This document shows, one piece after another, positions 1 to 64,000 of a stretch of 64,000 nucleotides of DNA (the first letter of the stretch is position 1; each line of letters starts with the position of its first letter). The notes under the pieces are model-generated. The model made no database searches and was not told the DNA's origin. It saw only the letters and a list, made by a program, of their open reading frames with translations. Both the position numbers and the translations under genes were made by a program. The DNA comes from Promethearchaeota archaeon (GTDB lineage: Archaea > Asgardarchaeota > Lokiarchaeia > Sigyniarchaeales > SOKP01), in assembly GCA_048938855.1 (NCBI GenBank), contig JBHLLT010000016.1, forward strand, positions 123 through 64,122. Direction: 5' to 3'.

Positions 1-1
1 T

Positions 2-139
2 GCAGCAGAAGCTTTAGATAAATTAATTAATTTCTTAGAAATGAGTGCGGCTACAGCAACTAAAGAAGCTATGAAAGTTTGTAAAGCGGACAAACGTAAG
101 CGAGTAACCGCGGCAGATATCCGAAATGCTACAAGATAG
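2..139 (+). CDS. archaeal histone (histone-fold protein), C-terminal part; the 5' end lies outside the window
   Basis: Frame 2 reads AAEALDKLINFLEMSAATATKEAMKVCKADKRKRVTAADIRNATR, with TAG at 137-139. The K.DKRKRVTAADI end resembles the loop2/alpha3 region of HMf-type archaeal histones. It is absent from the ORF track because no start codon lies in the window. Confidence 0.6.
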   Translation, partial: AAEALDKLINFLEMSAATATKEAMKVCKADKRKRVTAADIRNATR

Positions 140-164
140 GCACTTCAGATATACATAATTAAGA

Positions 165-173
165 TTTTTTTTT
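165..173 (+). terminator. oligo(T) tract downstream of the histone gene (archaeal-type terminator candidate)
   Basis: A T9 run begins 26 nt after the histone stop codon. Archaeal RNA polymerase terminates at oligo-T. The AT-rich background lowers specificity. Confidence 0.35.
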
Positions 174-188
174 CCTTTTTATTTGATC

Positions 189-719
189 CTAATAATTCCC
201 AAAGAACTCTTTAGTTAGATACTTATTAATATTACTCTCCAATTTCTTTTTAACAGCATTCAATCCCTCTGGTAACACTCGTGTTTCACCAACAATGTCT
301 ATAAAACCCAGCTCTGAACCATATCTAGGTACTATGTGAAAGTGTAAATGTTCAATACTACCCCCAGCATCTCTTCCTTCATTCATACCTATATTATAAC
401 CTTTTGGGTTGTATAAATCATTAACTAATAGTTGTAAACCTTGAATTGTCCGGAAAATGTGAAGGATCTCAGATTTTGTAAGTTCAAGGAATTTCATTTT
501 ATGTTGGGAGGTAGCTACTAATAAATGAGCAGGATTGTATGGATAAAGATTAAGAACTACAAAACAAATTTTATCTTCATAAATTTTTAATGAGGTAACT
601 CGTTCATCATTATCTCTCACTGAACATAGAATGCATTCGACATTAGGTCTTGCTTTTCCTTGAACATAGTCTAATTTTCCAAGAGCCTGTAGCCATTTTT
701 TAAAGATTTTTCTCACCAA
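189..719 (-). CDS. HIT (histidine triad) family nucleotide hydrolase/transferase
   Basis: 176 aa ORF with the histidine-triad motif HLHFHIVPR near the C-terminus and an upstream CILC pair. Confidence 0.8.
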   Translation of the reverse strand: MVRKIFKKWLQALGKLDYVQGKARPNVECILCSVRDNDERVTSLKIYEDKICFVVLNLYPYNPAHLLVATSQHKMKFLELTKSEILHIFRTIQGLQLLVNDLYNPKGYNIGMNEGRDAGGSIEHLHFHIVPRYGSELGFIDIVGETRVLPEGLNAVKKKLESNINKYLTKEFFGNY

Positions 720-736
720 AAGTTTTAAAATGGTAA

Positions 737-1285
737 CTATGAATACAAAGAAAAGTTAGAATCTGAGTCGAAATCTTTAGATTTTAATAAATCTTCTGGT
801 TTTACTTTTCCAGCGCAATATTCTGACAAAATGATATTACTATAAGCTGCACAATTAAATACCTTTCGAACGGTTTTGAAAAATGAATTCTTAGAAACAA
901 TTTCATTTTTATCAAGAAAAAACTGATCAATTATTTCATATCTGTTGTATTTTATATCTATTCTAAAAAAAACATCTTTCAACAGAAATGCCTTTCTTAA
1001 ATCCATATAAAAATTCATTTTCTTATTCATTTCCAAAGAATCTAAAGCTTTTACATGTGGATCTGAAATTTGAAGGCCTAAACTCACAATAAGTAAGTTT
1101 TTGTCTTTCGGTTTAAATACTACCATACTCCTACCGACTTGCCGTCCTAACGGATCCTTCCCAGGAGGAAAAATGAATTGATAACCAAATTCTACTTTCG
1201 AATCAGAAATTTTTCCTCGTAATAGCCCCTCATCTAACAAATAATCATGTATTACTTGTTTGATTTTACTCTCTTTGCTTGACAT
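737..1285 (-). CDS. hypothetical protein
   Basis: 182 aa ORF packed tightly between neighbouring minus-strand genes. No motif recognised. Confidence 0.5.
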   Translation of the reverse strand: MSSKESKIKQVIHDYLLDEGLLRGKISDSKVEFGYQFIFPPGKDPLGRQVGRSMVVFKPKDKNLLIVSLGLQISDPHVKALDSLEMNKKMNFYMDLRKAFLLKDVFFRIDIKYNRYEIIDQFFLDKNEIVSKNSFFKTVRKVFNCAAYSNIILSEYCAGKVKPEDLLKSKDFDSDSNFSLYS

Positions 1286-1350
1286 GATAATTCAGTAATG
1301 ATAAGAATGAAGTCAATTTTATATTATTTTCTAAGAAAATATTTATATTT

Positions 1351-1704
1351 TTAATACTTTCCATGCGGTCGTGGCTGAGGCTCAATTCCCGCTGATTTTA
1401 ATACATTTATATTACTTATTAAATCTTCTAAAGGAGTACAAAAAATTACTTGAAGAGATTCAAAATCAATATAGATCTTGCCAACAATACCTAAACCCAT
1501 TAAGTGGTTATCCTTATCAACATAAGTATGATCTATATTCATTTTAATAGCTTTTTTACCTCCTTCAAGTTCTACTAAAGAGGGTTGGCACGCTGTAAAT
1601 CCAGGACCTCGATTTTGAACTAAATAATTCATTAAGGCAAAATCCAACTCATCATTGATTTCACCTTGTTCTTGTATGATTTTAATTATGGTTGGATCTT
1701 CCAT
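1351..1704 (-). CDS. hypothetical protein
   Basis: 117 aa ORF on the same strand as its neighbours. No motif recognised. Confidence 0.45.
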   Translation of the reverse strand: MEDPTIIKIIQEQGEINDELDFALMNYLVQNRGPGFTACQPSLVELEGGKKAIKMNIDHTYVDKDNHLMGLGIVGKIYIDFESLQVIFCTPLEDLISNINVLKSAGIEPQPRPHGKY

Positions 1705-1811
1705 CTTAACAAAATATCTTTTATTTAGATAAAATGAGTAGAACTAGTTTTTATTTTTTTGCATAGTCATAATTAAAAAAAAAATAAAGGTTTATGGTTT
1801 ATTGGATTAGA

Positions 1812-2066
1812 TTAATCTTTTTCTTCACAAATTACAGAATCAACAGAATGTAAAGCACAGTTCATCGAGCTTAACACTTCTGTAACTTCTTCAAGTGAGA
1901 GATTAGTCCCTTCAATATTTACGTGCAAAGATGCAGTTTTTTGATCTAACTCATCAACTTTTATTTGAACTTTTGTCACTCCAGTAATTTTCATTAAAGT
2001 GTGGGCGACTAAATCAACTCCAGGTTGATGAGGTTTTAGAACATCTAGATAATATTCTACTCTCAT
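1812..2066 (-). CDS. DUF211-like small archaeal protein
   Basis: 84 aa. The pattern LDVLKPH.P......A..L....GV..V.I.V.E.D..T....V.IEG..L..E.V......M...LHSVD resembles the COG1888/DUF211 family, as recalled from memory. Confidence 0.5.
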   Translation of the reverse strand: MRVEYYLDVLKPHQPGVDLVAHTLMKITGVTKVQIKVDELDQKTASLHVNIEGTNLSLEEVTEVLSSMNCALHSVDSVICEEKD

Positions 2067-2140
2067 TATTTTAATTTAAACCTTAGAATATAATTATTCA
2101 ATAATCGTATAGTAGATACTTTATAATTTCATTTGTTAAT

Positions 2141-2818
2141 TTATAAAAGTTTCTCAATTTCTTTAATTATTTCTTGGGGTATTTCGTTTTCTTTAATAAG
2201 TTTATTAGCTTTTTGGAGTGTTTCAATATTAGCTATACTAGTAAGAAGTGCTATAGAATAGGCACCTACATTAATTGCTGCCTCAATATCGCGAATATTA
2301 TCTCCAATTACTAAAATTTCATTAGGACTTACATTTAAATGATTACAGATTTGAATTAAATGATCAGGATGAGGTTTTAGATTTGTAACACTATCTCTAC
2401 CTAAAATAATATTAAAATATTGTATTAAATTCACAGTTTTAAGAGAAAGCTCAGCATTTTTCTTTGTATTAAATGTAAAAATAGCCTGTTTAAGTTTTTT
2501 GGTTTTTGCGTATTCTAATACCTTATCTATGCCATTAATCATTGTAGCATTAAGAGCTGCTTTTTGTTCTATTTTACTGATCTCTGTATCTACTTCTTCT
2601 ATAATTGAATTTATTTTTTCTTTAGTATAACCTTTTTTTTTAAAGTATTCTCTTGCCAATTTCATATTTTCTAAGATAGATATTTTAACTGTAAGGAGAC
2701 GTTTAGGAACACCATAGTTTTTTAAAATGTTAATAGACATTCTTCGAGCTTTTAAATAATCAATTTTAAAATGAATCAACGTCCCATCAAGGTCCCAAAC
2801 AATTGCTTTTAATGGCAT
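2141..2818 (-). CDS. HAD-superfamily hydrolase (phosphatase)
   Basis: 225 aa with HAD motif I (VWDLDGTLI) at the N-terminus and a later GDN..D acid motif. Confidence 0.8.
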   Translation of the reverse strand: MPLKAIVWDLDGTLIHFKIDYLKARRMSINILKNYGVPKRLLTVKISILENMKLAREYFKKKGYTKEKINSIIEEVDTEISKIEQKAALNATMINGIDKVLEYAKTKKLKQAIFTFNTKKNAELSLKTVNLIQYFNIILGRDSVTNLKPHPDHLIQICNHLNVSPNEILVIGDNIRDIEAAINVGAYSIALLTSIANIETLQKANKLIKENEIPQEIIKEIEKLL

Positions 2819-2830
2819 TTTTTGTTCTAT

Positions 2831-3415
2831 TTAATAAATCAAGTCAGAGTATATTGGGCCACTAGGAGTAAGCTGGGATTTTTTTAGTTTTACTTTATTA
2901 ATATTAAAGGCTCCAAACTCTAAATTTTTATTTTCATTAATTAAATTTTTAAGTGGGTTAAAAGTTTTATAATTTATTTTGTTTTTTTTAAGCCTCCCAA
3001 TAGTTAGATGCGGTTCGAACTTAATTCTTTTATCCCGCTCAATCTTTAATTTAGTGAAAAGGCAATCTTCTATAGTATTCTTAACATTTTGTAAGAATTG
3101 TATGTCACCTATAATTTTTATCCATAAAACAGAAAATTTGTTAAATTGACCAGCACCTTTCAAAAAAAATTTAAAATTTTTTTCTTGAAACAATTTTTCA
3201 TTAATATCTTTCTGCAAAATCTCGTAAATTTTAGGTGCTAATTGTTCAGGTATATCTCCTAAAAATTTCATAGTGATGTGGAGATTCTTAGGCTCAACAA
3301 TCTTAATATTTGGCTGATTTTGCTTCAATCTTTGAGAGAATGCTTTAATTTTTTCAATTGTATCAGCATCTTTTAATTCAATAGCTATAAACGATCTTAT
3401 CATTTTTTTCCCCAA
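2831..3415 (-). CDS. thpR: 2H phosphoesterase / RNA 2',3'-cyclic phosphodiesterase (LigT/ThpR-like)
   Basis: Two H-x-T-x motifs (HITMKFLG and HLTIGRL) at the spacing typical of the 2H family. The true start may be the second Met (MIRSF, at 3403), which abuts the upstream gene's stop codon. Confidence 0.75.
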   Translation of the reverse strand: MGKKMIRSFIAIELKDADTIEKIKAFSQRLKQNQPNIKIVEPKNLHITMKFLGDIPEQLAPKIYEILQKDINEKLFQEKNFKFFLKGAGQFNKFSVLWIKIIGDIQFLQNVKNTIEDCLFTKLKIERDKRIKFEPHLTIGRLKKNKINYKTFNPLKNLINENKNLEFGAFNINKVKLKKSQLTPSGPIYSDLIY

Positions 3416-4533
3416 TAATTATATATTCTCCATTTTTTTTCTTTTAATTGTTTTTTATGTTCTGGAATAATATGAACCTCATTTAAGTCTTCTATTGTTG
3501 AAGATTTTATAATTTTAATTATATCGTTTAAAAAAAGGATATTCATTTTAGCACGAGTATTTGCATCGGCTGAGGCATTATGTGGAAGTAGAATCATTCT
3601 TATATTTGGTTGATTTTCTTTTATTTTTTTTAATCTCATAAGAATTTTAGAATCAATTGGCTCTTCTGGAAATACATCAAAAGCAATATTTATTTGAATT
3701 TCTTTATTCTCTAACATATTTATTAAGGCTTCTAAATCTAAGACTCCTCCTCGAGCAGTATTTATTAGTAAAGAATCTTTTTTCATTAACTTCAATAAAT
3801 TTTTGCTTATTAAATTGTCGGTATACATATTTAAAGGTATATGGATGCTAATAACATCTGATTCTCTAAAAAGGTCTTCAAGAGACTCTTTAAACTCGAT
3901 TAATGGATGATCCTTTTCAAATTCTTTCTTCTGATTATGATCGTAATAAATAGTATTGACTCCCCAAGGATATAGTTTGGATACTACACTCTTGCCAATT
4001 TCACCCAATCCTACTATACCAAGGGTTTTATCTCTAATTATGGAAGAAAGTGACTGATCCAAATCCCATTTATCATCTGGAGCCCAATTTCCATTCCAAA
4101 CATAATTATGGAGATTCAGTAGATTCCTTAAATTTGCCATAATCAGAGCGACAGTGTAATCTGCAACTGTCTCATGTAGAACACCAGGGGTATGAGTTAT
4201 CAATATATCATCTTCTTCAATTCTATGTATATGATTATATCCTGCTGTTGAAGTCGCAACAGCAAATAGTTGAGAATTTTTTAAGACATCTGCAGAAATT
4301 TCGTGACTTAGGTGGCATCCAAGAATATCTGGATTAAACTCCTCCACTTCTTTCTTGATCTGTGTCTCTGAAGGGAATCGACCATTGAAAATTTTAACAA
4401 TAGCATTTTTTTCTAAAGAAAACCATAAATTTTTAATTTCATTTCGTAATTCCAAGGAAATTTTCTCATTTGAGCCAATTTCCTTGTCTATGAAAACATT
4501 TGAAGTAAAGAAAATCTTGGGTTTATATAACAT
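3400..4533 (-). CDS. D-isomer-specific 2-hydroxyacid dehydrogenase family protein
   Basis: NAD-binding motif GIVGLGEIGKSV, NTARGGVLD and DVFPEEP are typical of the D-2-hydroxyacid dehydrogenase / glyoxylate reductase family. Confidence 0.8.
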   Translation of the reverse strand: MLYKPKIFFTSNVFIDKEIGSNEKISLELRNEIKNLWFSLEKNAIVKIFNGRFPSETQIKKEVEEFNPDILGCHLSHEISADVLKNSQLFAVATSTAGYNHIHRIEEDDILITHTPGVLHETVADYTVALIMANLRNLLNLHNYVWNGNWAPDDKWDLDQSLSSIIRDKTLGIVGLGEIGKSVVSKLYPWGVNTIYYDHNQKKEFEKDHPLIEFKESLEDLFRESDVISIHIPLNMYTDNLISKNLLKLMKKDSLLINTARGGVLDLEALINMLENKEIQINIAFDVFPEEPIDSKILMRLKKIKENQPNIRMILLPHNASADANTRAKMNILFLNDIIKIIKSSTIEDLNEVHIIPEHKKQLKEKKWRIYNYWGKK

Positions 4534-4658
4534 ATAAATATCCTATACTATTGAAGTTTTGATTATTTGATAATCTATAATTTTTGTATTTTTACTATTC
4601 TTAATATTTATTAAAATAGAATTTACTTTATTATTAAAAAATATAATAGTGGTAATAA

Positions 4659-4805
4659 ATGGCTAAAGTTAAATGTCAACTATGTGGAAAAGAGATAATT
4701 GGAGGAGCAAAAGTTCTACATTTTGACTTAGATGAATCTACTACTATTCATGTATTTTGCTCAGAAATTTGTAAAAACAAGTGGATCAATAAAAACAACA
4801 AATAG
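4659..4805 (+). CDS. small zinc-finger protein (CxxC...CxxxC), 48 aa
   Basis: Not in the ORF track because it is under 60 aa. ATG at 4659 gives MAKVKCQLCGKEIIGGAKVLHFDLDESTTIHVFCSEICKNKWINKNNK with TAG at 4803-4805. It has four Cys in a TRASH/zinc-ribbon-like arrangement and fills an otherwise empty gap. Confidence 0.35.
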   Translation: MAKVKCQLCGKEIIGGAKVLHFDLDESTTIHVFCSEICKNKWINKNNK

Positions 4806-4824
4806 AAAAAAAAATATTAGCATT

Positions 4825-5787
4825 TTATCTTTCAATTTTTCCGGGAAGATAATAGTCGTATTTTTTTCTCAATAATTTAGTCTTAATAAATCTATCAAAT
4901 TTTCTCATCCTTTGGTAGAGTGACCAAATAAATTTATCAGATTTATAATATTTATGAACTTCTTCAAATGTTAAAGGTTCTATATTAAAATTTCTAGCTT
5001 CTTCCTTTAAGAACGTATTAACAATCTTTATTAAAGAAGAGATTAATTCGGATTTCTGTTCTTTAAAAAAATTTGCCACAAGATCTATTATCACTAACCT
5101 CCAATCATAATACCTATCAATCAAATCTTGTAGGAAAATTAGTTTTAAGAGCCCTCTTATGAAACTTGGCATACTTTTAGTAAGTAATTCAATTTCCATT
5201 GCCTCGGCTCCATTTTTACGATAAAATGGTGGAACTGTATCTATATAAATTAATTGTGAATTCTCGTCAACTTTAGGGTTATTTGAATCATAATTAAGTA
5301 CCGCAAAGTTTGATATTTGTCCATCTAATCCAACATCAAAAATTTCGTTTTCTTTATTAAAAGTCCAAACTTTTTTCATCTCTCTTAATGCTTTAAGTAC
5401 CAAAACTTCAATATCATGCACTCCAACTTCATGGATTACTTTATTCCCAACTGATTCAGAAGGTATTTTTTCTTGTATTGCATAAAAAATGATTTTTCCT
5501 TCCTCGCTTTCAAACCAAGTAATCTCGAATGGTGGCGTTTTAATGTTTATTTCTTCATTTAGAAATCTATTATATTCTCTGAATATGTGTTCATGTTTTT
5601 TAGCTTGTTCACGTGTTTCAAAGATAGGCAACCTTTTATATGCATAATTATGTTCATCATTGACAATTTCAAAGACTAAAGTAATTTCTCCATAACCAAG
5701 TATTTTAATGGGCACTTTTCCTCTTTCAGGATTTACTGTATCAATTGTTAATTCCAATTCTTTTAATAAATCAATATTCACATCCAT
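4825..5787 (-). CDS. hypothetical protein
   Basis: 320 aa ORF. The N-terminal ILGYGEITLVFEI....YAYKRLP faintly resembles a glycine-loop plus Lys of a kinase-like fold, but this is not verifiable here. Confidence 0.5.
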   Translation of the reverse strand: MDVNIDLLKELELTIDTVNPERGKVPIKILGYGEITLVFEIVNDEHNYAYKRLPIFETREQAKKHEHIFREYNRFLNEEINIKTPPFEITWFESEEGKIIFYAIQEKIPSESVGNKVIHEVGVHDIEVLVLKALREMKKVWTFNKENEIFDVGLDGQISNFAVLNYDSNNPKVDENSQLIYIDTVPPFYRKNGAEAMEIELLTKSMPSFIRGLLKLIFLQDLIDRYYDWRLVIIDLVANFFKEQKSELISSLIKIVNTFLKEEARNFNIEPLTFEEVHKYYKSDKFIWSLYQRMRKFDRFIKTKLLRKKYDYYLPGKIER

Positions 5788-5802
5788 AATAAATCAATTT
5801 AG

Positions 5803-9096
<3,294 letters not shown>

Positions 9097-9160
9097 AAAT
9101 ATATATTCAATAAAAACCAAATAAAAAACAGCTTTTATTGTTAAAAGATTAGGTTGGTAA

Positions 9161-9979
9161 TTGCAAATGGCTCGTCCTTTGTGGTTTGTAAAATTGTTAA
9201 AAAAAGCATTTCCAAATGTCAAATTTATTGCAAAACTTACGAATTTACCAATCCTTGGAAAGGTATTTGATCATTTCCTATTTAAAGATGATGATATTAT
9301 TTATCTCCCTCAAGATAAAGTAATAGAGGTTAATAAATCATTGGGAGAATATAGTGAATTCGTATTACCTTCTCAAGTATTAAAATATTTCATCGATAAA
9401 GCGAATTATCATTGGATTATGAATTTTTGTATTTGCAGATCTAGTATGAAATGTGAAAATTACCCAATCGATTTAGGATGTCTTTTTCTTGGAGAAGCGG
9501 TTTTAAATATCAATCCACAATTAGGAAGGTTAGTTACTAAAGAAGAAGCTTTAATGTATATAAAAAAGTGTCAAGATGCAGGATTAGTACACATGATTGG
9601 AAAAAATAAATTAGATGCCCAATGGCTTGGTGTAAAACCGGGAGAAAAGCTATTAAGTATATGTAATTGTGATCCTTGCTGTTGTTTATGGCGAATATCT
9701 CCAGTTATAGCCCCGAAAATAGGATCTAAAGTTAAAAAAATGCCTGGAGTTAATTTTCAAGTGAATAATGAATGTATTGGATGTGGAAAATGTAAAGATA
9801 CATGCTTTGTCAAAGCTATCGAGATTATAAACAAAAAAGCCTTTATTAGCAAAAATTGTAAGGGCTGTGGTCGATGTGTTGAAATCTGCCCACAAAATGC
9901 AATAGATATAATAATCGAAGATGAAAATTATATAAAGAAATCAATTGAAGAAATTGATAAAATAATTGATGTTGCTTGA
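9161..9979 (+). CDS. 4Fe-4S dicluster domain-containing protein
   Basis: The C-terminus carries two ferredoxin-type motifs, CIGCGKCKDTC and CKGCGRCVEICP. There are additional Cys clusters upstream. Confidence 0.7.
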   Translation: MQMARPLWFVKLLKKAFPNVKFIAKLTNLPILGKVFDHFLFKDDDIIYLPQDKVIEVNKSLGEYSEFVLPSQVLKYFIDKANYHWIMNFCICRSSMKCENYPIDLGCLFLGEAVLNINPQLGRLVTKEEALMYIKKCQDAGLVHMIGKNKLDAQWLGVKPGEKLLSICNCDPCCCLWRISPVIAPKIGSKVKKMPGVNFQVNNECIGCGKCKDTCFVKAIEIINKKAFISKNCKGCGRCVEICPQNAIDIIIEDENYIKKSIEEIDKIIDVA

Positions 9980-9989
9980 CTTTAAAGAG

Positions 9990-11447
9990 TTATATTTTCT
10001 TATCCCAGAAGAAATTTTTAAGTTTTAAATTATCTACTCTTGTCCTTTCTTTTAATGCAGATACTGCTTGAACTGTTTCTTTAATAGAATGAAAAACAGG
10101 GATATGAGCCAATTCTAATGATTCTATTATTAGACTATACTTTGGGACATAGGGAACAAAACACACGATAGGTTTATTTTTGTAAGATATTATATTTGCT
10201 ATTCTTCTCCCTATTTGAAATGAAATATTTGGAGGATATGGGAGTAACAATAGTATAATACACTCAATTTTCTCTAAATCTGACAAATACCTAATAACAT
10301 TTTCAATATCAGTATCTAATACTGAACCAGTTAAATCAATAGGATTATTAAAAGAAGCTATTTCTCGAGCGGTTGGATTCATTAGTTCTTTTAAATCATT
10401 TCTTTCTTGGTGTGTAAATCTTACAGCATTTAAACCATACATCTTTAACATATCACTTGCTAGGACAGCATGACCTCCTGAAACTGAAACAATTGCTACA
10501 TCTCCATAGGTAATAACGTTTTTCCCAAATGGATTTCTTTTATTTGCTAATACATCATATACTTTTAAGCAGGTTAATAGCTCTCTTTCCGAATGTGGTT
10601 GAATTACATAATTTTGCCTTAAAGCATTATACACTATTTTAAAATTCCCTGCTAAACTTGCTGTATGTGATTGGGTAGCTATCTTACCCTCTCTCGTTTT
10701 ACCACCAAAGAACACTATTACTGTATCTTCTGATTTTTTTGCTATTTGTAGAAATTCTCTAGCCCTACCTTCCTTAAACCCTTCTAAATAGAAAGCAATA
10801 TTTGATGTTTCAGGATCTACTTGACTGAAATATTCTAATAGCATCGATTCATCAACTACTGCACGATTGCCAATAGAAACAGCTGTTGATACTCCTATGT
10901 GTCTTTCGCTAAACTTCACAAAGAATTGGTCAACGAGGACGCCTCCTGATTGACTAATTAATGCTACAGAGCCTTTTGGAGGTCGAGTGATACGCTCCGT
11001 AGGTAAAAATATGGTATCGACTATGGGAGGTGCGTATACACCAAGACAATTTGGTCCTAAAACAGCAATATCATTCTCAAATGCAATTTTTTCGAGTTCT
11101 TCTTGTCTTTTTTTCCCTTTTCCACCAATTTCAGCAAATCCCCCTCCAATTATAACAGCTGCTGGAATATTCAAATCAACACAATCTTGAATATATCCTA
11201 ATGTATCATCAGGACCAACCGCTATTACAAGCAAGTCTGGTATTTCTGGTAACTTATCTAATTTTTCATAAAGCTGGATTCCCTCAATATCCCCACCATT
11301 AGGATAAATTCCATAGACTTTTACATTCATTTCGAATTCGTTTTTCAGTAAAACTATTCTTCCAGGGCTTAAAGGATTTTTTTTGCTAACACCAACAACA
11401 GCCATTGATTTGGGTTTGAAAAGTTTTTCTAAATCCATTTTAGACAA
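9990..11447 (-). CDS. ADP-forming acyl/acetyl-CoA synthetase, alpha-type (CoA-binding + CoA-ligase domains)
   Basis: 485 aa. N-terminal CoA-binding fold (PKSMAVVGVSKKNP), NCLG, ISQSGG and the phosphohistidine loop SHTASLAG are typical of the NDP-forming acyl-CoA synthetase alpha domain. Confidence 0.75.
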   Translation of the reverse strand: MSKMDLEKLFKPKSMAVVGVSKKNPLSPGRIVLLKNEFEMNVKVYGIYPNGGDIEGIQLYEKLDKLPEIPDLLVIAVGPDDTLGYIQDCVDLNIPAAVIIGGGFAEIGGKGKKRQEELEKIAFENDIAVLGPNCLGVYAPPIVDTIFLPTERITRPPKGSVALISQSGGVLVDQFFVKFSERHIGVSTAVSIGNRAVVDESMLLEYFSQVDPETSNIAFYLEGFKEGRAREFLQIAKKSEDTVIVFFGGKTREGKIATQSHTASLAGNFKIVYNALRQNYVIQPHSERELLTCLKVYDVLANKRNPFGKNVITYGDVAIVSVSGGHAVLASDMLKMYGLNAVRFTHQERNDLKELMNPTAREIASFNNPIDLTGSVLDTDIENVIRYLSDLEKIECIILLLLPYPPNISFQIGRRIANIISYKNKPIVCFVPYVPKYSLIIESLELAHIPVFHSIKETVQAVSALKERTRVDNLKLKNFFWDKKI

Positions 11448-11551
11448 AACAATATTATTGAGTATATTAGTTTAAGATTGTAAAATATTTATTTTTGCCC
11501 AAGTGTAGAATTTTAGCAAAAAAAATTTTTTAAATTTAGAAAAAAAGAAAT

Positions 11552-12517
11552 TTAATCTTTAGTGATATCTCTGAAAATGTTTACAAATGCTTTGACATCT
11601 TTATTAATGAAATAAATGTCCAGTGGATTTTCCCTTTTTAAAGCAAGCAAATAATATGGAGCTGCAGTTTCGTCTAACATTATTGGTTTAAATAAGAAAT
11701 AATTATCTGATCTCCTAACAACAATCTGGTCCTCTTGTTTTTCTAACACCATGTCCGAAAATACGTCATTAAGTGTTAAAAAATAGGCAATTGTACTACT
11801 CAATATATGTTTTGAGTTATCGTCTTTAAAATAAGAGCCTATGATAATCGAGTTTTTATCTATTATCATTAAACCGTCACAGACTAATTTCCGTGCAAAT
11901 TCCTGAACAGTCTTTTGTATTAATTGGGTTTTAGGATATAACTCCAACAAGATCTTAGACATAGCATTTATGATTGTGTAGGGATCGTAAACAGAGGTGA
12001 TAAAGAAATTTATCTTCTTGTAATTCAGTGTCTCTATTATGCCATTTTTTAGGTCTTCTATTTGATTCCGTATTTCTTTTTTTACAGATTGGATTAATTT
12101 AGGATCATATTTGTGAAAGAAAATATTAACATAAGGTTCAATATTTAATTCAACAAACTTCTGGACTACATCATATAAATAACTTATAGATTCATGTATT
12201 CGAGAAGCATCTAAAATATCTATTACATAAATAGCAATTTCTGTGTCATCAAAATATTTACCAGGATTTCTTAAATACGAAATGAGATAACTTTTTTGAC
12301 CCCCAAGATCCCATTCACTAATTTCTCTTCCTAATAATTTAAAGGTTCTTCTTTGAGCGCCTCTTGTTGGTTCAATTAAAGCTATTGTTGAGAAGTCTCT
12401 CTGAAGTGCTAAGATAATACTTGTTTTGCCAGCGCTGTCTAAGCCAGTAAAAAGAATTTTGTGAGTCTTTTCTTCAGTTGGTTCTTCTTTATGAAAAAAT
12501 TGTAAAGAATCCTCCAA
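11552..12517 (-). CDS. Arf/Rag(Gtr)-like small GTPase with C-terminal roadblock-like domain
   Basis: G1 is GLDSAGKTS (Arf-like), G3 is WDLGGQ and G4 is HKYD (Rag/Gtr-type HKxD). The post-GTPase segment FFITSVYDPYTIINAMSKILLELYP...DGLMIIDKNSIIIG parallels the RagA junction (F.TSIWD..LYKAWS.IV..LIP...DEV.LFE..TFLVI), as recalled from memory. Confidence 0.75.
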   Translation of the reverse strand: MEDSLQFFHKEEPTEEKTHKILFTGLDSAGKTSIILALQRDFSTIALIEPTRGAQRRTFKLLGREISEWDLGGQKSYLISYLRNPGKYFDDTEIAIYVIDILDASRIHESISYLYDVVQKFVELNIEPYVNIFFHKYDPKLIQSVKKEIRNQIEDLKNGIIETLNYKKINFFITSVYDPYTIINAMSKILLELYPKTQLIQKTVQEFARKLVCDGLMIIDKNSIIIGSYFKDDNSKHILSSTIAYFLTLNDVFSDMVLEKQEDQIVVRRSDNYFLFKPIMLDETAAPYYLLALKRENPLDIYFINKDVKAFVNIFRDITKD

Positions 12518-12835
12518 ATAGATTTTACCTCTTTTATCCTTAATAAAATGAAATATAAATATAAATATAAATGTATATTTCTGCTTAGGATAATATAGTT
12601 GGTTTTGTATTTAAATTTATTTTTGGCTAATTTTTAAAACCATTGTTAAGGTAAAAGCAAAGTCTTCCTTTTTAATGATATAGTAAACTCTTGAATAAGA
12701 AGATTTTAATTTGGTTAGATTGCTAATAGTTAAAAATTGATAGCAGGCAAATTCTTTTTCTCGTTTTTTAAAATTAAATGTTTATTAAGGGATAAAGAGA
12801 AATATTATCACTTTAATAAATTTTAAAAATCTAAA

Positions 12836-14251
12836 ATGACTCATGTAAAAAAAGTTAAAAACAAAGATAATATAATTCGAAGAGCCGCTACATATTCAAC
12901 TGGACAAATTGCTGATCAAGCTGCATATCAATCTTTTACGTTTTTGGTTTTTACATTTTATTTTGCTGTTGTTCAGCTCCATATTGTTTTAATAACTATT
13001 GGTTTTATAATATGGGCAATCTGGAACAGCTTTAATGATCCTATGCTTGGATATTTATCAGATAGAACACATACAAAATATGGTCGTCGAATGCCATATA
13101 TTATAACTGCTTTAGTACCTTTAGGAATTGTTTCATTTTTACTATTTACACCCCCATTGCCAATAGGAATTGAAAATCAGGTAGGAAATTTCATTTATTT
13201 CATGATTACAATTATTTTATTTGAACTCTTCTATACAATGTACAGTCTTAATGCAACTTCACTATTTCCAGAAACTTTTATTACTAAAGATGAAAGAACA
13301 ACGGCTAATAATGTTAGGCAAGTTTTTCTTATTGTAGGATTAATTGTAGCATTTATATTGCCGGGTTTATTTATTGAAGACTATTCAAATTCTAGTACAA
13401 AAACTTTAAGAGAATATCAACTTTTTGGTATAGAACTTGCTATAATCATTATTATATTTGCAGCTTTTTTTGCACTGTTTACTCCCCGAGAAAAGCCTGA
13501 ATTCAGAGAAGATTACAAAAATGCGCCGAACTTTTTCAATACAATAAAAATGTGTGTGAAAAGTAAATCTTTTGCGTGGTTTATTCCTGTAATAATTGCT
13601 AATTGGTTTGTATATGGGATCTTGCCTACATTAGTACCAATTTATGCAAAAGCAGTTTTACATATGCAAGATGCATTTATGATCTCAATTTTATTAGGAT
13701 TTACATTTATATCTTCTGCTATTTTTATCACGATTTTATGGAAACCTGTAGTACGAAAACTTGGTAATAGGAATGCATGGATTATTTCAATGACAAGTTG
13801 GATTTTAACACTACTACCCTTAATGTTTCTTGGACCGAATATGGAAATACTTGCAATGATTGTATTCTTTTTTATTGGTTTAGGGTTATCAGGTTCTTTA
13901 TATATAACCGACTTAGTTATAGCGGACATTATTGATGAGGATGAAGTGAATACAGGTACTCGTAGAGAAGCAGGATATTATGGTGTAAACGCTTTTTTTC
14001 TAAGATTTGCGATTATAGTCGTATTTCTCAGCATTGGTCCAGTTTTTATCATCGCAGATTGGCCAGTTTTCACATATCCTGTCTCATATGAAGTTGAATT
14101 AGGACTCCGAATCTTAATGTTTGGCTATCCATGTGTAGCATTAATAATCGCGATCATTGCCATTTCTAAATTTCCATTACATGGCGAAAAATTAATTAAA
14201 GTAAAGGAAGCTCTTCAAAAACTTCATCAAGAAAAAAAATCTAAAATTTAA
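12836..14251 (+). CDS. glycoside-pentoside-hexuronide (GPH):cation symporter family / MFS transporter
   Basis: 471 aa with about 12 hydrophobic helices. It has the N-terminal GPH signature (YSTGQIADQAA....F..FY.......LGYLSDRT.TKYGRR.PYI). Confidence 0.8.
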   Translation: MTHVKKVKNKDNIIRRAATYSTGQIADQAAYQSFTFLVFTFYFAVVQLHIVLITIGFIIWAIWNSFNDPMLGYLSDRTHTKYGRRMPYIITALVPLGIVSFLLFTPPLPIGIENQVGNFIYFMITIILFELFYTMYSLNATSLFPETFITKDERTTANNVRQVFLIVGLIVAFILPGLFIEDYSNSSTKTLREYQLFGIELAIIIIIFAAFFALFTPREKPEFREDYKNAPNFFNTIKMCVKSKSFAWFIPVIIANWFVYGILPTLVPIYAKAVLHMQDAFMISILLGFTFISSAIFITILWKPVVRKLGNRNAWIISMTSWILTLLPLMFLGPNMEILAMIVFFFIGLGLSGSLYITDLVIADIIDEDEVNTGTRREAGYYGVNAFFLRFAIIVVFLSIGPVFIIADWPVFTYPVSYEVELGLRILMFGYPCVALIIAIIAISKFPLHGEKLIKVKEALQKLHQEKKSKI

Positions 14252-14263
14252 TATTTTTATTTT

Positions 14264-15571
14264 TTATTTTATTGCTTTTATTTTAGATATACCATTGCTT
14301 ATACGGTCTAATATTTCATCAAGTTCAGGCTTTTGTACTATTAAAGGTGGTAAAATTTTAAGAGTATCCTTTTTATTATTACAATAATCAAGTAATACTC
14401 CTTCTTTTATTATAGAAAGCATGGTTAATTGGCTATCTGTATCATTATAGAATTCAACACCCCACATTAGTCCCCTTCCTCTAATCTCTTTGATTAAATC
14501 AGAAAACTCATCCTTTATTTTTTCTAAGCCTTTCTTGAAATAATTACCCATTTCTTTAACGTGATCTAGGAATTTTTGATCTGATTGGATTTTTAACATT
14601 TCAAGAGTAATTGCACACCCAATATCAGATCCCCCTGTTGTTGAGATATGAACAAAAGGATCATCTTTATAAACAGCTTTTTCGATAAAGGGTTTATAAC
14701 TACAAGTTGATAATGGATAAATTCCTGCAGTCATACCTTTTCCTAATACCATAAAATCCGGTACTACTTTCTCATTTGGATAAAGACCACCATATATTGC
14801 CCATAAATGACCTGTTCGACCTAATCCTGCTTGTACTTCATCTATAATCATCATTGTCCCTGTTTCATCACAGATTTTCCTTACTTCTGTAAAATATCCT
14901 TCATTAGCAATCAGTATACCCGCTGTAGCTGGAATAGTTTCTAGTATAACACAAGCAATATCCTTCGTTACAGCAGCCTTCATAGCATTTATATCCCCAA
15001 ATGGAATTTGTTTAAAACCTGGAAGTTCCCAAAGGAACTTCTCTCTAAATTCTGGATCTCCTGTTGCTAAAGCAAATCCTGTATGACCATGATATCCACC
15101 TATAGCTGAAATGCAGCCTTTTCTTCTGGTATATGCTCTTGAAAACTTGATAGCACAATCTATCGATTCTCCTCCACCAACTCCAAAGGTAGTTTTGCTA
15201 ATATCACCTGGTAATAATTCAGCAAGTTTTTCTCCCAAAAGAGCTCTTTGTTCAGATAGAAGTATATGATCACCAATATCTAGGCCCTCCTCTAGTGCTT
15301 CCTTCAATAATTTAAAAATCCTCGGATTTTGATGCCCTAAGTTATATACACCTCCAGAAGTTCGACAATTATAGAATTCAAGTGGTGGTTCACCAGGTTT
15401 AGAACTCTCTAGCGCGCTTAATTTAAAACCATCTCTCTTCCCAGGAATAACACCTAATCCAATACTTTTAAAAAATCGCACTTTCGGACCATTTACATAC
15501 TTTGTATATAGTTTAAGCAATTCTTTTTGAGATAGACTTCCAATAAATTTTCTCTTAGCATTCCCTTTCAT
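14264..15571 (-). CDS. class-III PLP-dependent aminotransferase (acetylornithine/GABA-aminotransferase-like)
   Basis: IIDEVQAGLGRTG and the downstream LGKGMTAG (PLP Lys) are class-III aminotransferase signatures. Confidence 0.85.
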   Translation of the reverse strand: MKGNAKRKFIGSLSQKELLKLYTKYVNGPKVRFFKSIGLGVIPGKRDGFKLSALESSKPGEPPLEFYNCRTSGGVYNLGHQNPRIFKLLKEALEEGLDIGDHILLSEQRALLGEKLAELLPGDISKTTFGVGGGESIDCAIKFSRAYTRRKGCISAIGGYHGHTGFALATGDPEFREKFLWELPGFKQIPFGDINAMKAAVTKDIACVILETIPATAGILIANEGYFTEVRKICDETGTMMIIDEVQAGLGRTGHLWAIYGGLYPNEKVVPDFMVLGKGMTAGIYPLSTCSYKPFIEKAVYKDDPFVHISTTGGSDIGCAITLEMLKIQSDQKFLDHVKEMGNYFKKGLEKIKDEFSDLIKEIRGRGLMWGVEFYNDTDSQLTMLSIIKEGVLLDYCNNKKDTLKILPPLIVQKPELDEILDRISNGISKIKAIK

Positions 15572-15694
15572 AATCTTATCTAATGTGTTATTGTTTAATA
15601 AAAATTGTGAGAAATCGATAATTGAAATTCTTTAAATACATTTAACAAAGCTATAACAAGATAAGAAAAGAAAAAGGAAATTTAAAAAAAACAC

Positions 15695-16540
15695 TTAAAA
15701 TTCGTAGCCACATTTTTTACATACATGCTTCTTAGCATACATAGGAATATGGCCAACGTAGCTCAAAACTTTGCTTTTATCCTCGACAGTTTTGATGGAA
15801 GTTCCTGATTCACCACACATGGGGCAAGTTATTCGTTCATCGCTAGCAAAACCTCCCGAACCTATTTCTGGGGGTTTTAATTCGTCTAACTCATTTTCAA
15901 CCTCATGAAGATGTGCTGCAGTTGATTCTAATGTCTGTCCTTGTTCAGAAAGTTGATCACTTAATTCCTGAACTTGGGCGTCTCTTTGTAAGAGAGTGTT
16001 ATTTAACTCAGTTAATTGAGAATTCAACTGATTTATTTCACCTTGAGCTGTTGAGAGTTTAGAATTTAGCTCGTCAACTTGGCTAGTTAAACTTTCAGCT
16101 TTACTATTTGCTTCATTAAATTTTGTCTCGAATGCAGAAGCTTGTTCTAACTCTGACTTTAAGTTTGCTAATTCAGCAATTTTGTTTTCTAATTCTTCGG
16201 ATTTGGATTTATATTCTGCTAATTCCGTTTTGAGGTCATTATTCTCAGTATTTAAGTCCCGAATTACATCTTGATCATCTGCTTTAGTTTTTTCAAGATC
16301 TGCTTTCATTTCTGTAAACTGGTTTGCTTTTTGTTCAAGTTTAGATTGAGTATTATCTAACTCATTCATTGTATCTGCTAATTTATCTTTTGTTTGAGTT
16401 AATTCATTTTTGGTATCAGTTAATTGTTTTTCTAGATCATTCACTTTAGATCTAAGATCAAGTAAAAATCTTCCCTCTACTGCTAATTTTTTTTCTGGTT
16501 TCTGTTCGGCCTTTGCCCAGTCAATTGACAAATTAGTCAA
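15695..16540 (-). CDS. coiled-coil protein with C-terminal zinc ribbon
   Basis: 281 aa. About 200 aa of Q/E/L/N/K heptad-like sequence is followed by CPMCG...x33...CKKCG. The start codon is TTG. Confidence 0.6.
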   Translation of the reverse strand: MTNLSIDWAKAEQKPEKKLAVEGRFLLDLRSKVNDLEKQLTDTKNELTQTKDKLADTMNELDNTQSKLEQKANQFTEMKADLEKTKADDQDVIRDLNTENNDLKTELAEYKSKSEELENKIAELANLKSELEQASAFETKFNEANSKAESLTSQVDELNSKLSTAQGEINQLNSQLTELNNTLLQRDAQVQELSDQLSEQGQTLESTAAHLHEVENELDELKPPEIGSGGFASDERITCPMCGESGTSIKTVEDKSKVLSYVGHIPMYAKKHVCKKCGYEF

Positions 16541-16715
16541 CCTCGATTTTAAAATTTGTATTGATTTTATGAATTAATTTAATTAATAATATATAAATCA
16601 TAGTGTAATAAGTTTTTAATTATTTTTACTTTTAAATTTGATTTTGCTAGATTCAGTATCATGATTTAATTATGTTCGAGATTATAATATAATATGAAGA
16701 AATCAATTATGGAGA

Positions 16716-17594
16716 ATGGTTATTAATATGGAAATCACAGATGATTCAAAATTCAAAGTTGATTATATTTCCACCTCAGGAGTATATAAAACTCCATTTA
16801 CACTGATTATTATAGTACAATTTTTAGTCGGATGTTTTATTTTTTTAATTATAAATATCTGGTTTTACAATGATCTTTATTATCTCTTAACAGGTAACAG
16901 ATTTTTACAATTTTTAATGATAGGTCAATGGTGGGAGTGGTTTCTCCTTCCGTTGAATATATATGGGAACTTACTCTTATTTGCATTTTCTATTATTTTA
17001 TTCTCCGCAGTTCTTTTTAAGGTTTTAAATAAATTATGCCCTCCACAAGAGGGAGTATTCGAGAGAGGCAGTAAGGAATGGAAATATACCCATCGAAGAT
17101 TTTGGACTGCCTATTTTCCGATTTGGCTAGCAAGAGCTCTACCTTTGCCATGGTCTGATATATTTGTATATCGGTTTTTCGGGATCCAAATAGGAAAGAA
17201 TGTAGTCGCGTATGAAGGATATATAGATCCAGAATTAATTGAAATTGGAGATTTTACAATGACTTCATTAAATATTTGTATATTTTCACATCTAATATCC
17301 CAAGATAAGATATTGATTAAAAAGGTTAAAATAGGTAAGGCTTGCATTGTTGGGCCTCACACCATAATAAGCCCTGGAACAACAATGCAGGATGAAGCAG
17401 TTTTAGGAGTAAATAGTTATACCTGGATTGATCAAAATTTGGAAGGGAATTTGATTCATGTAGGAATACCAGTTAGTATAACATTACCGATACAATCAGT
17501 TGAGGATTCCCAGAAAAAGGCTGAAAGAGTAAAAGCAGGATCACTAGAAGAGAGTAAATTGAATCAAAAGAGTAATGAAGGAGGATTAGATTGA
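16716..17594 (+). CDS. membrane-anchored hexapeptide-repeat (left-handed beta-helix) acyltransferase-like protein
   Basis: N-terminal TM helices, then imperfect hexapeptide repeats (IGKNVVAYEGYI..., VKIGKACIVGPHTIISPGTTM...). Confidence 0.6.
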   Translation: MVINMEITDDSKFKVDYISTSGVYKTPFTLIIIVQFLVGCFIFLIINIWFYNDLYYLLTGNRFLQFLMIGQWWEWFLLPLNIYGNLLLFAFSIILFSAVLFKVLNKLCPPQEGVFERGSKEWKYTHRRFWTAYFPIWLARALPLPWSDIFVYRFFGIQIGKNVVAYEGYIDPELIEIGDFTMTSLNICIFSHLISQDKILIKKVKIGKACIVGPHTIISPGTTMQDEAVLGVNSYTWIDQNLEGNLIHVGIPVSITLPIQSVEDSQKKAERVKAGSLEESKLNQKSNEGGLD

Positions 17595-17597
17595 GAG

Positions 17598-18335
17598 ATG
17601 TTTCAACCGGCTAGTTTAAAAGGAGATTCCCCAACTCCCATAGATGAGAGGCTTAGAAATAAATATCTTATTTTGTATTTCGCTATAATTATCATAAGTT
17701 TTATCCCGTGTGTATTATTTGAATGGTTATATGCCATATTATTTTGGAGAGAAGGTTTATATTTATTATTTATTTTTATTTTCCCTATAAATCTATTAAT
17801 TTTACTCCATTTATTACAGGTTAGTGCAATTTTAATTTCGGTTCTAGTTTTAACAATATTAAAACTAATCTATGCTCCAAAAGAAGGAGTTTTTACTAGA
17901 GATATTAAAGATAAGGATTACTTTTACTGGAATTTGAGAAATATTGTTAAAAAATGGCCCCTTTTTATAACTGCTTCGAATCCATTTCCATGGTTAAAAA
18001 ATCGATTCACACTTCGATTCTTTGGGGTAAAAATAGGAAAAAATGGGATCCACGATAATAGTTGGATATCTTCTGAATTTGTATCCATAGGTAAAAATGT
18101 TATAGTTGGTATGAATAGTAATATATTGAGTTTTGGAATTGAGCAAGATAAATTTATTTTAAAGAAGATTATTATAGAAGATGATGTATTAATTGGAGCT
18201 AAATGTGTATTACTTCCAGGAACTTATATTAAAACTAATGTCAAGTTATCTGCTCATTCTTATACAAAAACTAATCAAATACTAAAAGAAAATTCGATAT
18301 ATATAGGTCATCCGGCAAAATTAAAAGAGAGCTAA
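17598..18335 (+). CDS. membrane-anchored hexapeptide-repeat acyltransferase-like protein (paralogue of 16716-17594)
   Basis: Same architecture as the upstream gene. The shared motif PxEGVF.R......Y..W/RF...FG(I/V)(Q/K)IGKN precedes the LbH repeats. It starts 4 nt after the upstream stop codon. Confidence 0.6.
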   Translation: MFQPASLKGDSPTPIDERLRNKYLILYFAIIIISFIPCVLFEWLYAILFWREGLYLLFIFIFPINLLILLHLLQVSAILISVLVLTILKLIYAPKEGVFTRDIKDKDYFYWNLRNIVKKWPLFITASNPFPWLKNRFTLRFFGVKIGKNGIHDNSWISSEFVSIGKNVIVGMNSNILSFGIEQDKFILKKIIIEDDVLIGAKCVLLPGTYIKTNVKLSAHSYTKTNQILKENSIYIGHPAKLKES

Positions 18336-18340
18336 AGAAA

Positions 18341-19936
18341 ATGATCTCAGAAAAAAGTGTGAAATTAAAAGCAGAAAAAGGAAAAACATCAAAAAAAAGA
18401 ATTGTTATTGTTTCAGATACTCATATCACTCGTACTAGAGGTCCTTTTAATCTTCATGCCTTTAATATGGGGATACAGAAAATAAATAATATAAAAAATG
18501 TAGATCTGTATCTACATCTTGGAGACATTACTCACACTGGAACACTTCTGGAATATGAATATGCAATGGAACAATTTAAGAAATTTAATCCAATCTCTAA
18601 ATGTCCATTAATGATTTTGATAGGAAATCACGATGCTATGAATGTTGGCTATCTTTTATTTGAGGAAATGATCGGTCGACGGCATTATGAATATGAAGAT
18701 GATGAATTATATGTTATTGGAATAGATAGTACAAAGCCAGACTTACCCGGAGGAATTATTCATCATAACGTAATTGAAGCAATAAGAAAAAGATTAGAAA
18801 AACCAGCTCGAGATAATAAATTTAAGGTTGTATGTTTTCATCATCAACTCATTCCCATACCAAATACAGGAAAAGAAAGATCCGCTATTGATGACTCTGG
18901 AGATATGCTAAAAATGCTCTTAGATGCAGGGGCAGATCTAGTGTTAAATGGTCATAGACATACTTCTAATTTATATACTGTGAGTAGTACTGATAAAGAT
19001 TTATTTATATTTAATGCAGGTACTTTTTGCTGTAATAAAACAAGATATCGAGACCTATTTACTTACACAATTATTGATATAGACCAGAATAATCTTACTT
19101 TCAAAATTATTCCTATATTAGAAAATGATGCGAAGAGTGAAATTCATCGCAATGTTAATTACTATCTTCCACTCGATTTGAAGATAGATCAAAAACCAAT
19201 CTGTAAATTTATTCAATTATCACATTCTTTAATTAAAGCTGAATCTGATCTCGAAATTACTAATCTCGATAAAGCTATTGGTGAAATTAATAGAATAAAA
19301 GATGTCGATTTAGTTGTACATGTAGGAAATGTAACTCAAAATAGTTATAAAGAAGAATTTAGAATTGCGAAAGAAAAAATTGATAAATTAAAACATCCAT
19401 ATCTTGTTGTACCTGGTTTTACAGATTCAAAACCACCTGCTTGGGAATATTGGAAACAATATTTTGGAGAATTTGATCCCTTATTTGAAAATGATAAATT
19501 ATACTTCCAAGGCTTAAATTCTACCACAAGAGATTCTACTGAAGGTTTTATTGGAAGAAAGAGAATGAATAATTTTATAGAAAAAGTCTTATCCCTAAGT
19601 CATCAAAAGATATTTGGAGTTTGTTGTTTTCATAGCCTAATTCCTACTCCTTTAAGCGTATGGAGGACGGAATTAATTGACTCAGGTGATGTACTTTCTC
19701 AATTTGCTCGTTCACAAATTGATCTCTGTTTAAATGGTTCTCCTAGCATTTCATTCAATGTAAAAATCGATCATACAATATTTTCTAATGGTGGAAATCT
19801 TAATCCAGAACGCTTTGATGAGACGTTTGTTGAAATCGATATTTATGAAAAAGGTAATGTTGTGTTAAAAGAACATAATTTAAGAACAGGTATAATTAAA
19901 CCAGTTGGTAATTATAATATCACAATTTTTATTTAA
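18341..19936 (+). CDS. tandem calcineurin-like metallophosphoesterase (intact N-terminal domain + degenerate C-terminal copy)
   Basis: The N-terminal domain has VIVSDTHI, GDITHTG, GNHD and GHRHT. The C-terminal repeat keeps the fold pattern (VVHVGNVT..., CFHS...) but lacks the metal-ligand motifs. Confidence 0.7.
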   Translation: MISEKSVKLKAEKGKTSKKRIVIVSDTHITRTRGPFNLHAFNMGIQKINNIKNVDLYLHLGDITHTGTLLEYEYAMEQFKKFNPISKCPLMILIGNHDAMNVGYLLFEEMIGRRHYEYEDDELYVIGIDSTKPDLPGGIIHHNVIEAIRKRLEKPARDNKFKVVCFHHQLIPIPNTGKERSAIDDSGDMLKMLLDAGADLVLNGHRHTSNLYTVSSTDKDLFIFNAGTFCCNKTRYRDLFTYTIIDIDQNNLTFKIIPILENDAKSEIHRNVNYYLPLDLKIDQKPICKFIQLSHSLIKAESDLEITNLDKAIGEINRIKDVDLVVHVGNVTQNSYKEEFRIAKEKIDKLKHPYLVVPGFTDSKPPAWEYWKQYFGEFDPLFENDKLYFQGLNSTTRDSTEGFIGRKRMNNFIEKVLSLSHQKIFGVCCFHSLIPTPLSVWRTELIDSGDVLSQFARSQIDLCLNGSPSISFNVKIDHTIFSNGGNLNPERFDETFVEIDIYEKGNVVLKEHNLRTGIIKPVGNYNITIFI

Positions 19937-20068
19937 GCATGATTATTCGGGCAAATAAAACTTCGCTAGGGTAAATTAGAGGCTATATTTAATAAAGCTT
20001 AACCTTAATAAGGATTTAGCGTTAATACAATTTAATTGAATAATAGAGATCTTAGAACGGACATATTT

Positions 20069-20350
20069 ATGGCAAAAGTGAAACTTCATTTATTAAATAT
20101 TTTTCAGCTTAGAACAGAGAAGAAATGTATAAATTACGAAGGGAAAACGGTAAGGGATATAATCTCTCAATTTCTCAATGAATATAGAGAAAAACTTGAT
20201 GATGCGCTCTTTGATAAAAATAAGACCAAGTTTAATTCTCAAATCCTTATTTTGTTAAATGGTAGGAATATTAAATATTTAAAAAACTATAAAACCATCC
20301 TAAAAGACGGAGATGAGCTTTACCTATCCTATGCTTTAGCTGGAGGGTGA
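20069..20350 (+). CDS. ubiquitin-like beta-grasp protein of the ThiS/MoaD family ending in Gly-Gly
   Basis: The ATG at 20069 (in frame with the TTG at 20036 in the ORF track) gives about 93 aa ending ...LLNGRNI......LKDGDELYLSYALAGG*, the typical ThiS/MoaD/SAMP C-terminus. Confidence 0.65.
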   Translation: MAKVKLHLLNIFQLRTEKKCINYEGKTVRDIISQFLNEYREKLDDALFDKNKTKFNSQILILLNGRNIKYLKNYKTILKDGDELYLSYALAGG

Positions 20351-20445
20351 AAATTTAAGATTTTCAAACATTAATCTTAAATAATTAAATCATCTTTATT
20401 TCTTTACGAAAAGTGATTATTTATTAATTGTTTTTAATATTGAAT

Positions 20446-21431
20446 ATGTTAGAAGATTTATCAATAAAAACATTTCAATATATATTAGGTGATTTTTTAC
20501 GACCAAGAAAATATGTGTTATAGGTCTTGATAATGCCGGTAAAACAAGTATCATAACAGCGATTACCAGAAGGTTTGGTTTTGAGGAAGAAATAGCTAGA
20601 TTAGTACCAACAAGAAGAATAGCGCGTGATACTTTTAAATTTTTGGGTATCGAGTTTACAAGAATGGATTTTGGGGGTCAAAAACAATATCGAGATGAAT
20701 ACCTAAAGCATCCTGAAAAATATCTAAGCGGAACAGATTTAATGTTTTATGTTATAGATGCACAGGATTTTAATCGATATATCGAATCTATAGATTATTT
20801 AGAAGAAGTATTACTTTTTTTGAAGGAAGAACAAGATTATGTTCCAATATGCATTCTTTTTCATAAATTCGACCCCCAACTCGTGGATGACGTACAAATT
20901 AATAAGAGAATCCTTACTTTAAAACAAGCATTAACAAGATATTCCAATGATTTTGATATTTTTTTCTTTGAAACAACGATATTTGATATTAAATCAGTCA
21001 TGGATGCCTTTTCAAGTGGATTGTCAATGTTGTTCGAAAAGGTTGAAATGGTTTCACAATTATTCGCTGAAATAGGTACTAATTATAATTCTATTTTAAT
21101 GGCATTATTTGATTCTCGAGGTTTGACTGTAGGAGAATGGTATAGACCACATCTTCAATTAACAGAGAAAATAAAGATTTATGAAAAATATATGGATCTA
21201 CAAAAACGAATAGTCGAAGAAAATAGACGTCTGCTCGAATTTTCTGATGTTTTTGAAAGTGGAGAGAGATTTTCAGGTATAATTGAGGTACTCAAATTTG
21301 GGAAGATGGATTTTTATTTATTATTCATTATTGAAGAGGATGAAGATTTACAGAAAACTGTTTCAATATTAGATAAAATTGAGGCCGCAAAACCTCAAAT
21401 GGAGAATCTTATTTTGCAAATAATTCAATAA
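20446..21431 (+). CDS. Arf/Rag(Gtr)-like small GTPase with C-terminal roadblock-like domain; reading frame interrupted by a -1 shift near 20493-20499
   Basis: The ATG at 20446 opens frame A (MLEDLSIKTFQYILGDFL..., TAG at 20521). The P-loop ICVIGLDNAGKTS, G3 MDFGGQ and G4 HKFD lie in the -1 frame, which continues as the track ORF 20643-21431. The -1 frame has no ATG/GTG/TTG between its TGA (20490) and the P-loop. The joined length of about 328 aa matches the 321 aa paralogue at 11552-12517. Confidence 0.6.
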
Positions 21432-21444
21432 TAGTAAGTTAAAT

Positions 21445-21549
21445 CGCAGCTGGAGGGATTCGAACCCCCGAGCGCTTTCGCGCACCGGCTTTCTTGATCT
21501 CAATAAATAATACTCGAGGCCGGCGTCTTACCATCTAGGCTACAGCTGC
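21445..21549 (-). tRNA. tRNA-Ser (anticodon CGA) with a ~22-nt intron at the canonical 37/38 position
   Basis: The reverse complement gives acceptor GCAGCTG/CAGCTGC, a D-loop with GG, anticodon stem CCGGC/GCCGG and loop CU-CGA-G[intron TATTATTTATTGAGATCAAGAA, 21491-21512]A. The long variable arm GCGC-GAAA-GCGC marks a type II tRNA. The T-arm is GGGGG-TTCGAAT-CCCTC and the discriminator is G. The D-stem has one C.A mismatch. Confidence 0.75.
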
Positions 21550-21680
21550 ATTCTTATTAAATATAATCTAATAATCTTAAAATGTGGTAAGTAAAAAATT
21601 ATTTCTTTTTTAATCCATAGAATTATCAAAAAATAAGTAGATTGCTTAATAATAATGATCAAACTTAATTCTAAGTGATG

Positions 21681-21980
21681 TTAGTTCGAGGGAACGTATA
21701 TTTTCAATTTTAAACAAGGATCAAGTAATTTAATCAAACCATCTTCTTCGTATTGCTTTAAAAGTAATTTTGCTGTAGAAACTCTAATATCGTATTTAAG
21801 CGCAATATCTGTGGCTAAAATTGTTTTTTTTTTTAAGATTGATTCCTTTATTTCTTTTTCAAGCGGTTTTGGAATAAAAGCATCTCTCTCCACAATATTT
21901 ATTTGTTTAGTTCTTCCATATTTTCTTCTTAGATTTAGAGTAGCTTTTCTTACAATTTGCTTTTCTTCCTTTTCTGACAT
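21681..21980 (-). CDS. rps25e: ribosomal protein eS25
   Basis: 99 aa with a basic N-terminus and a winged-helix segment (TILATDIALKYDIRVSTAKLLLKQYEEDGLIKLL) typical of S25e. Confidence 0.65.
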   Translation of the reverse strand: MSEKEEKQIVRKATLNLRRKYGRTKQINIVERDAFIPKPLEKEIKESILKKKTILATDIALKYDIRVSTAKLLLKQYEEDGLIKLLDPCLKLKIYVPSN

Positions 21981-22122
21981 ATTGTTTCACATCAAATGAA
22001 TTAAAGTATAGGAATCTGAATGAAATTATAAATATTTAAAATTTAATAAAATTTTTGATTTAATAGTAAACCTTAGATTTCTAGGATTATAAGCTAATTA
22101 AAATATTCAATCTCAACAGAAA

Positions 22123-22755
22123 TTGAGCGATAAATATAGTTTTGATGTAAAACGAAAGAGACCAGAAGATATCTATTCTAATCCTCTAGATTATTTTAAA
22201 GGAGAAATCTTAGAACAATATGCTACTTCAAAAAGTATTATGAAAACACAAGAAAAGATTACGATTAGGGCATTGGAAATTTTAAATCTATGTGAAGAAG
22301 ATACTCTTATTTTGGACGCTGGTACTGGCCCTGGGTTTACATCAATGTATTTAAATGAGATAGGTTATAAGACTGTAGCTATAGATATTATACCAGAATT
22401 CTTGACTTATTATGATCTAAGAGAGTTAAATCCCATTGTTTCAGATATGTGTTTCCCTCCTTTTAAACCCCATACATTTGATGCAATTATCTCAATTTCT
22501 TCTTTACAATGGATTTATAAAGATCTAGATAATAATTTGATGAAAAATCTGATAATTAAATTAGCAAGATCTTTTTTTCAAATTTTAAAACCAGAAAAAA
22601 GGGCAGTTTTCCAGTTTTATCCTAAAAGTAAAAAATTTCTTGACAGTATTGGTAAAATATTCTTAAGTGAAACTAAATTTTCGGGTCAGTTCATTATAGA
22701 TAATCCTAAAAGTCCAAAAAAAAGAAAAATTTATTTATTTTTAGAAAAGGATTAA
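22123..22755 (+). CDS. SAM-dependent methyltransferase, Bud23/WBSCR22-like (SSU rRNA m7G methyltransferase-like)
   Basis: The N-terminal RPEDIY....Y......S.......I..RALEIL.L.....ILDAGTGPGF.S..L...GY....IDI parallels Bud23 (PE.FY....Y...SR...IQ....RALELL.L....LLDIGCGSGLS), as recalled from memory. Confidence 0.65.
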   Translation: MSDKYSFDVKRKRPEDIYSNPLDYFKGEILEQYATSKSIMKTQEKITIRALEILNLCEEDTLILDAGTGPGFTSMYLNEIGYKTVAIDIIPEFLTYYDLRELNPIVSDMCFPPFKPHTFDAIISISSLQWIYKDLDNNLMKNLIIKLARSFFQILKPEKRAVFQFYPKSKKFLDSIGKIFLSETKFSGQFIIDNPKSPKKRKIYLFLEKD

Positions 22756-22895
22756 TAAAGTATCCTTTTAATTTAATTATATTCCATTTCAATGTTATTT
22801 CAATAGATTTCTATTCTGCTATTTTGTATGGATAATATTAAATTAGGATTTTTCTATATGTAAGTTATAAAAATTTGACCACAAATTTTTAAAGA

Positions 22896-25800
22896 ATGAT
22901 TAAAATGAATATTTCTAAACGTACTCAAATAAAAGGACTTAGTGTTATTCTACTTATTACGATAATCCCATTAATTATAAGTATATTACCAAGTTCATAT
23001 GTAGATAGAGATAATTCTGTCGTGACCGATAAAAATGAAGGTTTAAATAATCTACAATTAGGGTTACCACCAACAACTTATGATTGGTGGAACAATTCTT
23101 GGAACTTCAGAGTGCCCGTGTCCATTGAAGCAGTAGGGAGTCAACAAGACGCCCCAGTTGAGTTTTTCATAAATTTCACAAAGTACTTTAAAGATTTAGA
23201 TATAGAAAATCCTGAGTTAAACACTTCCACAATCCGAGTAATTGAATATCTCTCCAGTTCTAATTATTATGAAGTTGAGAGTCAATTTGATCCTTATTCA
23301 AGTTCTTATGACCATCAGGAAAATGCTATAGGAGATTTAATTTGGATATTAAATGGTACAACTCCAAATGGACAAACACGAGACTTTTTCATATATTTTA
23401 ATAATGGTACAGATTTTAGTATTCCAGAATCAAATTACGATACTATACGACTTTGGCATGAAGGTTTTGAAGAATATCAATCTGGAGATATTGGAAGACC
23501 AACTGATGGACAAGATATTCAACCAACTTTCTGGGAAATTAGTAATTCAACTTCTGCAAGAGGTAGTTCTTCACTTCATATTTGGGGAAATTGCTGGAAA
23601 TGGTCTGCTACAGGTTCTATGACCGTAAATTCAGATATGAGAGTCACAGCAAAAATGAGATTTGATGATCCAAGTATTCAAAGAGAAATTTCAGGGATTG
23701 GTTTTGCTAATAGCCCTACTAATATTCCTGCCACTGGAAATAGCTATCGCATTAGAGGATCTCAATCATGGGGAACTGCTGGAGGAAATAAATATGTAAA
23801 TCAATATTATACTGCAAACACCTTTTTCTGGTATACATTTATCCCTAGCACCGAATTTTCTCTCAGCTCATTCACATACATTTTTTATATAGCAGATGAT
23901 GATAGTTGGAATAGTCTTGATTTATACTGGGATGATATTTCAATCTGGAATAAACCAGTTCAAACCACTCCCAATAATTCACTTCAAACGACAATAGGAG
24001 ATATCCAACCAATTGCGTACACAATGAAGGTTATCTGTAAAGATGAGGATGGTAATCGAGTTCATAATGCACATATTTATTTAACCAATAACCTGTTCCC
24101 CTCCTATAATCAGGATCATTTAACTGATGAGAATGGAGAGTGGACTTTTGATAATATTGAAAAAGATGCATTCTATAATATTACAGCTAATTATACTCAA
24201 AACGGTCTTAGTAATCCAAAAATAGCTACTGTATTTTACTTTGAAGACTATCAAATCACGCAATTAAATAATCGAATAACTGCTTATCTTAACCTATCTA
24301 AATTCAATTTTGATATAAAAGATAAAGACAATGATCCTATTCAATACGGTTTTGTTCTACTTAAAAATGGTACAGAAACGGTCGGAAAAGCAGTTCTTAG
24401 TGATTCTGGTACAGGATCCATTATATGGATTAATAATACTGCTTATAATTATGAAGTCTACTATGATTATGATTCACTACCAGATATATCAACCTATAGA
24501 TATTCAAATCTACAAATTTACAGTGCACCTGCAACAAAAAATATTGATATATCAACTGAGATAACTAAAATAGTTTTTAATGTTACTGATTTTGTAGATA
24601 ACCTCCCATTTACAAATGCCAAACTAAGGTTCTATAATGAATCGGACTATGACATCGAAAGCCAAATTATCGCTAATGTTACTGTTGATATAACTGGATT
24701 AGCAACTTTTATTTCATTCAGCAACACTTATGGAACTTGGGGAAACTATACAGTAGATATATATTTCGGTGGAAATGAACGAGATTTTCACACAAATGGA
24801 GGTCCATTGGAACATGAATATAACTTTATTTTAATCGATGAGAACTATTCAGAAATCAAAATTCCCTTAAATAAAGATCTGTATAACTCTACAATTAATA
24901 TTATCAGTTATACATCTAATGTCTTTTGGGGAGATGATATTTCTATATATTTCAATTTTACTGCTCAAGATCCTCTTCTACCAAATCCAACATTAGTGGA
25001 TCCAAATGAACTGACTGTTCAAATATATGAAGAACAAATTACTCCTTATGGCGAAGAAGTAAATATCTTATCTTCGAGAATTTCTACTGGCTTTTTTAAT
25101 TATACATTTAATACGGTAGATTTTAATCTAAGAGGGGATTCTGTTTATTACTTCAGAATTACAGGAAATTATAAGAGTTACATATTTATTGCCTTAGATG
25201 TTAAATTTATATTCATCCAAGGACTACCAACTGGTATATCTTATTATGACTACTCATTAACAAAATTGACTGATAAAAAATTTTCGGTAATATTTGGAGA
25301 ATCTGTTAATATAACAGTTGATTATTTTAATTTTTATACTAATGTTTCCTTAGATGGAGCTTATATCACATATAATTGGGATTATGGTTCCGGAATACTT
25401 CTTGATGATCCATTACATGCAGATTACTATTATTTTGAATTTGATTCTTCAACATCACCTAATAGCGCTGAATATATTATTGATATCGAAGCAACTCTAA
25501 CAAATTATAGTACTATCGATGATTCAATTATCGTTGCTATCCAGCCTAGACCCACCACTATTAATGGAACAGCTACATTATTTCAGATGTCACCAAATAT
25601 ATTTGTTTTTGATCAAGTTAACTTTTTATTCGAATATAAAGACACGCTACAAAATCTAAGACTCGGAAGTTTGGATGTCATTAGATATTATTGGAATAGG
25701 TTAGATGAAAATGGAGATCCTCTTAGTGGTCCTGGAAACGAAGGAAGTGGATTTTTAGGTACTGCAGTAAACAATTTATATATTCTAGATTTCGATACAG

Positions 25801-26555
25801 AATCGAGAGAAGTTGGAGAATATTCTATATTTGTTACTATGCAAAAAAATAATTATGAGGTCAGAAATGCGATTATTTTATTGACTATAAGCAAGAGGCC
25901 AATAACAATGCATTTAGATGCTACAGGATTATCTGGAAGTAGAATCAGTGTTGTTCAGGGAACTCCAATTAATTTCAGCATTGTTCTTACTGATGAAACT
26001 TATGGAATCCAACTATTATCTGGCGCAAATATAACACTATGGCTTAATGGAATTGAGATTTCTGTTGACGAAGTTTCTGGTTCACCCGGGACATATGAAT
26101 TATTCTTTCCTACTGCCAATATTAATGCTTTCTTTTTACCTCAAACATTGATGGGAGAAATTACAGTGGAATTAGATAATTATGAGATAGATCCAAGGAC
26201 TATTACAATTGTAGTAAGAATGACAGAAATTTTTCCTGGATTTCCATTGTTTTACTTTTTACTGATAGTAGCAGCTGTAGTAGCTATAGCAGGTAGTTTA
26301 ACTGCATATCGTATGATTCAAAGAGCTAGAATTCCCACTTTTGTAAAGAAAGCAAGACAGATGAAGAGTTTTATTAAATCTAAAAAGACAATTTCAGATT
26401 CTTTATTATACCCCTCCAAGGAGGAATTCATTATACAGAAACTAGGAGATAAATGGGATCAACTTGGATTATCATTAAAAGATATTTATGGCAAAGAAGG
26501 AAAGAAAAAGAAAGGGTTACCAGAATTTAAAAAAGAATTAAAATCAGGTGAATAA
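22896..26555 (+). CDS. giant single-pass surface protein, module 1 (signal/anchor, DUF2341-like domain, CarboxypepD_reg-like beta-sandwich repeats, C-terminal TM helix, conserved cytoplasmic tail)
   Basis: 1219 aa. The N-terminal hydrophobic segment is LSVILLITIIPLIISIL. YDWWNNSWNFRVPVSI...IRVIE...FFIYFNNG resembles DUF2341. Repeats such as VICKDEDGNRVHNAHIYLTN...DENGEWTFDNIEKDAFYNITANYT are prealbumin/CarboxypepD_reg-like. There are many N-x-S/T sequons. The TM helix is FPLFYFLLIVAAVVAIAGSLTAY, followed by a basic tail of about 95 aa. Confidence 0.8.
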   Translation: MIKMNISKRTQIKGLSVILLITIIPLIISILPSSYVDRDNSVVTDKNEGLNNLQLGLPPTTYDWWNNSWNFRVPVSIEAVGSQQDAPVEFFINFTKYFKDLDIENPELNTSTIRVIEYLSSSNYYEVESQFDPYSSSYDHQENAIGDLIWILNGTTPNGQTRDFFIYFNNGTDFSIPESNYDTIRLWHEGFEEYQSGDIGRPTDGQDIQPTFWEISNSTSARGSSSLHIWGNCWKWSATGSMTVNSDMRVTAKMRFDDPSIQREISGIGFANSPTNIPATGNSYRIRGSQSWGTAGGNKYVNQYYTANTFFWYTFIPSTEFSLSSFTYIFYIADDDSWNSLDLYWDDISIWNKPVQTTPNNSLQTTIGDIQPIAYTMKVICKDEDGNRVHNAHIYLTNNLFPSYNQDHLTDENGEWTFDNIEKDAFYNITANYTQNGLSNPKIATVFYFEDYQITQLNNRITAYLNLSKFNFDIKDKDNDPIQYGFVLLKNGTETVGKAVLSDSGTGSIIWINNTAYNYEVYYDYDSLPDISTYRYSNLQIYSAPATKNIDISTEITKIVFNVTDFVDNLPFTNAKLRFYNESDYDIESQIIANVTVDITGLATFISFSNTYGTWGNYTVDIYFGGNERDFHTNGGPLEHEYNFILIDENYSEIKIPLNKDLYNSTINIISYTSNVFWGDDISIYFNFTAQDPLLPNPTLVDPNELTVQIYEEQITPYGEEVNILSSRISTGFFNYTFNTVDFNLRGDSVYYFRITGNYKSYIFIALDVKFIFIQGLPTGISYYDYSLTKLTDKKFSVIFGESVNITVDYFNFYTNVSLDGAYITYNWDYGSGILLDDPLHADYYYFEFDSSTSPNSAEYIIDIEATLTNYSTIDDSIIVAIQPRPTTINGTATLFQMSPNIFVFDQVNFLFEYKDTLQNLRLGSLDVIRYYWNRLDENGDPLSGPGNEGSGFLGTAVNNLYILDFDTESREVGEYSIFVTMQKNNYEVRNAIILLTISKRPITMHLDATGLSGSRISVVQGTPINFSIVLTDETYGIQLLSGANITLWLNGIEISVDEVSGSPGTYELFFPTANINAFFLPQTLMGEITVELDNYEIDPRTITIVVRMTEIFPGFPLFYFLLIVAAVVAIAGSLTAYRMIQRARIPTFVKKARQMKSFIKSKKTISDSLLYPSKEEFIIQKLGDKWDQLGLSLKDIYGKEGKKKKGLPEFKKELKSGE
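26546..26551 (+). promoter_or_regulatory. Shine-Dalgarno-like site for the module-1 partner gene, embedded in the last codons of the surface-protein gene
   Basis: AGGTGA lies 6 nt upstream of the ATG at 26558 and is complementary to the archaeal 16S 3' end (..UCACCUCC). The equivalent site occurs in all three modules. Confidence 0.55.
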
Positions 26556-26557
26556 TA

Positions 26558-27661
26558 ATGCCAATCGGATTAATCATTATGAGATGGAACGAGAGAGTAG
26601 GTACTGAAATAATGAAGAAGTATCCTGAAGAAATAGAAATTACTGATGGGACACTTATGCAAATATATAGTACTCATGAATACAGTGGAGAATCTGGATT
26701 GATATGTTTAATGATTGGATCGTTAAACATTGCTTCTTATTACACTGGCCCTAAAAATGAACATTATGTAATTCTTTTATTAAACATCGATGAAGATCCA
26801 GATTCTTATGAAGAAGGTTTAGTAGATGTTTCTCGAGTTATTCTACAAAATTTAGATAATAATGCGTATTTTGACATGATACCTTCTCTTTTTCAGAGAT
26901 TAGCTGTCTATCCTACACTTAGTGCTGAACAAATACTTGCATTCACTTATTTTGATGAAGTCAAAAGAATGATCATTGATCGTTTAAGAGTAGATGGCGC
27001 TGTATCTAAATCAGAAATTATAATCTGGCTAAAAGATCAGTATAAACAGGGATTTCTTAATATAGATGCGGATATCATAGAATTAATTAAACGCAATATA
27101 ATTAAACAAGTATCAGTAAAAGGAATACCTTCAGAATTATTATTTCTAATTAATGATATTGTGTGTATGCGAGTTCCTCCAGTAAAATTAGTAAAAAATC
27201 CATTAGAATGGGGTTTACCTTCTACACTTGCAGAAGGTTATAAAATTGAAGTGAAAAAATATTTTCAAGCTTATCGACCTTCAGAAACAGATAATTTAAG
27301 AGTATTAGATGTTCTTACTAATCCACAAGCTTATGAAACTTTATGTTTATTAAGAACTGCTATTGTTACAAGAAATGAGCTAGAAAAATTAAAGAAGAAG
27401 GGCGTAGATGACCTTGATAATGTCTTAAAAATGCTATGGGAATCTCAAATAGTACAAATCTTTCGTGACGAGAACGAAAATGAGTACTATGCTCTTCTTA
27501 CTGATTTTTATATAGATCTGATGTTCCCAAAATATCTAATGAACATTATAAAAATGAATTATGAGAATAAGTCAAAAGCAGAACCAGTTTTAATAGAATA
27601 TCTTACTATATTAGAAGATAATTACATTAATATGAAAAGTACCAAAAAATCTAAAACATAA
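26558..27661 (+). CDS. cytoplasmic partner protein, module 1 (uncharacterised family: longin/roadblock-like N-terminal domain + winged-helix-like repeats)
   Basis: 367 aa with no TM helix. It starts MPIGLIIMRWNERVGTEI 2 nt after the upstream stop codon. It aligns over its full length with 32214-33326 and 38785-39900. Domain assignments are inferred from the predicted secondary-structure pattern only. Confidence 0.75.
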   Translation: MPIGLIIMRWNERVGTEIMKKYPEEIEITDGTLMQIYSTHEYSGESGLICLMIGSLNIASYYTGPKNEHYVILLLNIDEDPDSYEEGLVDVSRVILQNLDNNAYFDMIPSLFQRLAVYPTLSAEQILAFTYFDEVKRMIIDRLRVDGAVSKSEIIIWLKDQYKQGFLNIDADIIELIKRNIIKQVSVKGIPSELLFLINDIVCMRVPPVKLVKNPLEWGLPSTLAEGYKIEVKKYFQAYRPSETDNLRVLDVLTNPQAYETLCLLRTAIVTRNELEKLKKKGVDDLDNVLKMLWESQIVQIFRDENENEYYALLTDFYIDLMFPKYLMNIIKMNYENKSKAEPVLIEYLTILEDNYINMKSTKKSKT

Positions 27662-27666
27662 TACAT

Positions 27667-27682
27667 TTATTTTATTTTTTTT
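27667..27682 (+). terminator. oligo(T) terminator candidate after module 1
   Basis: TTTATTTTATTTTTTTT lies immediately after the stop codon at 27659-27661. Confidence 0.4.
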
Positions 27683-27831
27683 CAAAGATTTTTAAAGTAT
27701 AATTCTTATTTTATTAATTTATTAGCATTTCTAATTTTTTTGAGTTATGTGATAGCATAATATTTTATTTAACTTCTTTTATATTAGTGTTAAAATTTTA
27801 TCAAAAAATTATATTTTGATGATTTGAAATT

Positions 27832-30800
27832 ATGAAGATACAAAAAATAAATAGACGTCAATTAATTAGATCATCGCTATTATTAGCAATATTATTTCTT
27901 AACATTTATATCGGATTTTCAGTAAACCTTATTAATTCCAACTATGATAGTGATAATCTTATTAATGTTAAAAACACAGAAAATGATAAATTTTGCAACG
28001 AGTCTCTAAAATCTAGTGTTTTAGGTAATGATACTTGGTGGGATACTGATTTTGCTTATCGTCGATTAATTACTGTTACAAATCCATATGATATCAATTT
28101 TACAGACTTTGGCGTGAGTCTAATTCTTAATTATGCAGAGTTGGGTAGTACAATTCAATCTAATCTTGATGATATTAGAATCATAGAAAATAATCAACTA
28201 CGAAAATATACTGTTTCTAAAGATTATCCCAATATAGGTTTCGCAACTATTTGGTTTGACACTAATATAACGCAATCAACGACTGAAAGAGATACATATT
28301 TATACTTTGGAAATAGTTTAGCAGTAAATTCTGAAGCTAAAACTGTATCAGACAGTTTTGGTTGGATTAAAAATGGAGACTTCGAATTAGATAATAGTAC
28401 TGATCAATATATTAACCCTTATGGTTGGACTTTTTCGCATGATCAAGTAGATCAAATCAAAGATATTAGTGACCCAAGAGAAGCTTCAAATTATTCTCTA
28501 GATAGTTATAATAACTTCGAAAATAATCTTGTCAATATAAATGATAGAGAGATGGCGGAGAGAGTAGATTCAGGATATTATGCATATAAGTGGGGCGGTG
28601 AAGGCTCTTTTCTCCCTCAAGCAGCATGTAAAGACTATGTAGGAACATTTTATTCTTACCCTTTTAAAGTTCCAATAATAGAAGGAGGAAAAATTGGTTT
28701 ACATGTTTATCGCAATGTACGGACCTGGTTTTTCGAAGACCCAGATTCTTCTCTTCCTACAATTTCAAATGATGGCTATTTTTTAAGGCTTTGTAATGGT
28801 TCAGATTCGGAATATACAAATGAAGTTGATTTACATGAAAATATCGGTAGTGGTTATGAAAGCTGGATAGAAACATATGGAGGATTCGCTTATATTTCAC
28901 CAAATAGAAAAACATTAAGATATCATGATGAATTAAAGGAACATTTCCAATTAGACCCTGAAATATTTACTAGATCAAGTACAAGTTCTGACGGGGATTT
29001 GACTGGTTCTTTAGAAATTGATGTTTCTAATTATATGGGTAAGGAAATTTTCATAGAATTTGGTACTTGGGGCCCGGAAGATGGTGATATTCAAACAGTA
29101 AAGTCAGGATTCTTTCAAGTGGATAATATAAAGTTTAATTACACATTATCAGCACAAATTGAAGAACCCCAAGCTCAAGTATCATCAGTTGAGGTAGTTT
29201 TAAAAGATATTGATGGAAGGAGTGTTCCTACAGCAAATGTAATGATTGTTGACAATTCTTATGCAAAAGGATCATCTAATTATTATGTTGCGAACGGAAC
29301 AGGTATTAACGGGAGAGTTACTTTCAATAATATACCTATTGGTTATTATAATATTACTGCTAATTATACATTGGGATCTCAATCAATTGAAGTATTTAAT
29401 AGCATTGAGAAACGTATCGGTCCATATTATTTTAATGGAATAGATTATACTATTGATATTAACCTAAATCTCTGGACAATTGATTTTGAAATTGTAGATT
29501 GGGATGGTATTCCTTTGAAATATGGTTATATTGAGATTAATGAAAGTCTTGGAGGAGCTTTGTTAGATACACTGACACTAGACTCTTCAGGAAAAGCAAC
29601 CTTCCGATGGCTAAACAGTTCGAATTTCTATTATAGAGTTTATTATAATAATGATGATTATGGTATCAATTTTAGCCCTACTATTCTAAATGAGAGTTCT
29701 ATTTCTCGAAGTGATTATGTAAAAGACAACGTGAAATTTAGGCATCATACAATATATGTGAATCAATCTAGTATAGGGAGTTACTCAGTAAGCGAAAAGT
29801 TCTATACGGATGGTTCGCGAACTGTATTAGGAAATAAAAAGATAACCAAAGCAAATATTACTCTGAACAATATGGAAAATTATATGACAGATATCTCTGT
29901 TTATTACATTGATAAAGATGATTCAACTACAGGGAACCTTCTTTATTACAAAGAATATTCTGGTCAAGTTACAAGTGACTTTATTGAACTTGATATAGCA
30001 GAGATTAATAATATCAATCTATTGAATGATAATTACAAAATATATGGATTACTAGTTGAAGTTAATGGGTATAATACTTCACAATCTAATGGATTAATTA
30101 ATGTAAACTTTATTGAAACTTGTAATGTTAAAGTAAGAACCCCATTAGCAAGATTAAATATTCGTTTGACATATTTTAGTGATGTAGACAAAGAATATAA
30201 ACCATTGAGCGGAACAATTAAAGTGATTGATAATGCTACAGGATTCCATTTATTGAATTTATCAGCAATTTCAGATAGAGATGGATATGCTTATGCTCCA
30301 AAAAATTCTTATGAAACACCGTTTTGGTATTTAATTAACAGGGTGTATAATTTCTCAATTGATGTTGCTCACAATCCTAATGTAGATTTCAATATAACAT
30401 ATATCAATCCATCCCAATGGATTCCTGCTCCTGGTGAGAAAATTAAATGGTTTAACTATACACTTTATCAAAACTCATCAATCACTTTTAATGTAATCCC
30501 AGAAGTAGAAACAAATTTTACGCAATATGATACAGAGTTTAATTCATCTTTTGGAATGACTGAAGTGATATGGGGGGAAAACCTAGTTTTCTGGGCAGAA
30601 TTATTATCTACTGATGATGATTGGCAAACATCAGATTTTGTCCCACAGCCTCCTGGTAGTTGCATCTTAACAATAAAATTAGCAGGATCAGATGAAGTTT
30701 TGAAAACTCTAGAGATGAATTATAATGGAAATGGTAATTATACATTGACTTACAACTCTGGATTGATTTCAGCTGGGAATGATTGGGAATATTATAATAT

Positions 30801-32214
30801 TGAAATAAATGGATATCATCCAATTTATGATGATCCAACTCCGTTGGTTTATTTAGTAAAAGTATTAGCAAAACCTACTACGATTAGCGCTCATGACTAT
30901 AGTTCACTCAATCTAATACCTTCTAGAGAATATTCAGCATATTTCGATGAGTATATTAATATTACAGTTAGATATACAGAAACTGAATTTGGAACGGCTT
31001 TAACTAACGCTCTTTTAAGTTATGAATGGGTTGGTCTTAATCCAATTAGTATCTATTCAGATCCTATAAACCACGAATATTTTACATTTACAATTAATAC
31101 AGGCGATGCGCAGAGTACAGGTCTAAAAGTAATTAGCATTACTGCCTCTTTTGAAAATTATACTAAACAATCGGATTTCATTGTATATCTTAATATTCTC
31201 GAAAGAAAAACAACTCTAAATTCCAAATTAGATGACCTATCTTATATTAGCTCAAGTGTTTATGTTCAAGATCAAAGAAATTTCATTTTCATGTATCGAG
31301 ACGCCAACACTAATAATATAATTGGAGATTTGGCTATTCATAATTTTGTTTGGGAAGAATTATATGAAAACGGAACAAAAGTACCTGGTAGCTTTGGCTC
31401 AGGAAGCCTAATTCAAAATATAAATCATAGCTATACTTTAGATTTTAACACAGAATTAAAACCAGTAGGATACTATTTCTTGTATGTAACTCTTAAACAG
31501 GACAATTATAAACAAAAAAATGCCTTTATTTATTTGGAAATTATATTAAGAGAATTTACTGTAACTATTCAAGATCCCCAATTAGGTAGTAACAATCAAA
31601 TTATTATAACTCAAGGATCTGATATTGATTTTGAAATCCATTTATGGGATGATACTAGATCGATAGAGCTACAAAATGCTATTATTAAATTAAATTTTAG
31701 GGGAATAAATTATACTTTTAATGAAATTCTGACTGAATTTGGTATATATAACGCATCAATTCTAACTAGGAATATAGATACATTTTTTACGGCGCAAACA
31801 TTTGTAGGAAAGATCTACATTGAAGCAGCTAATTTCACTAGCCAAGAGTTTACAATCACAATCACAGTAAAAATGCAAGAAATATGGCCTGGAATGCCAA
31901 CTTTCTATTTCATTTTAATAACATCTGCAATTGCCGCTGTTGTAGGAAGTGTAGTTGGATATAGAGTTATAACGCGAGCAAGAATACCACAACATGTTAA
32001 AAAGATTAGAAAAATCAAAGGTTTAATAAAATCTAAAAAGATGATAGCAGAATCATTTACAGTGCCAACTAAAGAACAAATGATGGTAAAACTATTTGGA
32101 GATGAATGGAAAGAAATAGGATTGTCAATAGAAGAAGCATTAGGGATTACTGATATAAAAAAGAAATCTTCATTAAAAGATAATAAATCATTAGAGCGAG
32201 GTGAGATTGACTAA
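27832..32214 (+). CDS. giant single-pass surface protein, module 2
   Basis: 1460 aa. The signal/anchor is LLLAILFLNIYIGFSV. The DUF2341-like start is DTWWDTDFAYRRLITVTNP...IRIIENN...YLYFGNS. CarboxypepD_reg-like repeats include VVLKDIDGRSVPTANVMIVDN...GRVTFNNIPIGYYNITANYT. The membrane-proximal region, TM helix (FYFILITSAIAAVVGSVVGY) and tail are homologous to modules 1 and 3. Confidence 0.8.
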   Translation: MKIQKINRRQLIRSSLLLAILFLNIYIGFSVNLINSNYDSDNLINVKNTENDKFCNESLKSSVLGNDTWWDTDFAYRRLITVTNPYDINFTDFGVSLILNYAELGSTIQSNLDDIRIIENNQLRKYTVSKDYPNIGFATIWFDTNITQSTTERDTYLYFGNSLAVNSEAKTVSDSFGWIKNGDFELDNSTDQYINPYGWTFSHDQVDQIKDISDPREASNYSLDSYNNFENNLVNINDREMAERVDSGYYAYKWGGEGSFLPQAACKDYVGTFYSYPFKVPIIEGGKIGLHVYRNVRTWFFEDPDSSLPTISNDGYFLRLCNGSDSEYTNEVDLHENIGSGYESWIETYGGFAYISPNRKTLRYHDELKEHFQLDPEIFTRSSTSSDGDLTGSLEIDVSNYMGKEIFIEFGTWGPEDGDIQTVKSGFFQVDNIKFNYTLSAQIEEPQAQVSSVEVVLKDIDGRSVPTANVMIVDNSYAKGSSNYYVANGTGINGRVTFNNIPIGYYNITANYTLGSQSIEVFNSIEKRIGPYYFNGIDYTIDINLNLWTIDFEIVDWDGIPLKYGYIEINESLGGALLDTLTLDSSGKATFRWLNSSNFYYRVYYNNDDYGINFSPTILNESSISRSDYVKDNVKFRHHTIYVNQSSIGSYSVSEKFYTDGSRTVLGNKKITKANITLNNMENYMTDISVYYIDKDDSTTGNLLYYKEYSGQVTSDFIELDIAEINNINLLNDNYKIYGLLVEVNGYNTSQSNGLINVNFIETCNVKVRTPLARLNIRLTYFSDVDKEYKPLSGTIKVIDNATGFHLLNLSAISDRDGYAYAPKNSYETPFWYLINRVYNFSIDVAHNPNVDFNITYINPSQWIPAPGEKIKWFNYTLYQNSSITFNVIPEVETNFTQYDTEFNSSFGMTEVIWGENLVFWAELLSTDDDWQTSDFVPQPPGSCILTIKLAGSDEVLKTLEMNYNGNGNYTLTYNSGLISAGNDWEYYNIEINGYHPIYDDPTPLVYLVKVLAKPTTISAHDYSSLNLIPSREYSAYFDEYINITVRYTETEFGTALTNALLSYEWVGLNPISIYSDPINHEYFTFTINTGDAQSTGLKVISITASFENYTKQSDFIVYLNILERKTTLNSKLDDLSYISSSVYVQDQRNFIFMYRDANTNNIIGDLAIHNFVWEELYENGTKVPGSFGSGSLIQNINHSYTLDFNTELKPVGYYFLYVTLKQDNYKQKNAFIYLEIILREFTVTIQDPQLGSNNQIIITQGSDIDFEIHLWDDTRSIELQNAIIKLNFRGINYTFNEILTEFGIYNASILTRNIDTFFTAQTFVGKIYIEAANFTSQEFTITITVKMQEIWPGMPTFYFILITSAIAAVVGSVVGYRVITRARIPQHVKKIRKIKGLIKSKKMIAESFTVPTKEQMMVKLFGDEWKEIGLSIEEALGITDIKKKSSLKDNKSLERGEID
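32198..32205 (+). promoter_or_regulatory. Shine-Dalgarno-like site for the module-2 partner gene
   Basis: GAGGTGAG lies 8 nt upstream of the ATG at 32214. That ATG overlaps the upstream TAA by 1 nt (TAATG). Confidence 0.55.
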
Positions 32215-33326
32215 TGCCAATAGGATTAGTAATAATGAGATGGGATATAAAAGTGAGTACAGAAATCCTCGCTAAGTATCCAAGGGAACTGATTATTAGT
32301 GATGAGACTCTCATGCAAATTTATGCTGCTCATGAATATACTGGGGAGCCGGGTATGATTAGTTTATTAGTTGGGCCTTTAAACATTGCATCTTATTATA
32401 CAGGACGAGAAAAACCGCTCTATATCATACTATTACTAAACTTAGATGAAGACCCCGATACTTATGAAGGTGGTCTATCTGATATCTCACGAGTGATATT
32501 TCAGAATTATGAAGATAAAGCTTATTTGGATATGATTCCGTTTCTCTTTCAAAGATTATCCACTTATCCTAATTTAAATGATGAACAAAGCTTAGCTTTG
32601 ACTTATTTAGATAACGTAAATTGTTTGATAATAGAGAGATTAAGAGAAGAAGGGGTAATTACTAAGTCAGAATTAAAGATCTGGTTAAGAGATCGATATC
32701 GAGAAGGGTTTTTTGATGTAGATGCTATTTTAATGGAACTCATTAAAAAAGAAATCGTTAAAGAAACATCAGTAAAAGGAATGCCCTCCGAATTGATTTT
32801 TCTTATTAATGATCTTTTAATGATAAGAAGGCCCCCTATAAAATTACTAAAAAATCCTATAGAACGAGGACTTCCGGAGAGATTTGTAGAGGAATATAAT
32901 GTTGCTGTCAGAAAATTCTTTCAAAAGTACCGACCTTCAGAAGAAGATAATCTAAAAATCCTTGATCTGGTTATTGGAGACCCACAGGTCTATGAAATAT
33001 TGAGACTTCTAAGGATTTCAATAGTAACTAAGAATGTATTGGAAAAACTTCGGAAAAAAGGAGTGGACGATATAGATGGTGGTTTAAAGAAATTATGGGA
33101 AAGTCAGTTGATACAAGTATTTCAGGATAACAAGGGGAATGAGTATTATGCTTTAATTTCTGATTTTCATTTATCTTTAGTATATCCTAAATATATGCTT
33201 AATATGATCATTCAACAATATACTGTAAAATCAAAATCAAGTAGTGTTTTAATCGAGTATCTAAATGTTCTTGATAACAATTATCGATCTATCAAACTGA
33301 AAGCGGATGTAAAAGAAGAAGACTAG
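32214..33326 (+). CDS. cytoplasmic partner protein, module 2
   Basis: 370 aa starting MPIGLVIMRWDIKVSTEI. It is collinear with the module 1 and 3 partners. Confidence 0.75.
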   Translation: MPIGLVIMRWDIKVSTEILAKYPRELIISDETLMQIYAAHEYTGEPGMISLLVGPLNIASYYTGREKPLYIILLLNLDEDPDTYEGGLSDISRVIFQNYEDKAYLDMIPFLFQRLSTYPNLNDEQSLALTYLDNVNCLIIERLREEGVITKSELKIWLRDRYREGFFDVDAILMELIKKEIVKETSVKGMPSELIFLINDLLMIRRPPIKLLKNPIERGLPERFVEEYNVAVRKFFQKYRPSEEDNLKILDLVIGDPQVYEILRLLRISIVTKNVLEKLRKKGVDDIDGGLKKLWESQLIQVFQDNKGNEYYALISDFHLSLVYPKYMLNMIIQQYTVKSKSSSVLIEYLNVLDNNYRSIKLKADVKEED

Positions 33327-33335
33327 ATATTATTA

Positions 33336-33349
33336 TTTTTTTTTTTTTT
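33336..33349 (+). terminator. oligo(T) terminator candidate after module 2
   Basis: A T14 run begins 10 nt after the TAG at 33324-33326. Confidence 0.5.
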
Positions 33350-33367
33350 AAACTTTTAAACTTAATT

Positions 33368-34408
33368 TTATAGATTGCTTAAATAACCTTTTAATTTAAT
33401 TGCTTTTTCATGAAATTCCTTATAAAGATTATCATCGCCTAATTCTAAGCACAGATCTGAAATTTTATCAAAATACTCTGCGGTCTGGGCAATATCTCCG
33501 TTTTCTAAACTAACTTTCGCTTGGTGAATCAACTGATCTCTTTCGAATAAAGGTTTTAATAATGGTGAAGCATCAGTGCTAACTTCTAAGATATCTGCAA
33601 TAATTTGAATCATTTTTTCTCTATTATTTGGATCAATTGCTATCATTGAATATGTTTTCAAGCCAAGGATTTCTTCAATGTTTTGTATACTTAAAGCATT
33701 ATCCAAATCTTGTTTGTTACCTATAATAGCAGTATGGGTATAAGGGGCATGTTCCTTTACTAATTCAATAAAAAATTTGCTTTTTTCGACGTTTTCCAAT
33801 GTAGAGTCTGTAATGATAAGAACAGCATCACTTCCTTTAATAAAATCATTCCAGAGATAACTAAATTGTTCTTGTCCAGCAAAATCCCATAAATGAAAAT
33901 ATAATTTTCCAATTTTAACAGTTGAGATCTTCCCTGTTATAGTGGGGATATGGACAGATGGAATTTCAGTTGCGCAAATTAATGTTGTGGTGGTTGTTTT
34001 TCCAACACCAGAAAATCCCACTAATGAAATCTTGGTCTTAAGATTTCTATGGATAGAATCTACTATTGGATCAAGTAATTCCATCAGAGAAGAATCTAAG
34101 TTATCTATAGCATCACCAAAAGTATCTAAAAATTCTTTTCGAAGATTTGCTAATTCACTTTTAGATCGAGAGAGATCATCATTAATGTCGGTTATAAACA
34201 TAAATATTAATTTAAAATCCTCTTCTAATACAAAAATTATCTTATATTTAATATAATCATAACTATTGAGCTCAATACCAGTACCCTTTTTAGACACTTC
34301 CATTATTTCTTGGTAAAGTTTATTAAAATCTTCTTCTGATATTGCTTTACCGAAATTTTTATTGTAAAGTACTTTTTCATCCCTTAAAATATAAACTTGT
34401 CTTAACAT
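33368..34408 (-). CDS. small Ras-superfamily GTPase with N-terminal longin-like domain and C-terminal helical extension
   Basis: 346 aa. G1 is GFSGVGKTT, G3 is WDFAGQE and G4 is GNKQD. About 125 aa N-terminal to the P-loop (MLRQVYILRDEKVLYNKNF...YKIIFVLEEDFKLIFMFITD...) has a longin/SRX-like beta-beta-alpha-beta-beta-beta pattern. Confidence 0.75.
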   Translation of the reverse strand: MLRQVYILRDEKVLYNKNFGKAISEEDFNKLYQEIMEVSKKGTGIELNSYDYIKYKIIFVLEEDFKLIFMFITDINDDLSRSKSELANLRKEFLDTFGDAIDNLDSSLMELLDPIVDSIHRNLKTKISLVGFSGVGKTTTTTLICATEIPSVHIPTITGKISTVKIGKLYFHLWDFAGQEQFSYLWNDFIKGSDAVLIITDSTLENVEKSKFFIELVKEHAPYTHTAIIGNKQDLDNALSIQNIEEILGLKTYSMIAIDPNNREKMIQIIADILEVSTDASPLLKPLFERDQLIHQAKVSLENGDIAQTAEYFDKISDLCLELGDDNLYKEFHEKAIKLKGYLSNL

Positions 34409-34933
34409 ATTATCCAGTCTAATTTCTATAGAATTGTAGGAGTAAAAAGTCGATTATTTTCTTATTTAAAAATAAATTAAATGGTAATATTTTTCTTTGA
34501 TTCTACAATCTAAATTAAAATATTTAAATTTTTAGAAAATGACAAATATGAGTGGCATAATGTAGTATTAATTTATTCAAATTTAGACTCAAAAAAAAGA
34601 ATTAAGTGAACGTATTATATAGTTTACATAAATCTTTTAATTAATTATATATTTATTGGCAAGGACTTGAATTTATTTCTATTTACTATAATAATATCAG
34701 ATGTGAAAAAAACCTTCTCTGTGTTAACGAAATATTTGGAAATAACACATAATTCATTTCAATTTATGTTCAAATTGGTTTAAACCATCATTTTATTGGT
34801 ACATATTATATAATATTCTATAGTATTATCGTTGGATAAAAAGTTAAATACTAAAATTTGTATAATAAATGATAAAAAACTCTTTTTATTAAAAAAGGAT
34901 TATACACAATTTAAAAAATAAATTGAAATAAAC

Positions 34934-37900
34934 ATGAAAGGACTAAGAATTGATTCAAAGAAGGTAATTTCTCTTACATTTTTATTGATTCTCTCATTGA
35001 GTTCAGTTTTATTATTATTTCCATCAAATTTTTTGAATTCAACAGAATTCAATCAAAATCCAGAAGAAGATAAAAAAGATAATAATTTCCGCCCATTGTT
35101 AAATGGTCCAATAGGTGAAGATCCTTGGTGGAATGTATCATATCAATGGCGCCAATGTATCAATATTACAAATCCGGGAGATTATAATTTAACTAATAAT
35201 TTCATTAGTATTCAGTTTAATTATGCAACTTTACGTGATAATTATAATATGGATCCTAACCTATACGACGTTAGAATAGTAGAGAATAATGTGGTAAGAA
35301 AATATTATGTAAAGAAAGACTTTCCTAACCTCGATACCGCAACTATATGGTTCGAAAATAATGTTACAACAGGAGAATCTGAATATGATACTTATATGTA
35401 TTGGGGGAATGCGTCCATTAATAATCGTGGAAGTAAACATCTCAATTATGATCCATCTGGATCCTCTTGGTGGCAATTTGAAGAAGGTTCTGGAGGGTAT
35501 GATTCTATTGTTCATGATTCATTAGATAATGCTGACGGTCATCTTTATGGAAGTAGTAGTAGTTATTATCCAGATTATGATTCAGATAGTGCTGTTGGAG
35601 AATATTCAATAAGTTTTGATGGTTCGCATGATTTTATATATATTGAGGATTCATTACATTATACTAATCCAAATGAGATTTCAGCTGTAACTGTTAGCTG
35701 TTGGTTTAAAACATCATTTTCAAGTAGTGGAAATTGGGATAACTGGGCGTTTTTTGATTTTGATAGATCAGAATATTTCAATTTCTTTATCACTGGAAAT
35801 GGAAGAATAGGTTTTGCTAGTTCAGCTACAGGTTATAGCGGTCAAAATGACTTTTTTGGGAGCGTTTCAGGTTTGAATGATGGTGAGTGGCATTTTGCCT
35901 GTGTAGTTTATGATGGAGTTGACAAATACATATATGTTGATAATTATGCTCCAGAGATTTGGGCCAATGCTATGGGAGGAAATGCTTTTGGAACCGGTAC
36001 TGATAGATGGGGATTTATCGGCGATGGTTCTGAAGCTACAGCAGAAAATGGAAATAGAAACAATTTTTATTATGATGGAAATATTGATGAAATTAGATAT
36101 TTTGATTATGCTGTTAATCCTGATGAAATTCAATGGCTAGCAAATTATTATTCAATTGATACAAATTTATTATCTGTTACAGAGCGAGCTGCTGCAGTAA
36201 CTATCACAGTAAAAGATATTGATAATCGATTAGTTCCTGGAGCAGAAGTTTCTTTATGGAAAAACTCTACTGATATCTTAGTATTACGTGGTGTTCCATA
36301 TACTGAATATTCCTCATCAGATGGTACAGTGTCTTTCACAAAAGTGCCTTTTGGTTTTTACAATATTACTGTGAATTATACTCTCAATTCCGGTTTGTAT
36401 GAAGAAGTTGTTTATGATAGCAGAGTTCAACCTCCTGGTGAAGTAGAATTCAAGGGATTAATTGTCAATGTTAACGTTACTGCAGATCTTTGGACAATTG
36501 ATTTTGAAGTAAATGATTGGGATGGAGATCCATTTGACCACGGCTTTGTACAAGTGGGAAATGCTACAGATTATATATTAGAAACTTTAACTTTAGACTC
36601 TGGGGGAACTGCAACCTTTCGCTGGACTGATCAACCCAATTATAATTATACAGTATATTATGATAATGTAGATTATCTAGGAAATCCAACTCGTTTAAAT
36701 TCTAGTACCATTACATATACTGGGCCAGCAATTTATGTTGAACATGTAAGAACAAGTATGTCTAAATTAGATATAAGAGTTATTGATGACACAGAAACTG
36801 TACCTGTAGAAGGTATTACAGTTAGAGTTGAGAACAGCTCATCAGGTGTTCATATAATTGATCTTAAAACAGATGATAATGGTAACGCATACGGTTTAAC
36901 TAATAGTGATGTTGGCTTTTGGTATAAAAGAAATACTATATATAACTTATCCTTATGGGTTGTGACAGAACAACGTACATTCAGAGTAAATTCTTCAGAT
37001 CAAGCTTTTAATCCTTCTACAATTTTAGATTACTATGAATACAATTTAAATTCAAGTTCTTCCTTAGTATTTGAATTAGATTTAAACTACCAAAACAGGT
37101 TATCTCGATTTTATAATAATAGTCTCGTTGCTGATTATAGTGTTGTTTTTGGTCAAAATATGTCATTTTCGATTACGTTAGAAACTTCTGATACTGGTCT
37201 TCCCGGCCCATGGGTAGCTGATGATGGTGTTGGGACAACAATAAGTTGTATAATTAAAAGTACTGCTATTGGAAACCCTACTATATACACAAAGAATATG
37301 GATTATACTATAAATGGAACATTTACTAGTGAAATTAACTCGAGTCGTTTTTCTGCTGGTGACTATGGTAAATCCTATATTGTCACTTTATCAGGTGTTA
37401 AATCATACTATAATAGTCCTGAAGATATCTTATTTGTTATATCAATAGACTCAATTTCTACTGGTATGAGCTTCCATGATTATTCTTCAATGCCCGATGA
37501 ATTACCTATAAATGAAGTCTCTCAGTATTATGATGAATTAATCAATATAACAGTAAAATATTATGATAAAAATAATAATCAAACTTTAGTTGCGGATACA
37601 TTTACTTATACTTGGGATTATGGTTCTGGCACTGTAAATTCTGATCCTTTAAATCCAGGATATTATACAGTTGAGATAGATACATCAGCAGCTACTAATG
37701 TCGGCAAATATCTTATAAAATTCACAGCAGGACGAGAGAATTATACAAAAATTGATAATTATGGATTATTTATCAATATCTTATCAAGACCGACGACCAT
37801 TAATGGTGAAGATGGAATTTTATATATCTCCCAAGACATCTTCATATTTAAAGAATTGAACTTTACTTTTATTTATTTAGATGAGATGAAAGGTACGCCT

Positions 37901-38785
37901 ATTTCAAATTTAGATGAAATGAGTTATTTATTACAAAAGCTTGATGAAAATGGTGATCCTATACCTGGTACTGCCGAAACAGGTTCTCTAGTAGCAGGAG
38001 TAGATGAGTTTATTTTGGACTTTAATACAGAAACAAGGCTAGATGGAGAATATTCAGTAATTGTGACTTTAGACAAAATGAACTGGGATCACAGAATTGC
38101 TATTATTTCATTGACAATAATGAAAAGAGAAGCGGATGTTACATTACCTGAACCTCCATTTGTTGGTACCAAAATATCAATCGCTTCAGGAGCAGCTTTA
38201 AATTTTGCTATTACTCTTACTGATCCAAATAATGAAACAGTTCCAAATGCTCCGATAAGAGGAGCAAATGTATATTTAACTATACAAGGTAGAGATATTC
38301 CATTTACTTATAATGGCAGTGGTGTTTATATTATTCAACCAACAGTTATTGCTGATGCCTTTTTTATGCCTCAAACATTTACAGCTACTCTCACTATTGA
38401 GAAACAGTATTTCTCCACTTCGGTAACTAGTATTACAGTAGTAGTTAATATGCAAGAAATCTTTGGATTTCCTATGTTCTATTTCTTGATGATAGTAGGA
38501 GCGGTTGTAGCCGTCGTAGGAAGTTTAGTTGCTTATCGTACCATCCAGAGAGCTAGAATTCCAAAGTTCGTTAAAAAAGTGAGAGAAATGAAGAAAAATA
38601 TAAAAGGAAAGAAAGATATTTCAGAATCACTATTATATCCAACTAAAGATGAATATATTGTGAAAAAATTAGGAGAAAAATGGGAAGTAATTGGATTATC
38701 ATTAGATGAAATTATGGGTCTCAGAGGTAAAAAGTCTAAGAAATTACCCGGAATGAATCAAGAATTTAAAGGAGGTGTTGATTAA
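34934..38785 (+). CDS. giant single-pass surface protein, module 3 (DUF2341-like + LamG/concanavalin-like + CarboxypepD_reg-like repeats, TM, conserved tail)
   Basis: 1283 aa. The DUF2341-like start is DPWWNVSYQWRQCINITNP...VRIVENN...YMYWGNAS. The LamG_3-like segment is FDGSHDFIYIEDS...VSCWFK...WHFACVVYDGVDKYIYVDN...IDEIRYFDYAVNPDEIQWL. The TM helix is FYFLMIVGAVVAVVGSLVAY. Confidence 0.8.
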   Translation: MKGLRIDSKKVISLTFLLILSLSSVLLLFPSNFLNSTEFNQNPEEDKKDNNFRPLLNGPIGEDPWWNVSYQWRQCINITNPGDYNLTNNFISIQFNYATLRDNYNMDPNLYDVRIVENNVVRKYYVKKDFPNLDTATIWFENNVTTGESEYDTYMYWGNASINNRGSKHLNYDPSGSSWWQFEEGSGGYDSIVHDSLDNADGHLYGSSSSYYPDYDSDSAVGEYSISFDGSHDFIYIEDSLHYTNPNEISAVTVSCWFKTSFSSSGNWDNWAFFDFDRSEYFNFFITGNGRIGFASSATGYSGQNDFFGSVSGLNDGEWHFACVVYDGVDKYIYVDNYAPEIWANAMGGNAFGTGTDRWGFIGDGSEATAENGNRNNFYYDGNIDEIRYFDYAVNPDEIQWLANYYSIDTNLLSVTERAAAVTITVKDIDNRLVPGAEVSLWKNSTDILVLRGVPYTEYSSSDGTVSFTKVPFGFYNITVNYTLNSGLYEEVVYDSRVQPPGEVEFKGLIVNVNVTADLWTIDFEVNDWDGDPFDHGFVQVGNATDYILETLTLDSGGTATFRWTDQPNYNYTVYYDNVDYLGNPTRLNSSTITYTGPAIYVEHVRTSMSKLDIRVIDDTETVPVEGITVRVENSSSGVHIIDLKTDDNGNAYGLTNSDVGFWYKRNTIYNLSLWVVTEQRTFRVNSSDQAFNPSTILDYYEYNLNSSSSLVFELDLNYQNRLSRFYNNSLVADYSVVFGQNMSFSITLETSDTGLPGPWVADDGVGTTISCIIKSTAIGNPTIYTKNMDYTINGTFTSEINSSRFSAGDYGKSYIVTLSGVKSYYNSPEDILFVISIDSISTGMSFHDYSSMPDELPINEVSQYYDELINITVKYYDKNNNQTLVADTFTYTWDYGSGTVNSDPLNPGYYTVEIDTSAATNVGKYLIKFTAGRENYTKIDNYGLFINILSRPTTINGEDGILYISQDIFIFKELNFTFIYLDEMKGTPISNLDEMSYLLQKLDENGDPIPGTAETGSLVAGVDEFILDFNTETRLDGEYSVIVTLDKMNWDHRIAIISLTIMKREADVTLPEPPFVGTKISIASGAALNFAITLTDPNNETVPNAPIRGANVYLTIQGRDIPFTYNGSGVYIIQPTVIADAFFMPQTFTATLTIEKQYFSTSVTSITVVVNMQEIFGFPMFYFLMIVGAVVAVVGSLVAYRTIQRARIPKFVKKVREMKKNIKGKKDISESLLYPTKDEYIVKKLGEKWEVIGLSLDEIMGLRGKKSKKLPGMNQEFKGGVD
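38771..38777 (+). promoter_or_regulatory. Shine-Dalgarno-like site for the module-3 partner gene
   Basis: GGAGGTG lies 7 nt upstream of the ATG at 38785, which overlaps the upstream TAA (TAATG). Confidence 0.6.
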
Positions 38786-39900
38786 TGCCAATAGGATTAG
38801 TAGTAATGAGATGGGATGAAAGAGTTGGAACTGAAATTCTTGCAAAATATCCTGAAGAAATTAATGTAACTGATAAAACCCTAATGCAAGTATACAGTAC
38901 TCATGAGTACAGTGGAGAATCTGGTATGATAAGTTTAATGATTGGTTCCTTAAACATTGCCTCATATTATACAGGACCTGATAAAGGATTTTATATCCTC
39001 TTACTTCTAAGCCTTGATGACGATCCTGATTCTTATGAGGGAGGATTGATTGACATATCACGCATAATTATCCAAAATATGAAAGATAATGCTTATACAT
39101 CAATGATCCCTACTTTATTTAGAAGGCTTTCCGTTTATCCTACATTAAATAATGAGCAACGACTTGCTATTACATATCAAGATGAAATTAAAAGGATGAT
39201 TCTAAACCGTTTAAGGGATGAAGGGGTGGTATCTAAGTCGGAATTAATGGTCTGGCTGAAAGACCAATATAAACAAGGTTTTGTAGATTTAGAAGGAGTG
39301 TTAATTGAACTTGTTAAACGTGATATCGTTAAAGAAACATCAGTTAAAGGTATGCCTTCAGAACTTATATTTTTAATACAAGATATAATTGCTTTAAGAG
39401 TACCTCCGGTTAAAATGTTAAAGGATCCTGCTACTCGAGGTCTACCTGTACAACTTGTAAATGATTACCTCATGGAAGTTAAGAAATTCTTTCAAAATTA
39501 CCGACCAACAGAAGGAGACAATCTTAGAATCATAGATATTCTTATCAATCCTCAAGTTTATGAAACTTTAAGGTTACTAAGAACAGCGATAGTTACTAAA
39601 AATGATCTTGAAAAACTAAGAAAAAAAGGGGTAGATGATCTTGATGATGTATTAAAAGTGCTATGGGACACTCAAATGATTCAAGTTTTCCAAGATGAGA
39701 GGAATAACGAATACTATGCCCTCCTGTCAGATTTCTATCTGAATTTAATATTCCCAAAATATCTCTTAAACATAATCAAGAATGTATATGATCAAAAGTC
39801 TAAAGCAAACCAAGTTTTAGTTGAATATCTAACTGTTTTAGAAAATTCTTATCAAGAAATTAAAGCAGCTGCTAAAGCTGAAGCAAAAGCTAAAGTATGA
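38785..39900 (+). CDS. cytoplasmic partner protein, module 3
   Basis: 371 aa starting MPIGLVVMRWDERVGTEI. It is collinear with the other two partners. Confidence 0.75.
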   Translation: MPIGLVVMRWDERVGTEILAKYPEEINVTDKTLMQVYSTHEYSGESGMISLMIGSLNIASYYTGPDKGFYILLLLSLDDDPDSYEGGLIDISRIIIQNMKDNAYTSMIPTLFRRLSVYPTLNNEQRLAITYQDEIKRMILNRLRDEGVVSKSELMVWLKDQYKQGFVDLEGVLIELVKRDIVKETSVKGMPSELIFLIQDIIALRVPPVKMLKDPATRGLPVQLVNDYLMEVKKFFQNYRPTEGDNLRIIDILINPQVYETLRLLRTAIVTKNDLEKLRKKGVDDLDDVLKVLWDTQMIQVFQDERNNEYYALLSDFYLNLIFPKYLLNIIKNVYDQKSKANQVLVEYLTVLENSYQEIKAAAKAEAKAKV

Positions 39901-39905
39901 TTCGA

Positions 39906-39922
39906 TTTTTTTTATTTTTTTT
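39906..39922 (+). terminator. oligo(T) terminator candidate after module 3
   Basis: T8-A-T8 begins 6 nt after the stop codon at 39898-39900. Confidence 0.5.
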
Positions 39923-40004
39923 GTCTTCATTTTTATATTCATAATATTTTTGTATTCTCAAAGATTGTTTTTCTTAATAAATATACAATAATTTAAAAAA
40001 AAAA

Positions 40005-41342
40005 GTGAATAAAATGGAAGGAGAATTTCCGTCTTGTGAACAGTATTATGATATACCTGAAGCGATTGGTTTAGATGGTGTGGATTTAGAAAAATATATC
40101 ATTGCTAGTTATATTATTAAGCGACCAAAAGGTATGAATGTTAATTATTTAACTCGCTTTGCCGCAATTGAACAATCTACTGGAACGTGGGTAAGAGTTC
40201 CTGCTGAAACTGCTGAAGTAAGAAAATACCATGTAGCAAGAGTGCTTGGAGTGTATGAGCTTCCTCATTGGGAATATGTAATACCTAAAGATATTAAAGA
40301 TAGACTATATTTCGCTCAAATCGCATTCCCAATAGAAAATATTAAAAATATGGGAATTCCAATGCTCTTTAGCACCGTTATTGGTAATATTAGTATAACT
40401 CATGGATTGAAATTAGTTGATCTCGCATTTCCTAAAGCATGGTTAGAAGATTTTAAAGGACCAAAATTTGGTATTGATGGAATCCGAAAACTTATGAAAA
40501 TTCCTGAACGCCCTCTCTTAAATAATATGGTTAAACCATGTACTGGTCATACAGCTGAAGTTGCGGCTGATCTAGTTTATCAGGCAGCAGTAGGAGGTTG
40601 TGATGTAGTAAAAGATGATGAGTTAATCTCTAATCCCCCCTTTAATACTCTTGAAGAGAGAATTGTAAAGGTTATGGAGGCTGTAGATAAAGCTGATTCT
40701 GAGAAAGGGGAAAAGACTTTATACACTATAAATATCACCACAAGATTTCCTGATATGTTTGAATACGCAGATAAGATGATTGAGTTAGGAGCTAATGCAT
40801 TAATGATAAATTATTTAACGACTGGTTATGAAGCATTAAGGCAGATAGCAGAAGATCCTTCTATAAATGTCCCAATTTTAGGTCATATGGATTTCGGTGG
40901 TACATATTTTGGAGGTGAATGGACAGGAATGACAAGCATGTTGACATTTGGGAAATTACCGAGAATTTGTGGGGCAGATACAGTTGTTATTCCAGCACCT
41001 TATGGTAAAGCTGAGATTGTAGAAGAGAGATATGAGCAAACTCTTAAAGCTCTTCGATATCCACTTAGTCATATTAAACCAACATTACCTATGCCATCAG
41101 GTGGAATTACACAGGGGATGGTAGAAAAATGTATTAAAGAGGCTGGGAAGGATATTCTTATTGGAAGTGGTGGTGGTATCCATAGCCATCCTGACGGTCC
41201 AATAGCAGGCGCAAGAGCATTTAGACAAGCTATAGATGCTGTGATGGAAGGTAAAAGTGTTAAAGAAGTTGCAAAAGAAAAAAAGGAATTGGGAATAGCC
41301 CTTGGTGTATGGGGTACTGGGAAAACTCAGCTTATTGAATAA
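40005..41342 (+). CDS. RuBisCO large-subunit-like protein (form III-related / form IV-like; several catalytic residues substituted)
   Basis: 445 aa. EQSTGTW, GNISI, GGCDVVKDDE (carbamyl-Lys motif), PSGG and GGGIHSHPDGPIAGARAFRQAIDA match RbcL. However, KPK is replaced by VKPCTG, HRAMH by GHMDFGG, and the His327 position is lost. Confidence 0.8.
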   Translation: MNKMEGEFPSCEQYYDIPEAIGLDGVDLEKYIIASYIIKRPKGMNVNYLTRFAAIEQSTGTWVRVPAETAEVRKYHVARVLGVYELPHWEYVIPKDIKDRLYFAQIAFPIENIKNMGIPMLFSTVIGNISITHGLKLVDLAFPKAWLEDFKGPKFGIDGIRKLMKIPERPLLNNMVKPCTGHTAEVAADLVYQAAVGGCDVVKDDELISNPPFNTLEERIVKVMEAVDKADSEKGEKTLYTINITTRFPDMFEYADKMIELGANALMINYLTTGYEALRQIAEDPSINVPILGHMDFGGTYFGGEWTGMTSMLTFGKLPRICGADTVVIPAPYGKAEIVEERYEQTLKALRYPLSHIKPTLPMPSGGITQGMVEKCIKEAGKDILIGSGGGIHSHPDGPIAGARAFRQAIDAVMEGKSVKEVAKEKKELGIALGVWGTGKTQLIE

Positions 41343-41368
41343 AAATTATTTTTATTTTTATTTTATAT

Positions 41369-42328
41369 TTAATATAATAACGAATCTTTTAGAATAACCT
41401 TGATATTCTTATCAAAATAATTTGGATTCATTTCTTCTCCGAGGGGATTACCTCTCAAATCTAAATATTTAAGTTTTTTTAAACTTAAAATATAATCTAC
41501 GTTCTTAATTTCACTGATATTATTATTTGTTAAAATTAAATGCGTTAATTCTTTTAATTGAATTAACTCTTTAATGTTATCAATATTATTATTCGATAAA
41601 TCAATTTTTTTTAAAGATTTTAGATATTTTAATCCTAAAATTTCCGAAAGGGATTGTATATTGTTTTTCCATCCAAAAGGAGTGCCTTTGACTTCATATT
41701 CTAAATAATCTGATAAATCTAATTCTATAATTAATCCTTTTTGTGGATCTAATTCATAATATACATTAGAATATTTGCTTATTAGATTTTTAATCGTAAA
41801 ATAATTAATTAAAATTTCTGCTAATTCACTATGGGTAAATTTATCTATCTGTTTTGTTTTAGTGAATTTTTTAATTACTTTTTTATATTTTTTATTTTCA
41901 ATCCTTTTTTCTTTATTAAGATATTTCGTTTTTATTATCTCTTTGATTTTCTTAACTAAAATCAGCTTAGATTCATCATTATTTATCCTTTCTAATGATT
42001 GGATTATTATAACCAGGCATTCATAATCTGTTTCATGGATAAGTGCCCATTTTATGGGATTAATAGCTTTATCAAGGAATCTATCTTTTAAAATTTTGGT
42101 TGCCGCATTTCTTATTTTTTCATTTGAATCAGAAATAAGTAGATTTTCTAAAAATTTAAAGAGTTCATCACTAATTAACTCAATTTTTTCTAAATTTACA
42201 ATAGCACTTAATCTTATACTTTCATCCTCACTGTTTTCAACTAAAGACCTTATTAAATCAAATGCAGTATTTTTTTTGATCTTATTTTTGCTTAGATCTT
42301 CATATATTTCATCAGGAGTTAAATTCAT
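41369..42328 (-). CDS. HEAT-like + leucine-rich repeat protein (short paralogue)
   Basis: 319 aa. The N-terminal approximately 130 aa are collinear with 47776-49278 and 49521-51011 (LENLLISDSNEKIRNAA...PIKWAL.HE). The C-terminal LRRs read L..LDLS.N.I..I. Confidence 0.7.
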   Translation of the reverse strand: MNLTPDEIYEDLSKNKIKKNTAFDLIRSLVENSEDESIRLSAIVNLEKIELISDELFKFLENLLISDSNEKIRNAATKILKDRFLDKAINPIKWALIHETDYECLVIIIQSLERINNDESKLILVKKIKEIIKTKYLNKEKRIENKKYKKVIKKFTKTKQIDKFTHSELAEILINYFTIKNLISKYSNVYYELDPQKGLIIELDLSDYLEYEVKGTPFGWKNNIQSLSEILGLKYLKSLKKIDLSNNNIDNIKELIQLKELTHLILTNNNISEIKNVDYILSLKKLKYLDLRGNPLGEEMNPNYFDKNIKVILKDSLLY

Positions 42329-42350
42329 TATTTTTTATTAGAAAAATTAA

Positions 42351-43286
42351 TTAAAAATCAAATGGAGGAAATTTTCTATTTTTACTAAAACGTTCTAATA
42401 GTTCGATTTTTAATTCATTAAATGGTTTTAAATTCCCTGAAAACACAGTGGATGTTATTTTTGAAAGTATTGGGTCTAAAAGTTGTTCAACTTGTTTAAC
42501 TTTTTCCAGATTTCCTTCTGAAAGCATTGAAAGAAAGTAATCATTTTGATATTTCTTAAAAGTTAAAAATCGATACTTTTGAAAGCCTAATTTTACAGCA
42601 ATCCATCGTGGTGTTGCTCCCGTGTTTCCTTGGGTATTAGCAGCTATAGCTTCTATTCTTGCCGTTAGCATTGACTCTTTCATTTCTTTTTCTTCGTCTG
42701 GATTTTCGAAGTTCCCGAAAGTATCAAATTTTAAGTTTTCTTCATCAAATAGAAGTGAAATTACTCCAATCGACATCGATGATAATCCCAAATAGTCAAT
42801 TCTAATTGAATCTTCTACGTATGGAATTTCTTGATCTGTAAATATCTCTTGCAATCTTACATATTGCTGTAATATAAATTTAGTTCGTCTTTTAAATTCT
42901 AATTTAATTTGATGTTTTTCAAATTTTGTTAATTCATCTGGATTTTTCCCGCCTAATAATTCGGAGAAATGATTTGACATTTGCTCAAGAACCCATTTGC
43001 CTTTTTTATCAGGAAATCTTCCATATACAAGATAAATCACATCGTTTTTCTCAAAAAATTGACATTTTTCTTCCTTTTCTTTTTCTTGAGAAATAAGAAG
43101 CATTTTATCAAGATCTCCTTCTAAGATACCCGTAGCAATAAAATCAAGATTATTTGTTAGTTCCAATAAATAATCATGTCTGTTATTGCTACAATAGAGC
43201 TGTGTTCGTTCAGTTGTAGTAATACCCATTAATTTAACATATTCTCCTTTCTTCAATTTGATTTTTTCGCTCTCTAAATTAATCAT
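42351..43286 (-). CDS. hypothetical protein; the open frame continues upstream (to 43547) through a zinc ribbon with no canonical start codon
   Basis: 311 aa from the first ATG. The same frame stays open for 87 more codons upstream and encodes ...EFKCPHCGYIISKPYPKNSSCIRCKKF.... See the finding on the poly(A) tract. Confidence 0.6.
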   Translation of the reverse strand: MINLESEKIKLKKGEYVKLMGITTTERTQLYCSNNRHDYLLELTNNLDFIATGILEGDLDKMLLISQEKEKEEKCQFFEKNDVIYLVYGRFPDKKGKWVLEQMSNHFSELLGGKNPDELTKFEKHQIKLEFKRRTKFILQQYVRLQEIFTDQEIPYVEDSIRIDYLGLSSMSIGVISLLFDEENLKFDTFGNFENPDEEKEMKESMLTARIEAIAANTQGNTGATPRWIAVKLGFQKYRFLTFKKYQNDYFLSMLSEGNLEKVKQVEQLLDPILSKITSTVFSGNLKPFNELKIELLERFSKNRKFPPFDF

Positions 43287-43508
43287 TAAAGGCTGTTCTT
43301 TTACTCTTACTTTTGTACCTAATTTTGAAGATAAAGTAACAGATTTGGTTTCAAATTCTTTTGGTTCTAGTTTTTCATTTACTTTTAATAAATCAAACAG
43401 AGCTGGTATAAATTTCTTACATCTTATGCAACTTGAGTTTTTTGGATAAGGTTTTGATATTATATATCCACAATGTGGACATTTAAACTCACTTTGCTTT
43501 TTATTTGG

Positions 43509-43539
<31 letters not shown>

Positions 43540-43591
43540 AGAAATTTTTATCAACTCGCCTAATAAACCAATTGCTATTAAATTAATGAAG

Positions 43592-44677
43592 TTACAAGTA
43601 TTTATTTGCAATGATTTTGAATTTATTCAAAAATATATCATTTTCTTCTTTAGTACTAATAGTTGCTCTTATGTAATTATAAAGTCTTGGTTTACTAAAA
43701 TGTTTAACAAGAACTTTTAATTCTTTTAAATCCCAAACAAACTTCAATGTTTTAGATTTATCTTCGAATTTTATAAATATAAAATTTGCATCTGAAGGTA
43801 ATACATTAATTCCCTTGTACTTATTTAACTCTTCTGTCACTCTTTTTCGTTCTTCTATGATTTTTTTGTTTTGCTCAATTATTTTATTATTATATCTAAT
43901 GCTAGACAAAGCAGCTACTTGTCCAAGATAGTTTGTATTATAAGGTAACTTTACTCTATTCATTTGCTTTATTATTTCAGCATCTGCTAAAGCATAACCC
44001 ATTCTTAAAGAAGCAAGAGAAAAGCCCGTTGAAAAAGAACGGTAAACTATTAAATTTTTTGCTTTTTTTAATAATGATAAACACGTTTGAGTGGAGAAAT
44101 CGGCATAAGATTCATCAACAATAACTATACCGGGAAAATTTCCGCATAACTTTAAAATTGATGCATTACCATAGGATTTTCCATTTGGATCATTTGGAGA
44201 GTTTATAAGCATTATTTTCCCTTTAGCAGAAAAAGCATTATCAGGAATTGTAAAATCTTCATTTAGCTGAATTTCAGTAATTTTAGCGTTATAAAGTGTT
44301 CCAAGAACTTTATATAGCCCATATGTTGGATAAAATATTACAATTTCATCTCCCGGATCAATGAATACCTTAAAAATGACATCTAATACCTCATCTGAAC
44401 CATTTCCAATAAATATTGAATTACGATTAGTAAGTGTATCTTTATCTCGTAATAAAACATTTAAAATCTCCTTCCTTAATTCAAAAGAAGTTGGATCAGG
44501 ATAAAGTCGTAATTTCTCGTTTATTGCCTCCTTTAGATCATTAATAACTTCAGGGATAGGAGGGAAAGGATTTTCATTTGTATTTAATTTAACCCAACCA
44601 TCTTCTATTGGTTGTTCAACCGGTTCATAAGCAGAAAATTTCCTTAAATTTTCTCTAATCAATTTATTTAAATCCAT
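43592..44677 (-). CDS. histidinol-phosphate aminotransferase-like class I/II aminotransferase (PLP-lysine position is Thr)
   Basis: 361 aa. LNTNENPFPP, YP(D/T) motifs, NSPNDPNG and the class-I/II signature region YRSFSTGFSLASLRMGY are present. The consensus for that region is S-K-x-x-G-L-A-G-L-R-x-G-Y. Confidence 0.7.
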   Translation of the reverse strand: MDLNKLIRENLRKFSAYEPVEQPIEDGWVKLNTNENPFPPIPEVINDLKEAINEKLRLYPDPTSFELRKEILNVLLRDKDTLTNRNSIFIGNGSDEVLDVIFKVFIDPGDEIVIFYPTYGLYKVLGTLYNAKITEIQLNEDFTIPDNAFSAKGKIMLINSPNDPNGKSYGNASILKLCGNFPGIVIVDESYADFSTQTCLSLLKKAKNLIVYRSFSTGFSLASLRMGYALADAEIIKQMNRVKLPYNTNYLGQVAALSSIRYNNKIIEQNKKIIEERKRVTEELNKYKGINVLPSDANFIFIKFEDKSKTLKFVWDLKELKVLVKHFSKPRLYNYIRATISTKEENDIFLNKFKIIANKYL

Positions 44678-44964
44678 TTTTGTACCCCGATGTAAGTTTA
44701 TAGAAAGTGATTATTGCATGAAGTTCTCATGAATATAATATTTTTAATAATTGCATAATAAGATTTATTATTTTTTATTTAGTTTCTTTAATTGAGATTT
44801 TTTTATTAGACAAATTTAGGCTATTCAAATCTCAAATTTTTTTATAAATAATATTTTAAAATATATGAAAATCTAAATAATTACTTTAATTCAAAACTTC
44901 GAAAACTCAATTTTTAAATTTATTAACACTATTTTATTATAAAACAAATTAATATATAGTATAG

Positions 44965-45867
44965 GTGATTAAAACGACTTCGTTTGGGCTAATGTTCAAC
45001 GTTTTAGAAGGAGGTGTCATAGAACCAATTCGGTGGAGCAAAGATAGCTTTATGCCAGAAACATCGATAATTGTTTTAGATGAAGGGAGTGAAAATATAT
45101 ATTTATGGCATGGTGTTAAACAAGGATTAGTTGCTCGGAGAACAGCTCTTAGACAGGCAGAATCCCTCAAAGGACATGGTTACACAGTTGGAAAGAGTAT
45201 AATTGGAAGAGACATCAAAGGGATTAGAGAAATTGATGCAAGAAAAGTTGGAAAAGTCCCAGAAGATACGCAAATTAATGATGAACTCCAAGATATATTA
45301 AGTAGAGAATTTACTGAATTAGACAATTATATTGTTACTTTTGATGCTGGAGTAGTTAAACCTGTTGTAGTAGCGAAATCTGAACCAAAAGTAGAACCAA
45401 AAGTAGAAGTAAAACCTGCACCTACTCCTTCCGTATCAAAAACTGTTAAAGCAGCATCAACACCAGCGATTTCTACACCTGTTACACCAGTAAAAGAAGT
45501 GGAAGTGGGTTCTGAATATGATATGGCTGAGCCAATGCCTTCAATTAAACCAGATGTGAAACCAGCACCAGCAATTAAACCAGATGTGAAACCAGCAGCA
45601 GCAATAAAAGTTTCAACAGATGATTTAATAACTGATGCGAAAATCGCGTTTGTATTTTCAGCAATTTTAGATCATTATGATGATGTATGGATTTCTAAGA
45701 AGCCAGATGGAAGTTTTGCTGTAGAGCAAATGGATGGTCCAATATGTCAGTTTTCAATTAAAGCTTCAAAATTGAATTTTACGGCAAATAGCTTTTCAGG
45801 TGTAAATCCAGGAGTGAAGACCGCAATTCAGAAAAAATTTATTTCTCTAAGTAAACTCTTAGAATAA
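44965..45867 (+). CDS. gelsolin/cofilin-like domain protein with Lys/Pro-rich repeat linker
   Basis: The N-terminal approximately 100 aa (ETSIIVLDEGSENIYLWHGVKQGLVARRTALRQAESLKGHGY) follow the gelsolin-repeat pattern (..aYvil.....lh.WlG......e...A...a..L). The middle is a PKVEPKVEVKPAP / IKPDVKPAPA repeat linker. The start codon is GTG. Confidence 0.5.
   Translation: MIKTTSFGLMFNVLEGGVIEPIRWSKDSFMPETSIIVLDEGSENIYLWHGVKQGLVARRTALRQAESLKGHGYTVGKSIIGRDIKGIREIDARKVGKVPEDTQINDELQDILSREFTELDNYIVTFDAGVVKPVVVAKSEPKVEPKVEVKPAPTPSVSKTVKAASTPAISTPVTPVKEVEVGSEYDMAEPMPSIKPDVKPAPAIKPDVKPAAAIKVSTDDLITDAKIAFVFSAILDHYDDVWISKKPDGSFAVEQMDGPICQFSIKASKLNFTANSFSGVNPGVKTAIQKKFISLSKLLE
45544..45603 (+). repeat. direct tandem duplication (2 x 30 nt) inside a coding sequence
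   Basis: ATTAAACCAGATGTGAAACCAGCACCAGCA is followed by a copy with one mismatch. The two units encode IKPDVKPAPA and IKPDVKPAAA. Confidence 0.9.
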
Positions 45868-46009
45868 CGAATTATATTCATTTTTATTAAATTTATTATT
45901 TTTTTCAAATTTTCAAAACTAATATTATTTTTATTCTATTCTTTTTTATTATATTAAGATTTTAATAGAGTCATTTATCTTAATTTCATAAATATTATTT
46001 TAGCGTATT

Positions 46010-47767
46010 ATGAGATTCAATAAATTAGCAGTTTTATTTTCAGAATTGGAAAATACAACGAAAAGGCTTGAAATGATCGATATCTTGTCAAAATTTTTTA
46101 CTAAGATAAAAGAGAGTAAAGATTTTGAAGATTTAGATAAAATTATTTATCTTTTACAAGGTCAATTAGCTCCAAATATCAAGCAATTTCCAAAAATGGG
46201 AATTGCTGAAAAAATGATAATCGAAGCTTTATCTATACACTCTGGAGTTGACGCTATGAGAATTAAGGAAGTTCTTGTAAAAAAAGGAGACATAGGTGCG
46301 GCTGCAGAATTAATATTATCGAAAAAAAAGAAACAAAAATCATTATTTGATTATCATGAACTTGATGAAGGTTTAGATTCATCTTTAGAAATTTCTGAAC
46401 TATATTCTGAATTGAAAAAGATAGCATTATCCGAGGGTGCAGGGTCTCATGATACAAAACTAGGAATATTAAGAGGATTGATGAGAAAGTGCTCTCCATT
46501 AGAAACAAAATATTTACTTCGAATCATTACATCAACATTGAGGGTAGGTGTTCAATCGCCTACTATAATAGAAGGATTGGCGCTTGCCTTTACTGATTTA
46601 AAGGAAAATAAAGATTTTATTGAAAGGGCATATACACTCTATCCTGATCTAGGTGAGATAGCAAAAAGATTAGCAGAAAAAAATTTAGAAGAAGTAAAAA
46701 AGATAGATATTAATTATGGTACGCCTATTCTCAGTATGCTTGCTTCACGAGAAGTATATACCGATTTCATGAGTAGATTGGGTTCCCCTTTTGTTGCAGA
46801 ATATAAATTAGACGGAGAAAGGCTTCAAATTCACAAAATGGGAAATAAAGTGATTCTCTTTTCAAGACGCTTATTAGATATATCAGATCAATATCCTGAT
46901 GTTTGTCAAGTTATTAGAGAAAATATAAGGGCCGATGATGTTATATTTGAAGGTGAAGTTGTAGCAATGGATGCAGTTTATGAGAAAATGCTTCCCTTTC
47001 AAGTGTTAAGTCAGCGGAGACGGAAGTATGACATCGATAACATTGCTAAAGAAATCCCAGTTTGTCTATATGTGTTTGATCTCTTAAAAATTGGGAATGA
47101 TTCATATGTAGATAAAACGCTTCCAGAAAGAAGAAAAATTCTTGAAAAGATTATTCAGGAAAGAGACGAATTAAAATTAGTTAAATCAGTGTTGATTAAT
47201 TCTACGGATGAGTTGTTAGAGTTCTTTAATAAAGCTAGAAGTGAAGGTACAGAAGGCATAATGGCAAAATCAATAGATAATAATTCAATTTACCAAGCGG
47301 GGAATCGAGGTTATAAATGGCTTAAATTAAAAAGCTTAGAAGGAGGAAAACTAAAAGATACCATTGATGTTGTGATTATTGGGGCATTCTACGGAAAGGG
47401 CCGAAGAACAGGTGTCTATGGAACATATATTGGAGCGGTTTATGACCTTGAAAATGATATTTACATAGCTTTTACTCGTTTCTTTTCAGGATTGACTGAT
47501 GAATTATCTGAAACATTAACAAAAGATATGCAAAAATATATTTTCCAAAAAAAACCATCCAATGTCATATGTGAAGACAAACCTGATATATGGTTAAAAC
47601 CTGAAGTAGTAATGGAGATTACTGGAGATGAGATAACTGTTAGTGATAAATTTGCTAAACTTGGATTTTCTATGAGATTTCCTGTCTTTTTAAGATTGCG
47701 TCCAGAAAAAGGTCCAAAAGATATAACCACCACAGAAGAAATTAAAGAATTATATGAAACTCAATAA
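46010..47767 (+). CDS. lig: ATP-dependent DNA ligase
   Basis: 585 aa. The adenylation motif I is AEYKLDGERLQIH (KxDG). EGEVV, EGIMAK and YKWLKLK are further ligase motifs. Confidence 0.9.
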   Translation: MRFNKLAVLFSELENTTKRLEMIDILSKFFTKIKESKDFEDLDKIIYLLQGQLAPNIKQFPKMGIAEKMIIEALSIHSGVDAMRIKEVLVKKGDIGAAAELILSKKKKQKSLFDYHELDEGLDSSLEISELYSELKKIALSEGAGSHDTKLGILRGLMRKCSPLETKYLLRIITSTLRVGVQSPTIIEGLALAFTDLKENKDFIERAYTLYPDLGEIAKRLAEKNLEEVKKIDINYGTPILSMLASREVYTDFMSRLGSPFVAEYKLDGERLQIHKMGNKVILFSRRLLDISDQYPDVCQVIRENIRADDVIFEGEVVAMDAVYEKMLPFQVLSQRRRKYDIDNIAKEIPVCLYVFDLLKIGNDSYVDKTLPERRKILEKIIQERDELKLVKSVLINSTDELLEFFNKARSEGTEGIMAKSIDNNSIYQAGNRGYKWLKLKSLEGGKLKDTIDVVIIGAFYGKGRRTGVYGTYIGAVYDLENDIYIAFTRFFSGLTDELSETLTKDMQKYIFQKKPSNVICEDKPDIWLKPEVVMEITGDEITVSDKFAKLGFSMRFPVFLRLRPEKGPKDITTTEEIKELYETQ

Positions 47768-47775
47768 TATATGAT

Positions 47776-49278
47776 TCATTTGTAAACCTTTAATCCTCTA
47801 TCCTCTAGTCTTTTAAGAAATTCTGGTATTTTCCTTATATAATTATTAAAATTTAAGTACAGAATTCTTAATGATGAGAGATTGCCTAAAGTTTTAGGAA
47901 GAAATTTTAAATTATTCCCCCATAAATTTAACTCTTCTAATGAAGAAAGTGAATCTATCCATTCTGGTATTCTTGTGAGATTATTCCAACTTAAATCTAA
48001 CTTTTTTAGGGAATTTAAATTTTTAAATGGTTCTGGTAAGATTGAAAGATTGTTATTCCTTAAAATTAGAGTTTCTAAGGAATCTATTGAACCTATTTCA
48101 TCAGGAAGAGTTTTTATATTACAATCGTAGAGATTTAATTCTCTTAGAGAATTTAAATTTCTTAATAGAAAAAAATCAATTGAAAGTTTATTCCCTCCTA
48201 AACCTAAAGATCCCAAACTTTGAAGTTTACTAATTGAATCAGGAAGAAATTTAAGCTTATTTAAGCCTAATTCTAATTTAATTAAAGATTTAAATTCTTC
48301 CATTGATTCTGGTAAAAAATTTAACTTGTTCCCATGTAAATCCAAAATTTCTAATGATCTTAGGTTAGTGATTTCAGGTGGAAGAAATTTAATATTATTA
48401 TGTCTTAAATTTAAAGTTTTCAACTTCTTTAATCTCCCAATAGAGATTGGAATTTCATTAATCTTATTGTATTTCAAGTTTAAGTACTCCAATGATTTTA
48501 AAAAGCCGAAAGATTCAGGTAAACTCCTAAGATTATTATTACTGAGATCTAAATAGGTAAGATATTCAAGATTTCCGATTGTCTTAGGCAATTTTGTTAT
48601 TCTATTAATTTTTAAATCCAATAATCTTAGATATTTAAGAGTACTAATGAATTCTGGTAATTTTTTTAAAATTTTCCATCCAAAAACATTAGTACTAATT
48701 CCGGATAGGTCTAATGATGTTACAAGACCTTCATCCAATTTATAACTAATATCATTGAATTCCTTTTTATAATATCCTATAAGGATATAATTACTTAATA
48801 TTTCTGAAAGTTGTATTGATGTGTAACTAGTTATTTTTTTAGATTTAATAACATCTCTTAGACTTTCGTTAAACTCATATAGCTCCAAATTATTGATCTT
48901 ATCCAGTAAAAATGTTTTAGCTTTTTCACTATTTATCATACCTATTGTTGAAACAATAGAAATAAGGCAAGATGTAGAAGATTCATGTTGGAAAGCCCAT
49001 TTCATTGGCTTTAAAGCTTTTTGTATAAAGTTTTGTGAGATTGCTTTGATAGCGGTATTTCTTACTTCTTCATGAGAATCAGATATTATAAGATTTTCAA
49101 ATAAATTGAAAACTTCTTCATCTTTTGAACCAATTTTTACTAAAAAATCAATACTTTCAATTCTTAATTTTGGATCATCGAAATTATTAATTAAAGCAAA
49201 TAATTGATTTACAGCCGATTGCTTTTCCAAATTTCTATTTTGGTATTCTTTATAAATTAAGCTGGGAGATATTTTCAT
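47776..49278 (-). CDS. HEAT-like + leucine-rich repeat protein
   Basis: 500 aa. The N-terminal helical repeats are FENLIISDSHEEVRNTAIKAI...PMKWAFQHE. They are followed by about 13 LRRs of the L..L.L..N.L..LP..IG.L..L type. Confidence 0.75.
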   Translation of the reverse strand: MKISPSLIYKEYQNRNLEKQSAVNQLFALINNFDDPKLRIESIDFLVKIGSKDEEVFNLFENLIISDSHEEVRNTAIKAISQNFIQKALKPMKWAFQHESSTSCLISIVSTIGMINSEKAKTFLLDKINNLELYEFNESLRDVIKSKKITSYTSIQLSEILSNYILIGYYKKEFNDISYKLDEGLVTSLDLSGISTNVFGWKILKKLPEFISTLKYLRLLDLKINRITKLPKTIGNLEYLTYLDLSNNNLRSLPESFGFLKSLEYLNLKYNKINEIPISIGRLKKLKTLNLRHNNIKFLPPEITNLRSLEILDLHGNKLNFLPESMEEFKSLIKLELGLNKLKFLPDSISKLQSLGSLGLGGNKLSIDFFLLRNLNSLRELNLYDCNIKTLPDEIGSIDSLETLILRNNNLSILPEPFKNLNSLKKLDLSWNNLTRIPEWIDSLSSLEELNLWGNNLKFLPKTLGNLSSLRILYLNFNNYIRKIPEFLKRLEDRGLKVYK

Positions 49279-49520
49279 GAAAATTAAATATTCTAATACA
49301 ATCTAATCGATATATACAAAAATTTAAATTAAAATTTAAACTGATCCAGCTATAATTATAGTATACCTTACAATTTATCGAGGTATAATTTCTTCAATAA
49401 AATGCTCTACAATTTCAAAAATTATTTCAAAATTATGCATCCTGTACATTTTTTCTCATTAATCTTAATCTCTATATTGCCCTTTCTCGTCATATTAGAC
49501 TTAATACTTATTAATTTGTG

Positions 49521-51011
49521 TTAAATTTTTATGTTTAAATCTTTATTTCTTTCATAATCTTTCAAAAATGATGGTAGGTGCTCGAACCTATTAAAACTTA
49601 GATCTAAGGTTTTTAGATTAGATAAATTACAAATTGATTCAGGGAGAGAAGTAAGTTGATTTCCCCAGAGATTTAGTTCTTCTAATGAAGATAATTCACA
49701 GATCCATTCTGGAAGAAATGTAAAGTTATTCCAACTTAAATTAAGGTTTCTAAGATTTTTAAGATTTTTCATAGATTCAGGTAATTGAGACAATTGATTA
49801 TTTCGTAAAATAAGCATTTCTAAACGAGAAAGTGTGCCTAATGAATTAGGTAATTTATCAATTTTATTATCATATAAATCTAATATTTTTAATGATTGAA
49901 ATAGAGAAATCCATTTAGGAAGTTTTTTCAATTTATTTCCACCAATCCCCAGTCTCTCTAATGAAGTAAGAGATTTTACTTTTGTTGGGATTTCCAAAAA
50001 ATTATTCCAACCTAATTCTAACTCGATAATCGAATTATTCAGTTCAAATCCAATTGAATCTAATTTATTTCCATGTAGATTTAAAATCTTAAGATTTTTA
50101 AGTGGTTTTATTGATCTAGGGATTTTATTTATCATATTATTTCTTATATTTAAAACTTGAAGTGATTTTAACCTACTTAGAGAGTTTGGAAGATTGTGTA
50201 ATCTATTAGACTTTAAATTTAGACTCTTTAATGATTTTAATTTAAAAATTGAATTTGGAAGATTACTTAGCTTATTATAACTTAAATCTAAAGAAACTAT
50301 TGAAACTGATTCAACTGAAATTTCTTTAAGTTCTGAGAGATTGTTAAATCTCATATCAAGTTCTTCTAAATACTTCAGAGAATATATAAAATCTAAGAAA
50401 TTTGAAATAGAAATTCCTTGGGGATCAACATTTGTTAAATCTAATTTTGTGATATAACCCCATTTATTAAATTCATATTTTATAAATCCAAATTTACTTT
50501 TTAGAGATTTAATAAAATAATAGTTTACTAACAGATCAGCAAGAACTTGGATACTTAAATTTTTAAATTCTTCAGTTCTGACAATTATTTCCAAATTATA
50601 CTTATTCTCTTGCTGATAGAAATATTTTAATTTTTCAATGATGATTAATTTGGATTTTTTATTATTAATCTTTGATAATGTAGAGATAATTGTAATAAGA
50701 CAGATTATTGCTTTCTCATGTTCAAGAGCCCATTTCATTGGTTTCAACGCTTTCTCTAAAAATAGTTGCTGTATTAGGGAAGCTGCTTTATTTCTTATAG
50801 TTTCATTTGAATCTGAGATTAGTAGATTCTCTAAAAGTGTAAATATTTTATCCTCTTTAACCTGTATTTTTTCTAAGATCTCAATACTTTCTAATCTTGT
50901 TGAAAAATCATCAGTATTTTCAATTAAAGTAATTAATAAGTCAAGAGCTGACGCATAATCCAAATTTTTTCTCTTTAAATCCTGATAAATTGATTTTGGT
51001 GTTAAGGACAT
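49521..51011 (-). CDS. HEAT-like + leucine-rich repeat protein (tandem paralogue)
   Basis: 496 aa with the same architecture and a collinear N-terminus (LENLLISDSNETIRNKAASL...PMKWALEHE). Confidence 0.75.
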   Translation of the reverse strand: MSLTPKSIYQDLKRKNLDYASALDLLITLIENTDDFSTRLESIEILEKIQVKEDKIFTLLENLLISDSNETIRNKAASLIQQLFLEKALKPMKWALEHEKAIICLITIISTLSKINNKKSKLIIIEKLKYFYQQENKYNLEIIVRTEEFKNLSIQVLADLLVNYYFIKSLKSKFGFIKYEFNKWGYITKLDLTNVDPQGISISNFLDFIYSLKYLEELDMRFNNLSELKEISVESVSIVSLDLSYNKLSNLPNSIFKLKSLKSLNLKSNRLHNLPNSLSRLKSLQVLNIRNNMINKIPRSIKPLKNLKILNLHGNKLDSIGFELNNSIIELELGWNNFLEIPTKVKSLTSLERLGIGGNKLKKLPKWISLFQSLKILDLYDNKIDKLPNSLGTLSRLEMLILRNNQLSQLPESMKNLKNLRNLNLSWNNFTFLPEWICELSSLEELNLWGNQLTSLPESICNLSNLKTLDLSFNRFEHLPSFLKDYERNKDLNIKI

Positions 51012-51041
51012 AAATTAACGTATCTAGTATGTATTTAATTC

Positions 51042-52610
51042 TTAAACTCTTTCTATAACCATCCCACCTAATCGAATAGGTCCCCCGGTTGCATTATATA
51101 CCTTTTCTGCTTTCCTTAATTTTGATTCACTATGAGAATAGATTCTAAAAACTAATTCTCCTTCTTTTACTTTTGCTCCTTGTTTTTTAATTATTTCAAT
51201 TCCAGATGTTCTGGAACTAGGACATCCTGCTGTTTTTGCTATTTGATTTATTATTGAGTTATTTACTTCTACTATATAACCTTCTTTAGAACTGAAAAAT
51301 TCCTTGATATTAGGGCCGAGTTTTATATCTTCAGGTGTTATTTCAGGATTTCCTCCTTGAGCTTTAATAATTTTTTTCATCTTTTCATAAGCTTTCCCGG
51401 ATCGTAGTATTTCTTTAGCCATAGTCTGCCCCATACCCTTTTGAGCTTTACCACTCATTTCTAAAATTATTCCTGCTAAATCTGTAGATTTTTCTATTAA
51501 AGAATTGGGTCCAGCCGAGTAATCACGTAATAGAGTAAGTGCTTCTTTAGCTTCTAAAGCAGGACCTACAGCATGGCCGATAGGTTGATTAGCTAGTGTA
51601 AGTGCACATTCAGCCTCAATTCCTACGTTAGCTGCAATTTCTTTAAATATATATGCAAATTGTTTTCCTTTATCGGGTGTCGCAAATTTAGTTCCCTCTC
51701 CCACAGGTATATCAAGTACTAGCTTTTTTACTCCTAATGAAAGTTTTTTTGTTAGGATAGAAGGAATCATAAGACCAACTGGGTCCATATGTAAAGGTCG
51801 TTCAATCTCAATTAATATATTATCTGCTGGGGCTGTTTCCAGAGCACCACCCCATATTAGGCATGCATTCTCTTCAGCTACAATTTTATTTAATTCTTCT
51901 GGTGTAAAAGCAACAGGAGCTAATGCTTCCATAGAATCTGCTGTGCCTGAAGGTGAAGTTATAGCTCTTGTTGAAGATTTTGGTATTGTTAAGCCAGCAG
52001 CAGCTACAATTGGTACGATAATTAAAGAAACCTTATTCCCGGGAACGCCACCTTTTAGCAAGATTTACGAACTGTAGATCTTAGTGCTATGTTTATCGTA
52101 GACGTCCATCCCGAAATAAAAAATCTCTCCACTACGTGTTTCTGCTAATGTTAAAGCTGTCATTTCCTCATTATCCATCCCATTTATCGAAACTCCAGTA
52201 ATGAATGCTGCTAGATCGATTCGAGATAAAGAACCAGAAACTGCATCTGTGATGATTCCGTTTATTTCTTCACTTGTTAACTTTAATCCTTTTATTTTCT
52301 TCTGAATGAATTTAAATGAATCAGGTGGATCAGCAGGTTTTATAGAAACTGCAGCTCCATTTGTTAATTCTTTTTTTTCCCTTAAGAGATTTTTAAATAC
52401 TCCAATTTCTCCTGGTTCAACAATAGTACCTAAATAGTCAATTTGGATAATTGCGACCCAAAATTTCTCTTGAATAGATTTTGACTTTATATTTTTTACA
52501 TAGACGCGTTCTCCTGCTTTCTGTCCTAATTCTGCGGCATCATTAATATTTAAAACAACATCCTTAGCATTACCGGTTTCAAAATTAATTTGTTTAACTT
52601 TTAATTTCAT
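51042..52610 (-). CDS. AMP phosphorylase / thymidine phosphorylase family protein, interrupted by a 30-nt in-frame insertion containing TAA
   Basis: Track ORFs 52065-52610 and 51042-52061 are in the same frame. Together they read ...VYDKHST[KIYSS*ILLK]GGVPGNKVSLIIVPIVAAAGLTIPKSSTRAITSPSGTADSMEA..., that is the family motif DKHS(T/I)GGVPGNK split by 10 codons. The product is about 512 aa without the insert. Confidence 0.8.
52053..52083 (-). other. candidate bulge-helix-bulge (BHB) intervening sequence within the AMP phosphorylase mRNA
   Basis: On the - strand the RNA is CA[UAGC](ACU)[AAGAUCUAC]AGUUC[GUAAAUCUU][GCUA](AAA)GGUGGC. This gives a 4-bp central helix flanked by two 3-nt bulges on opposite strands, plus an inner helix with 8 of 9 pairs. 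Cutting after the second nt of each bulge removes exactly 30 nt. Confidence 0.45.
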
Positions 52611-52721
52611 TTTTAATAAACAATTGTTTGTGTATAGTATTAATTAAAAAAGGAGTACAGAAAAAATTAATCATAAATTTAAAAATTTTTTTTAAAAAGA
52701 GATATAAATTACATATGAAAT

Positions 52722-54020
52722 TTATAATTTTATGGAAAGCGGGAACTCTTTAATTTCTCCAATTTGGTTTTGATCTGGATCTTTAAAGGTAATTTTTATT
52801 TTTATTACATAATCTCCTGCTTCTATAGGCTTAAGGTTAATCTCCCATTTCATATTTTCATTTGATCTAAGTGAATAAATTTGTTTTTTTAAAGTACCTC
52901 TCATAACTTTAAGATTTTCAGGAAAATTAATTTCAATGTTAAGATCCAAAGCTTCACCTTCACTTTTATTTTCAATAAGAATCTCTAGAGGAAAAGATTG
53001 GCCAATTAAAGGAGGTCTTAGTTTTTTCATGGAAATTTCCAACGTTGGAGGAGGCGATATTAAAGTTGGGTAGAGTATTTCGGTGTGTTCATAGGAAAAA
53101 TTCAATTTTCCATTGATTTCTGAAGTTAAAACAGTTGGTCCAATTGTTGGATTTTCCATTTGAAAATGTGGCTTGATTAATAGAGGTAATTGATAAGTCT
53201 GACCTGGTTTTAAAATAATTGGTAAATCTGGTTTTTTATGAAGTGTAAAATTGTCAGTTAGTTGAAGCCCAATTTTAGTAATTTTTAATTCATTTATGGT
53301 ATAATTGTAAAAAGATTGTTGCGTAATATCTAAGAGAGGGTTTGTATCGATATCCATTGTTACAGTTATAACATCATTGGTTGTGTATAGATCTTTATCT
53401 AAAGTCATTTTCGTGATTAATGAAACAATAGTTTTAGCGATTACTACTGCTGATTTTACTAAATTCGTCTCACCCTCATATAAATTTAAATTACCAAAAT
53501 TTGATTCAATTTTTTTAACATAATTTTGCTTTTTATCTTTTGTGGCAACTGTTAGATCTTTAATTAACTTAATTAAAGGACTCTCTTTAAAGTAATTATC
53601 CTCTACAGAACTCTTTATTTTTTTTACAACATTTAATCCTTCTTCTTGCTTTCCTTCTATAAACAAACATAAGTAGGATAAAGATGAAAAAATCACGAAA
53701 AAATGATTTTGGTCTGAAATATTACTAAGGCTAGGAATGTAATTAAGTGATTCTTTATAGTATTGATAAGCCTCAGAAAAGTTATTAATCAGAAGAGAAG
53801 AATTTCCAGCATTCCTTAAAAATTCTAAGCCGTTTAGATATTTATCTTCATTAAAAGCACTTTTAGCAGCGTTAAAAAAGCAGTCTGTTGCAATTTCATA
53901 ATTTCCTAGTTCTAAGAAATTAATACCAGCGTTATTGTATAGTTTTGCTGCTCGTTTATATTGCATTGCTTGATATAATTGCTCTGCTTTAGCTAATTGT
54001 TTTTGAGGATCTTTTCCCAT
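52722..54020 (-). CDS. hypothetical protein (TPR-like N-terminal half, beta-sandwich-like C-terminal half)
   Basis: 432 aa. The N-terminus has TPR-like helices (AEQLYQAMQYKRAAKLYNNAGINFLELGNYEIATDCF). The C-terminal part is rich in beta-strand patterns resembling CARDB/DUF11-type domains, which is a weak call. Confidence 0.55.
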   Translation of the reverse strand: MGKDPQKQLAKAEQLYQAMQYKRAAKLYNNAGINFLELGNYEIATDCFFNAAKSAFNEDKYLNGLEFLRNAGNSSLLINNFSEAYQYYKESLNYIPSLSNISDQNHFFVIFSSLSYLCLFIEGKQEEGLNVVKKIKSSVEDNYFKESPLIKLIKDLTVATKDKKQNYVKKIESNFGNLNLYEGETNLVKSAVVIAKTIVSLITKMTLDKDLYTTNDVITVTMDIDTNPLLDITQQSFYNYTINELKITKIGLQLTDNFTLHKKPDLPIILKPGQTYQLPLLIKPHFQMENPTIGPTVLTSEINGKLNFSYEHTEILYPTLISPPPTLEISMKKLRPPLIGQSFPLEILIENKSEGEALDLNIEINFPENLKVMRGTLKKQIYSLRSNENMKWEINLKPIEAGDYVIKIKITFKDPDQNQIGEIKEFPLSIKL

Positions 54021-54120
54021 CTAAAATTCACATAAAATAAAGTTATTAATAAATATGAAAATAATTTTTAAAATAAAAAGTTAAAAGAAAGATAAATAAT
54101 ATTTCTAAAAAATTAAAAAT

Positions 54121-54162
54121 ATTAAATTCCGAAAACCTTCACAAGGTTAGTCTCCATTCAAC
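54121..54162 (-). promoter_or_regulatory. candidate SECIS-like stem-loop in the 3' UTR of the hdrA-mvhD operon
   Basis: On the - strand the RNA is GUUGAAU-GGA-GA(CU)AACCUU-GUG-AAGGUU(U)UC-GGA-AUUUAAU. It has a 7-bp lower stem, a symmetric GGA/GGA internal loop (potential tandem G.A pairs) and an upper helix. It begins 24 nt after the mvhD stop codon and is the only G/C-containing structured element in this spacer. Confidence 0.3.
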
Positions 54163-54186
54163 TATAATTTGTTTGAAAAGATCATT

Positions 54187-54657
54187 CTATTCGGTTTTAT
54201 TATTTTTAGATTCTTTCTCCTGTTTTTTAGAAGAATTAGAATCTTTTAAAGGATTGCTACCTAAATTTTTGATTGTTTCTGAAATGCGAGTTGCTTCAGT
54301 TTGAAAACGTTGACCTTCAGCCGCACTACAGTGAAACATTTGAATTCTTTCAGGTGAAATTCCTATAGTTTTTAAAATTTCTTTTGCATAAGTCACATTT
54401 CTTTCAGCTACCAAATTACCCGTTTCATAATCACATTCACCTTTGTATCAAGCTCCAATAACAACACCGTCTGCACCTTTACCTATAGCACGCATCATCA
54501 ATGAGGGAGTAACTCGTCCAGAACAATTAATCCTTACGGGTCTCAGTGTAGCAGGATATTGCGCTCGAATTGTTCCAGCCATATCTCCTGCTCCATATCC
54601 TCATTTCCAACATAAGAACGCTAAAATTTTAATATCTCCATTAGAACTTACGGTCAT
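54187..54657 (-). CDS. mvhD: MvhD/VhuD-like (methyl-viologen-reducing hydrogenase delta subunit family) selenoprotein with two in-frame UGA codons
   Basis: The ATG at 54657 gives MTVSSNGDIKILAFLCWK-U-GYGAGDMAG...INCSGRV...GADGVVIGA-U-YKGECDYETGN..., continuous with track ORF 54187-54414. The TGA codons at 54601-54603 and 54448-54450 align with the Cys of the family motifs CxWC.Y.G.D and GC..G.C.Y. Confidence 0.8.
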
Positions 54658-54670
54658 ATTTTTCACCTCT

Positions 54671-56653
54671 TTAAATTTCCTCCAAAATTGCGTCTATTTG
54701 TTTTTCATATTGAGGTTCTCTGTAATATCTAAGCGTTATAGCCTCTGAAGGACAATTCGCTAAACATGTTCCACAACCCCTACATAAGATTTCATTTACT
54801 TCTGCTCCATCATCTCCTAGGGTTATAGCATTATAGGGGCAATTCAATTCACATAAACCACATTTAGCACATCGTTCTTTATTAACAGCAGCCCTGATCA
54901 GTAAAATTCGATATTTATCTTTGCCCATAAGTCTTGCGAGTGAAGATGCTGCAGCTCTACCTTGAGCTATAGACTCAACTATAGATTTTGGACCTTGACT
55001 AACTCCTGCAAGAACGATTCCCGGAATTTTTGTATCAATGGGATTTAGTCTTGCATGAAATTCTTTAAAGAAGCCATCTTGGCTTGTTTCTAATTTAAGT
55101 ATCTTTTCTATTTTTTTAACTCCGATAGCTGGTACCATTGAAGCTGAAAGTATAACCAAATCAAATTCTAGTTCTTTTAGTCCACTTGAACCTAATGTGT
55201 TCTGCATGATTATTTTTAAATTGTGTGTCTCTGGGTCTTCTTTAATCCTACTAATATTCGTCCTTATATATTTTATTCCTTCCTGTCTTGAAAGTGTAAA
55301 GTATTCTTCATAATCTTTACCAGCAGCTCGCATATCCATATACGCAACTGAGATATCCGCCTCGGGGTAATGTTGTTTAATTAATTTACTATTTTTAATA
55401 GAAATCATACAACATACTCCTGCACTACAATAAGTATTCATATTAAGATCTCTTGAGCCAACGCATTGAATAAATAATATTCTCTTCGGTTCTTTTCCAT
55501 CCGAAGGTCTTTTTAAATGTCCTATCGTAGGGCCGTTTGGGGCTAACATTCTTTCAAGCTTTAATTGAGTTATTACATTAGGATATTTATTATATCCTAA
55601 ATAACCTGTTGGTGGTTCAAATTCATCCCAACCAGTTGCAACAATAATCGATCCCACTTCTACTTCAACGATTTCATCTTGTTGATCAAAATCAATCGCA
55701 TTTACCTCACAAGCAACTTTACATAATTCGCATTTTATACATCGATCCATATCAATTTGAGCTAATGAAGGAACTGCTTGTGCAAACGCTATATAAATAG
55801 CTTTCCTCGGATCCATCCCTTCGTTGAATTCATTATATCCATATGCAGGACACACTTCAAAACAGGCACCACATCCGTTGCAATCATTTGTTACATAACG
55901 AGCTCTTTTTCTTATCTTTACTTTGAAATTACCGACAAATCCAGAAACCTCATCAACTTCACTATATGTGTATAAATTTAGATCTGGAGTTCTTGATGCT
56001 TGTAGCATCACAGGACCTAATATTCATATACTACAATCATCAGTGGGAAATGTTCGATCTAATTTAGCCATTTTACCTCCTATCGTAGGACTTTTTTCTA
56101 CGAGATGCACTTCAAATCCTTCCTCAGCAAGATCAATCCCTGCTGATAGACCAGCAACACCACCACCAATAATTAATGCTTTTTTTGTAATATCGACTTC
56201 TTTGACTAGAATCTTTTCTAAAACAGCAGCTCTAGCGACAGCAGATCGAATTATATCTTCCGCAACCTTTTGAGCACCAACCTCATCTTGTTTATGGACA
56301 AAACTAGAATGTTCGCGAATATTAGCAAATTCGAGATATGATTGGTCTAATCCCATTGATTCTAGTACACTTTTGAAAACGGGTTCATGAGTTTTTGGAG
56401 TGCAGGATACCACAACTAATCTATTTGCTTTGCTTTCAATCATTTTTTCTTTGATATACTCTGCCCCGGGTTCTGTACAAAGACTAATGTAATCCAATGA
56501 TTCAACAACATTAGGAAGGGTTTTTGAATATTCCGCTAAATTTTTAGTGTCGATGACCCCTGCGATGTTGATACCTCATTGGCAAATGAATACGGCAATC
56601 CTAGGTGTTAATTCTTCGTCATATTGTACTGTTTCGTCTTTAGTTTCTACCAT
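54671..56653 (-). CDS. hdrA: heterodisulfide reductase subunit A (HdrA) selenoprotein with two in-frame UGA codons
   Basis: A single frame runs from the ATG at 56653. It reads MVETKDETVQYDEELTPRIAVFICQ-U-GINIAGVID (TGA at 56576-56578; the family motif is VCHCG.NI), then GGGVAGLSAG (FAD), then DRTFPTDDCSI-U-ILGPVM (TGA at 56024-56026; the family motif is FPT.DCS.CIL.P). It then continues into track ORF 54671-56011 with several CxxCxxCxxxCP ferredoxin motifs. The total of 660 aa is the typical HdrA length. Confidence 0.85.
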
Positions 56654-56861
56654 TGCTTATTACCTTTTGATTTATTCTTGGTATTTTCCTCCAAATTGTT
56701 TATTTTAATAATGATGAAAATACAAATGATTTAATCTAATTAAATAAATTTAAATCAAAAATGTTTCTTATATCTTTTATAATATTATCAGTTAAAAACC
56801 ATATTTATGATAAGACAATTTTTAAAAAATTAAAAGAAACTTCAAAATTAAGGTAATACTT

Positions 56862-57278
56862 ATGCTTTTTCAATTTCCTCTAAGTCAAGGGATGATTGAG
56901 ATTATTATCGCCGCTTGTTTACTTGTCGTTGATATATTTATTTTAAAGATAGGTTTAGCTATAACCAAAGCTCAAGAAAAAACTAATTTTAAATGGGTTG
57001 CAGGTAGTTTTGGCATACAATTTGCTTTAATATTCTTTATTAGTACACCCATGATATTAGGTGGTTGGACAGGTCAATTTTCTACTGGAGATCCATTGAC
57101 ATTCATTCCATTGATAAGTCTTACAGTTGTCTTTTGTACATTTATTGATTTACACGTTATAAATATCATTCATAAAATTGGAATGGGGAAAGCATTGATA
57201 ATTGCGATATTGATCTTAGGTCCTGTTACTTATGCTATGTATCTTTTAGGTTCGAATCTAGGATCTCTGGTTGGATAA
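56862..57278 (+). CDS. small integral membrane protein
   Basis: 138 aa with 4 predicted hydrophobic helices. Confidence 0.5.
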   Translation: MLFQFPLSQGMIEIIIAACLLVVDIFILKIGLAITKAQEKTNFKWVAGSFGIQFALIFFISTPMILGGWTGQFSTGDPLTFIPLISLTVVFCTFIDLHVINIIHKIGMGKALIIAILILGPVTYAMYLLGSNLGSLVG

Positions 57279-57289
57279 ATCAAAAAAAA

Positions 57290-58207
57290 TTAAAAACCAA
57301 TCTCTTTATTGATTTTTGTATTCATATCGATAATTTCCTCTCTAGCTGCATTCCCAAAATTTTCAGGAGGTATGTCTTTCTTCTTACTATAAGCAAAAAT
57401 AATCCCTCTTGATGAATTTACAAGACCTCCTAAGCCATTCTGATAAAATCCGTCTTTTATATCCTTCGCTTGAGCACCTTGAGCACTATAACCAGGAATT
57501 AAAATAAATGAATTCTTTACTACTTCACGAATTTTTCTTAATTCATGAGGGTAGGTTGCTCCAACAACTGCCCCGATACTTGTAAAATCAGAAAATTTAG
57601 GTAATTTTTGACTCCATTTATAAATCAATTCTGCCATTTGGAGATAATTTCTTTTTAATACTTGAGATTTGACTTCCATTTCAGTAATTTCATGTGAAAC
57701 ATCTATACTTATGCTAAACAGATCTTGAAAGTCTTTACTACTTGGATTTGAAGTCTTTGCAAGTACAAATATCCCTTTTTCTTTGAAATCAAAAAAGGGT
57801 TTAACACCATCAAAACCCAAATACCCATTTACCGTACATGCATCGGCATTAAGATTTTTAAATAAATTATAAGCATAAGCTTCCGAAGTGCTTCCAATAT
57901 CATTACGTTTGGCATCTAATATTACTAATAAATCTTTTTTATGAGCAAATTTTATAGTTTCCTTTAAAGCGTCTATAGCTTCATATTTTTCATAAAAAGC
58001 AATCTGAGGTTTAACAACTGGTATTAGATCATATGAATTTTCAATTAATATTTTGTTAAATTCAAGAATAATTTTGTTTGGATGATCAAATTCTTTGATC
58101 AGATAATGAGGAATTTCTCCTTCTTTATCCATTCTAGGATCAAGCCCCATAGAGATTACTGATTTTTTCTCTTTAATAATTTGAATTAAGTCCTCAATAA
58201 AATTCAT
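57290..58207 (-). CDS. pyrF: orotidine 5'-phosphate decarboxylase (type 2)
   Basis: 305 aa. SMGLDPR, VILDAKRNDIGSTSEAYA and VNGYLG are type-2 PyrF motifs. Confidence 0.85.
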   Translation of the reverse strand: MNFIEDLIQIIKEKKSVISMGLDPRMDKEGEIPHYLIKEFDHPNKIILEFNKILIENSYDLIPVVKPQIAFYEKYEAIDALKETIKFAHKKDLLVILDAKRNDIGSTSEAYAYNLFKNLNADACTVNGYLGFDGVKPFFDFKEKGIFVLAKTSNPSSKDFQDLFSISIDVSHEITEMEVKSQVLKRNYLQMAELIYKWSQKLPKFSDFTSIGAVVGATYPHELRKIREVVKNSFILIPGYSAQGAQAKDIKDGFYQNGLGGLVNSSRGIIFAYSKKKDIPPENFGNAAREEIIDMNTKINKEIGF

Positions 58208-58451
58208 AGTAAGTAAGATTTAATATTTAATACAAAATCAGATTTCATAAAATAAAATCTTTATTAGTTAAAATTAATTATTGTTAAAAATTGTCGTTCT
58301 GTATTGAAAAGGCTGTAAATATTTATTCTTAATTAGAAATTAATTATAATATCGTTTGATAATTAAACCAAAAAAAAAAACCTAATTAATTAATTATTAT
58401 CATATGTACATAATTTTTGCGAAAAACAAACTTACTTAATAAGGAGATTTT

Positions 58452-58895
58452 ATGGAAAAAATAATAAAAAATTCATTTCTTTCTATTCTAATTGTTTTAA
58501 TAGTAATGTATTCAATCAGTATTCCACTAGCAATAATATTTTCTGATAATGTTCAAATATTATCTCTCTTACAAATTTTTAATTTAGTCATAATGTTCTC
58601 TATTGTAGTGTTTATATTGATAATTTTAATTTACATTATTCTAAACAAATCCACTAAATTAATTAAAATAGAAAAAAATTTACTTCTAGGTTATATTGGT
58701 GTAAACTTTATGTTTATTTTTGTAATGCTTTTCTTATATATTTGTGATGTATCCAATATATTTCAAGGTTCAGTACTATTATATGCAATTATTGGAATGG
58801 TATATGTAATATTTTGCGGATTGTTTATTATTGTGTTAACTTCAATAAGAATGAAAAAAAATATGACTAAAATACGTAAAAAATCTAAATTATAA
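58452..58895 (+). CDS. small integral membrane protein
   Basis: 147 aa with 4 hydrophobic helices and a basic C-terminus. Confidence 0.5.
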   Translation: MEKIIKNSFLSILIVLIVMYSISIPLAIIFSDNVQILSLLQIFNLVIMFSIVVFILIILIYIILNKSTKLIKIEKNLLLGYIGVNFMFIFVMLFLYICDVSNIFQGSVLLYAIIGMVYVIFCGLFIIVLTSIRMKKNMTKIRKKSKL

Positions 58896-58919
58896 GGTCA
58901 GTCTCTTCTTTTATATTGT

Positions 58920-60287
58920 TTATTTTTCTTCAAAATCATTTTCACTTAACTCATCCATAATCTTATAGATTTCATCTATTAAGTCATCTAAAGCTATAGT
59001 TTTTTGTTCTTGCGAGAACATATTCTTAATTGTAACTTTTTTTTCTGAGAGTTCTTCAGGTCCTAAAATTAATACGATGGTAATTCCTAATTCACTTGCT
59101 CTTTTTATCTGATTCTTTAGATTCTTAAATCTATAATCAATAATACATGGAAAGTCTTCATCTCGAATAATCCTAGCTATTTCAAAAGCATAAGTGGAGA
59201 GATCTTCACTTATTGATGCTATGTATATTGTATCACTATAATCTTTCTCTTTAATTTCTTCTGGAATTAGATTATATGTCTTTAAAAATAATGAAATGGT
59301 ATAAACTCCCATTCCAAATCCTGTACCAGTTATTTTTTCATCTGAGAATATTGATAATAAATCATCATATCGCCCCCCACCAAATATACTCCTAATATTT
59401 TCTTTTCCAGTATCAAATACTTCATAAATAATACCTGTGTAGTAATCAAGCCCTCTTACTGTGCCAGAAGAAAAGGTACAATAATTAGATATATTCACTT
59501 CATTAATGAGTTTTTCAAAAGTAGTTATTTCGATATAACCCTCAGATTTATAAAATTCTTCTGGAATAGAATCAAATTTATTTAATAATTCCTTAACGTT
59601 TTTAGCATCCCTCAATTTATATATTCCTTGAATAGTAAATTCATCTTGAAATATATCAACTATGTATTTTTCAAACTCCGTTTCTTCCATTTTACCTGAT
59701 TTATCTAAAACTTTATACACAATAGGTAATTTTTCTTCATTAATTTTAAGGATAACCTTACACACTGAATCCATAAATCTTCGACTGTTATAATAGATTT
59801 GAAATTGGCGAGAATTGGCACCAAATTCAGTAAAAATATCTACAATTATATTGAATATTTCAAGATCTGCATAAAGGCTCTCTTCACCTAGAATATCAAC
59901 ATTAGGTTGTTTGAATGCCCTTCGTCGCCCCCTTTGTGGCCTCTCATATCTAAAACATGTTGGAACTGAAAACCATCTAATAGGCTTTTTTAATTCTTGA
60001 TTCCTTGCAGCAACCATACGAGCCAAAGAAGGTGTAAGTTCAGGAATTAAAATAAGTCGTTCTCCTTTTTTCTTTTCAATAATAAAAGATTGTTCATTAA
60101 CTAATTCATCAGAAGATTTTGCAGCAAAAATTTCGATTGGTTCTAATTGTGGAGTTTCATATTCTTCATATGAATATCTCTCTACCACATCTCTTATAGT
60201 TTCAATTATCCAATTTACTTCGCGTAATTCTGGAGGATAATAATCATCCATACCTCTTAGGGGCTCCTTTGAAAACTTCTTTGACAT
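58920..60287 (-). CDS. hisS: histidine--tRNA ligase
   Basis: 455 aa. GMDDYYP, class II motif 2 (CFRYERPQRGRRRAFKQ) and motif 3 (GGGRYDDL) are present. Confidence 0.9.
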   Translation of the reverse strand: MSKKFSKEPLRGMDDYYPPELREVNWIIETIRDVVERYSYEEYETPQLEPIEIFAAKSSDELVNEQSFIIEKKKGERLILIPELTPSLARMVAARNQELKKPIRWFSVPTCFRYERPQRGRRRAFKQPNVDILGEESLYADLEIFNIIVDIFTEFGANSRQFQIYYNSRRFMDSVCKVILKINEEKLPIVYKVLDKSGKMEETEFEKYIVDIFQDEFTIQGIYKLRDAKNVKELLNKFDSIPEEFYKSEGYIEITTFEKLINEVNISNYCTFSSGTVRGLDYYTGIIYEVFDTGKENIRSIFGGGRYDDLLSIFSDEKITGTGFGMGVYTISLFLKTYNLIPEEIKEKDYSDTIYIASISEDLSTYAFEIARIIRDEDFPCIIDYRFKNLKNQIKRASELGITIVLILGPEELSEKKVTIKNMFSQEQKTIALDDLIDEIYKIMDELSENDFEEK

Positions 60288-60450
60288 GCACTCACAGATA
60301 TTTTTTTATTTTAAATTAAATCTTAAAAAGAAAGTTCGCAAATATTTTTTACGATCTAACAATAAGCTTTTTCTAATTTACTATATGTAAATAAATAATA
60401 TTTTAATTGAATTTTAATTATGATTTGATTAATTAATTGGAGAGATTTGA

Positions 60451-61095
60451 ATGTCAGATGATACCTTTTATAACGAAATTTCAGATGCTATTGTAAACCT
60501 TGATGAAGAAAAAGCCATTGAATATGCAAATAAGGCCATAATTGAAAATATGAATTTAATTGAGGTTATCGAAAAAGGTTTTGCTGAAGGAATTCGAACT
60601 ATTGGAGAATTATGGGAAGACGGTGAATATTTCTTACCAGAACTAATGCGAGGTGCACAAATAATGCAAAATTGTTTAGATCTTCTCATACCTCATCTTC
60701 AAAACTCCTCAGCACAAATTTCAAGGGGTAAAGTAGTTATAGCAACCATTGAGGGGGATATTCACTCAATTGGAAAAACAATTGTAGCTACAATGTTAAG
60801 AGCTTATGGGTATGAAGTTTATGATTTAGGAGCGGATGTTCCCGTCGAGAAAATTGTAGAAGAAGCTATTGAGAAAGAAGCAGATATCATTGGGGTTTCA
60901 GCCTTATTAACAACCACCATGACGAGTCAGAAGAAAGTTATTGAGCTTTTAAAAGAGAAAAATGTAGCTAATAAATTCAAAGTTATTCTTGGTGGTGCTC
61001 CTGTAACAAATTCATGGGTAGAAGAGTGTAACGCTGATGGTTTTGCAGAAAATGCAATAGAAGCGGTTAAATTGGTAAAATCTCTTTTAAGTTAG
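60451..61095 (+). CDS. cobalamin-binding corrinoid protein (methyltransferase cognate corrinoid protein)
   Basis: 214 aa. It has an N-terminal helical cap, then the B12-binding motif EGDIHSIGK (DxHxxG), SALLTTT and LGGAP. Confidence 0.85.
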   Translation: MSDDTFYNEISDAIVNLDEEKAIEYANKAIIENMNLIEVIEKGFAEGIRTIGELWEDGEYFLPELMRGAQIMQNCLDLLIPHLQNSSAQISRGKVVIATIEGDIHSIGKTIVATMLRAYGYEVYDLGADVPVEKIVEEAIEKEADIIGVSALLTTTMTSQKKVIELLKEKNVANKFKVILGGAPVTNSWVEECNADGFAENAIEAVKLVKSLLS

Positions 61096-61122
61096 TAAAA
61101 CTTTTTTTCAGAGGTAGTTCTT

Positions 61123-62001
61123 ATGTTATTTCATGATTGGTTAAAAGATGATTCAAAAATTATACTTTTTGATGGAGGATTTGGGAGTGAATTAATCAAA
61201 AGGGGTTTAGAATCAGGAAAAATCCCTGATATTTTAAATATTGAACAACCAAATATAATATCTGAAATCCATCAATCTTATTATGATGTTGGTTCGGATA
61301 TGTGTCAAACCAATACTTTTGGTTCAACTCCCTTAAATTTATCTCGTCATAATCTTGAAAATCGAATAGAAGATATTATTGAGAATGCAATAAAAAATAT
61401 ACAAAAAGTTTGCCCATCAGGATGTTTGATTGTTGGAGATATTGGTCCAACAGGCGAATTTAGGCCACCAGTAGGGAATGCTTCAATTGATCAATGGTAT
61501 TCAAGTTATTCAACTCAAGTTAAATTACTAGAAAAAGGAGTGGATCTTTGGCATATTGAGACAATTTCAGATCTTGAAGAAATGTTAGCTGCAATAAAAG
61601 CCGTACGAGAAGTTTCTAAAAAAGCCTTGATTGCTTCAATCACGTATAAAAAGACAAAAAGAGGATTCTTTACAATTATGGGGGATTCATTAGAAAAATG
61701 TATAGAAACCTTGAATCATGAAGAAGTAGATGTTATTGGAGCAAATTGCACAATAGGATCCAATGATATGCTTGAATTACTAAAACTAGCTAAAAACTAT
61801 ACTAGTAAACCTTTTTCTGTTAAACCTAATGCTGGTCAACCCATTGTTGAAAACGGTAAGACTTATTATTATCAACCTGTAGAAGAATTCGCCAGTGACA
61901 TACATGAAATGATTAAACTTGGAGCGAAAATAGTAGGAGGATGTTGTGGTACTTCACCAAAAACAATAATGTCAATTAGAAATATTATAGATTCAATTTA
62001 A
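61123..62001 (+). CDS. homocysteine S-methyltransferase-domain protein (zinc-thiol methyltransferase, MetH N-terminal-domain-like)
   Basis: 292 aa. LFDGGFGSEL, QTNTFG, GANC and GGCCGT (three Zn-ligand Cys) are the Pfam S-methyl_trans pattern. Confidence 0.8.
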   Translation: MLFHDWLKDDSKIILFDGGFGSELIKRGLESGKIPDILNIEQPNIISEIHQSYYDVGSDMCQTNTFGSTPLNLSRHNLENRIEDIIENAIKNIQKVCPSGCLIVGDIGPTGEFRPPVGNASIDQWYSSYSTQVKLLEKGVDLWHIETISDLEEMLAAIKAVREVSKKALIASITYKKTKRGFFTIMGDSLEKCIETLNHEEVDVIGANCTIGSNDMLELLKLAKNYTSKPFSVKPNAGQPIVENGKTYYYQPVEEFASDIHEMIKLGAKIVGGCCGTSPKTIMSIRNIIDSI

Positions 62002-62010
62002 AAATAAAAA

Positions 62011-63453
62011 ATGAAAGAGAATGTAATTATGTCAATAATTAGACCAAAGATAAAAATATTAGATGATAACCATAAGCAAAAGATTTTAGAAGAAGCTAAG
62101 ATGATTCTCGAAACTCAAGGAGTTTTTATAGAAAATCATGAAGCAATCGAGATGTTTAATAAGCATGGCATTAATCACGAAGGTTTGCGCTATTATATCC
62201 CACCAGATTTGATAAATAAATCTTTGAGTACTGTACCGAGTGAAATTACTCTTTATGATCGAGAAGGAAATAAGCATAGCGCATTGAAGGGGGATAACAT
62301 TAACTACGATCCAGGATCAGCAGCAATTTTTATACTTGATGAGGAAACAGGAGATATAAGGGAAGGACTGTCAAAAGATTTCATAAGATTCTCTAAAATT
62401 GTTGAACAATTGGAATTTATTGATGCTCAAAGTACAGCTTTAATTTATAAAGATGTACCAAAAGACGCTCAAGATTGGCATAGATTATATTTAGCGCTAT
62501 CTAATTGTTATAAACCTGTCGTAACTGGAACATTCCGTAAAGAAAGTTTCTCAATAATGCGCGAAATCCTATTAGCATGTAGATTATCAGAAGATGATTT
62601 GGCGAAAAAACCACTCGCTATTTTTGATGCATGTCCTAGTCCACCTCTCAAATGGTCAGATCTTACAACTCAATCATTAATAGATGCAGCAAAAAGTATG
62701 ATTCCATCAGAATTTGTTTCAATGCCATTAGCAGGAGCAAATGCTCCGATTACTTTAATTGGGTCCATTACTCAACATTGTGCAGAATGTCTTGCTGGAG
62801 TAGTAATTGCTCAACTCACTAATAACGGAGCACCATTAGTATGGGGAGGTTCTCCTGCTGTTTTTGATATGAAACATGGAACAACCCCAATGGGTGCTAT
62901 AGAAACGATGATGATAAACTTAGGAGATGTTGAAATAGGCAAATTCTTGAATTTGCCAACACATGCATATATGTCCCTTAGTGATGCTAAGATTCCTGAT
63001 AATCAAGCTGGTTTTGAAGCAGGTATGGGTGCTTTATTAGCAGGTTTAGCAGGAATTAACATGATTTCAGGTCCTGGAATGCTTGATTTTGAATCAACTC
63101 AAAGTATTGAAAAGATAATTATTGATAATGAAATCATTGGGATGGTTAAAAGATTAATTCAGGGGATTGAAGATCATGGGTCACCATTTGCTTCAGATAT
63201 TCTAAAAGATTATGATAATACACAAGAACTATTGTCTCATACCTCAACATTAAAGTACTTTAGAAAAGAATTATTTTTTCCTAGTCCAATAGTGGATAGA
63301 ATGACTCGTGATTCATGGAAGGATAGTGGTTCAAAATCTACTAGAGGTAGAGCTAAGGAAGAAGCAATTAAGTTATTAAAGAAAAGCTCTATTAAACCAA
63401 TTGAGGATATTTTATTGAAGGAATTTGATAAAATAGTCAGATCATACTTATAA
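62011..63453 (+). CDS. MttB-superfamily methyltransferase, non-pyrrolysine member
   Basis: 480 aa, uninterrupted with no in-frame TAG. The N-terminal ...ILDDNHKQKILEEAKMILETQGVFIENHEAIEMFNKHG and the overall length fit the trimethylamine methyltransferase (MttB) family. Confidence 0.75.
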   Translation: MKENVIMSIIRPKIKILDDNHKQKILEEAKMILETQGVFIENHEAIEMFNKHGINHEGLRYYIPPDLINKSLSTVPSEITLYDREGNKHSALKGDNINYDPGSAAIFILDEETGDIREGLSKDFIRFSKIVEQLEFIDAQSTALIYKDVPKDAQDWHRLYLALSNCYKPVVTGTFRKESFSIMREILLACRLSEDDLAKKPLAIFDACPSPPLKWSDLTTQSLIDAAKSMIPSEFVSMPLAGANAPITLIGSITQHCAECLAGVVIAQLTNNGAPLVWGGSPAVFDMKHGTTPMGAIETMMINLGDVEIGKFLNLPTHAYMSLSDAKIPDNQAGFEAGMGALLAGLAGINMISGPGMLDFESTQSIEKIIIDNEIIGMVKRLIQGIEDHGSPFASDILKDYDNTQELLSHTSTLKYFRKELFFPSPIVDRMTRDSWKDSGSKSTRGRAKEEAIKLLKKSSIKPIEDILLKEFDKIVRSYL

Positions 63454-63549
63454 TAACACTTTTTATATCTTTTGTTTAAAAATAAATTTTTAAATATCTA
63501 ATCTATTGATTATTTTAAAGGTTATCATCTAAAAGATTTTAATTACGTA

Positions 63550-64000
63550 ATGGCTATTGAGATTATTTTTATATTTGTAATGTTATGTTATCTAGTTTTG
63601 CTTTTAATTGGTATTTTTATTTTCTATCGAATGCTAAAAACAAAATTATTTAATCTCTTTGGATTAGCTATGTTTTTCATAGCATATCCATTAACATTCT
63701 TCTCTCAATTTATCTCTCCTAATTTAATCTACCCAATAGTTGCAGAAAGTTCTTTGATATTCATATTAATCTTTGTTGAAGAAACTTTTTATAAGGGTTT
63801 AAAGAGTCCATTCCTGTTCCTACTACTTATATTTATAATTTTAAATATAATTGATTCAGCTTTTCGATTTCAATTTGGATTTAAAATCCCTCTAACATTT
63901 TCAATTTCATCTGCACTGGTAATCCCCTATTATAGTTTTGCATTTATCGTCTCATCTCAAATCACAATAACAATGGTTTGGTTTTTATATTCTACTTTAA
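63550..64000 (+). CDS. integral membrane protein, N-terminal part (runs off the window)
   Basis: The ATG at 63550 gives MAIEIIFIFVMLCYLVLLLIGIFIFYRMLK.... The frame stays open to position 64000 through several hydrophobic segments. It is not in the ORF track because there is no stop codon in the window. Confidence 0.5.
   Translation, partial: MAIEIIFIFVMLCYLVLLLIGIFIFYRMLKTKLFNLFGLAMFFIAYPLTFFSQFISPNLIYPIVAESSLIFILIFVEETFYKGLKSPFLFLLLIFIILNIIDSAFRFQFGFKIPLTFSISSALVIPYYSFAFIVSSQITITMVWFLYSTL

What the first reader, a model, noticed from the sequence alone, without database searches (positions are those of the whole stretch)
52053..52083. 30-nt stop-containing insertion inside the invariant HSTGG motif of AMP phosphorylase folds into a near-canonical bulge-helix-bulge: candidate intron in a protein-coding gene
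Seen: the two ORF-track fragments 52065-52610 and 51042-52061 are in the same frame. Together they read VYDKHST-KIYSS*ILLK-GGVPGNKVSL. Established: thymidine/AMP phosphorylases carry the contiguous motif DKHS(T/I)GGV(G/P).K, so exactly 10 codons, including a TAA, are inserted in the middle of it. The RNA can fold as CA[UAGC](ACU)[AAGAUCUAC]AGUUC[GUAAAUCUU][GCUA](AAA)GGUGGC. That is a perfect 4-bp helix (UAGC:GCUA) flanked by two 3-nt bulges on opposite strands, plus an inner helix with 8 of 9 pairs. This is the geometry recognised by the archaeal tRNA-splicing endonuclease. Cleavage after the second nucleotide of each bulge removes 30 nt and yields ...CAU AGC ACA GGU GGC... = HSTGG. Only the outer exon-exon helix is weak, so this is a relaxed BHB. 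BHB introns in archaeal mRNAs are known for very few genes, the Cbf5 gene of Crenarchaeota being the example I recall.
Basis: partly seen in the sequence, partly recalled or inferred. Interest (0 to 1): 0.85.

Follow-up and report, generated by a model that had tools for sequence, protein, structure and literature searches.

The report
tRNA-type intron inside an Asgard enzyme gene
A 30-base stretch that interrupts the active-site motif of the AMP phosphorylase gene of an Asgard (Lokiarchaeia-type) archaeon is almost certainly a small intron removed from the mRNA by the tRNA-splicing machinery, which would be only the second protein-coding gene family in archaea found to carry such an intron.

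Summary
The minus-strand gene 52610..51042 is a full-length AMP phosphorylase (TIGR03327) broken by 30 nt (52083..52054) carrying a TAA, between HST and GG of the invariant motif. The fold alone is not significant (z = -0.19, and loose BHB motifs are equally common in shuffled sequence). The comparative evidence is decisive. The same site is interrupted in 50 other independent Asgard loci (43 distinct sequences). Inserts are 29, 30 or 31 nt, and the length differences lie in the hairpin loop. All complete genes become intact proteins of about 512 aa once the insert is removed, and both exons are under strong purifying selection (dN/dS about 0.07). The 4-bp helix, 3-nt bulge and 9-bp inner helix pair in 95-100% of cells, and 10 of their 13 pairs show compensatory changes. 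Synonymous positions of the His and Ser codons covary with intron bases. Cutting after the second bulge nucleotide restores HSTGG in all 43 variants checked by eye; an automated motif detector recovers it in 32 of 44 regions. One variant has its structure shifted by one base and still restores the motif. The outer helix is not supported, so this is a relaxed (HBh'-like) motif. No RNA-level data were available. I found no prior report. Verdict: new member of a known kind, confidence about 0.85.

The parts
51042..52610 (-). AMP phosphorylase gene (pre-mRNA coding region: exon 1, intron, exon 2, including the stop codon)
   Evidence: The spliced product is 512 aa. It scores 566 bits against TIGR03327 (cutoff 535) over positions 1-500 of 500. 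It matches PDB 4GA5 at E = 3e-119 and is 91-93% identical to intact orthologues.
52084..52610 (-). Exon 1 (527 nt; ends with ...GAU AAA CAU AGC AC)
   Evidence: dN/dS is 0.077 among 37 intron-bearing genes.
52054..52083 (-). 30-nt intron UAAGAUCUACAGUUCGUAAAUCUUGCUAAA (boundaries by the BHB rule)
   Evidence: It contains an in-frame TAA at 52067-52065. Homologous inserts of 29, 30 or 31 nt occur in 50 other loci.
51042..52053 (-). Exon 2 (starts A GGU GGC GUU CCC...; includes the stop codon)
   Evidence: dN/dS is 0.069.
52086..52089 (-). Central helix H, 5' strand (UAGC; exon: third base of the His codon plus the Ser codon)
   Evidence: Pairs with 52056-52059. 98-100% of cells pair. The outermost pair is U-A in 31 sequences and C-G in 11, and the fourth pair is C-G in 33, U-G in 7 and U-A in 2.
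52083..52085 (-). 5' bulge ACU; the predicted 5' cut lies between 52084 and 52083
   Evidence: The 3-nt spacing is invariant in 43 of 43 sequences. The cut rule comes from PMC2738675.
52074..52082 (-). Inner helix h', 5' strand (AAGAUCUAC)
   Evidence: 8 of 9 pairs show compensatory changes and 94-95% of cells pair.
52069..52073 (-). Hairpin loop AGUUC
   Evidence: The length variation of 4 to 7 nt among homologues is confined to this loop.
52060..52068 (-). Inner helix h', 3' strand (GUAAAUCUU)
   Evidence: In near-identical strains the pair G52080-C52062 is G-C (window), G-U (L105) and A-U (L104).
52056..52059 (-). Central helix H, 3' strand (GCUA; intron)
52053..52055 (-). 3' 'bulge' AAA; the predicted 3' cut lies between 52054 and 52053. 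It is not closed by a supported outer helix.
   Evidence: It is nearly invariant although non-coding or synonymous (A in 42/43, 43/43 and 38/43). The outer helix is absent or inconclusive.

Best explanation
The 30 nt at 52083..52054 are an archaeal endonuclease-type (bulge-helix-bulge) intron in the coding region of the AMP phosphorylase mRNA of a Lokiarchaeia-type Asgard archaeon. In the transcript, the last exon-1 bases (UAGC of CAU-AGC) pair with GCUA near the 3' end of the insert to form the 4-bp helix H. A 3-nt bulge (ACU) and a 9-bp hairpin (h') lie on one side of H, and a conserved AAA lies on the other. The tRNA-splicing endonuclease would cut between the 2nd and 3rd nucleotide of each 3-nt element. 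An RtcB-type ligase would join the exons to give ...CAU AGC ACA GGU GGC..., which is HSTGG and restores the phosphate-binding motif and a 512-aa enzyme. In Asgard archaea the endonuclease is the (alpha-beta)2 type with the specificity loop that tolerates relaxed motifs. Unspliced mRNA can only give a 181-aa N-terminal fragment. Shown here: the insert, its conservation, the conserved RNA structure, intact and selected exons, and frame restoration under the BHB rule. Inferred: that EndA and RtcB are the enzymes, and that splicing actually occurs. The intron looks ancient in this gene lineage and has been lost precisely many times.
For: (1) It recurs at the identical nucleotide. 20 of 72 sequences in the unbiased set (71 of the 72 genome-representative loci, since L062 lacks the motif region, plus the window) carry it, as do 31 metagenome contigs. 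This gives 43 distinct sequences. Two independent assemblies of the same species, L104 and L105, also carry it.
(2) Insert lengths are 30 nt (43 loci), 29 nt (6) and 31 nt (2), and the difference lies in the hairpin loop. In the 29- and 31-nt forms exon 2 is in another frame.
(3) After excision, every complete intron-bearing gene is uninterrupted and about 512 aa long. dN/dS is 0.077 for exon 1 and 0.069 for exon 2.
(4) Structure: 94.7% of cells pair, against 83.5% in shuffles and 31-42% when partners are slid. 11 of 15 pairs have compensatory changes, and 59 cells have double changes against 10.6 expected. De novo RNAalifold on 103 columns returns exactly H, the 3-nt bulge and h'.
(5) Exon codons are constrained where the intron is present. 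Ser is AGY in 20/20 versus 26/52 (p = 2e-5), Lys is AAA in 19/20 versus 24/52, and the second Gly is GGC in 17/20 versus 7/52. The third positions of the His and Ser codons covary with intron bases.
(6) L081 has the whole motif shifted by 1 nt and still yields HSTGG under the cut rule.
(7) The intron's p-distance is 0.29, against pS of 0.66-0.69 in the same genes. The AAA element is nearly invariant.
(8) The same window holds a tRNA-Ser(CGA) with a 22-nt BHB intron whose 3' bulge is also AAA, so the machinery must exist in this organism.
(9) Asgard EndA is (alpha-beta)2 with the L1 loop, which gives broad specificity (PMC5829648).
(10) A RuBisCO gene, the pathway partner, lies 10 kb away.
Against: There is no RNA-level evidence. 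The exact spliced proteins are not in the 15-billion-sequence collection, and no intact database protein is more than 93% identical to any spliced product. The single-sequence fold is not exceptional (z = -0.19), and the loose motif is as frequent in shuffled sequence. The outer helix h that closes the 3' bulge in a strict BHB is not supported. A competing register (H AGCA/UGCU, bulge CUA) is possible in the window sequence and is part of its MFE. It would excise 28 nt and break the frame. Only the covariation data favour the 30-nt register. EndA and RtcB genes are not in the window. The gene tree is a simple NJ tree, and the metagenome loci were selected for having the insert.
Confidence: 0.85

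Rival explanations
1. Split gene: the two halves are translated as separate polypeptides (181 aa, and 339 aa from the TTG inside the insert) that assemble into an active enzyme. The hairpin would be an intercistronic element.
For: 29 of 40 distinct variants have an in-frame TTG 6 or 9 nt upstream of GG. Public annotations call the 339-aa ORF as a gene.
Against: 11 of 40 variants have no start codon between the last in-frame stop and the invariant GG, including all of the 29- and 31-nt forms. The TTG is a by-product of the UUUUG(C/U)UA helix strand. The break falls inside the contiguous phosphate-binding loop HS(T/I)GGVPGNK. Covariation between exon-1 synonymous positions and the 3' end of the insert, together with a fixed 4-bp/3-nt geometry, has no role in a split-gene model.
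Confidence: 0.04
2. Translational bypassing (ribosome hopping, as in phage T4 gene 60 or the mitochondrial byp elements): the ribosome skips the hairpin and its stop codon.
For: A short insert with a stop codon and a stable hairpin directly after the last decoded codon resembles a bypass element. All 40 of 40 variants have an in-frame stop within 0-9 codons.
Against: Bypassing needs matching take-off and landing codons. 0 of 40 variants have a landing triplet equal to the take-off ACN codon, or even sharing its first two bases. The conserved 4-bp helix that pairs exon bases with the 3' end of the insert, and the conserved AAA, are specific to BHB geometry.
Confidence: 0.04
3. The insert is removed at the RNA level by a mechanism other than EndA and RtcB, for example another structure-specific nuclease, or the 28-nt register combined with a compensating event.
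For: The outer helix is missing. An alternative register exists. No enzyme was tested.
Against: The geometry (4-bp H, 3-nt bulge, flanking helix, cut after the second bulge nucleotide) predicts the correct junction in the 29-, 30- and 31-nt forms and in the shifted form. The unique pair of the alternative register fails in 9 of 43 sequences and never covaries. Relaxed motifs are known substrates of (alpha-beta)2 endonucleases (PMC5829648, PMC2738675).
Confidence: 0.05
4. Pseudogene or assembly artefact: the gene is dead, or the 30 nt are an error.
For: There is an in-frame stop inside an invariant motif, and NCBI annotates the fragments as 'hypothetical protein'.
Against: The insert is present in 50 other loci from independent assemblies from JGI, ENA and NCBI. 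dN/dS is about 0.07 on both exons, and there are no further disruptions in 37 complete genes. The insert itself evolves more slowly than synonymous sites and does so with compensatory changes.
Confidence: 0.01

Closest known systems
BHB-type intron in the cbf5 (pseudouridine synthase) pre-mRNA of Crenarchaeota (Watanabe 2002; Yoshinari 2006; Yokobori 2009, PMC2738675)
   Same: Both are short introns inside a protein-coding sequence, placed within a catalytic or invariant motif (the catalytic Asp codon in cbf5, HST|GG here). Both have a relaxed BHB motif cut between the 2nd and 3rd bulge residues. Both hosts have a hetero-oligomeric, broad-specificity endonuclease. Both show a patchy distribution that implies repeated loss or gain. 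Both genes are mis-annotated as split or frameshifted.
   Different: The gene is different (AMP phosphorylase) and so is the lineage (Asgard/Lokiarchaeia rather than Crenarchaeota). Splicing has been shown experimentally for cbf5 but not here.
Archaeal tRNA introns with hBHBh' or relaxed HBh' motifs (Marck and Grosjean 2003, as cited in PMC5829648)
   Same: Both have a 4-bp central helix, 3-nt bulges, a flanking helix and a small size. The window's own tRNA-Ser(CGA) intron (22 nt) has the same AAA 3' bulge.
   Different: The exon context is an mRNA with no tRNA body. The outer exon-exon helix is not supported, so the 3' site lies in an open or loop context.
BHB intron in the 5' UTR of Haloferax volcanii HVO_1309 mRNA (PMC7714728)
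   Same: Both are mRNA substrates of the splicing endonuclease.
   Different: That intron is in the untranslated leader, whereas this one interrupts the reading frame.
Unconventional cytoplasmic splicing of HAC1/XBP1 mRNA in eukaryotes
   Same: Both involve a very short intron (26 nt in XBP1) whose removal changes or restores the reading frame, protein-only endonucleolytic excision, and RtcB-type ligation (own knowledge; PMC3400036 is listed).
   Different: The nuclease there is IRE1, which recognises twin stem-loops, and the splicing is a regulated stress switch. No regulation is shown here.
Translational bypass elements (T4 gene 60; mitochondrial byps)
   Same: Both are short in-frame or out-of-frame inserts with a stop codon and a hairpin inside an essential gene.
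   Different: There are no matched take-off and landing codons (0 of 40), and the structure pairs exon with insert in BHB geometry.

Membership tests
Archaeal endonuclease-dependent (BHB) intron | Central helix H of exactly 4 bp between the two cleavage sites | tested here: met
   Columns 15-18 pair with 46-49 in 98.3% of cells and 100%. Two pairs have double compensatory changes (U-A in 31 and C-G in 11; C-G in 33, U-G in 7 and U-A in 2).
Archaeal endonuclease-dependent (BHB) intron | A 3-nt bulge carrying the 5' splice site, directly flanking H | tested here: met
   There are exactly 3 unpaired nucleotides (A, C, N) between H and h' in all 43 sequences. This includes L081, where the whole motif is shifted by 1 nt.
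Archaeal endonuclease-dependent (BHB) intron | A second 3-nt bulge on the opposite strand, closed by an outer helix h (strict hBHBh' form) | tested here: not met
   The conserved AAA is present, but RNAalifold predicts no outer helix. The adjacent candidate is an A.G mismatch followed by 2 bp. A long-range candidate pairs in 88% of cells with no compensatory change. The motif therefore qualifies only as a relaxed (HBh'-like) form.
Archaeal endonuclease-dependent (BHB) intron | A flanking helix h' on the intron side | tested here: met
   It is 9 bp long, 94-95% of cells pair, and 8 of 9 pairs have compensatory changes. Unrelated hairpin sequences occupy the same position in L089, L090 and L094.
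Archaeal endonuclease-dependent (BHB) intron | Cleavage between the 2nd and 3rd bulge nucleotides gives a functional ligated product | tested here: met
   Tested in silico only. The rule (PMC2738675) gives ...HSTGGV... for the 29-, 30- and 31-nt forms and for the shifted form. A blind strict detector recovers it in 32 of 44 regions and fails only where h' has a mismatch next to the bulge.
Archaeal endonuclease-dependent (BHB) intron | Actual excision by EndA and ligation by RtcB (2',3'-cyclic phosphate and 5'-OH ends; circular or linear intron released) | not testable with these tools
   No transcript data were available. Exact spliced proteins are absent from the collection, and there is no near-identical intact protein.
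Archaeal endonuclease-dependent (BHB) intron | The host encodes a splicing endonuclease able to cut relaxed motifs | not tested
Indirect support: the window's tRNA-Ser has a BHB intron, and Asgard EndA is reported as (alpha-beta)2 with the L1 loop (PMC5829648).
AMP phosphorylase (TIGR03327; archaeal DeoA-type) | A full-length match above the curated cutoff, with an intact HS(T/I)GGVPGNK motif | tested here: met
   This is met only after removal of the 30 nt: 566 bits against a cutoff of 535, covering profile positions 1-500 of 500. PDB 4GA5 matches at E = 3e-119. A RuBisCO large-subunit gene lies at 40005-41342.
Translational bypass element | Matching take-off and landing codons flanking the skipped segment | tested here: not met
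   0 of 40 distinct variants match.

The most novel reading that the evidence does not exclude
The intron is more than a passive passenger. Splicing by the tRNA-splicing endonuclease and RtcB would gate production of active AMP phosphorylase, with unspliced mRNA giving only the 181-aa N-terminal domain. This would be an Asgard counterpart of the HAC1/XBP1-type unconventional mRNA splicing switch. It could be the first visible member of a wider, unannotated set of endonuclease-type introns in Asgard protein-coding genes.
Probability: 0.15. Interest if true: 0.9.

Novelty: new member of a known kind. Interest (0 to 1): 0.75.

Why it matters
Endonuclease-type introns inside archaeal protein-coding sequences have so far been documented for one gene, cbf5 of Crenarchaeota. 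A 2020 study still counted it as the only coding-sequence case (PMC7714728). A second gene family would show that mRNA splicing by the tRNA machinery is not a crenarchaeal curiosity, particularly as this one is in the Asgard lineage closest to eukaryotes and is conserved over deep divergence with clear covariation.

It also gives a clean natural substrate for defining what the Asgard (alpha-beta)2 endonuclease recognises, namely the conserved AAA, the 4-bp H, and the absence of a required outer helix. It bears on the origin of RtcB-dependent mRNA splicing in eukaryotes.

There is a practical consequence as well. In more than twenty species-level MAGs and many metagenome contigs, a central nucleotide-salvage and RuBisCO-pathway enzyme is annotated as two fragments or as a 'hypothetical protein'. 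This distorts metabolic reconstructions of Asgard archaea.

Tried and rejected
(a) Single-sequence thermodynamics gave z = -0.19. This is not informative either way.

(b) A window-wide scan for BHB-like motifs found as many hits in shuffled sequence as in the real one. Apart from this site, the frame-fusing hits were intergenic or implausible, so there is no second mRNA intron in these 64 kb.

(c) I looked for spliced transcripts indirectly, by exact look-up of 10 spliced proteins and by BLAST of all spliced products against the intact database proteins. Nothing was found.

(d) I tested a strict outer helix, both the adjacent 2-bp candidate and the long-range GACGUCUAC/GGUGGCGU candidate. Neither is supported by covariation.

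(e) I tested the alternative 28-nt register. It is rejected on comparative grounds.

(f) The extra 102 nt in L065 turned out to be a run of Ns with duplicated flanks, not a second intron.

(g) Other adjacent same-frame ORF pairs in the window had other explanations. 56024/56011 is a TGA selenocysteine codon in HdrA, and 20446-20643 is a -1 frameshift in a GTPase gene. Neither is a BHB intron.

(h) ARAGORN found no tRNA, but Rfam did.

(i) Seven literature searches found no report of this intron. The library lacks most subscription journals, so prior publication cannot be excluded.

(j) Pfam annotation of about 46 window ORFs found neither EndA nor RtcB.
Full report
**1. The observation**

On the minus strand, the ORFs 52610..52065 (181 aa) and 52061..51042 (339 aa) are in one frame. 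They read ...VYDKHST-KIYSS*-ILLK-GGVPGNKVSL. Deleting 30 nt (52083..52054, UAAGAUCUACAGUUCGUAAAUCUUGCUAAA) gives a 512-aa protein. That protein matches the AMP phosphorylase equivalog TIGR03327 over its whole length (566 bits, cutoff 535). It also aligns with the solved Thermococcus kodakarensis enzyme 4GA5, where the motif HSIGGVPGNK is contiguous.

- H: UAGC pairs with GCUA.
- 5' bulge: ACU.
- h': 8 of 9 pairs.
- Loop: AGUUC.
- 3' element: AAA.

The window has 29.7% G+C. Its closest protein relatives all come from Asgard MAGs labelled Promethearchaeota or Lokiarchaeota, with some submitters' Hod-, Thor- or Hermod- labels.

**2. The single sequence proves nothing**

The MFE fold of 71 nt contains the motif in a slightly slipped form, but its energy is ordinary (z = -0.19). 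A loosely defined BHB motif (4-bp H with G-U allowed, 3-nt bulge, at least 5 bp of h') occurs 2095-2495 times per strand in the window. It occurs 2106-2284 times in shuffles. The case therefore rests on comparative data.

**3. The insert recurs at the identical nucleotide**

A protein-based scan of one genome per GTDB species returned 72 loci. 71 of them contain the motif region (L062 is partial), and 19 of those carry an insert between ...AGY AC and N GGN GGN. A DNA-pattern scan of JGI metagenome contigs gave 31 more. Among the 51 intron-bearing loci (the window included), 43 inserts are 30 nt, 6 are 29 nt and 2 are 31 nt. Together they make up 43 distinct sequences in the region aligned in A1 (40 when shorter flanks are compared).

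The length differences lie in the hairpin loop, which is 4, 5 or 6 nt and 7 nt in L081. In the 29- and 31-nt forms exon 2 lies in a different frame from exon 1. Readthrough of an in-frame insertion is therefore excluded.

Two independent assemblies of essentially the same species as the window carry the same intron. These are L104 (ENA) and L105 (JGI), whose exon-2 proteins are 99% identical to the window's. At one h' pair the three strains show G-C (window), G-U (L105) and A-U (L104), which is a compensatory path through the G-U intermediate. An assembly artefact is excluded.

**4. The interrupted genes are alive**

After removal of the insert, every complete intron-bearing gene is one uninterrupted reading frame of 509-513 aa. 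L065's extra length is a run of Ns, not a real insertion. Among 37 such genes the median dN/dS is 0.077 for exon 1 and 0.069 for exon 2, with dS about 1.5. The pseudogene reading is rejected.

A RuBisCO large-subunit gene lies at 40005-41342. It is the downstream enzyme of the archaeal AMP pathway.

**5. The RNA structure is conserved by selection**

I tested the proposed structure on the 43-sequence alignment A1:
- 94.7% of cells pair, against 83.5% in column shuffles and 31-42% when partners are slid by 1-3 columns.
- 11 of 15 pairs have compensatory changes on both sides.
- 59 cells have double changes, against 10.6 expected.
- 0 of 500 shuffles reach the observed values.

RNAalifold run de novo on a 103-column alignment with wide exon flanks predicts exactly H (4 bp), a 3-nt bulge and h' (9 bp), and nothing else.

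Three lineages (L089, L090, L094) have entirely different hairpin sequences at the same place.

H is made partly of exon bases. The third position of the His codon pairs as U-A in 31 sequences and C-G in 11. The third position of the Ser codon pairs as C-G in 33, U-G in 7 and U-A in 2. So synonymous exon sites covary with intron bases.

In the unbiased genome set, codon use at the junction depends on intron status:

| Codon | Intron present | Intron absent | p |
|---|---|---|---|
| Ser AGY | 20/20 | 26/52 | 2e-5 |
| Lys AAA | 19/20 | 24/52 | 1e-4 |
| Second Gly GGC | 17/20 | 7/52 | 2e-8 |

The intron evolves more slowly (mean p-distance 0.29) than synonymous sites in the same genes (pS 0.66-0.69). 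The AAA element is almost invariant, although it is non-coding or synonymous.

**6. The BHB cut rule predicts the right product**

Archaeal splicing endonucleases cut between the second and third residues of each bulge (PMC2738675). Applied here, the rule removes 29, 30 or 31 nt as appropriate and always yields CAY AGY ACA GGN GGN, which is HSTGG.

L081 is the most telling case. Its helix H is AGUA/UACU, and its bulges are CAA and AAG. The whole motif is displaced by one nucleotide, and the loop is two nucleotides longer. The rule still gives HSTGG, and a blind detector finds this as its only hit.

A competing register (H AGCA/UGCU, bulge CUA) is possible in many sequences, including the window, and is part of the window's MFE. 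It would excise 28 nt and break the frame. Its one distinguishing pair fails in 9 of 43 sequences and never covaries. The distinguishing pairs of the 30-nt register covary in 11 and 8 sequences.

**7. What is not met**

The strict hBHBh' motif needs an outer exon-exon helix that closes the 3' bulge. Next to AAA there is an A.G mismatch followed by C-G and A-U. The C-G is invariant because of coding, and the A-U has a single compensatory case, L070. A longer-range helix GACGUCUAC/GGUGGCGU is compatible in 88% of cells but shows no compensatory change. The GGC codon bias hints that exon 2 does pair with something.

I therefore class the motif as relaxed (HBh'-like). According to PMC5829648, only (alpha-beta)2 and epsilon2 endonucleases cut relaxed motifs, and Asgard archaea have the (alpha-beta)2 type with the L1 specificity loop. 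The cbf5 introns also mostly have unconventional BHB motifs (PMC2738675).

The window itself contains a tRNA-Ser(CGA) gene at 21445-21549(-) with a 22-nt intron at 37/38. Its 3' bulge is also AAA. This organism must therefore have the splicing machinery, although neither EndA nor RtcB is encoded in these 64 kb.

**8. Rival explanations**

- Split gene: 11 of 40 variants offer no start codon between the last in-frame stop and the essential GG. The TTG in the others is a by-product of the helix.
- Translational bypassing: 0 of 40 variants have matching take-off and landing codons.
- Pseudogene or artefact: rejected in sections 3 and 4.
- Another RNA-level mechanism cannot be excluded without enzymology, but it is not needed.

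**9. Evolution**

On an NJ tree of 85 complete proteins, the intron is scattered over the whole tree, including the deepest branches, where the 29- and 31-nt forms sit. Fitch parsimony reconstructs the intron at the root with at least 15 changes. A single gain needs 17 precise losses, and a no-loss history needs 21 gains at the same nucleotide.

Intron sequence types follow the gene clades, which fits vertical inheritance with repeated exact loss. After loss, the Ser codon is free to become TCN. There are caveats: this is a gene tree rather than a species tree, the method is NJ, and the metagenome loci were selected for carrying the insert.

**10. Novelty**

The literature held here names cbf5 of Crenarchaeota as the only coding-sequence BHB intron, plus a 5'-UTR case in Haloferax (PMC7714728; PMC2738675). 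Seven searches found nothing on AMP phosphorylase or on Asgard mRNA introns. The library is incomplete, so I rate this as a new member of a known kind rather than claiming priority.

**11. What remains inferred**

The inferred steps are that the RNA is actually spliced, that EndA and RtcB do it, and whether splicing has a regulatory role. No transcript-level evidence could be obtained.

Noticed in passing
window 21445-21549 (-): A tRNA-Ser(CGA) gene of class II with a long variable arm. It has a 22-nt intron at the canonical 37/38 position, with H CUCG/CAAG (one C.A mismatch) and bulges AGU and AAA. ARAGORN missed it; Rfam tRNA scores 43.4 bits.
   Followed up: yes
window 54671-56497 (-), stop codon at 56024-56026: An HdrA-like FAD/Fe-S protein is split by a single in-frame TGA within TFPTDDCSI[TGA]ILGPVM. 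This is the position of the conserved Cys/Sec of heterodisulfide reductase A, so it is most likely a selenocysteine codon and the product one protein of about 608 aa. No SECIS element was searched for.
   Followed up: partly
window 20446-21431 (+), frame switch near 20506-20512: A Gtr1/RagA-like small GTPase gene. The plausible N-terminus MLEDLSIKTFQYILGDFLRPRK is in one frame, and the P-loop KICVIGLDNAGKTS and the rest are in the -1 frame, with no start codon of their own. The switch falls at the A-run ccaagaaaatatg, and one extra A would restore the frame. It could be a sequencing error, a recent pseudogene or a programmed -1 frameshift; this is unresolved.
   Followed up: partly
window 60451-63453 (+); Rfam hit 62979-63076: A methyltransferase cluster made up of a corrinoid (B12-binding) protein, a homocysteine S-methyltransferase-like protein and an MttB-family protein of 480 aa. 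Rfam PYLIS_3 (pyrrolysine insertion element) scores 46 bits inside the MttB gene, but the ORF has no in-frame TAG. It is probably a non-Pyl MttB-superfamily member, and the hit probably reflects coding similarity.
   Followed up: partly
window 40005-41342 (+): A RuBisCO large-subunit homologue (PF00016 and PF02788), the partner of AMP phosphorylase in the archaeal AMP salvage pathway. It lies about 10 kb from the interrupted gene.
   Followed up: no
window 22896-27661, 27832-33326, 34934-39900 (+): Three tandem two-gene cassettes, each a very large ORF (1219, 1460 and 1283 aa) followed directly by an ORF of about 370 aa. There are almost no Pfam hits; only a Laminin_G_3 / concanavalin-like domain appears in the third large protein. 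Function unknown.
   Followed up: no
window 47776-51011 (-), 41369-42328 (-), 33368-34408 (-), 11552-12517 (-): Several eukaryote-like signalling proteins typical of Asgard genomes. These include two LRR proteins of about 500 aa directly downstream of the AMP phosphorylase gene, another LRR protein, a Roc/Arf-type GTPase and a second Gtr1/RagA-like GTPase.
   Followed up: no
window 2831-3415 (-): A LigT / 2'-5' RNA ligase-like (2H phosphoesterase) gene. This family acts on 2',3'-cyclic phosphate RNA ends, so it may be relevant to RNA end metabolism. No link to the intron is shown.
   Followed up: no
L065 about 91-720; L025 about 4488-4565: L065's apparent 34-aa insertion in exon 1 is a run of Ns flanked by a duplicated ELASFIT segment, which is a scaffolding artefact. 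L025 has a frameshift near the 3' end of the gene.
   Followed up: yes
loci L001-L072 (junction codons of the AMP phosphorylase gene): In intron-bearing genes the second Gly codon after the junction is GGC in 17/20, against 7/52 in intron-less genes. The supported helices do not explain this bias. It suggests an additional exon-2 contact, either an outer helix or enzyme recognition, that covariation could not resolve.
   Followed up: partly

Follow-up and report, generated by a model that had tools for sequence, protein, structure and literature searches.

In Lokiarchaeota and other Asgard archaea, tandem gene pairs encoding a multi-Sec HdrA and a two-Sec VhuD (FrhD) share a single SECIS element, the lokiSECIS (PMC4989117, PMC11227280). 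This element is defined by AUGA directly 5′ and GA (or AA) directly 3′ of a stem of 9 bp and an 11-nt loop, the first five nucleotides of which are A-rich and the last of which is G, usually with A before it (PMC4989117). The Lokiarchaeota paper, in which an SBP2 homologue was not detected in Lokiarchaeota, had as its flagship case the multi-Sec HdrA/VhuD pairs that share a eukaryote-like SECIS (PMC4989117), and a 2024 Asgard survey lists hundreds of selenoprotein genes in these families (PMC11227280). As selenoproteins, HdrA (Sec197) and VhuD (two Sec) of the orthologous type are also found in Methanococcales and Methanopyrus, and they have been characterized structurally in the Hdr-Vhu-Fwd complex of M. 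maripaludis (9sfi, PMC13518236).

Here we analyzed a 64-kb stretch of Promethearchaeota DNA, which will be referred to as the window, and found on its minus strand a further orthologue of the Lokiarchaeota pairs that differs from them in nothing essential. As in those pairs, hdrA precedes vhuD on one strand with a very short spacer, HdrA is predicted to carry the canonical Sec near position 200 together with an extra Sec at a conserved Cys, and VhuD is predicted to carry two. Likewise, a lone SECIS with AUGA, 9-bp stem, 11-nt loop ending in AG, and GA follows vhuD, and UGA never serves as the stop of hdrA; the loop starts with ACAAA here and with AAAAA there. The four-Sec hdrA-mvhD arrangement with a shared SECIS has been known for the lineage since the 2016 and 2024 studies, and as a discovery the locus adds little. 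With a probability of roughly 90%, we regard it as a bicistronic hdrA-mvhD operon of a Lokiarchaeia-type Asgard archaeon that encodes two selenoproteins, with four UGA codons recoded to Sec through one SECIS.

The hdrA gene (54671..56653, minus) comprises 660 codons and a terminal TAA (54671-54673), and translation from the ATG at 56653 gives a single frame in which the TGAs of codons 26 and 210 are the sole interruptions. Codon 26 (56576..56578, minus) lies in the CxC motif of the N-terminal Fe-S domain (FICQ-U-GINI, in full FICQ-U-GINIAGVIDTK), and codon 210 (56024..56026, minus) occupies the canonical HdrA Sec position (DCSI-U-IL, within TFPTDDCSI-U-ILGPVMLQASR). The mvhD/vhuD gene (54187..54657, minus) consists of 156 codons followed by TAG (54187-54189), its frame being interrupted by TGA at codons 19 and 70 only. 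Codon 19 (54601..54603, minus; FLCWK-U-GYGAGD) is surrounded by ILAFLCWK-U-GYGAGDMAGTIR, and codon 70 (54448..54450, minus; GA-U-YKGECDY) is preceded by GADGVVIGA. Both genes thus end in stops other than UGA (UAA for hdrA, UAG for mvhD). These two frames, the four TGAs and the contexts quoted for them had been proposed in a first-pass annotation of the window, and translation reproduced all of them exactly. The spacer between the genes contains the Shine-Dalgarno-like motif GAGGUGA (54663..54669, minus; read from the sequence), which suggests a bicistronic, translationally coupled operon.

Comparison with solved structures clearly supported the proposed assignment of the two products to the HdrA and MvhD (VhuD) families. 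Residues 17-657 of HdrA match residues 4-650 of 5odc_A with an E-value of 5.5e-202, the best among five solved HdrA structures. Pfam detected Fer4 and FAD/NAD-binding domains, and the five-domain HdrA architecture is complete, with the N-terminal Fe-S domain, the thioredoxin-reductase-like FAD domain, the inserted ferredoxin domain as well as the C-terminal one. MvhD matches the Pfam family FlpD (PF02662) over profile positions 1-123 of 123 with 142.5 bits (cut-off 22.3; E = 8.4e-42), and six solved MvhD/VhuD chains match it with E-values of 1e-29 to 1e-33.

The first-pass annotation had further claimed that the four TGAs coincide with conserved cysteines, and in the alignments to the solved structures each of them falls on a conserved Cys/Sec column. 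Codon 26 of HdrA corresponds to Cys13 (5odc numbering), which is Cys in all five solved HdrAs, and in this alignment the columns of C24, U26, C59 and C84, candidate cysteines of the N-terminal cluster, all appear as Cys in the five structures. The column of codon 210 corresponds to Cys197 of 5odc and to the residue named Sec197 in M. maripaludis (PMC13518236); it is X in 9sfi_A and Cys in the other four structures. Both MvhD columns are X in 9sfi_K, the VhuD of M. maripaludis, and Cys in 8rvu_F and 8rvv_F, and the spacing of 51 codons between codons 19 and 70 fits the two-Sec form of VhuD (~50, CxxU and GxU). These X residues agree with the earlier statement that HdrA and VhuD are selenoproteins in Methanococcales, just as the tandem pairs of multi-Sec HdrA and two-Sec VhuD of Mariotti 2016 bear out what had been stated about multi-Sec selenoproteins of Lokiarchaeota. 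The 9sfi proteins match with E-values of 3e-194 (HdrA) and 1.2e-33 (VhuD), and the Sec columns are identical at HdrA 210/197 and at both VhuD sites, whereas the methanogen HdrA has Cys where codon 26 of the window would specify Sec. Codon 26 is an additional predicted Sec position specific to Asgard archaea. The systems also differ in that mvhA/G and hdrB/C are not adjacent to the operon of the window, and in that the methanogen SECIS is of the GAA_A-bulge type, AUGA...GAC being present there only in the VhuD element.

A first alternative takes the TGAs for assembly errors or for nonsense mutations by which both proteins would be truncated. Conservation was evaluated in up to 80 orthologous Promethearchaeota (Asgard) loci and the window itself. 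TGA was kept at HdrA codon 26 in 79 of the 79 sequences that have a residue aligned there, at HdrA codon 210 in 81 of 81, at MvhD codon 19 in 77 of 78 and at MvhD codon 70 in 78 of 78. The segments that follow each TGA had a mean amino-acid identity of 0.85-0.86 in HdrA and of 0.90 and 0.81 in MvhD, gene order in the neighbourhood was retained in 70 of the 80 loci, and TGA was not found as the stop of hdrA in any of the 80. In a scan of the genome collection with hdrA, the highest HdrA identity was 93%, and a near-identical contig is present in another assembly (JBHLLN010000075.1 of GCA_048885565.1). Gene callers do treat both genes as the pseudogene reading would have it. However, among 78-81 sequences from independent assemblies, 77-81 have TGA at the same four codons, protein identity of 81-90% is maintained between and beyond them, the orthologues show neither frameshifts nor relaxed constraint after them, all four stand on Cys/Sec columns, and a covarying SECIS follows the operon. 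Since the TGAs are conserved and protein identity is maintained, hdrA and mvhD are not pseudogenes; the reading as nonsense mutations or assembly errors is effectively refuted by the conservation of the TGAs, and we assign it practically no probability. Likewise, chance is excluded as the origin of the four codons, because in-frame TGAs are limited to the two open reading frames, fall on Cys/Sec columns and are TGA at the same codons in the orthologues.

Public annotation of this locus and of its relatives is wrong. The listing of open reading frames breaks hdrA and mvhD at their TGAs, and the public protein collection contains only the exact C-terminal piece of HdrA, a 445-aa fragment lacking the N-terminal Fe-S domain and the start of the FAD domain. 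It belongs to a cluster of 34 sequences, most of which are likewise truncated or partial. On a related contig (L081), mvhD has no gene call at all. The fragmentation by gene callers that had been predicted for both genes has thus taken place. As HdrA is truncated and mvhD is missing, reconstructions of hydrogen metabolism and electron bifurcation in Asgard archaea that start from called genes will under-count intact HdrA-MvhD modules.

A second alternative holds that UGA is read without Sec-tRNA, by genome-wide reassignment to Trp or Gly, by near-cognate decoding or by read-through with Cys, the downstream hairpin then being irrelevant. In its favour, the 64-kb window contains no gene for tRNA-Sec, EFSec (aSelB), PSTK, SepSecS or SPS, and none of its open reading frames carries a Pfam domain of the Sec machinery. 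ARAGORN reported no tRNA in the window, and the single Rfam tRNA (21445-21549, minus) was rejected as tRNA-Sec; judged by eye, it belongs to the class II tRNAs, contains an intron and has the anticodon CGA (Ser) and not UCA. On the other hand, TGA ends 6 of the 48 open reading frames of the window as a normal stop and occurs in frame nowhere beyond hdrA and mvhD, and UGA has hence not been reassigned. Moreover, the four columns are Cys/Sec and neither Trp nor Gly, at three of them Sec has been modelled experimentally in M. maripaludis, and the downstream element covaries and carries all defining features of the lokiSECIS. Decoding without Sec-tRNA is accordingly a very improbable explanation. 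The Sec trait of the organism itself is taken from relatives and the literature, as the Sec machinery is not encoded within the 64 kb; the trait was found in 85.9% of Lokiarchaeia/Helarchaeales genomes (PMC11227280). On the basis of these sequence comparisons, we very strongly infer that Sec is decoded at all four UGAs.

Beyond what the first-pass annotation had observed, a putatively shared SECIS was identified 3′ of mvhD. Its core (54151..54185, minus) begins 1 nt past the mvhD stop codon and consists of AUGA (54185-54182), a 9-bp helix, an 11-nt apical loop and GA (54152-54151). In the helix, UCUUUUCAA/UUGAAUGGA, eight of nine positions are paired with one U-U mismatch, and helix II of the closest relatives has two mismatches. 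The apical loop, ACAAAUUAUAG (11 nt), is A-rich and ends in AG. All features of the lokiSECIS given by Mariotti 2016 are present in this core. The strict pattern (AUGA, 9 bp, 11 nt, GA) was found 3′ of mvhD in 51 of 78 loci, compared to only 57 matches in a total of 1.135 Mb, and a relaxed pattern was present at 74 of 75 loci with contigs long enough to include the site. Scanning the 64-kb window for the canonical geometry yielded one match, which is the core described here. A weak match to the generic pattern at 15207 (minus; 8-bp stem, 13-nt loop) within an aminotransferase gene was dismissed as a chance occurrence, ~0.6 such sites being expected in shuffled sequence.

Covariation across 63 orthologues clearly argues for a conserved helix. 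The AUGA and GA columns are invariant except for a few GUGA variants, and all nine helix pairs have changed on both sides. Such both-sides changes amounted to 156 cells in the 63 sequences, compared to 54 ± 11 in shuffled alignments and 5-14 in slid controls; the sequences had been chosen by at least seven of nine pairs, which inflates the percentage of paired positions but not the both-sides counts or the covariance-model match. Folding energy revealed no excess stability of either the 3′ UTR or a 74-nt element in comparison to shuffles (z = -0.24 and -0.51), and support for the SECIS is consequently taken from covariation. Rfam scans found no SECIS family at the gathering threshold in the whole window or at E ≤ 10 in 53800-57000, nor any match to an archaeal or Loki SECIS model in the window. 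Like eukaryotic type I SECIS elements, which have a kink-turn AUGA/GA quartet and unpaired As in the apical loop, the element has helix II framed by AUGA...GA and an apical loop rich in A; it lies in the 3′ UTR and would act at a distance. It differs from them in its shorter helix II (9 bp), in presumably serving two cistrons and in lacking a match to an Rfam SECIS family at E ≤ 10.

The proposed mechanism is that hdrA and mvhD would be co-transcribed as one mRNA, in which the single eukaryote-like SECIS of the mvhD 3′ UTR, with its kink-turn AUGA/GA core, would recode codons 26 and 210 of HdrA and 19 and 70 of MvhD. The element would thereby act on UGAs located 265, 418, 1841 and 2393 nt upstream and past the cistron boundary, Sec presumably being inserted via tRNA-Sec and EFSec. 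A comparable case is vertebrate Selenoprotein P, in which several UGAs of one mRNA are likewise recoded by a distal 3′ element; there, two SECIS elements serve one open reading frame, compared to one element for four UGAs in two open reading frames here (a comparison made in PMC4989117). Alternatively, Sec might be inserted without sharing of the SECIS if hdrA had its own unrecognised signal, for example a bacteria-like element in the coding region. The 2393 nt that separate the SECIS from the most distant UGA of hdrA, codon 26, with a cistron boundary in between, are indeed unusual and would speak for such a signal. Nevertheless, the covariance model described below and the generic lokiSECIS scan each give one canonical element in the window, the spacer between the genes is just 13 nt, one element per pair is also found in Mariotti 2016 and in the 2024 study, and the absence of UGA as hdrA stop from the 80 loci is as expected if a distal SECIS reaches hdrA. 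We therefore consider a separate hdrA signal unlikely, if somewhat less so than decoding without Sec-tRNA, and retain the shared SECIS.

The core is part of an extended element (54127..54196, minus) that comprises a lower helix, the core and a second hairpin. The lower helix pairs CCGAA (54190-54194) with UUCGG (54129-54133) and overlaps the last sense codons of mvhD; the second hairpin, AACCUU-GUG-AAGGUU (54134-54148), is located after GA and before the lower helix's 3′ arm. The window was left out when a covariance model (R1) was built, and R1 matched the extended element with 74.3 bits (E = 1.9e-18) and nothing else in the window below E = 0.9; the remaining R1 matches had E-values near 1 and were attributed to chance. 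RNAalifold independently predicted all three helices. Pair 4 of the second hairpin covaries (UA, AU, UG, CG) and is paired in 56 of 63 sequences compared to 31 in shuffles. Covariation in the lower helix is sparse, and this helix is conserved, as CCGA(A)/(U)UCGG, in two reading-frame registers of mvhD. These findings allow the tentative proposal, which we hold to be rather doubtful, that the hdrA-mvhD SECIS forms a three-way junction and not the plain stem-loop depicted in published work, with the lower helix enclosing the K-turn/helix II module and the covarying second hairpin. If true, such a junction could be what enables a single element to serve as many as six UGAs across distances above 2 kb and past a cistron boundary, for example because it tethers the element to the terminating ribosome or recruits a second protein. 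A lower helix and second hairpin are absent from the main texts of Mariotti 2016 and of the 2024 Asgard study for hdrA/vhuD, and their conservation around the SECIS is possibly a new detail. The alignment of the 63 orthologues, in which covariation of the lokiSECIS is unusually clean, also indicates extra conserved helices.

Directly 3′ of the SECIS, two oligo-U tracts (U5 and U6; 54107..54119, minus) can be read from the sequence and may represent a candidate archaeal transcription terminator of the bicistronic mRNA. The conserved gene further downstream, encoding 432 aa, was considered as a redox partner and rejected: it has no Pfam match and no Cys motifs, and the oligo-U tracts lie in between. 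A 30-nt insert, which might be spliced out of the mRNA, was observed in the AMP-phosphorylase gene of the window (52053-52082).

The products would be HdrA, the flavin-based electron-bifurcating subunit, and MvhD, a [2Fe-2S] electron-transfer subunit, in which Sec would stand in for Cys at Fe-S-ligand or redox-relay positions. The role of the Cys197/Sec197 position of HdrA has been described (PMC9012536, PMC13518236). U210 (Cys197) may either be a ligand to the partner HdrA's N-terminal [4Fe-4S] cluster or form a selenylsulfide relay. With Sec at both codon 26 and codon 210 (Cys197), two selenolates would lie within or next to a single N-terminal [4Fe-4S] site, a placement that bears on the role of Sec197 in electron bifurcation. 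Finally, BLASTP detected a weak local match (E = 0.069) between HdrA's N-terminal domain and MvhD around the C-x(1-2)-U motif, which is suggestive but does not establish paralogy of the two with equivalent Sec sites.

On the minus strand, hdrA, encoding the heterodisulfide reductase subunit A, starts with ATG at 56653 and ends with TAA at 54671-54673; it is followed after a spacer of 13 nt by mvhD (vhuD/FlpD), which has its ATG at 54657 and its TAG at 54187-54189. The first-pass annotation had described two frames interrupted solely by four TGA codons, and translation of both genes yielded exactly those TGAs, two in each; the breaks in the mechanical ORF list fall exactly at these positions. 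GAGGUGA is present in the spacer, six nucleotides 5′ of the mvhD ATG, and the G+C content of the window is 29.7%. With Cys placed at the TGAs, HdrA aligned over its full length with five solved HdrA structures, most strongly with 5odc_A (E 5.5e-202; residues 17-657 aligned to 4-650), and the expected Fer4 and FAD/NAD-binding Pfam domains were present. MvhD matched the full Pfam profile FlpD (PF02662) with 142.5 bits as well as six solved MvhD/VhuD chains.

Alignment to the solved structures placed all four TGAs (4/4) on Cys/Sec positions, in agreement with the claim that they occupy cysteines conserved in the families. HdrA codon 26 (56576-56578) aligned in 5/5 structures with a Cys, the second one in the N-terminal CxC motif, and HdrA codon 210 (56024-56026) aligned with Cys in four structures and with an unknown residue 'X' in 9sfi_A from M. 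maripaludis. Since the alignment offset is 13, codon 210 corresponds to residue 197, which is named Sec197 in the M. maripaludis HdrA of the 9sfi structure paper (PMC13518236). There, a Cys-Sec selenylsulfide relay between cluster A3 and FAD was proposed for Sec197 (PMC13518236), and Cys197 has been described as a ligand supplied by one HdrA to the N-terminal [4Fe-4S] cluster of the other HdrA in the dimer (PMC9012536). MvhD codons 19 (54601-54603) and 70 (54448-54450) aligned with the two 'X' residues of 9sfi_K and with Cys in 8rvu_F and 8rvv_F.

Conservation was analyzed in 80 orthologous loci obtained by scanning one genome per species, all from MAGs labelled Promethearchaeota/Promethearchaeia, other Asgard groups or 'uncultured archaeon', with HdrA 74-93% identical to that of the window; the loci were aligned with the window after translation with TGA as U. 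TGA was found at HdrA codon 26 in 79/79 and at codon 210 in 81/81 aligned sequences, at MvhD codon 19 in 77/78 and at codon 70 in 78/78, and no hdrA among the aligned loci ended in TGA. In the segments that follow each TGA, protein identity to the window averaged 0.85 and 0.86 in HdrA, and 0.90 and 0.81 in MvhD. The neighbourhood, consisting of an OMP-decarboxylase-like gene, a divergent 138-aa membrane protein gene, hdrA, mvhD and a 432-aa gene, was kept in 70/80 loci. Pseudogenes and sequencing errors are ruled out by this conservation of TGAs, protein identity and neighbourhood across relatives. A reassignment of TGA in the genetic code was likewise rejected, as TGA terminates 6 of the 48 window ORFs (TAA 37, TAG 5) and occurs in frame exclusively in hdrA and mvhD. 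Two further HdrA columns carried TGA in some orthologues, the column of window Cys59 in 30/80 sequences and that of Cys84 in 1/81. Because of these columns, the lineage would use at least four HdrA Sec positions, a count that agrees with the "five possible positions" given by Mariotti et al. (PMC4989117), and the mixture points to an ongoing Sec/Cys exchange at cysteines of the N-terminal Fe-S domain within one orthologous group.

The lokiSECIS has been defined by AUGA directly 5′ of a 9-bp stem, GA directly 3′ of it, and an apical loop of 11 nt with the first five A-rich and the last a G usually preceded by A; it follows closely on the coding sequence, and each hdrA-vhuD pair has a single element, placed 3′ of vhuD (Mariotti et al., PMC4989117). 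Exactly one nucleotide past the mvhD TAG, at 54185..54151 on the minus strand, the window contains AUGA-UCUUUUCAA-ACAAAUUAUAG-UUGAAUGGA-GA, which shows every one of these features with eight of nine stem positions paired. Distances from the four UGAs to the downstream AUGA are 265, 418, 1841 and 2393 nt. This was the only canonical site in a generic lokiSECIS pattern scan of the window. The strict pattern was present 3′ of mvhD in 51/78 related loci, with only 57 sites overall in 1.135 Mb scanned on both strands, and allowing up to two mismatches it was detected in 74/75 loci reaching the site. In a MAFFT alignment of 63 distinct orthologous elements, from which the window was left out, both sides had changed at 9/9 helix pairs, with 156 such cells; column shuffles gave 54±11, and sliding the partner by 1-3 columns gave 5-14. 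The covariance model of this alignment scored the window at 54127-54196 with 74.3 bits (E 1.9e-18) and found no second match in the window below E of about 1. An Rfam scan returned no family matching the element, and the folding energy of the region was not distinctive.

The orthologue alignment further indicated that CCGA(A) in the last mvhD sense codons can pair with (U)UCGG approximately 20 nt beyond the GA, and that a second hairpin lies between the arms of this lower helix (ACCUU-GUG-AAGGU in the window, ACCAU...AUGGU in other clades); the three helices were also predicted by unguided RNAalifold. The fourth pair of the hairpin alternates between U-A, A-U, U-G and C-G and is paired in 56/63 sequences versus 31 expected. 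The lower helix hardly varies; its few compensatory events are GCGAA/UUCGC and CCGU/ACGG, once each, and CCGAU/AUCGG in four. CCGAA is retained in two reading registers, ACC-GAA-UAG and CCG-AAU-GAA-UGA, which argues for a constraint acting at the RNA level. A SECIS enclosed by the lower helix CCGAA/UUCGG and accompanied by a second covarying hairpin, which together would form a three-way junction at 54127-54196 (minus), is a plausible but tentative refinement, and AAACC might pair alternatively with GGUUU around the SECIS. Methanococcales VhuD has a published "extra stem", and lower stems specific to the family have been reported in frhA and selD; the lower helix and second hairpin are not described for Asgard hdrA/vhuD in the published SECIS accounts consulted for comparison.

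None of the genes for tRNA-Sec, EFSec, PSTK, SepSecS and SPS was found within the 64-kb window; according to a published survey, 85.9% of Lokiarchaeia/Helarchaeales genomes have the Sec trait (PMC11227280). A 105-nt tRNA at 21445-21549 (minus; Rfam 43 bits, missed by ARAGORN) showed by eye a long variable arm, the anticodon CGA (Ser) and an anticodon-loop intron of ~20 nt, and is not a tRNA-Sec. The interrupted frames noted in the first-pass annotation were confirmed and its selenocysteine interpretation is supported: judged from sequence comparison, the four TGAs would be Sec codons served by the downstream lokiSECIS, with a probability of about 0.9. The system itself is already known: HdrA-VhuD selenoprotein pairs have been published from Lokiarchaeota, and the operon is one more orthologue of these.

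Gene callers had been expected to break these genes. This proved correct, since the 445-aa product starting at an ATG just past the second hdrA TGA was found verbatim in a public protein collection, and on the near-identical contig JBHLLN010000075.1 (GCA_048885565.1) no gene is called across mvhD. The cluster of this fragment has 34 members, named "4Fe-4S binding protein" or "heterodisulfide reductase subunit A", and those listed are mostly truncated forms of 428-449 aa plus shorter partials. In public records of the locus and its relatives, mvhD is missing and HdrA is represented solely by the piece following Sec210 (428-449 aa). The phylum labels given by NCBI look unreliable for these loci, because they vary among Hermod-, Hod-, Odin- and Thorarchaeota and Promethearchaeota across loci 88-93% identical.

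The most interesting sight in the window, though outside the hdrA-mvhD finding, is a 30-nt insert, AAGAUCUACAGUUCGUAAAUCUUGCUAAAA, at 52053-52082 (minus) in an AMP/thymidine-phosphorylase-family gene (51042-52610). It lies between the codons of DKHST and GGVPG, inside the conserved KHSTGG motif, and with an in-frame TAA (52065-67) splits the gene into same-frame ORFs of 181 and 339 aa. An insert of 30 nt occurs at the same site in 9/22 orthologous loci (L005, L008, L009, L013, L014, L015, L016, L023 and L035), and the motif is uninterrupted in 13/22. In its 9-bp hairpin, 5/9 pairs covary across 10 sequences and 98.5% of cells are paired; the covariance model used for the insert found no second copy in the window. 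GCUA/GUUA of the insert can pair with exon UAGC; the resulting 4-bp helix, with a 3-nt bulge on either side (ACU and AAA), is a relaxed bulge-helix-bulge (HBh') motif. Cleavage after the second nucleotide of each bulge would excise 30 nt and restore HSTGG. Pre-mRNA introns of this kind are known so far mainly from crenarchaeal cbf5. Because of the motif, the restoring cut and the broad-specificity (αβ)2 splicing endonuclease reported for Asgard archaea (PMC5829648), the insert looks like a candidate bulge-helix-bulge pre-mRNA intron; the rival reading is a genuinely split phosphorylase gene with a TTG restart. A RuBisCO large-subunit homologue is encoded 10 kb away (40005-41342, plus), and together with the AMP-phosphorylase-family gene suggests the archaeal AMP-salvage (pentose-bisphosphate) pathway.

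Elsewhere, the TGA at 17592-17594 (plus) parts two same-frame ORFs that are one codon apart, 16716-17594 (292 aa, no Pfam match) and 17598-18335 (245 aa, hexapeptide repeats); with no SECIS-like element in the vicinity, it was read as an ordinary stop between adjacent genes. The Rfam model PYLIS_3 (mttB pyrrolysine insertion sequence) matched with 46 bits at 62979-63076 (plus) within the MttB-family ORF 62011-63453 (Pfam MTTB, E 7e-73), which lacks in-frame TAG; genes for a B12-binding corrinoid protein and an S-methyltransferase lie upstream on the same strand (60451-61095 and 61123-62001). These genes probably encode a non-Pyl MttB-superfamily methyltransferase system, and the PYLIS_3 match would reflect coding-sequence homology. 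Three consecutive plus-strand gene pairs (22896-27661, 27832-33326 and 34934-39900) each comprise a very large ORF (1219, 1460 and 1283 aa, respectively) followed by one of ~370 aa. Pairs 1 and 2 share 59% identity in their small ORFs, and pairs 1 and 3 share 34% over 888 aa in their large ones; together the pairs form a putative tandemly amplified cassette. The C-terminal aligned region of the large ORFs has a hydrophobic stretch resembling a membrane anchor, and Pfam matched none of these ORFs except for Laminin_G_3 in one. Proteins of eukaryotic-signature type are dense (11552-12517, 20643-21431, 33368-34408, 41369-42328 and 47776-51011), including two Gtr1/RagA-like GTPases, one Arf/Roc/Ras-like GTPase and three LRR proteins, two with HEAT repeats, a content which is typical of and fits an Asgard origin.
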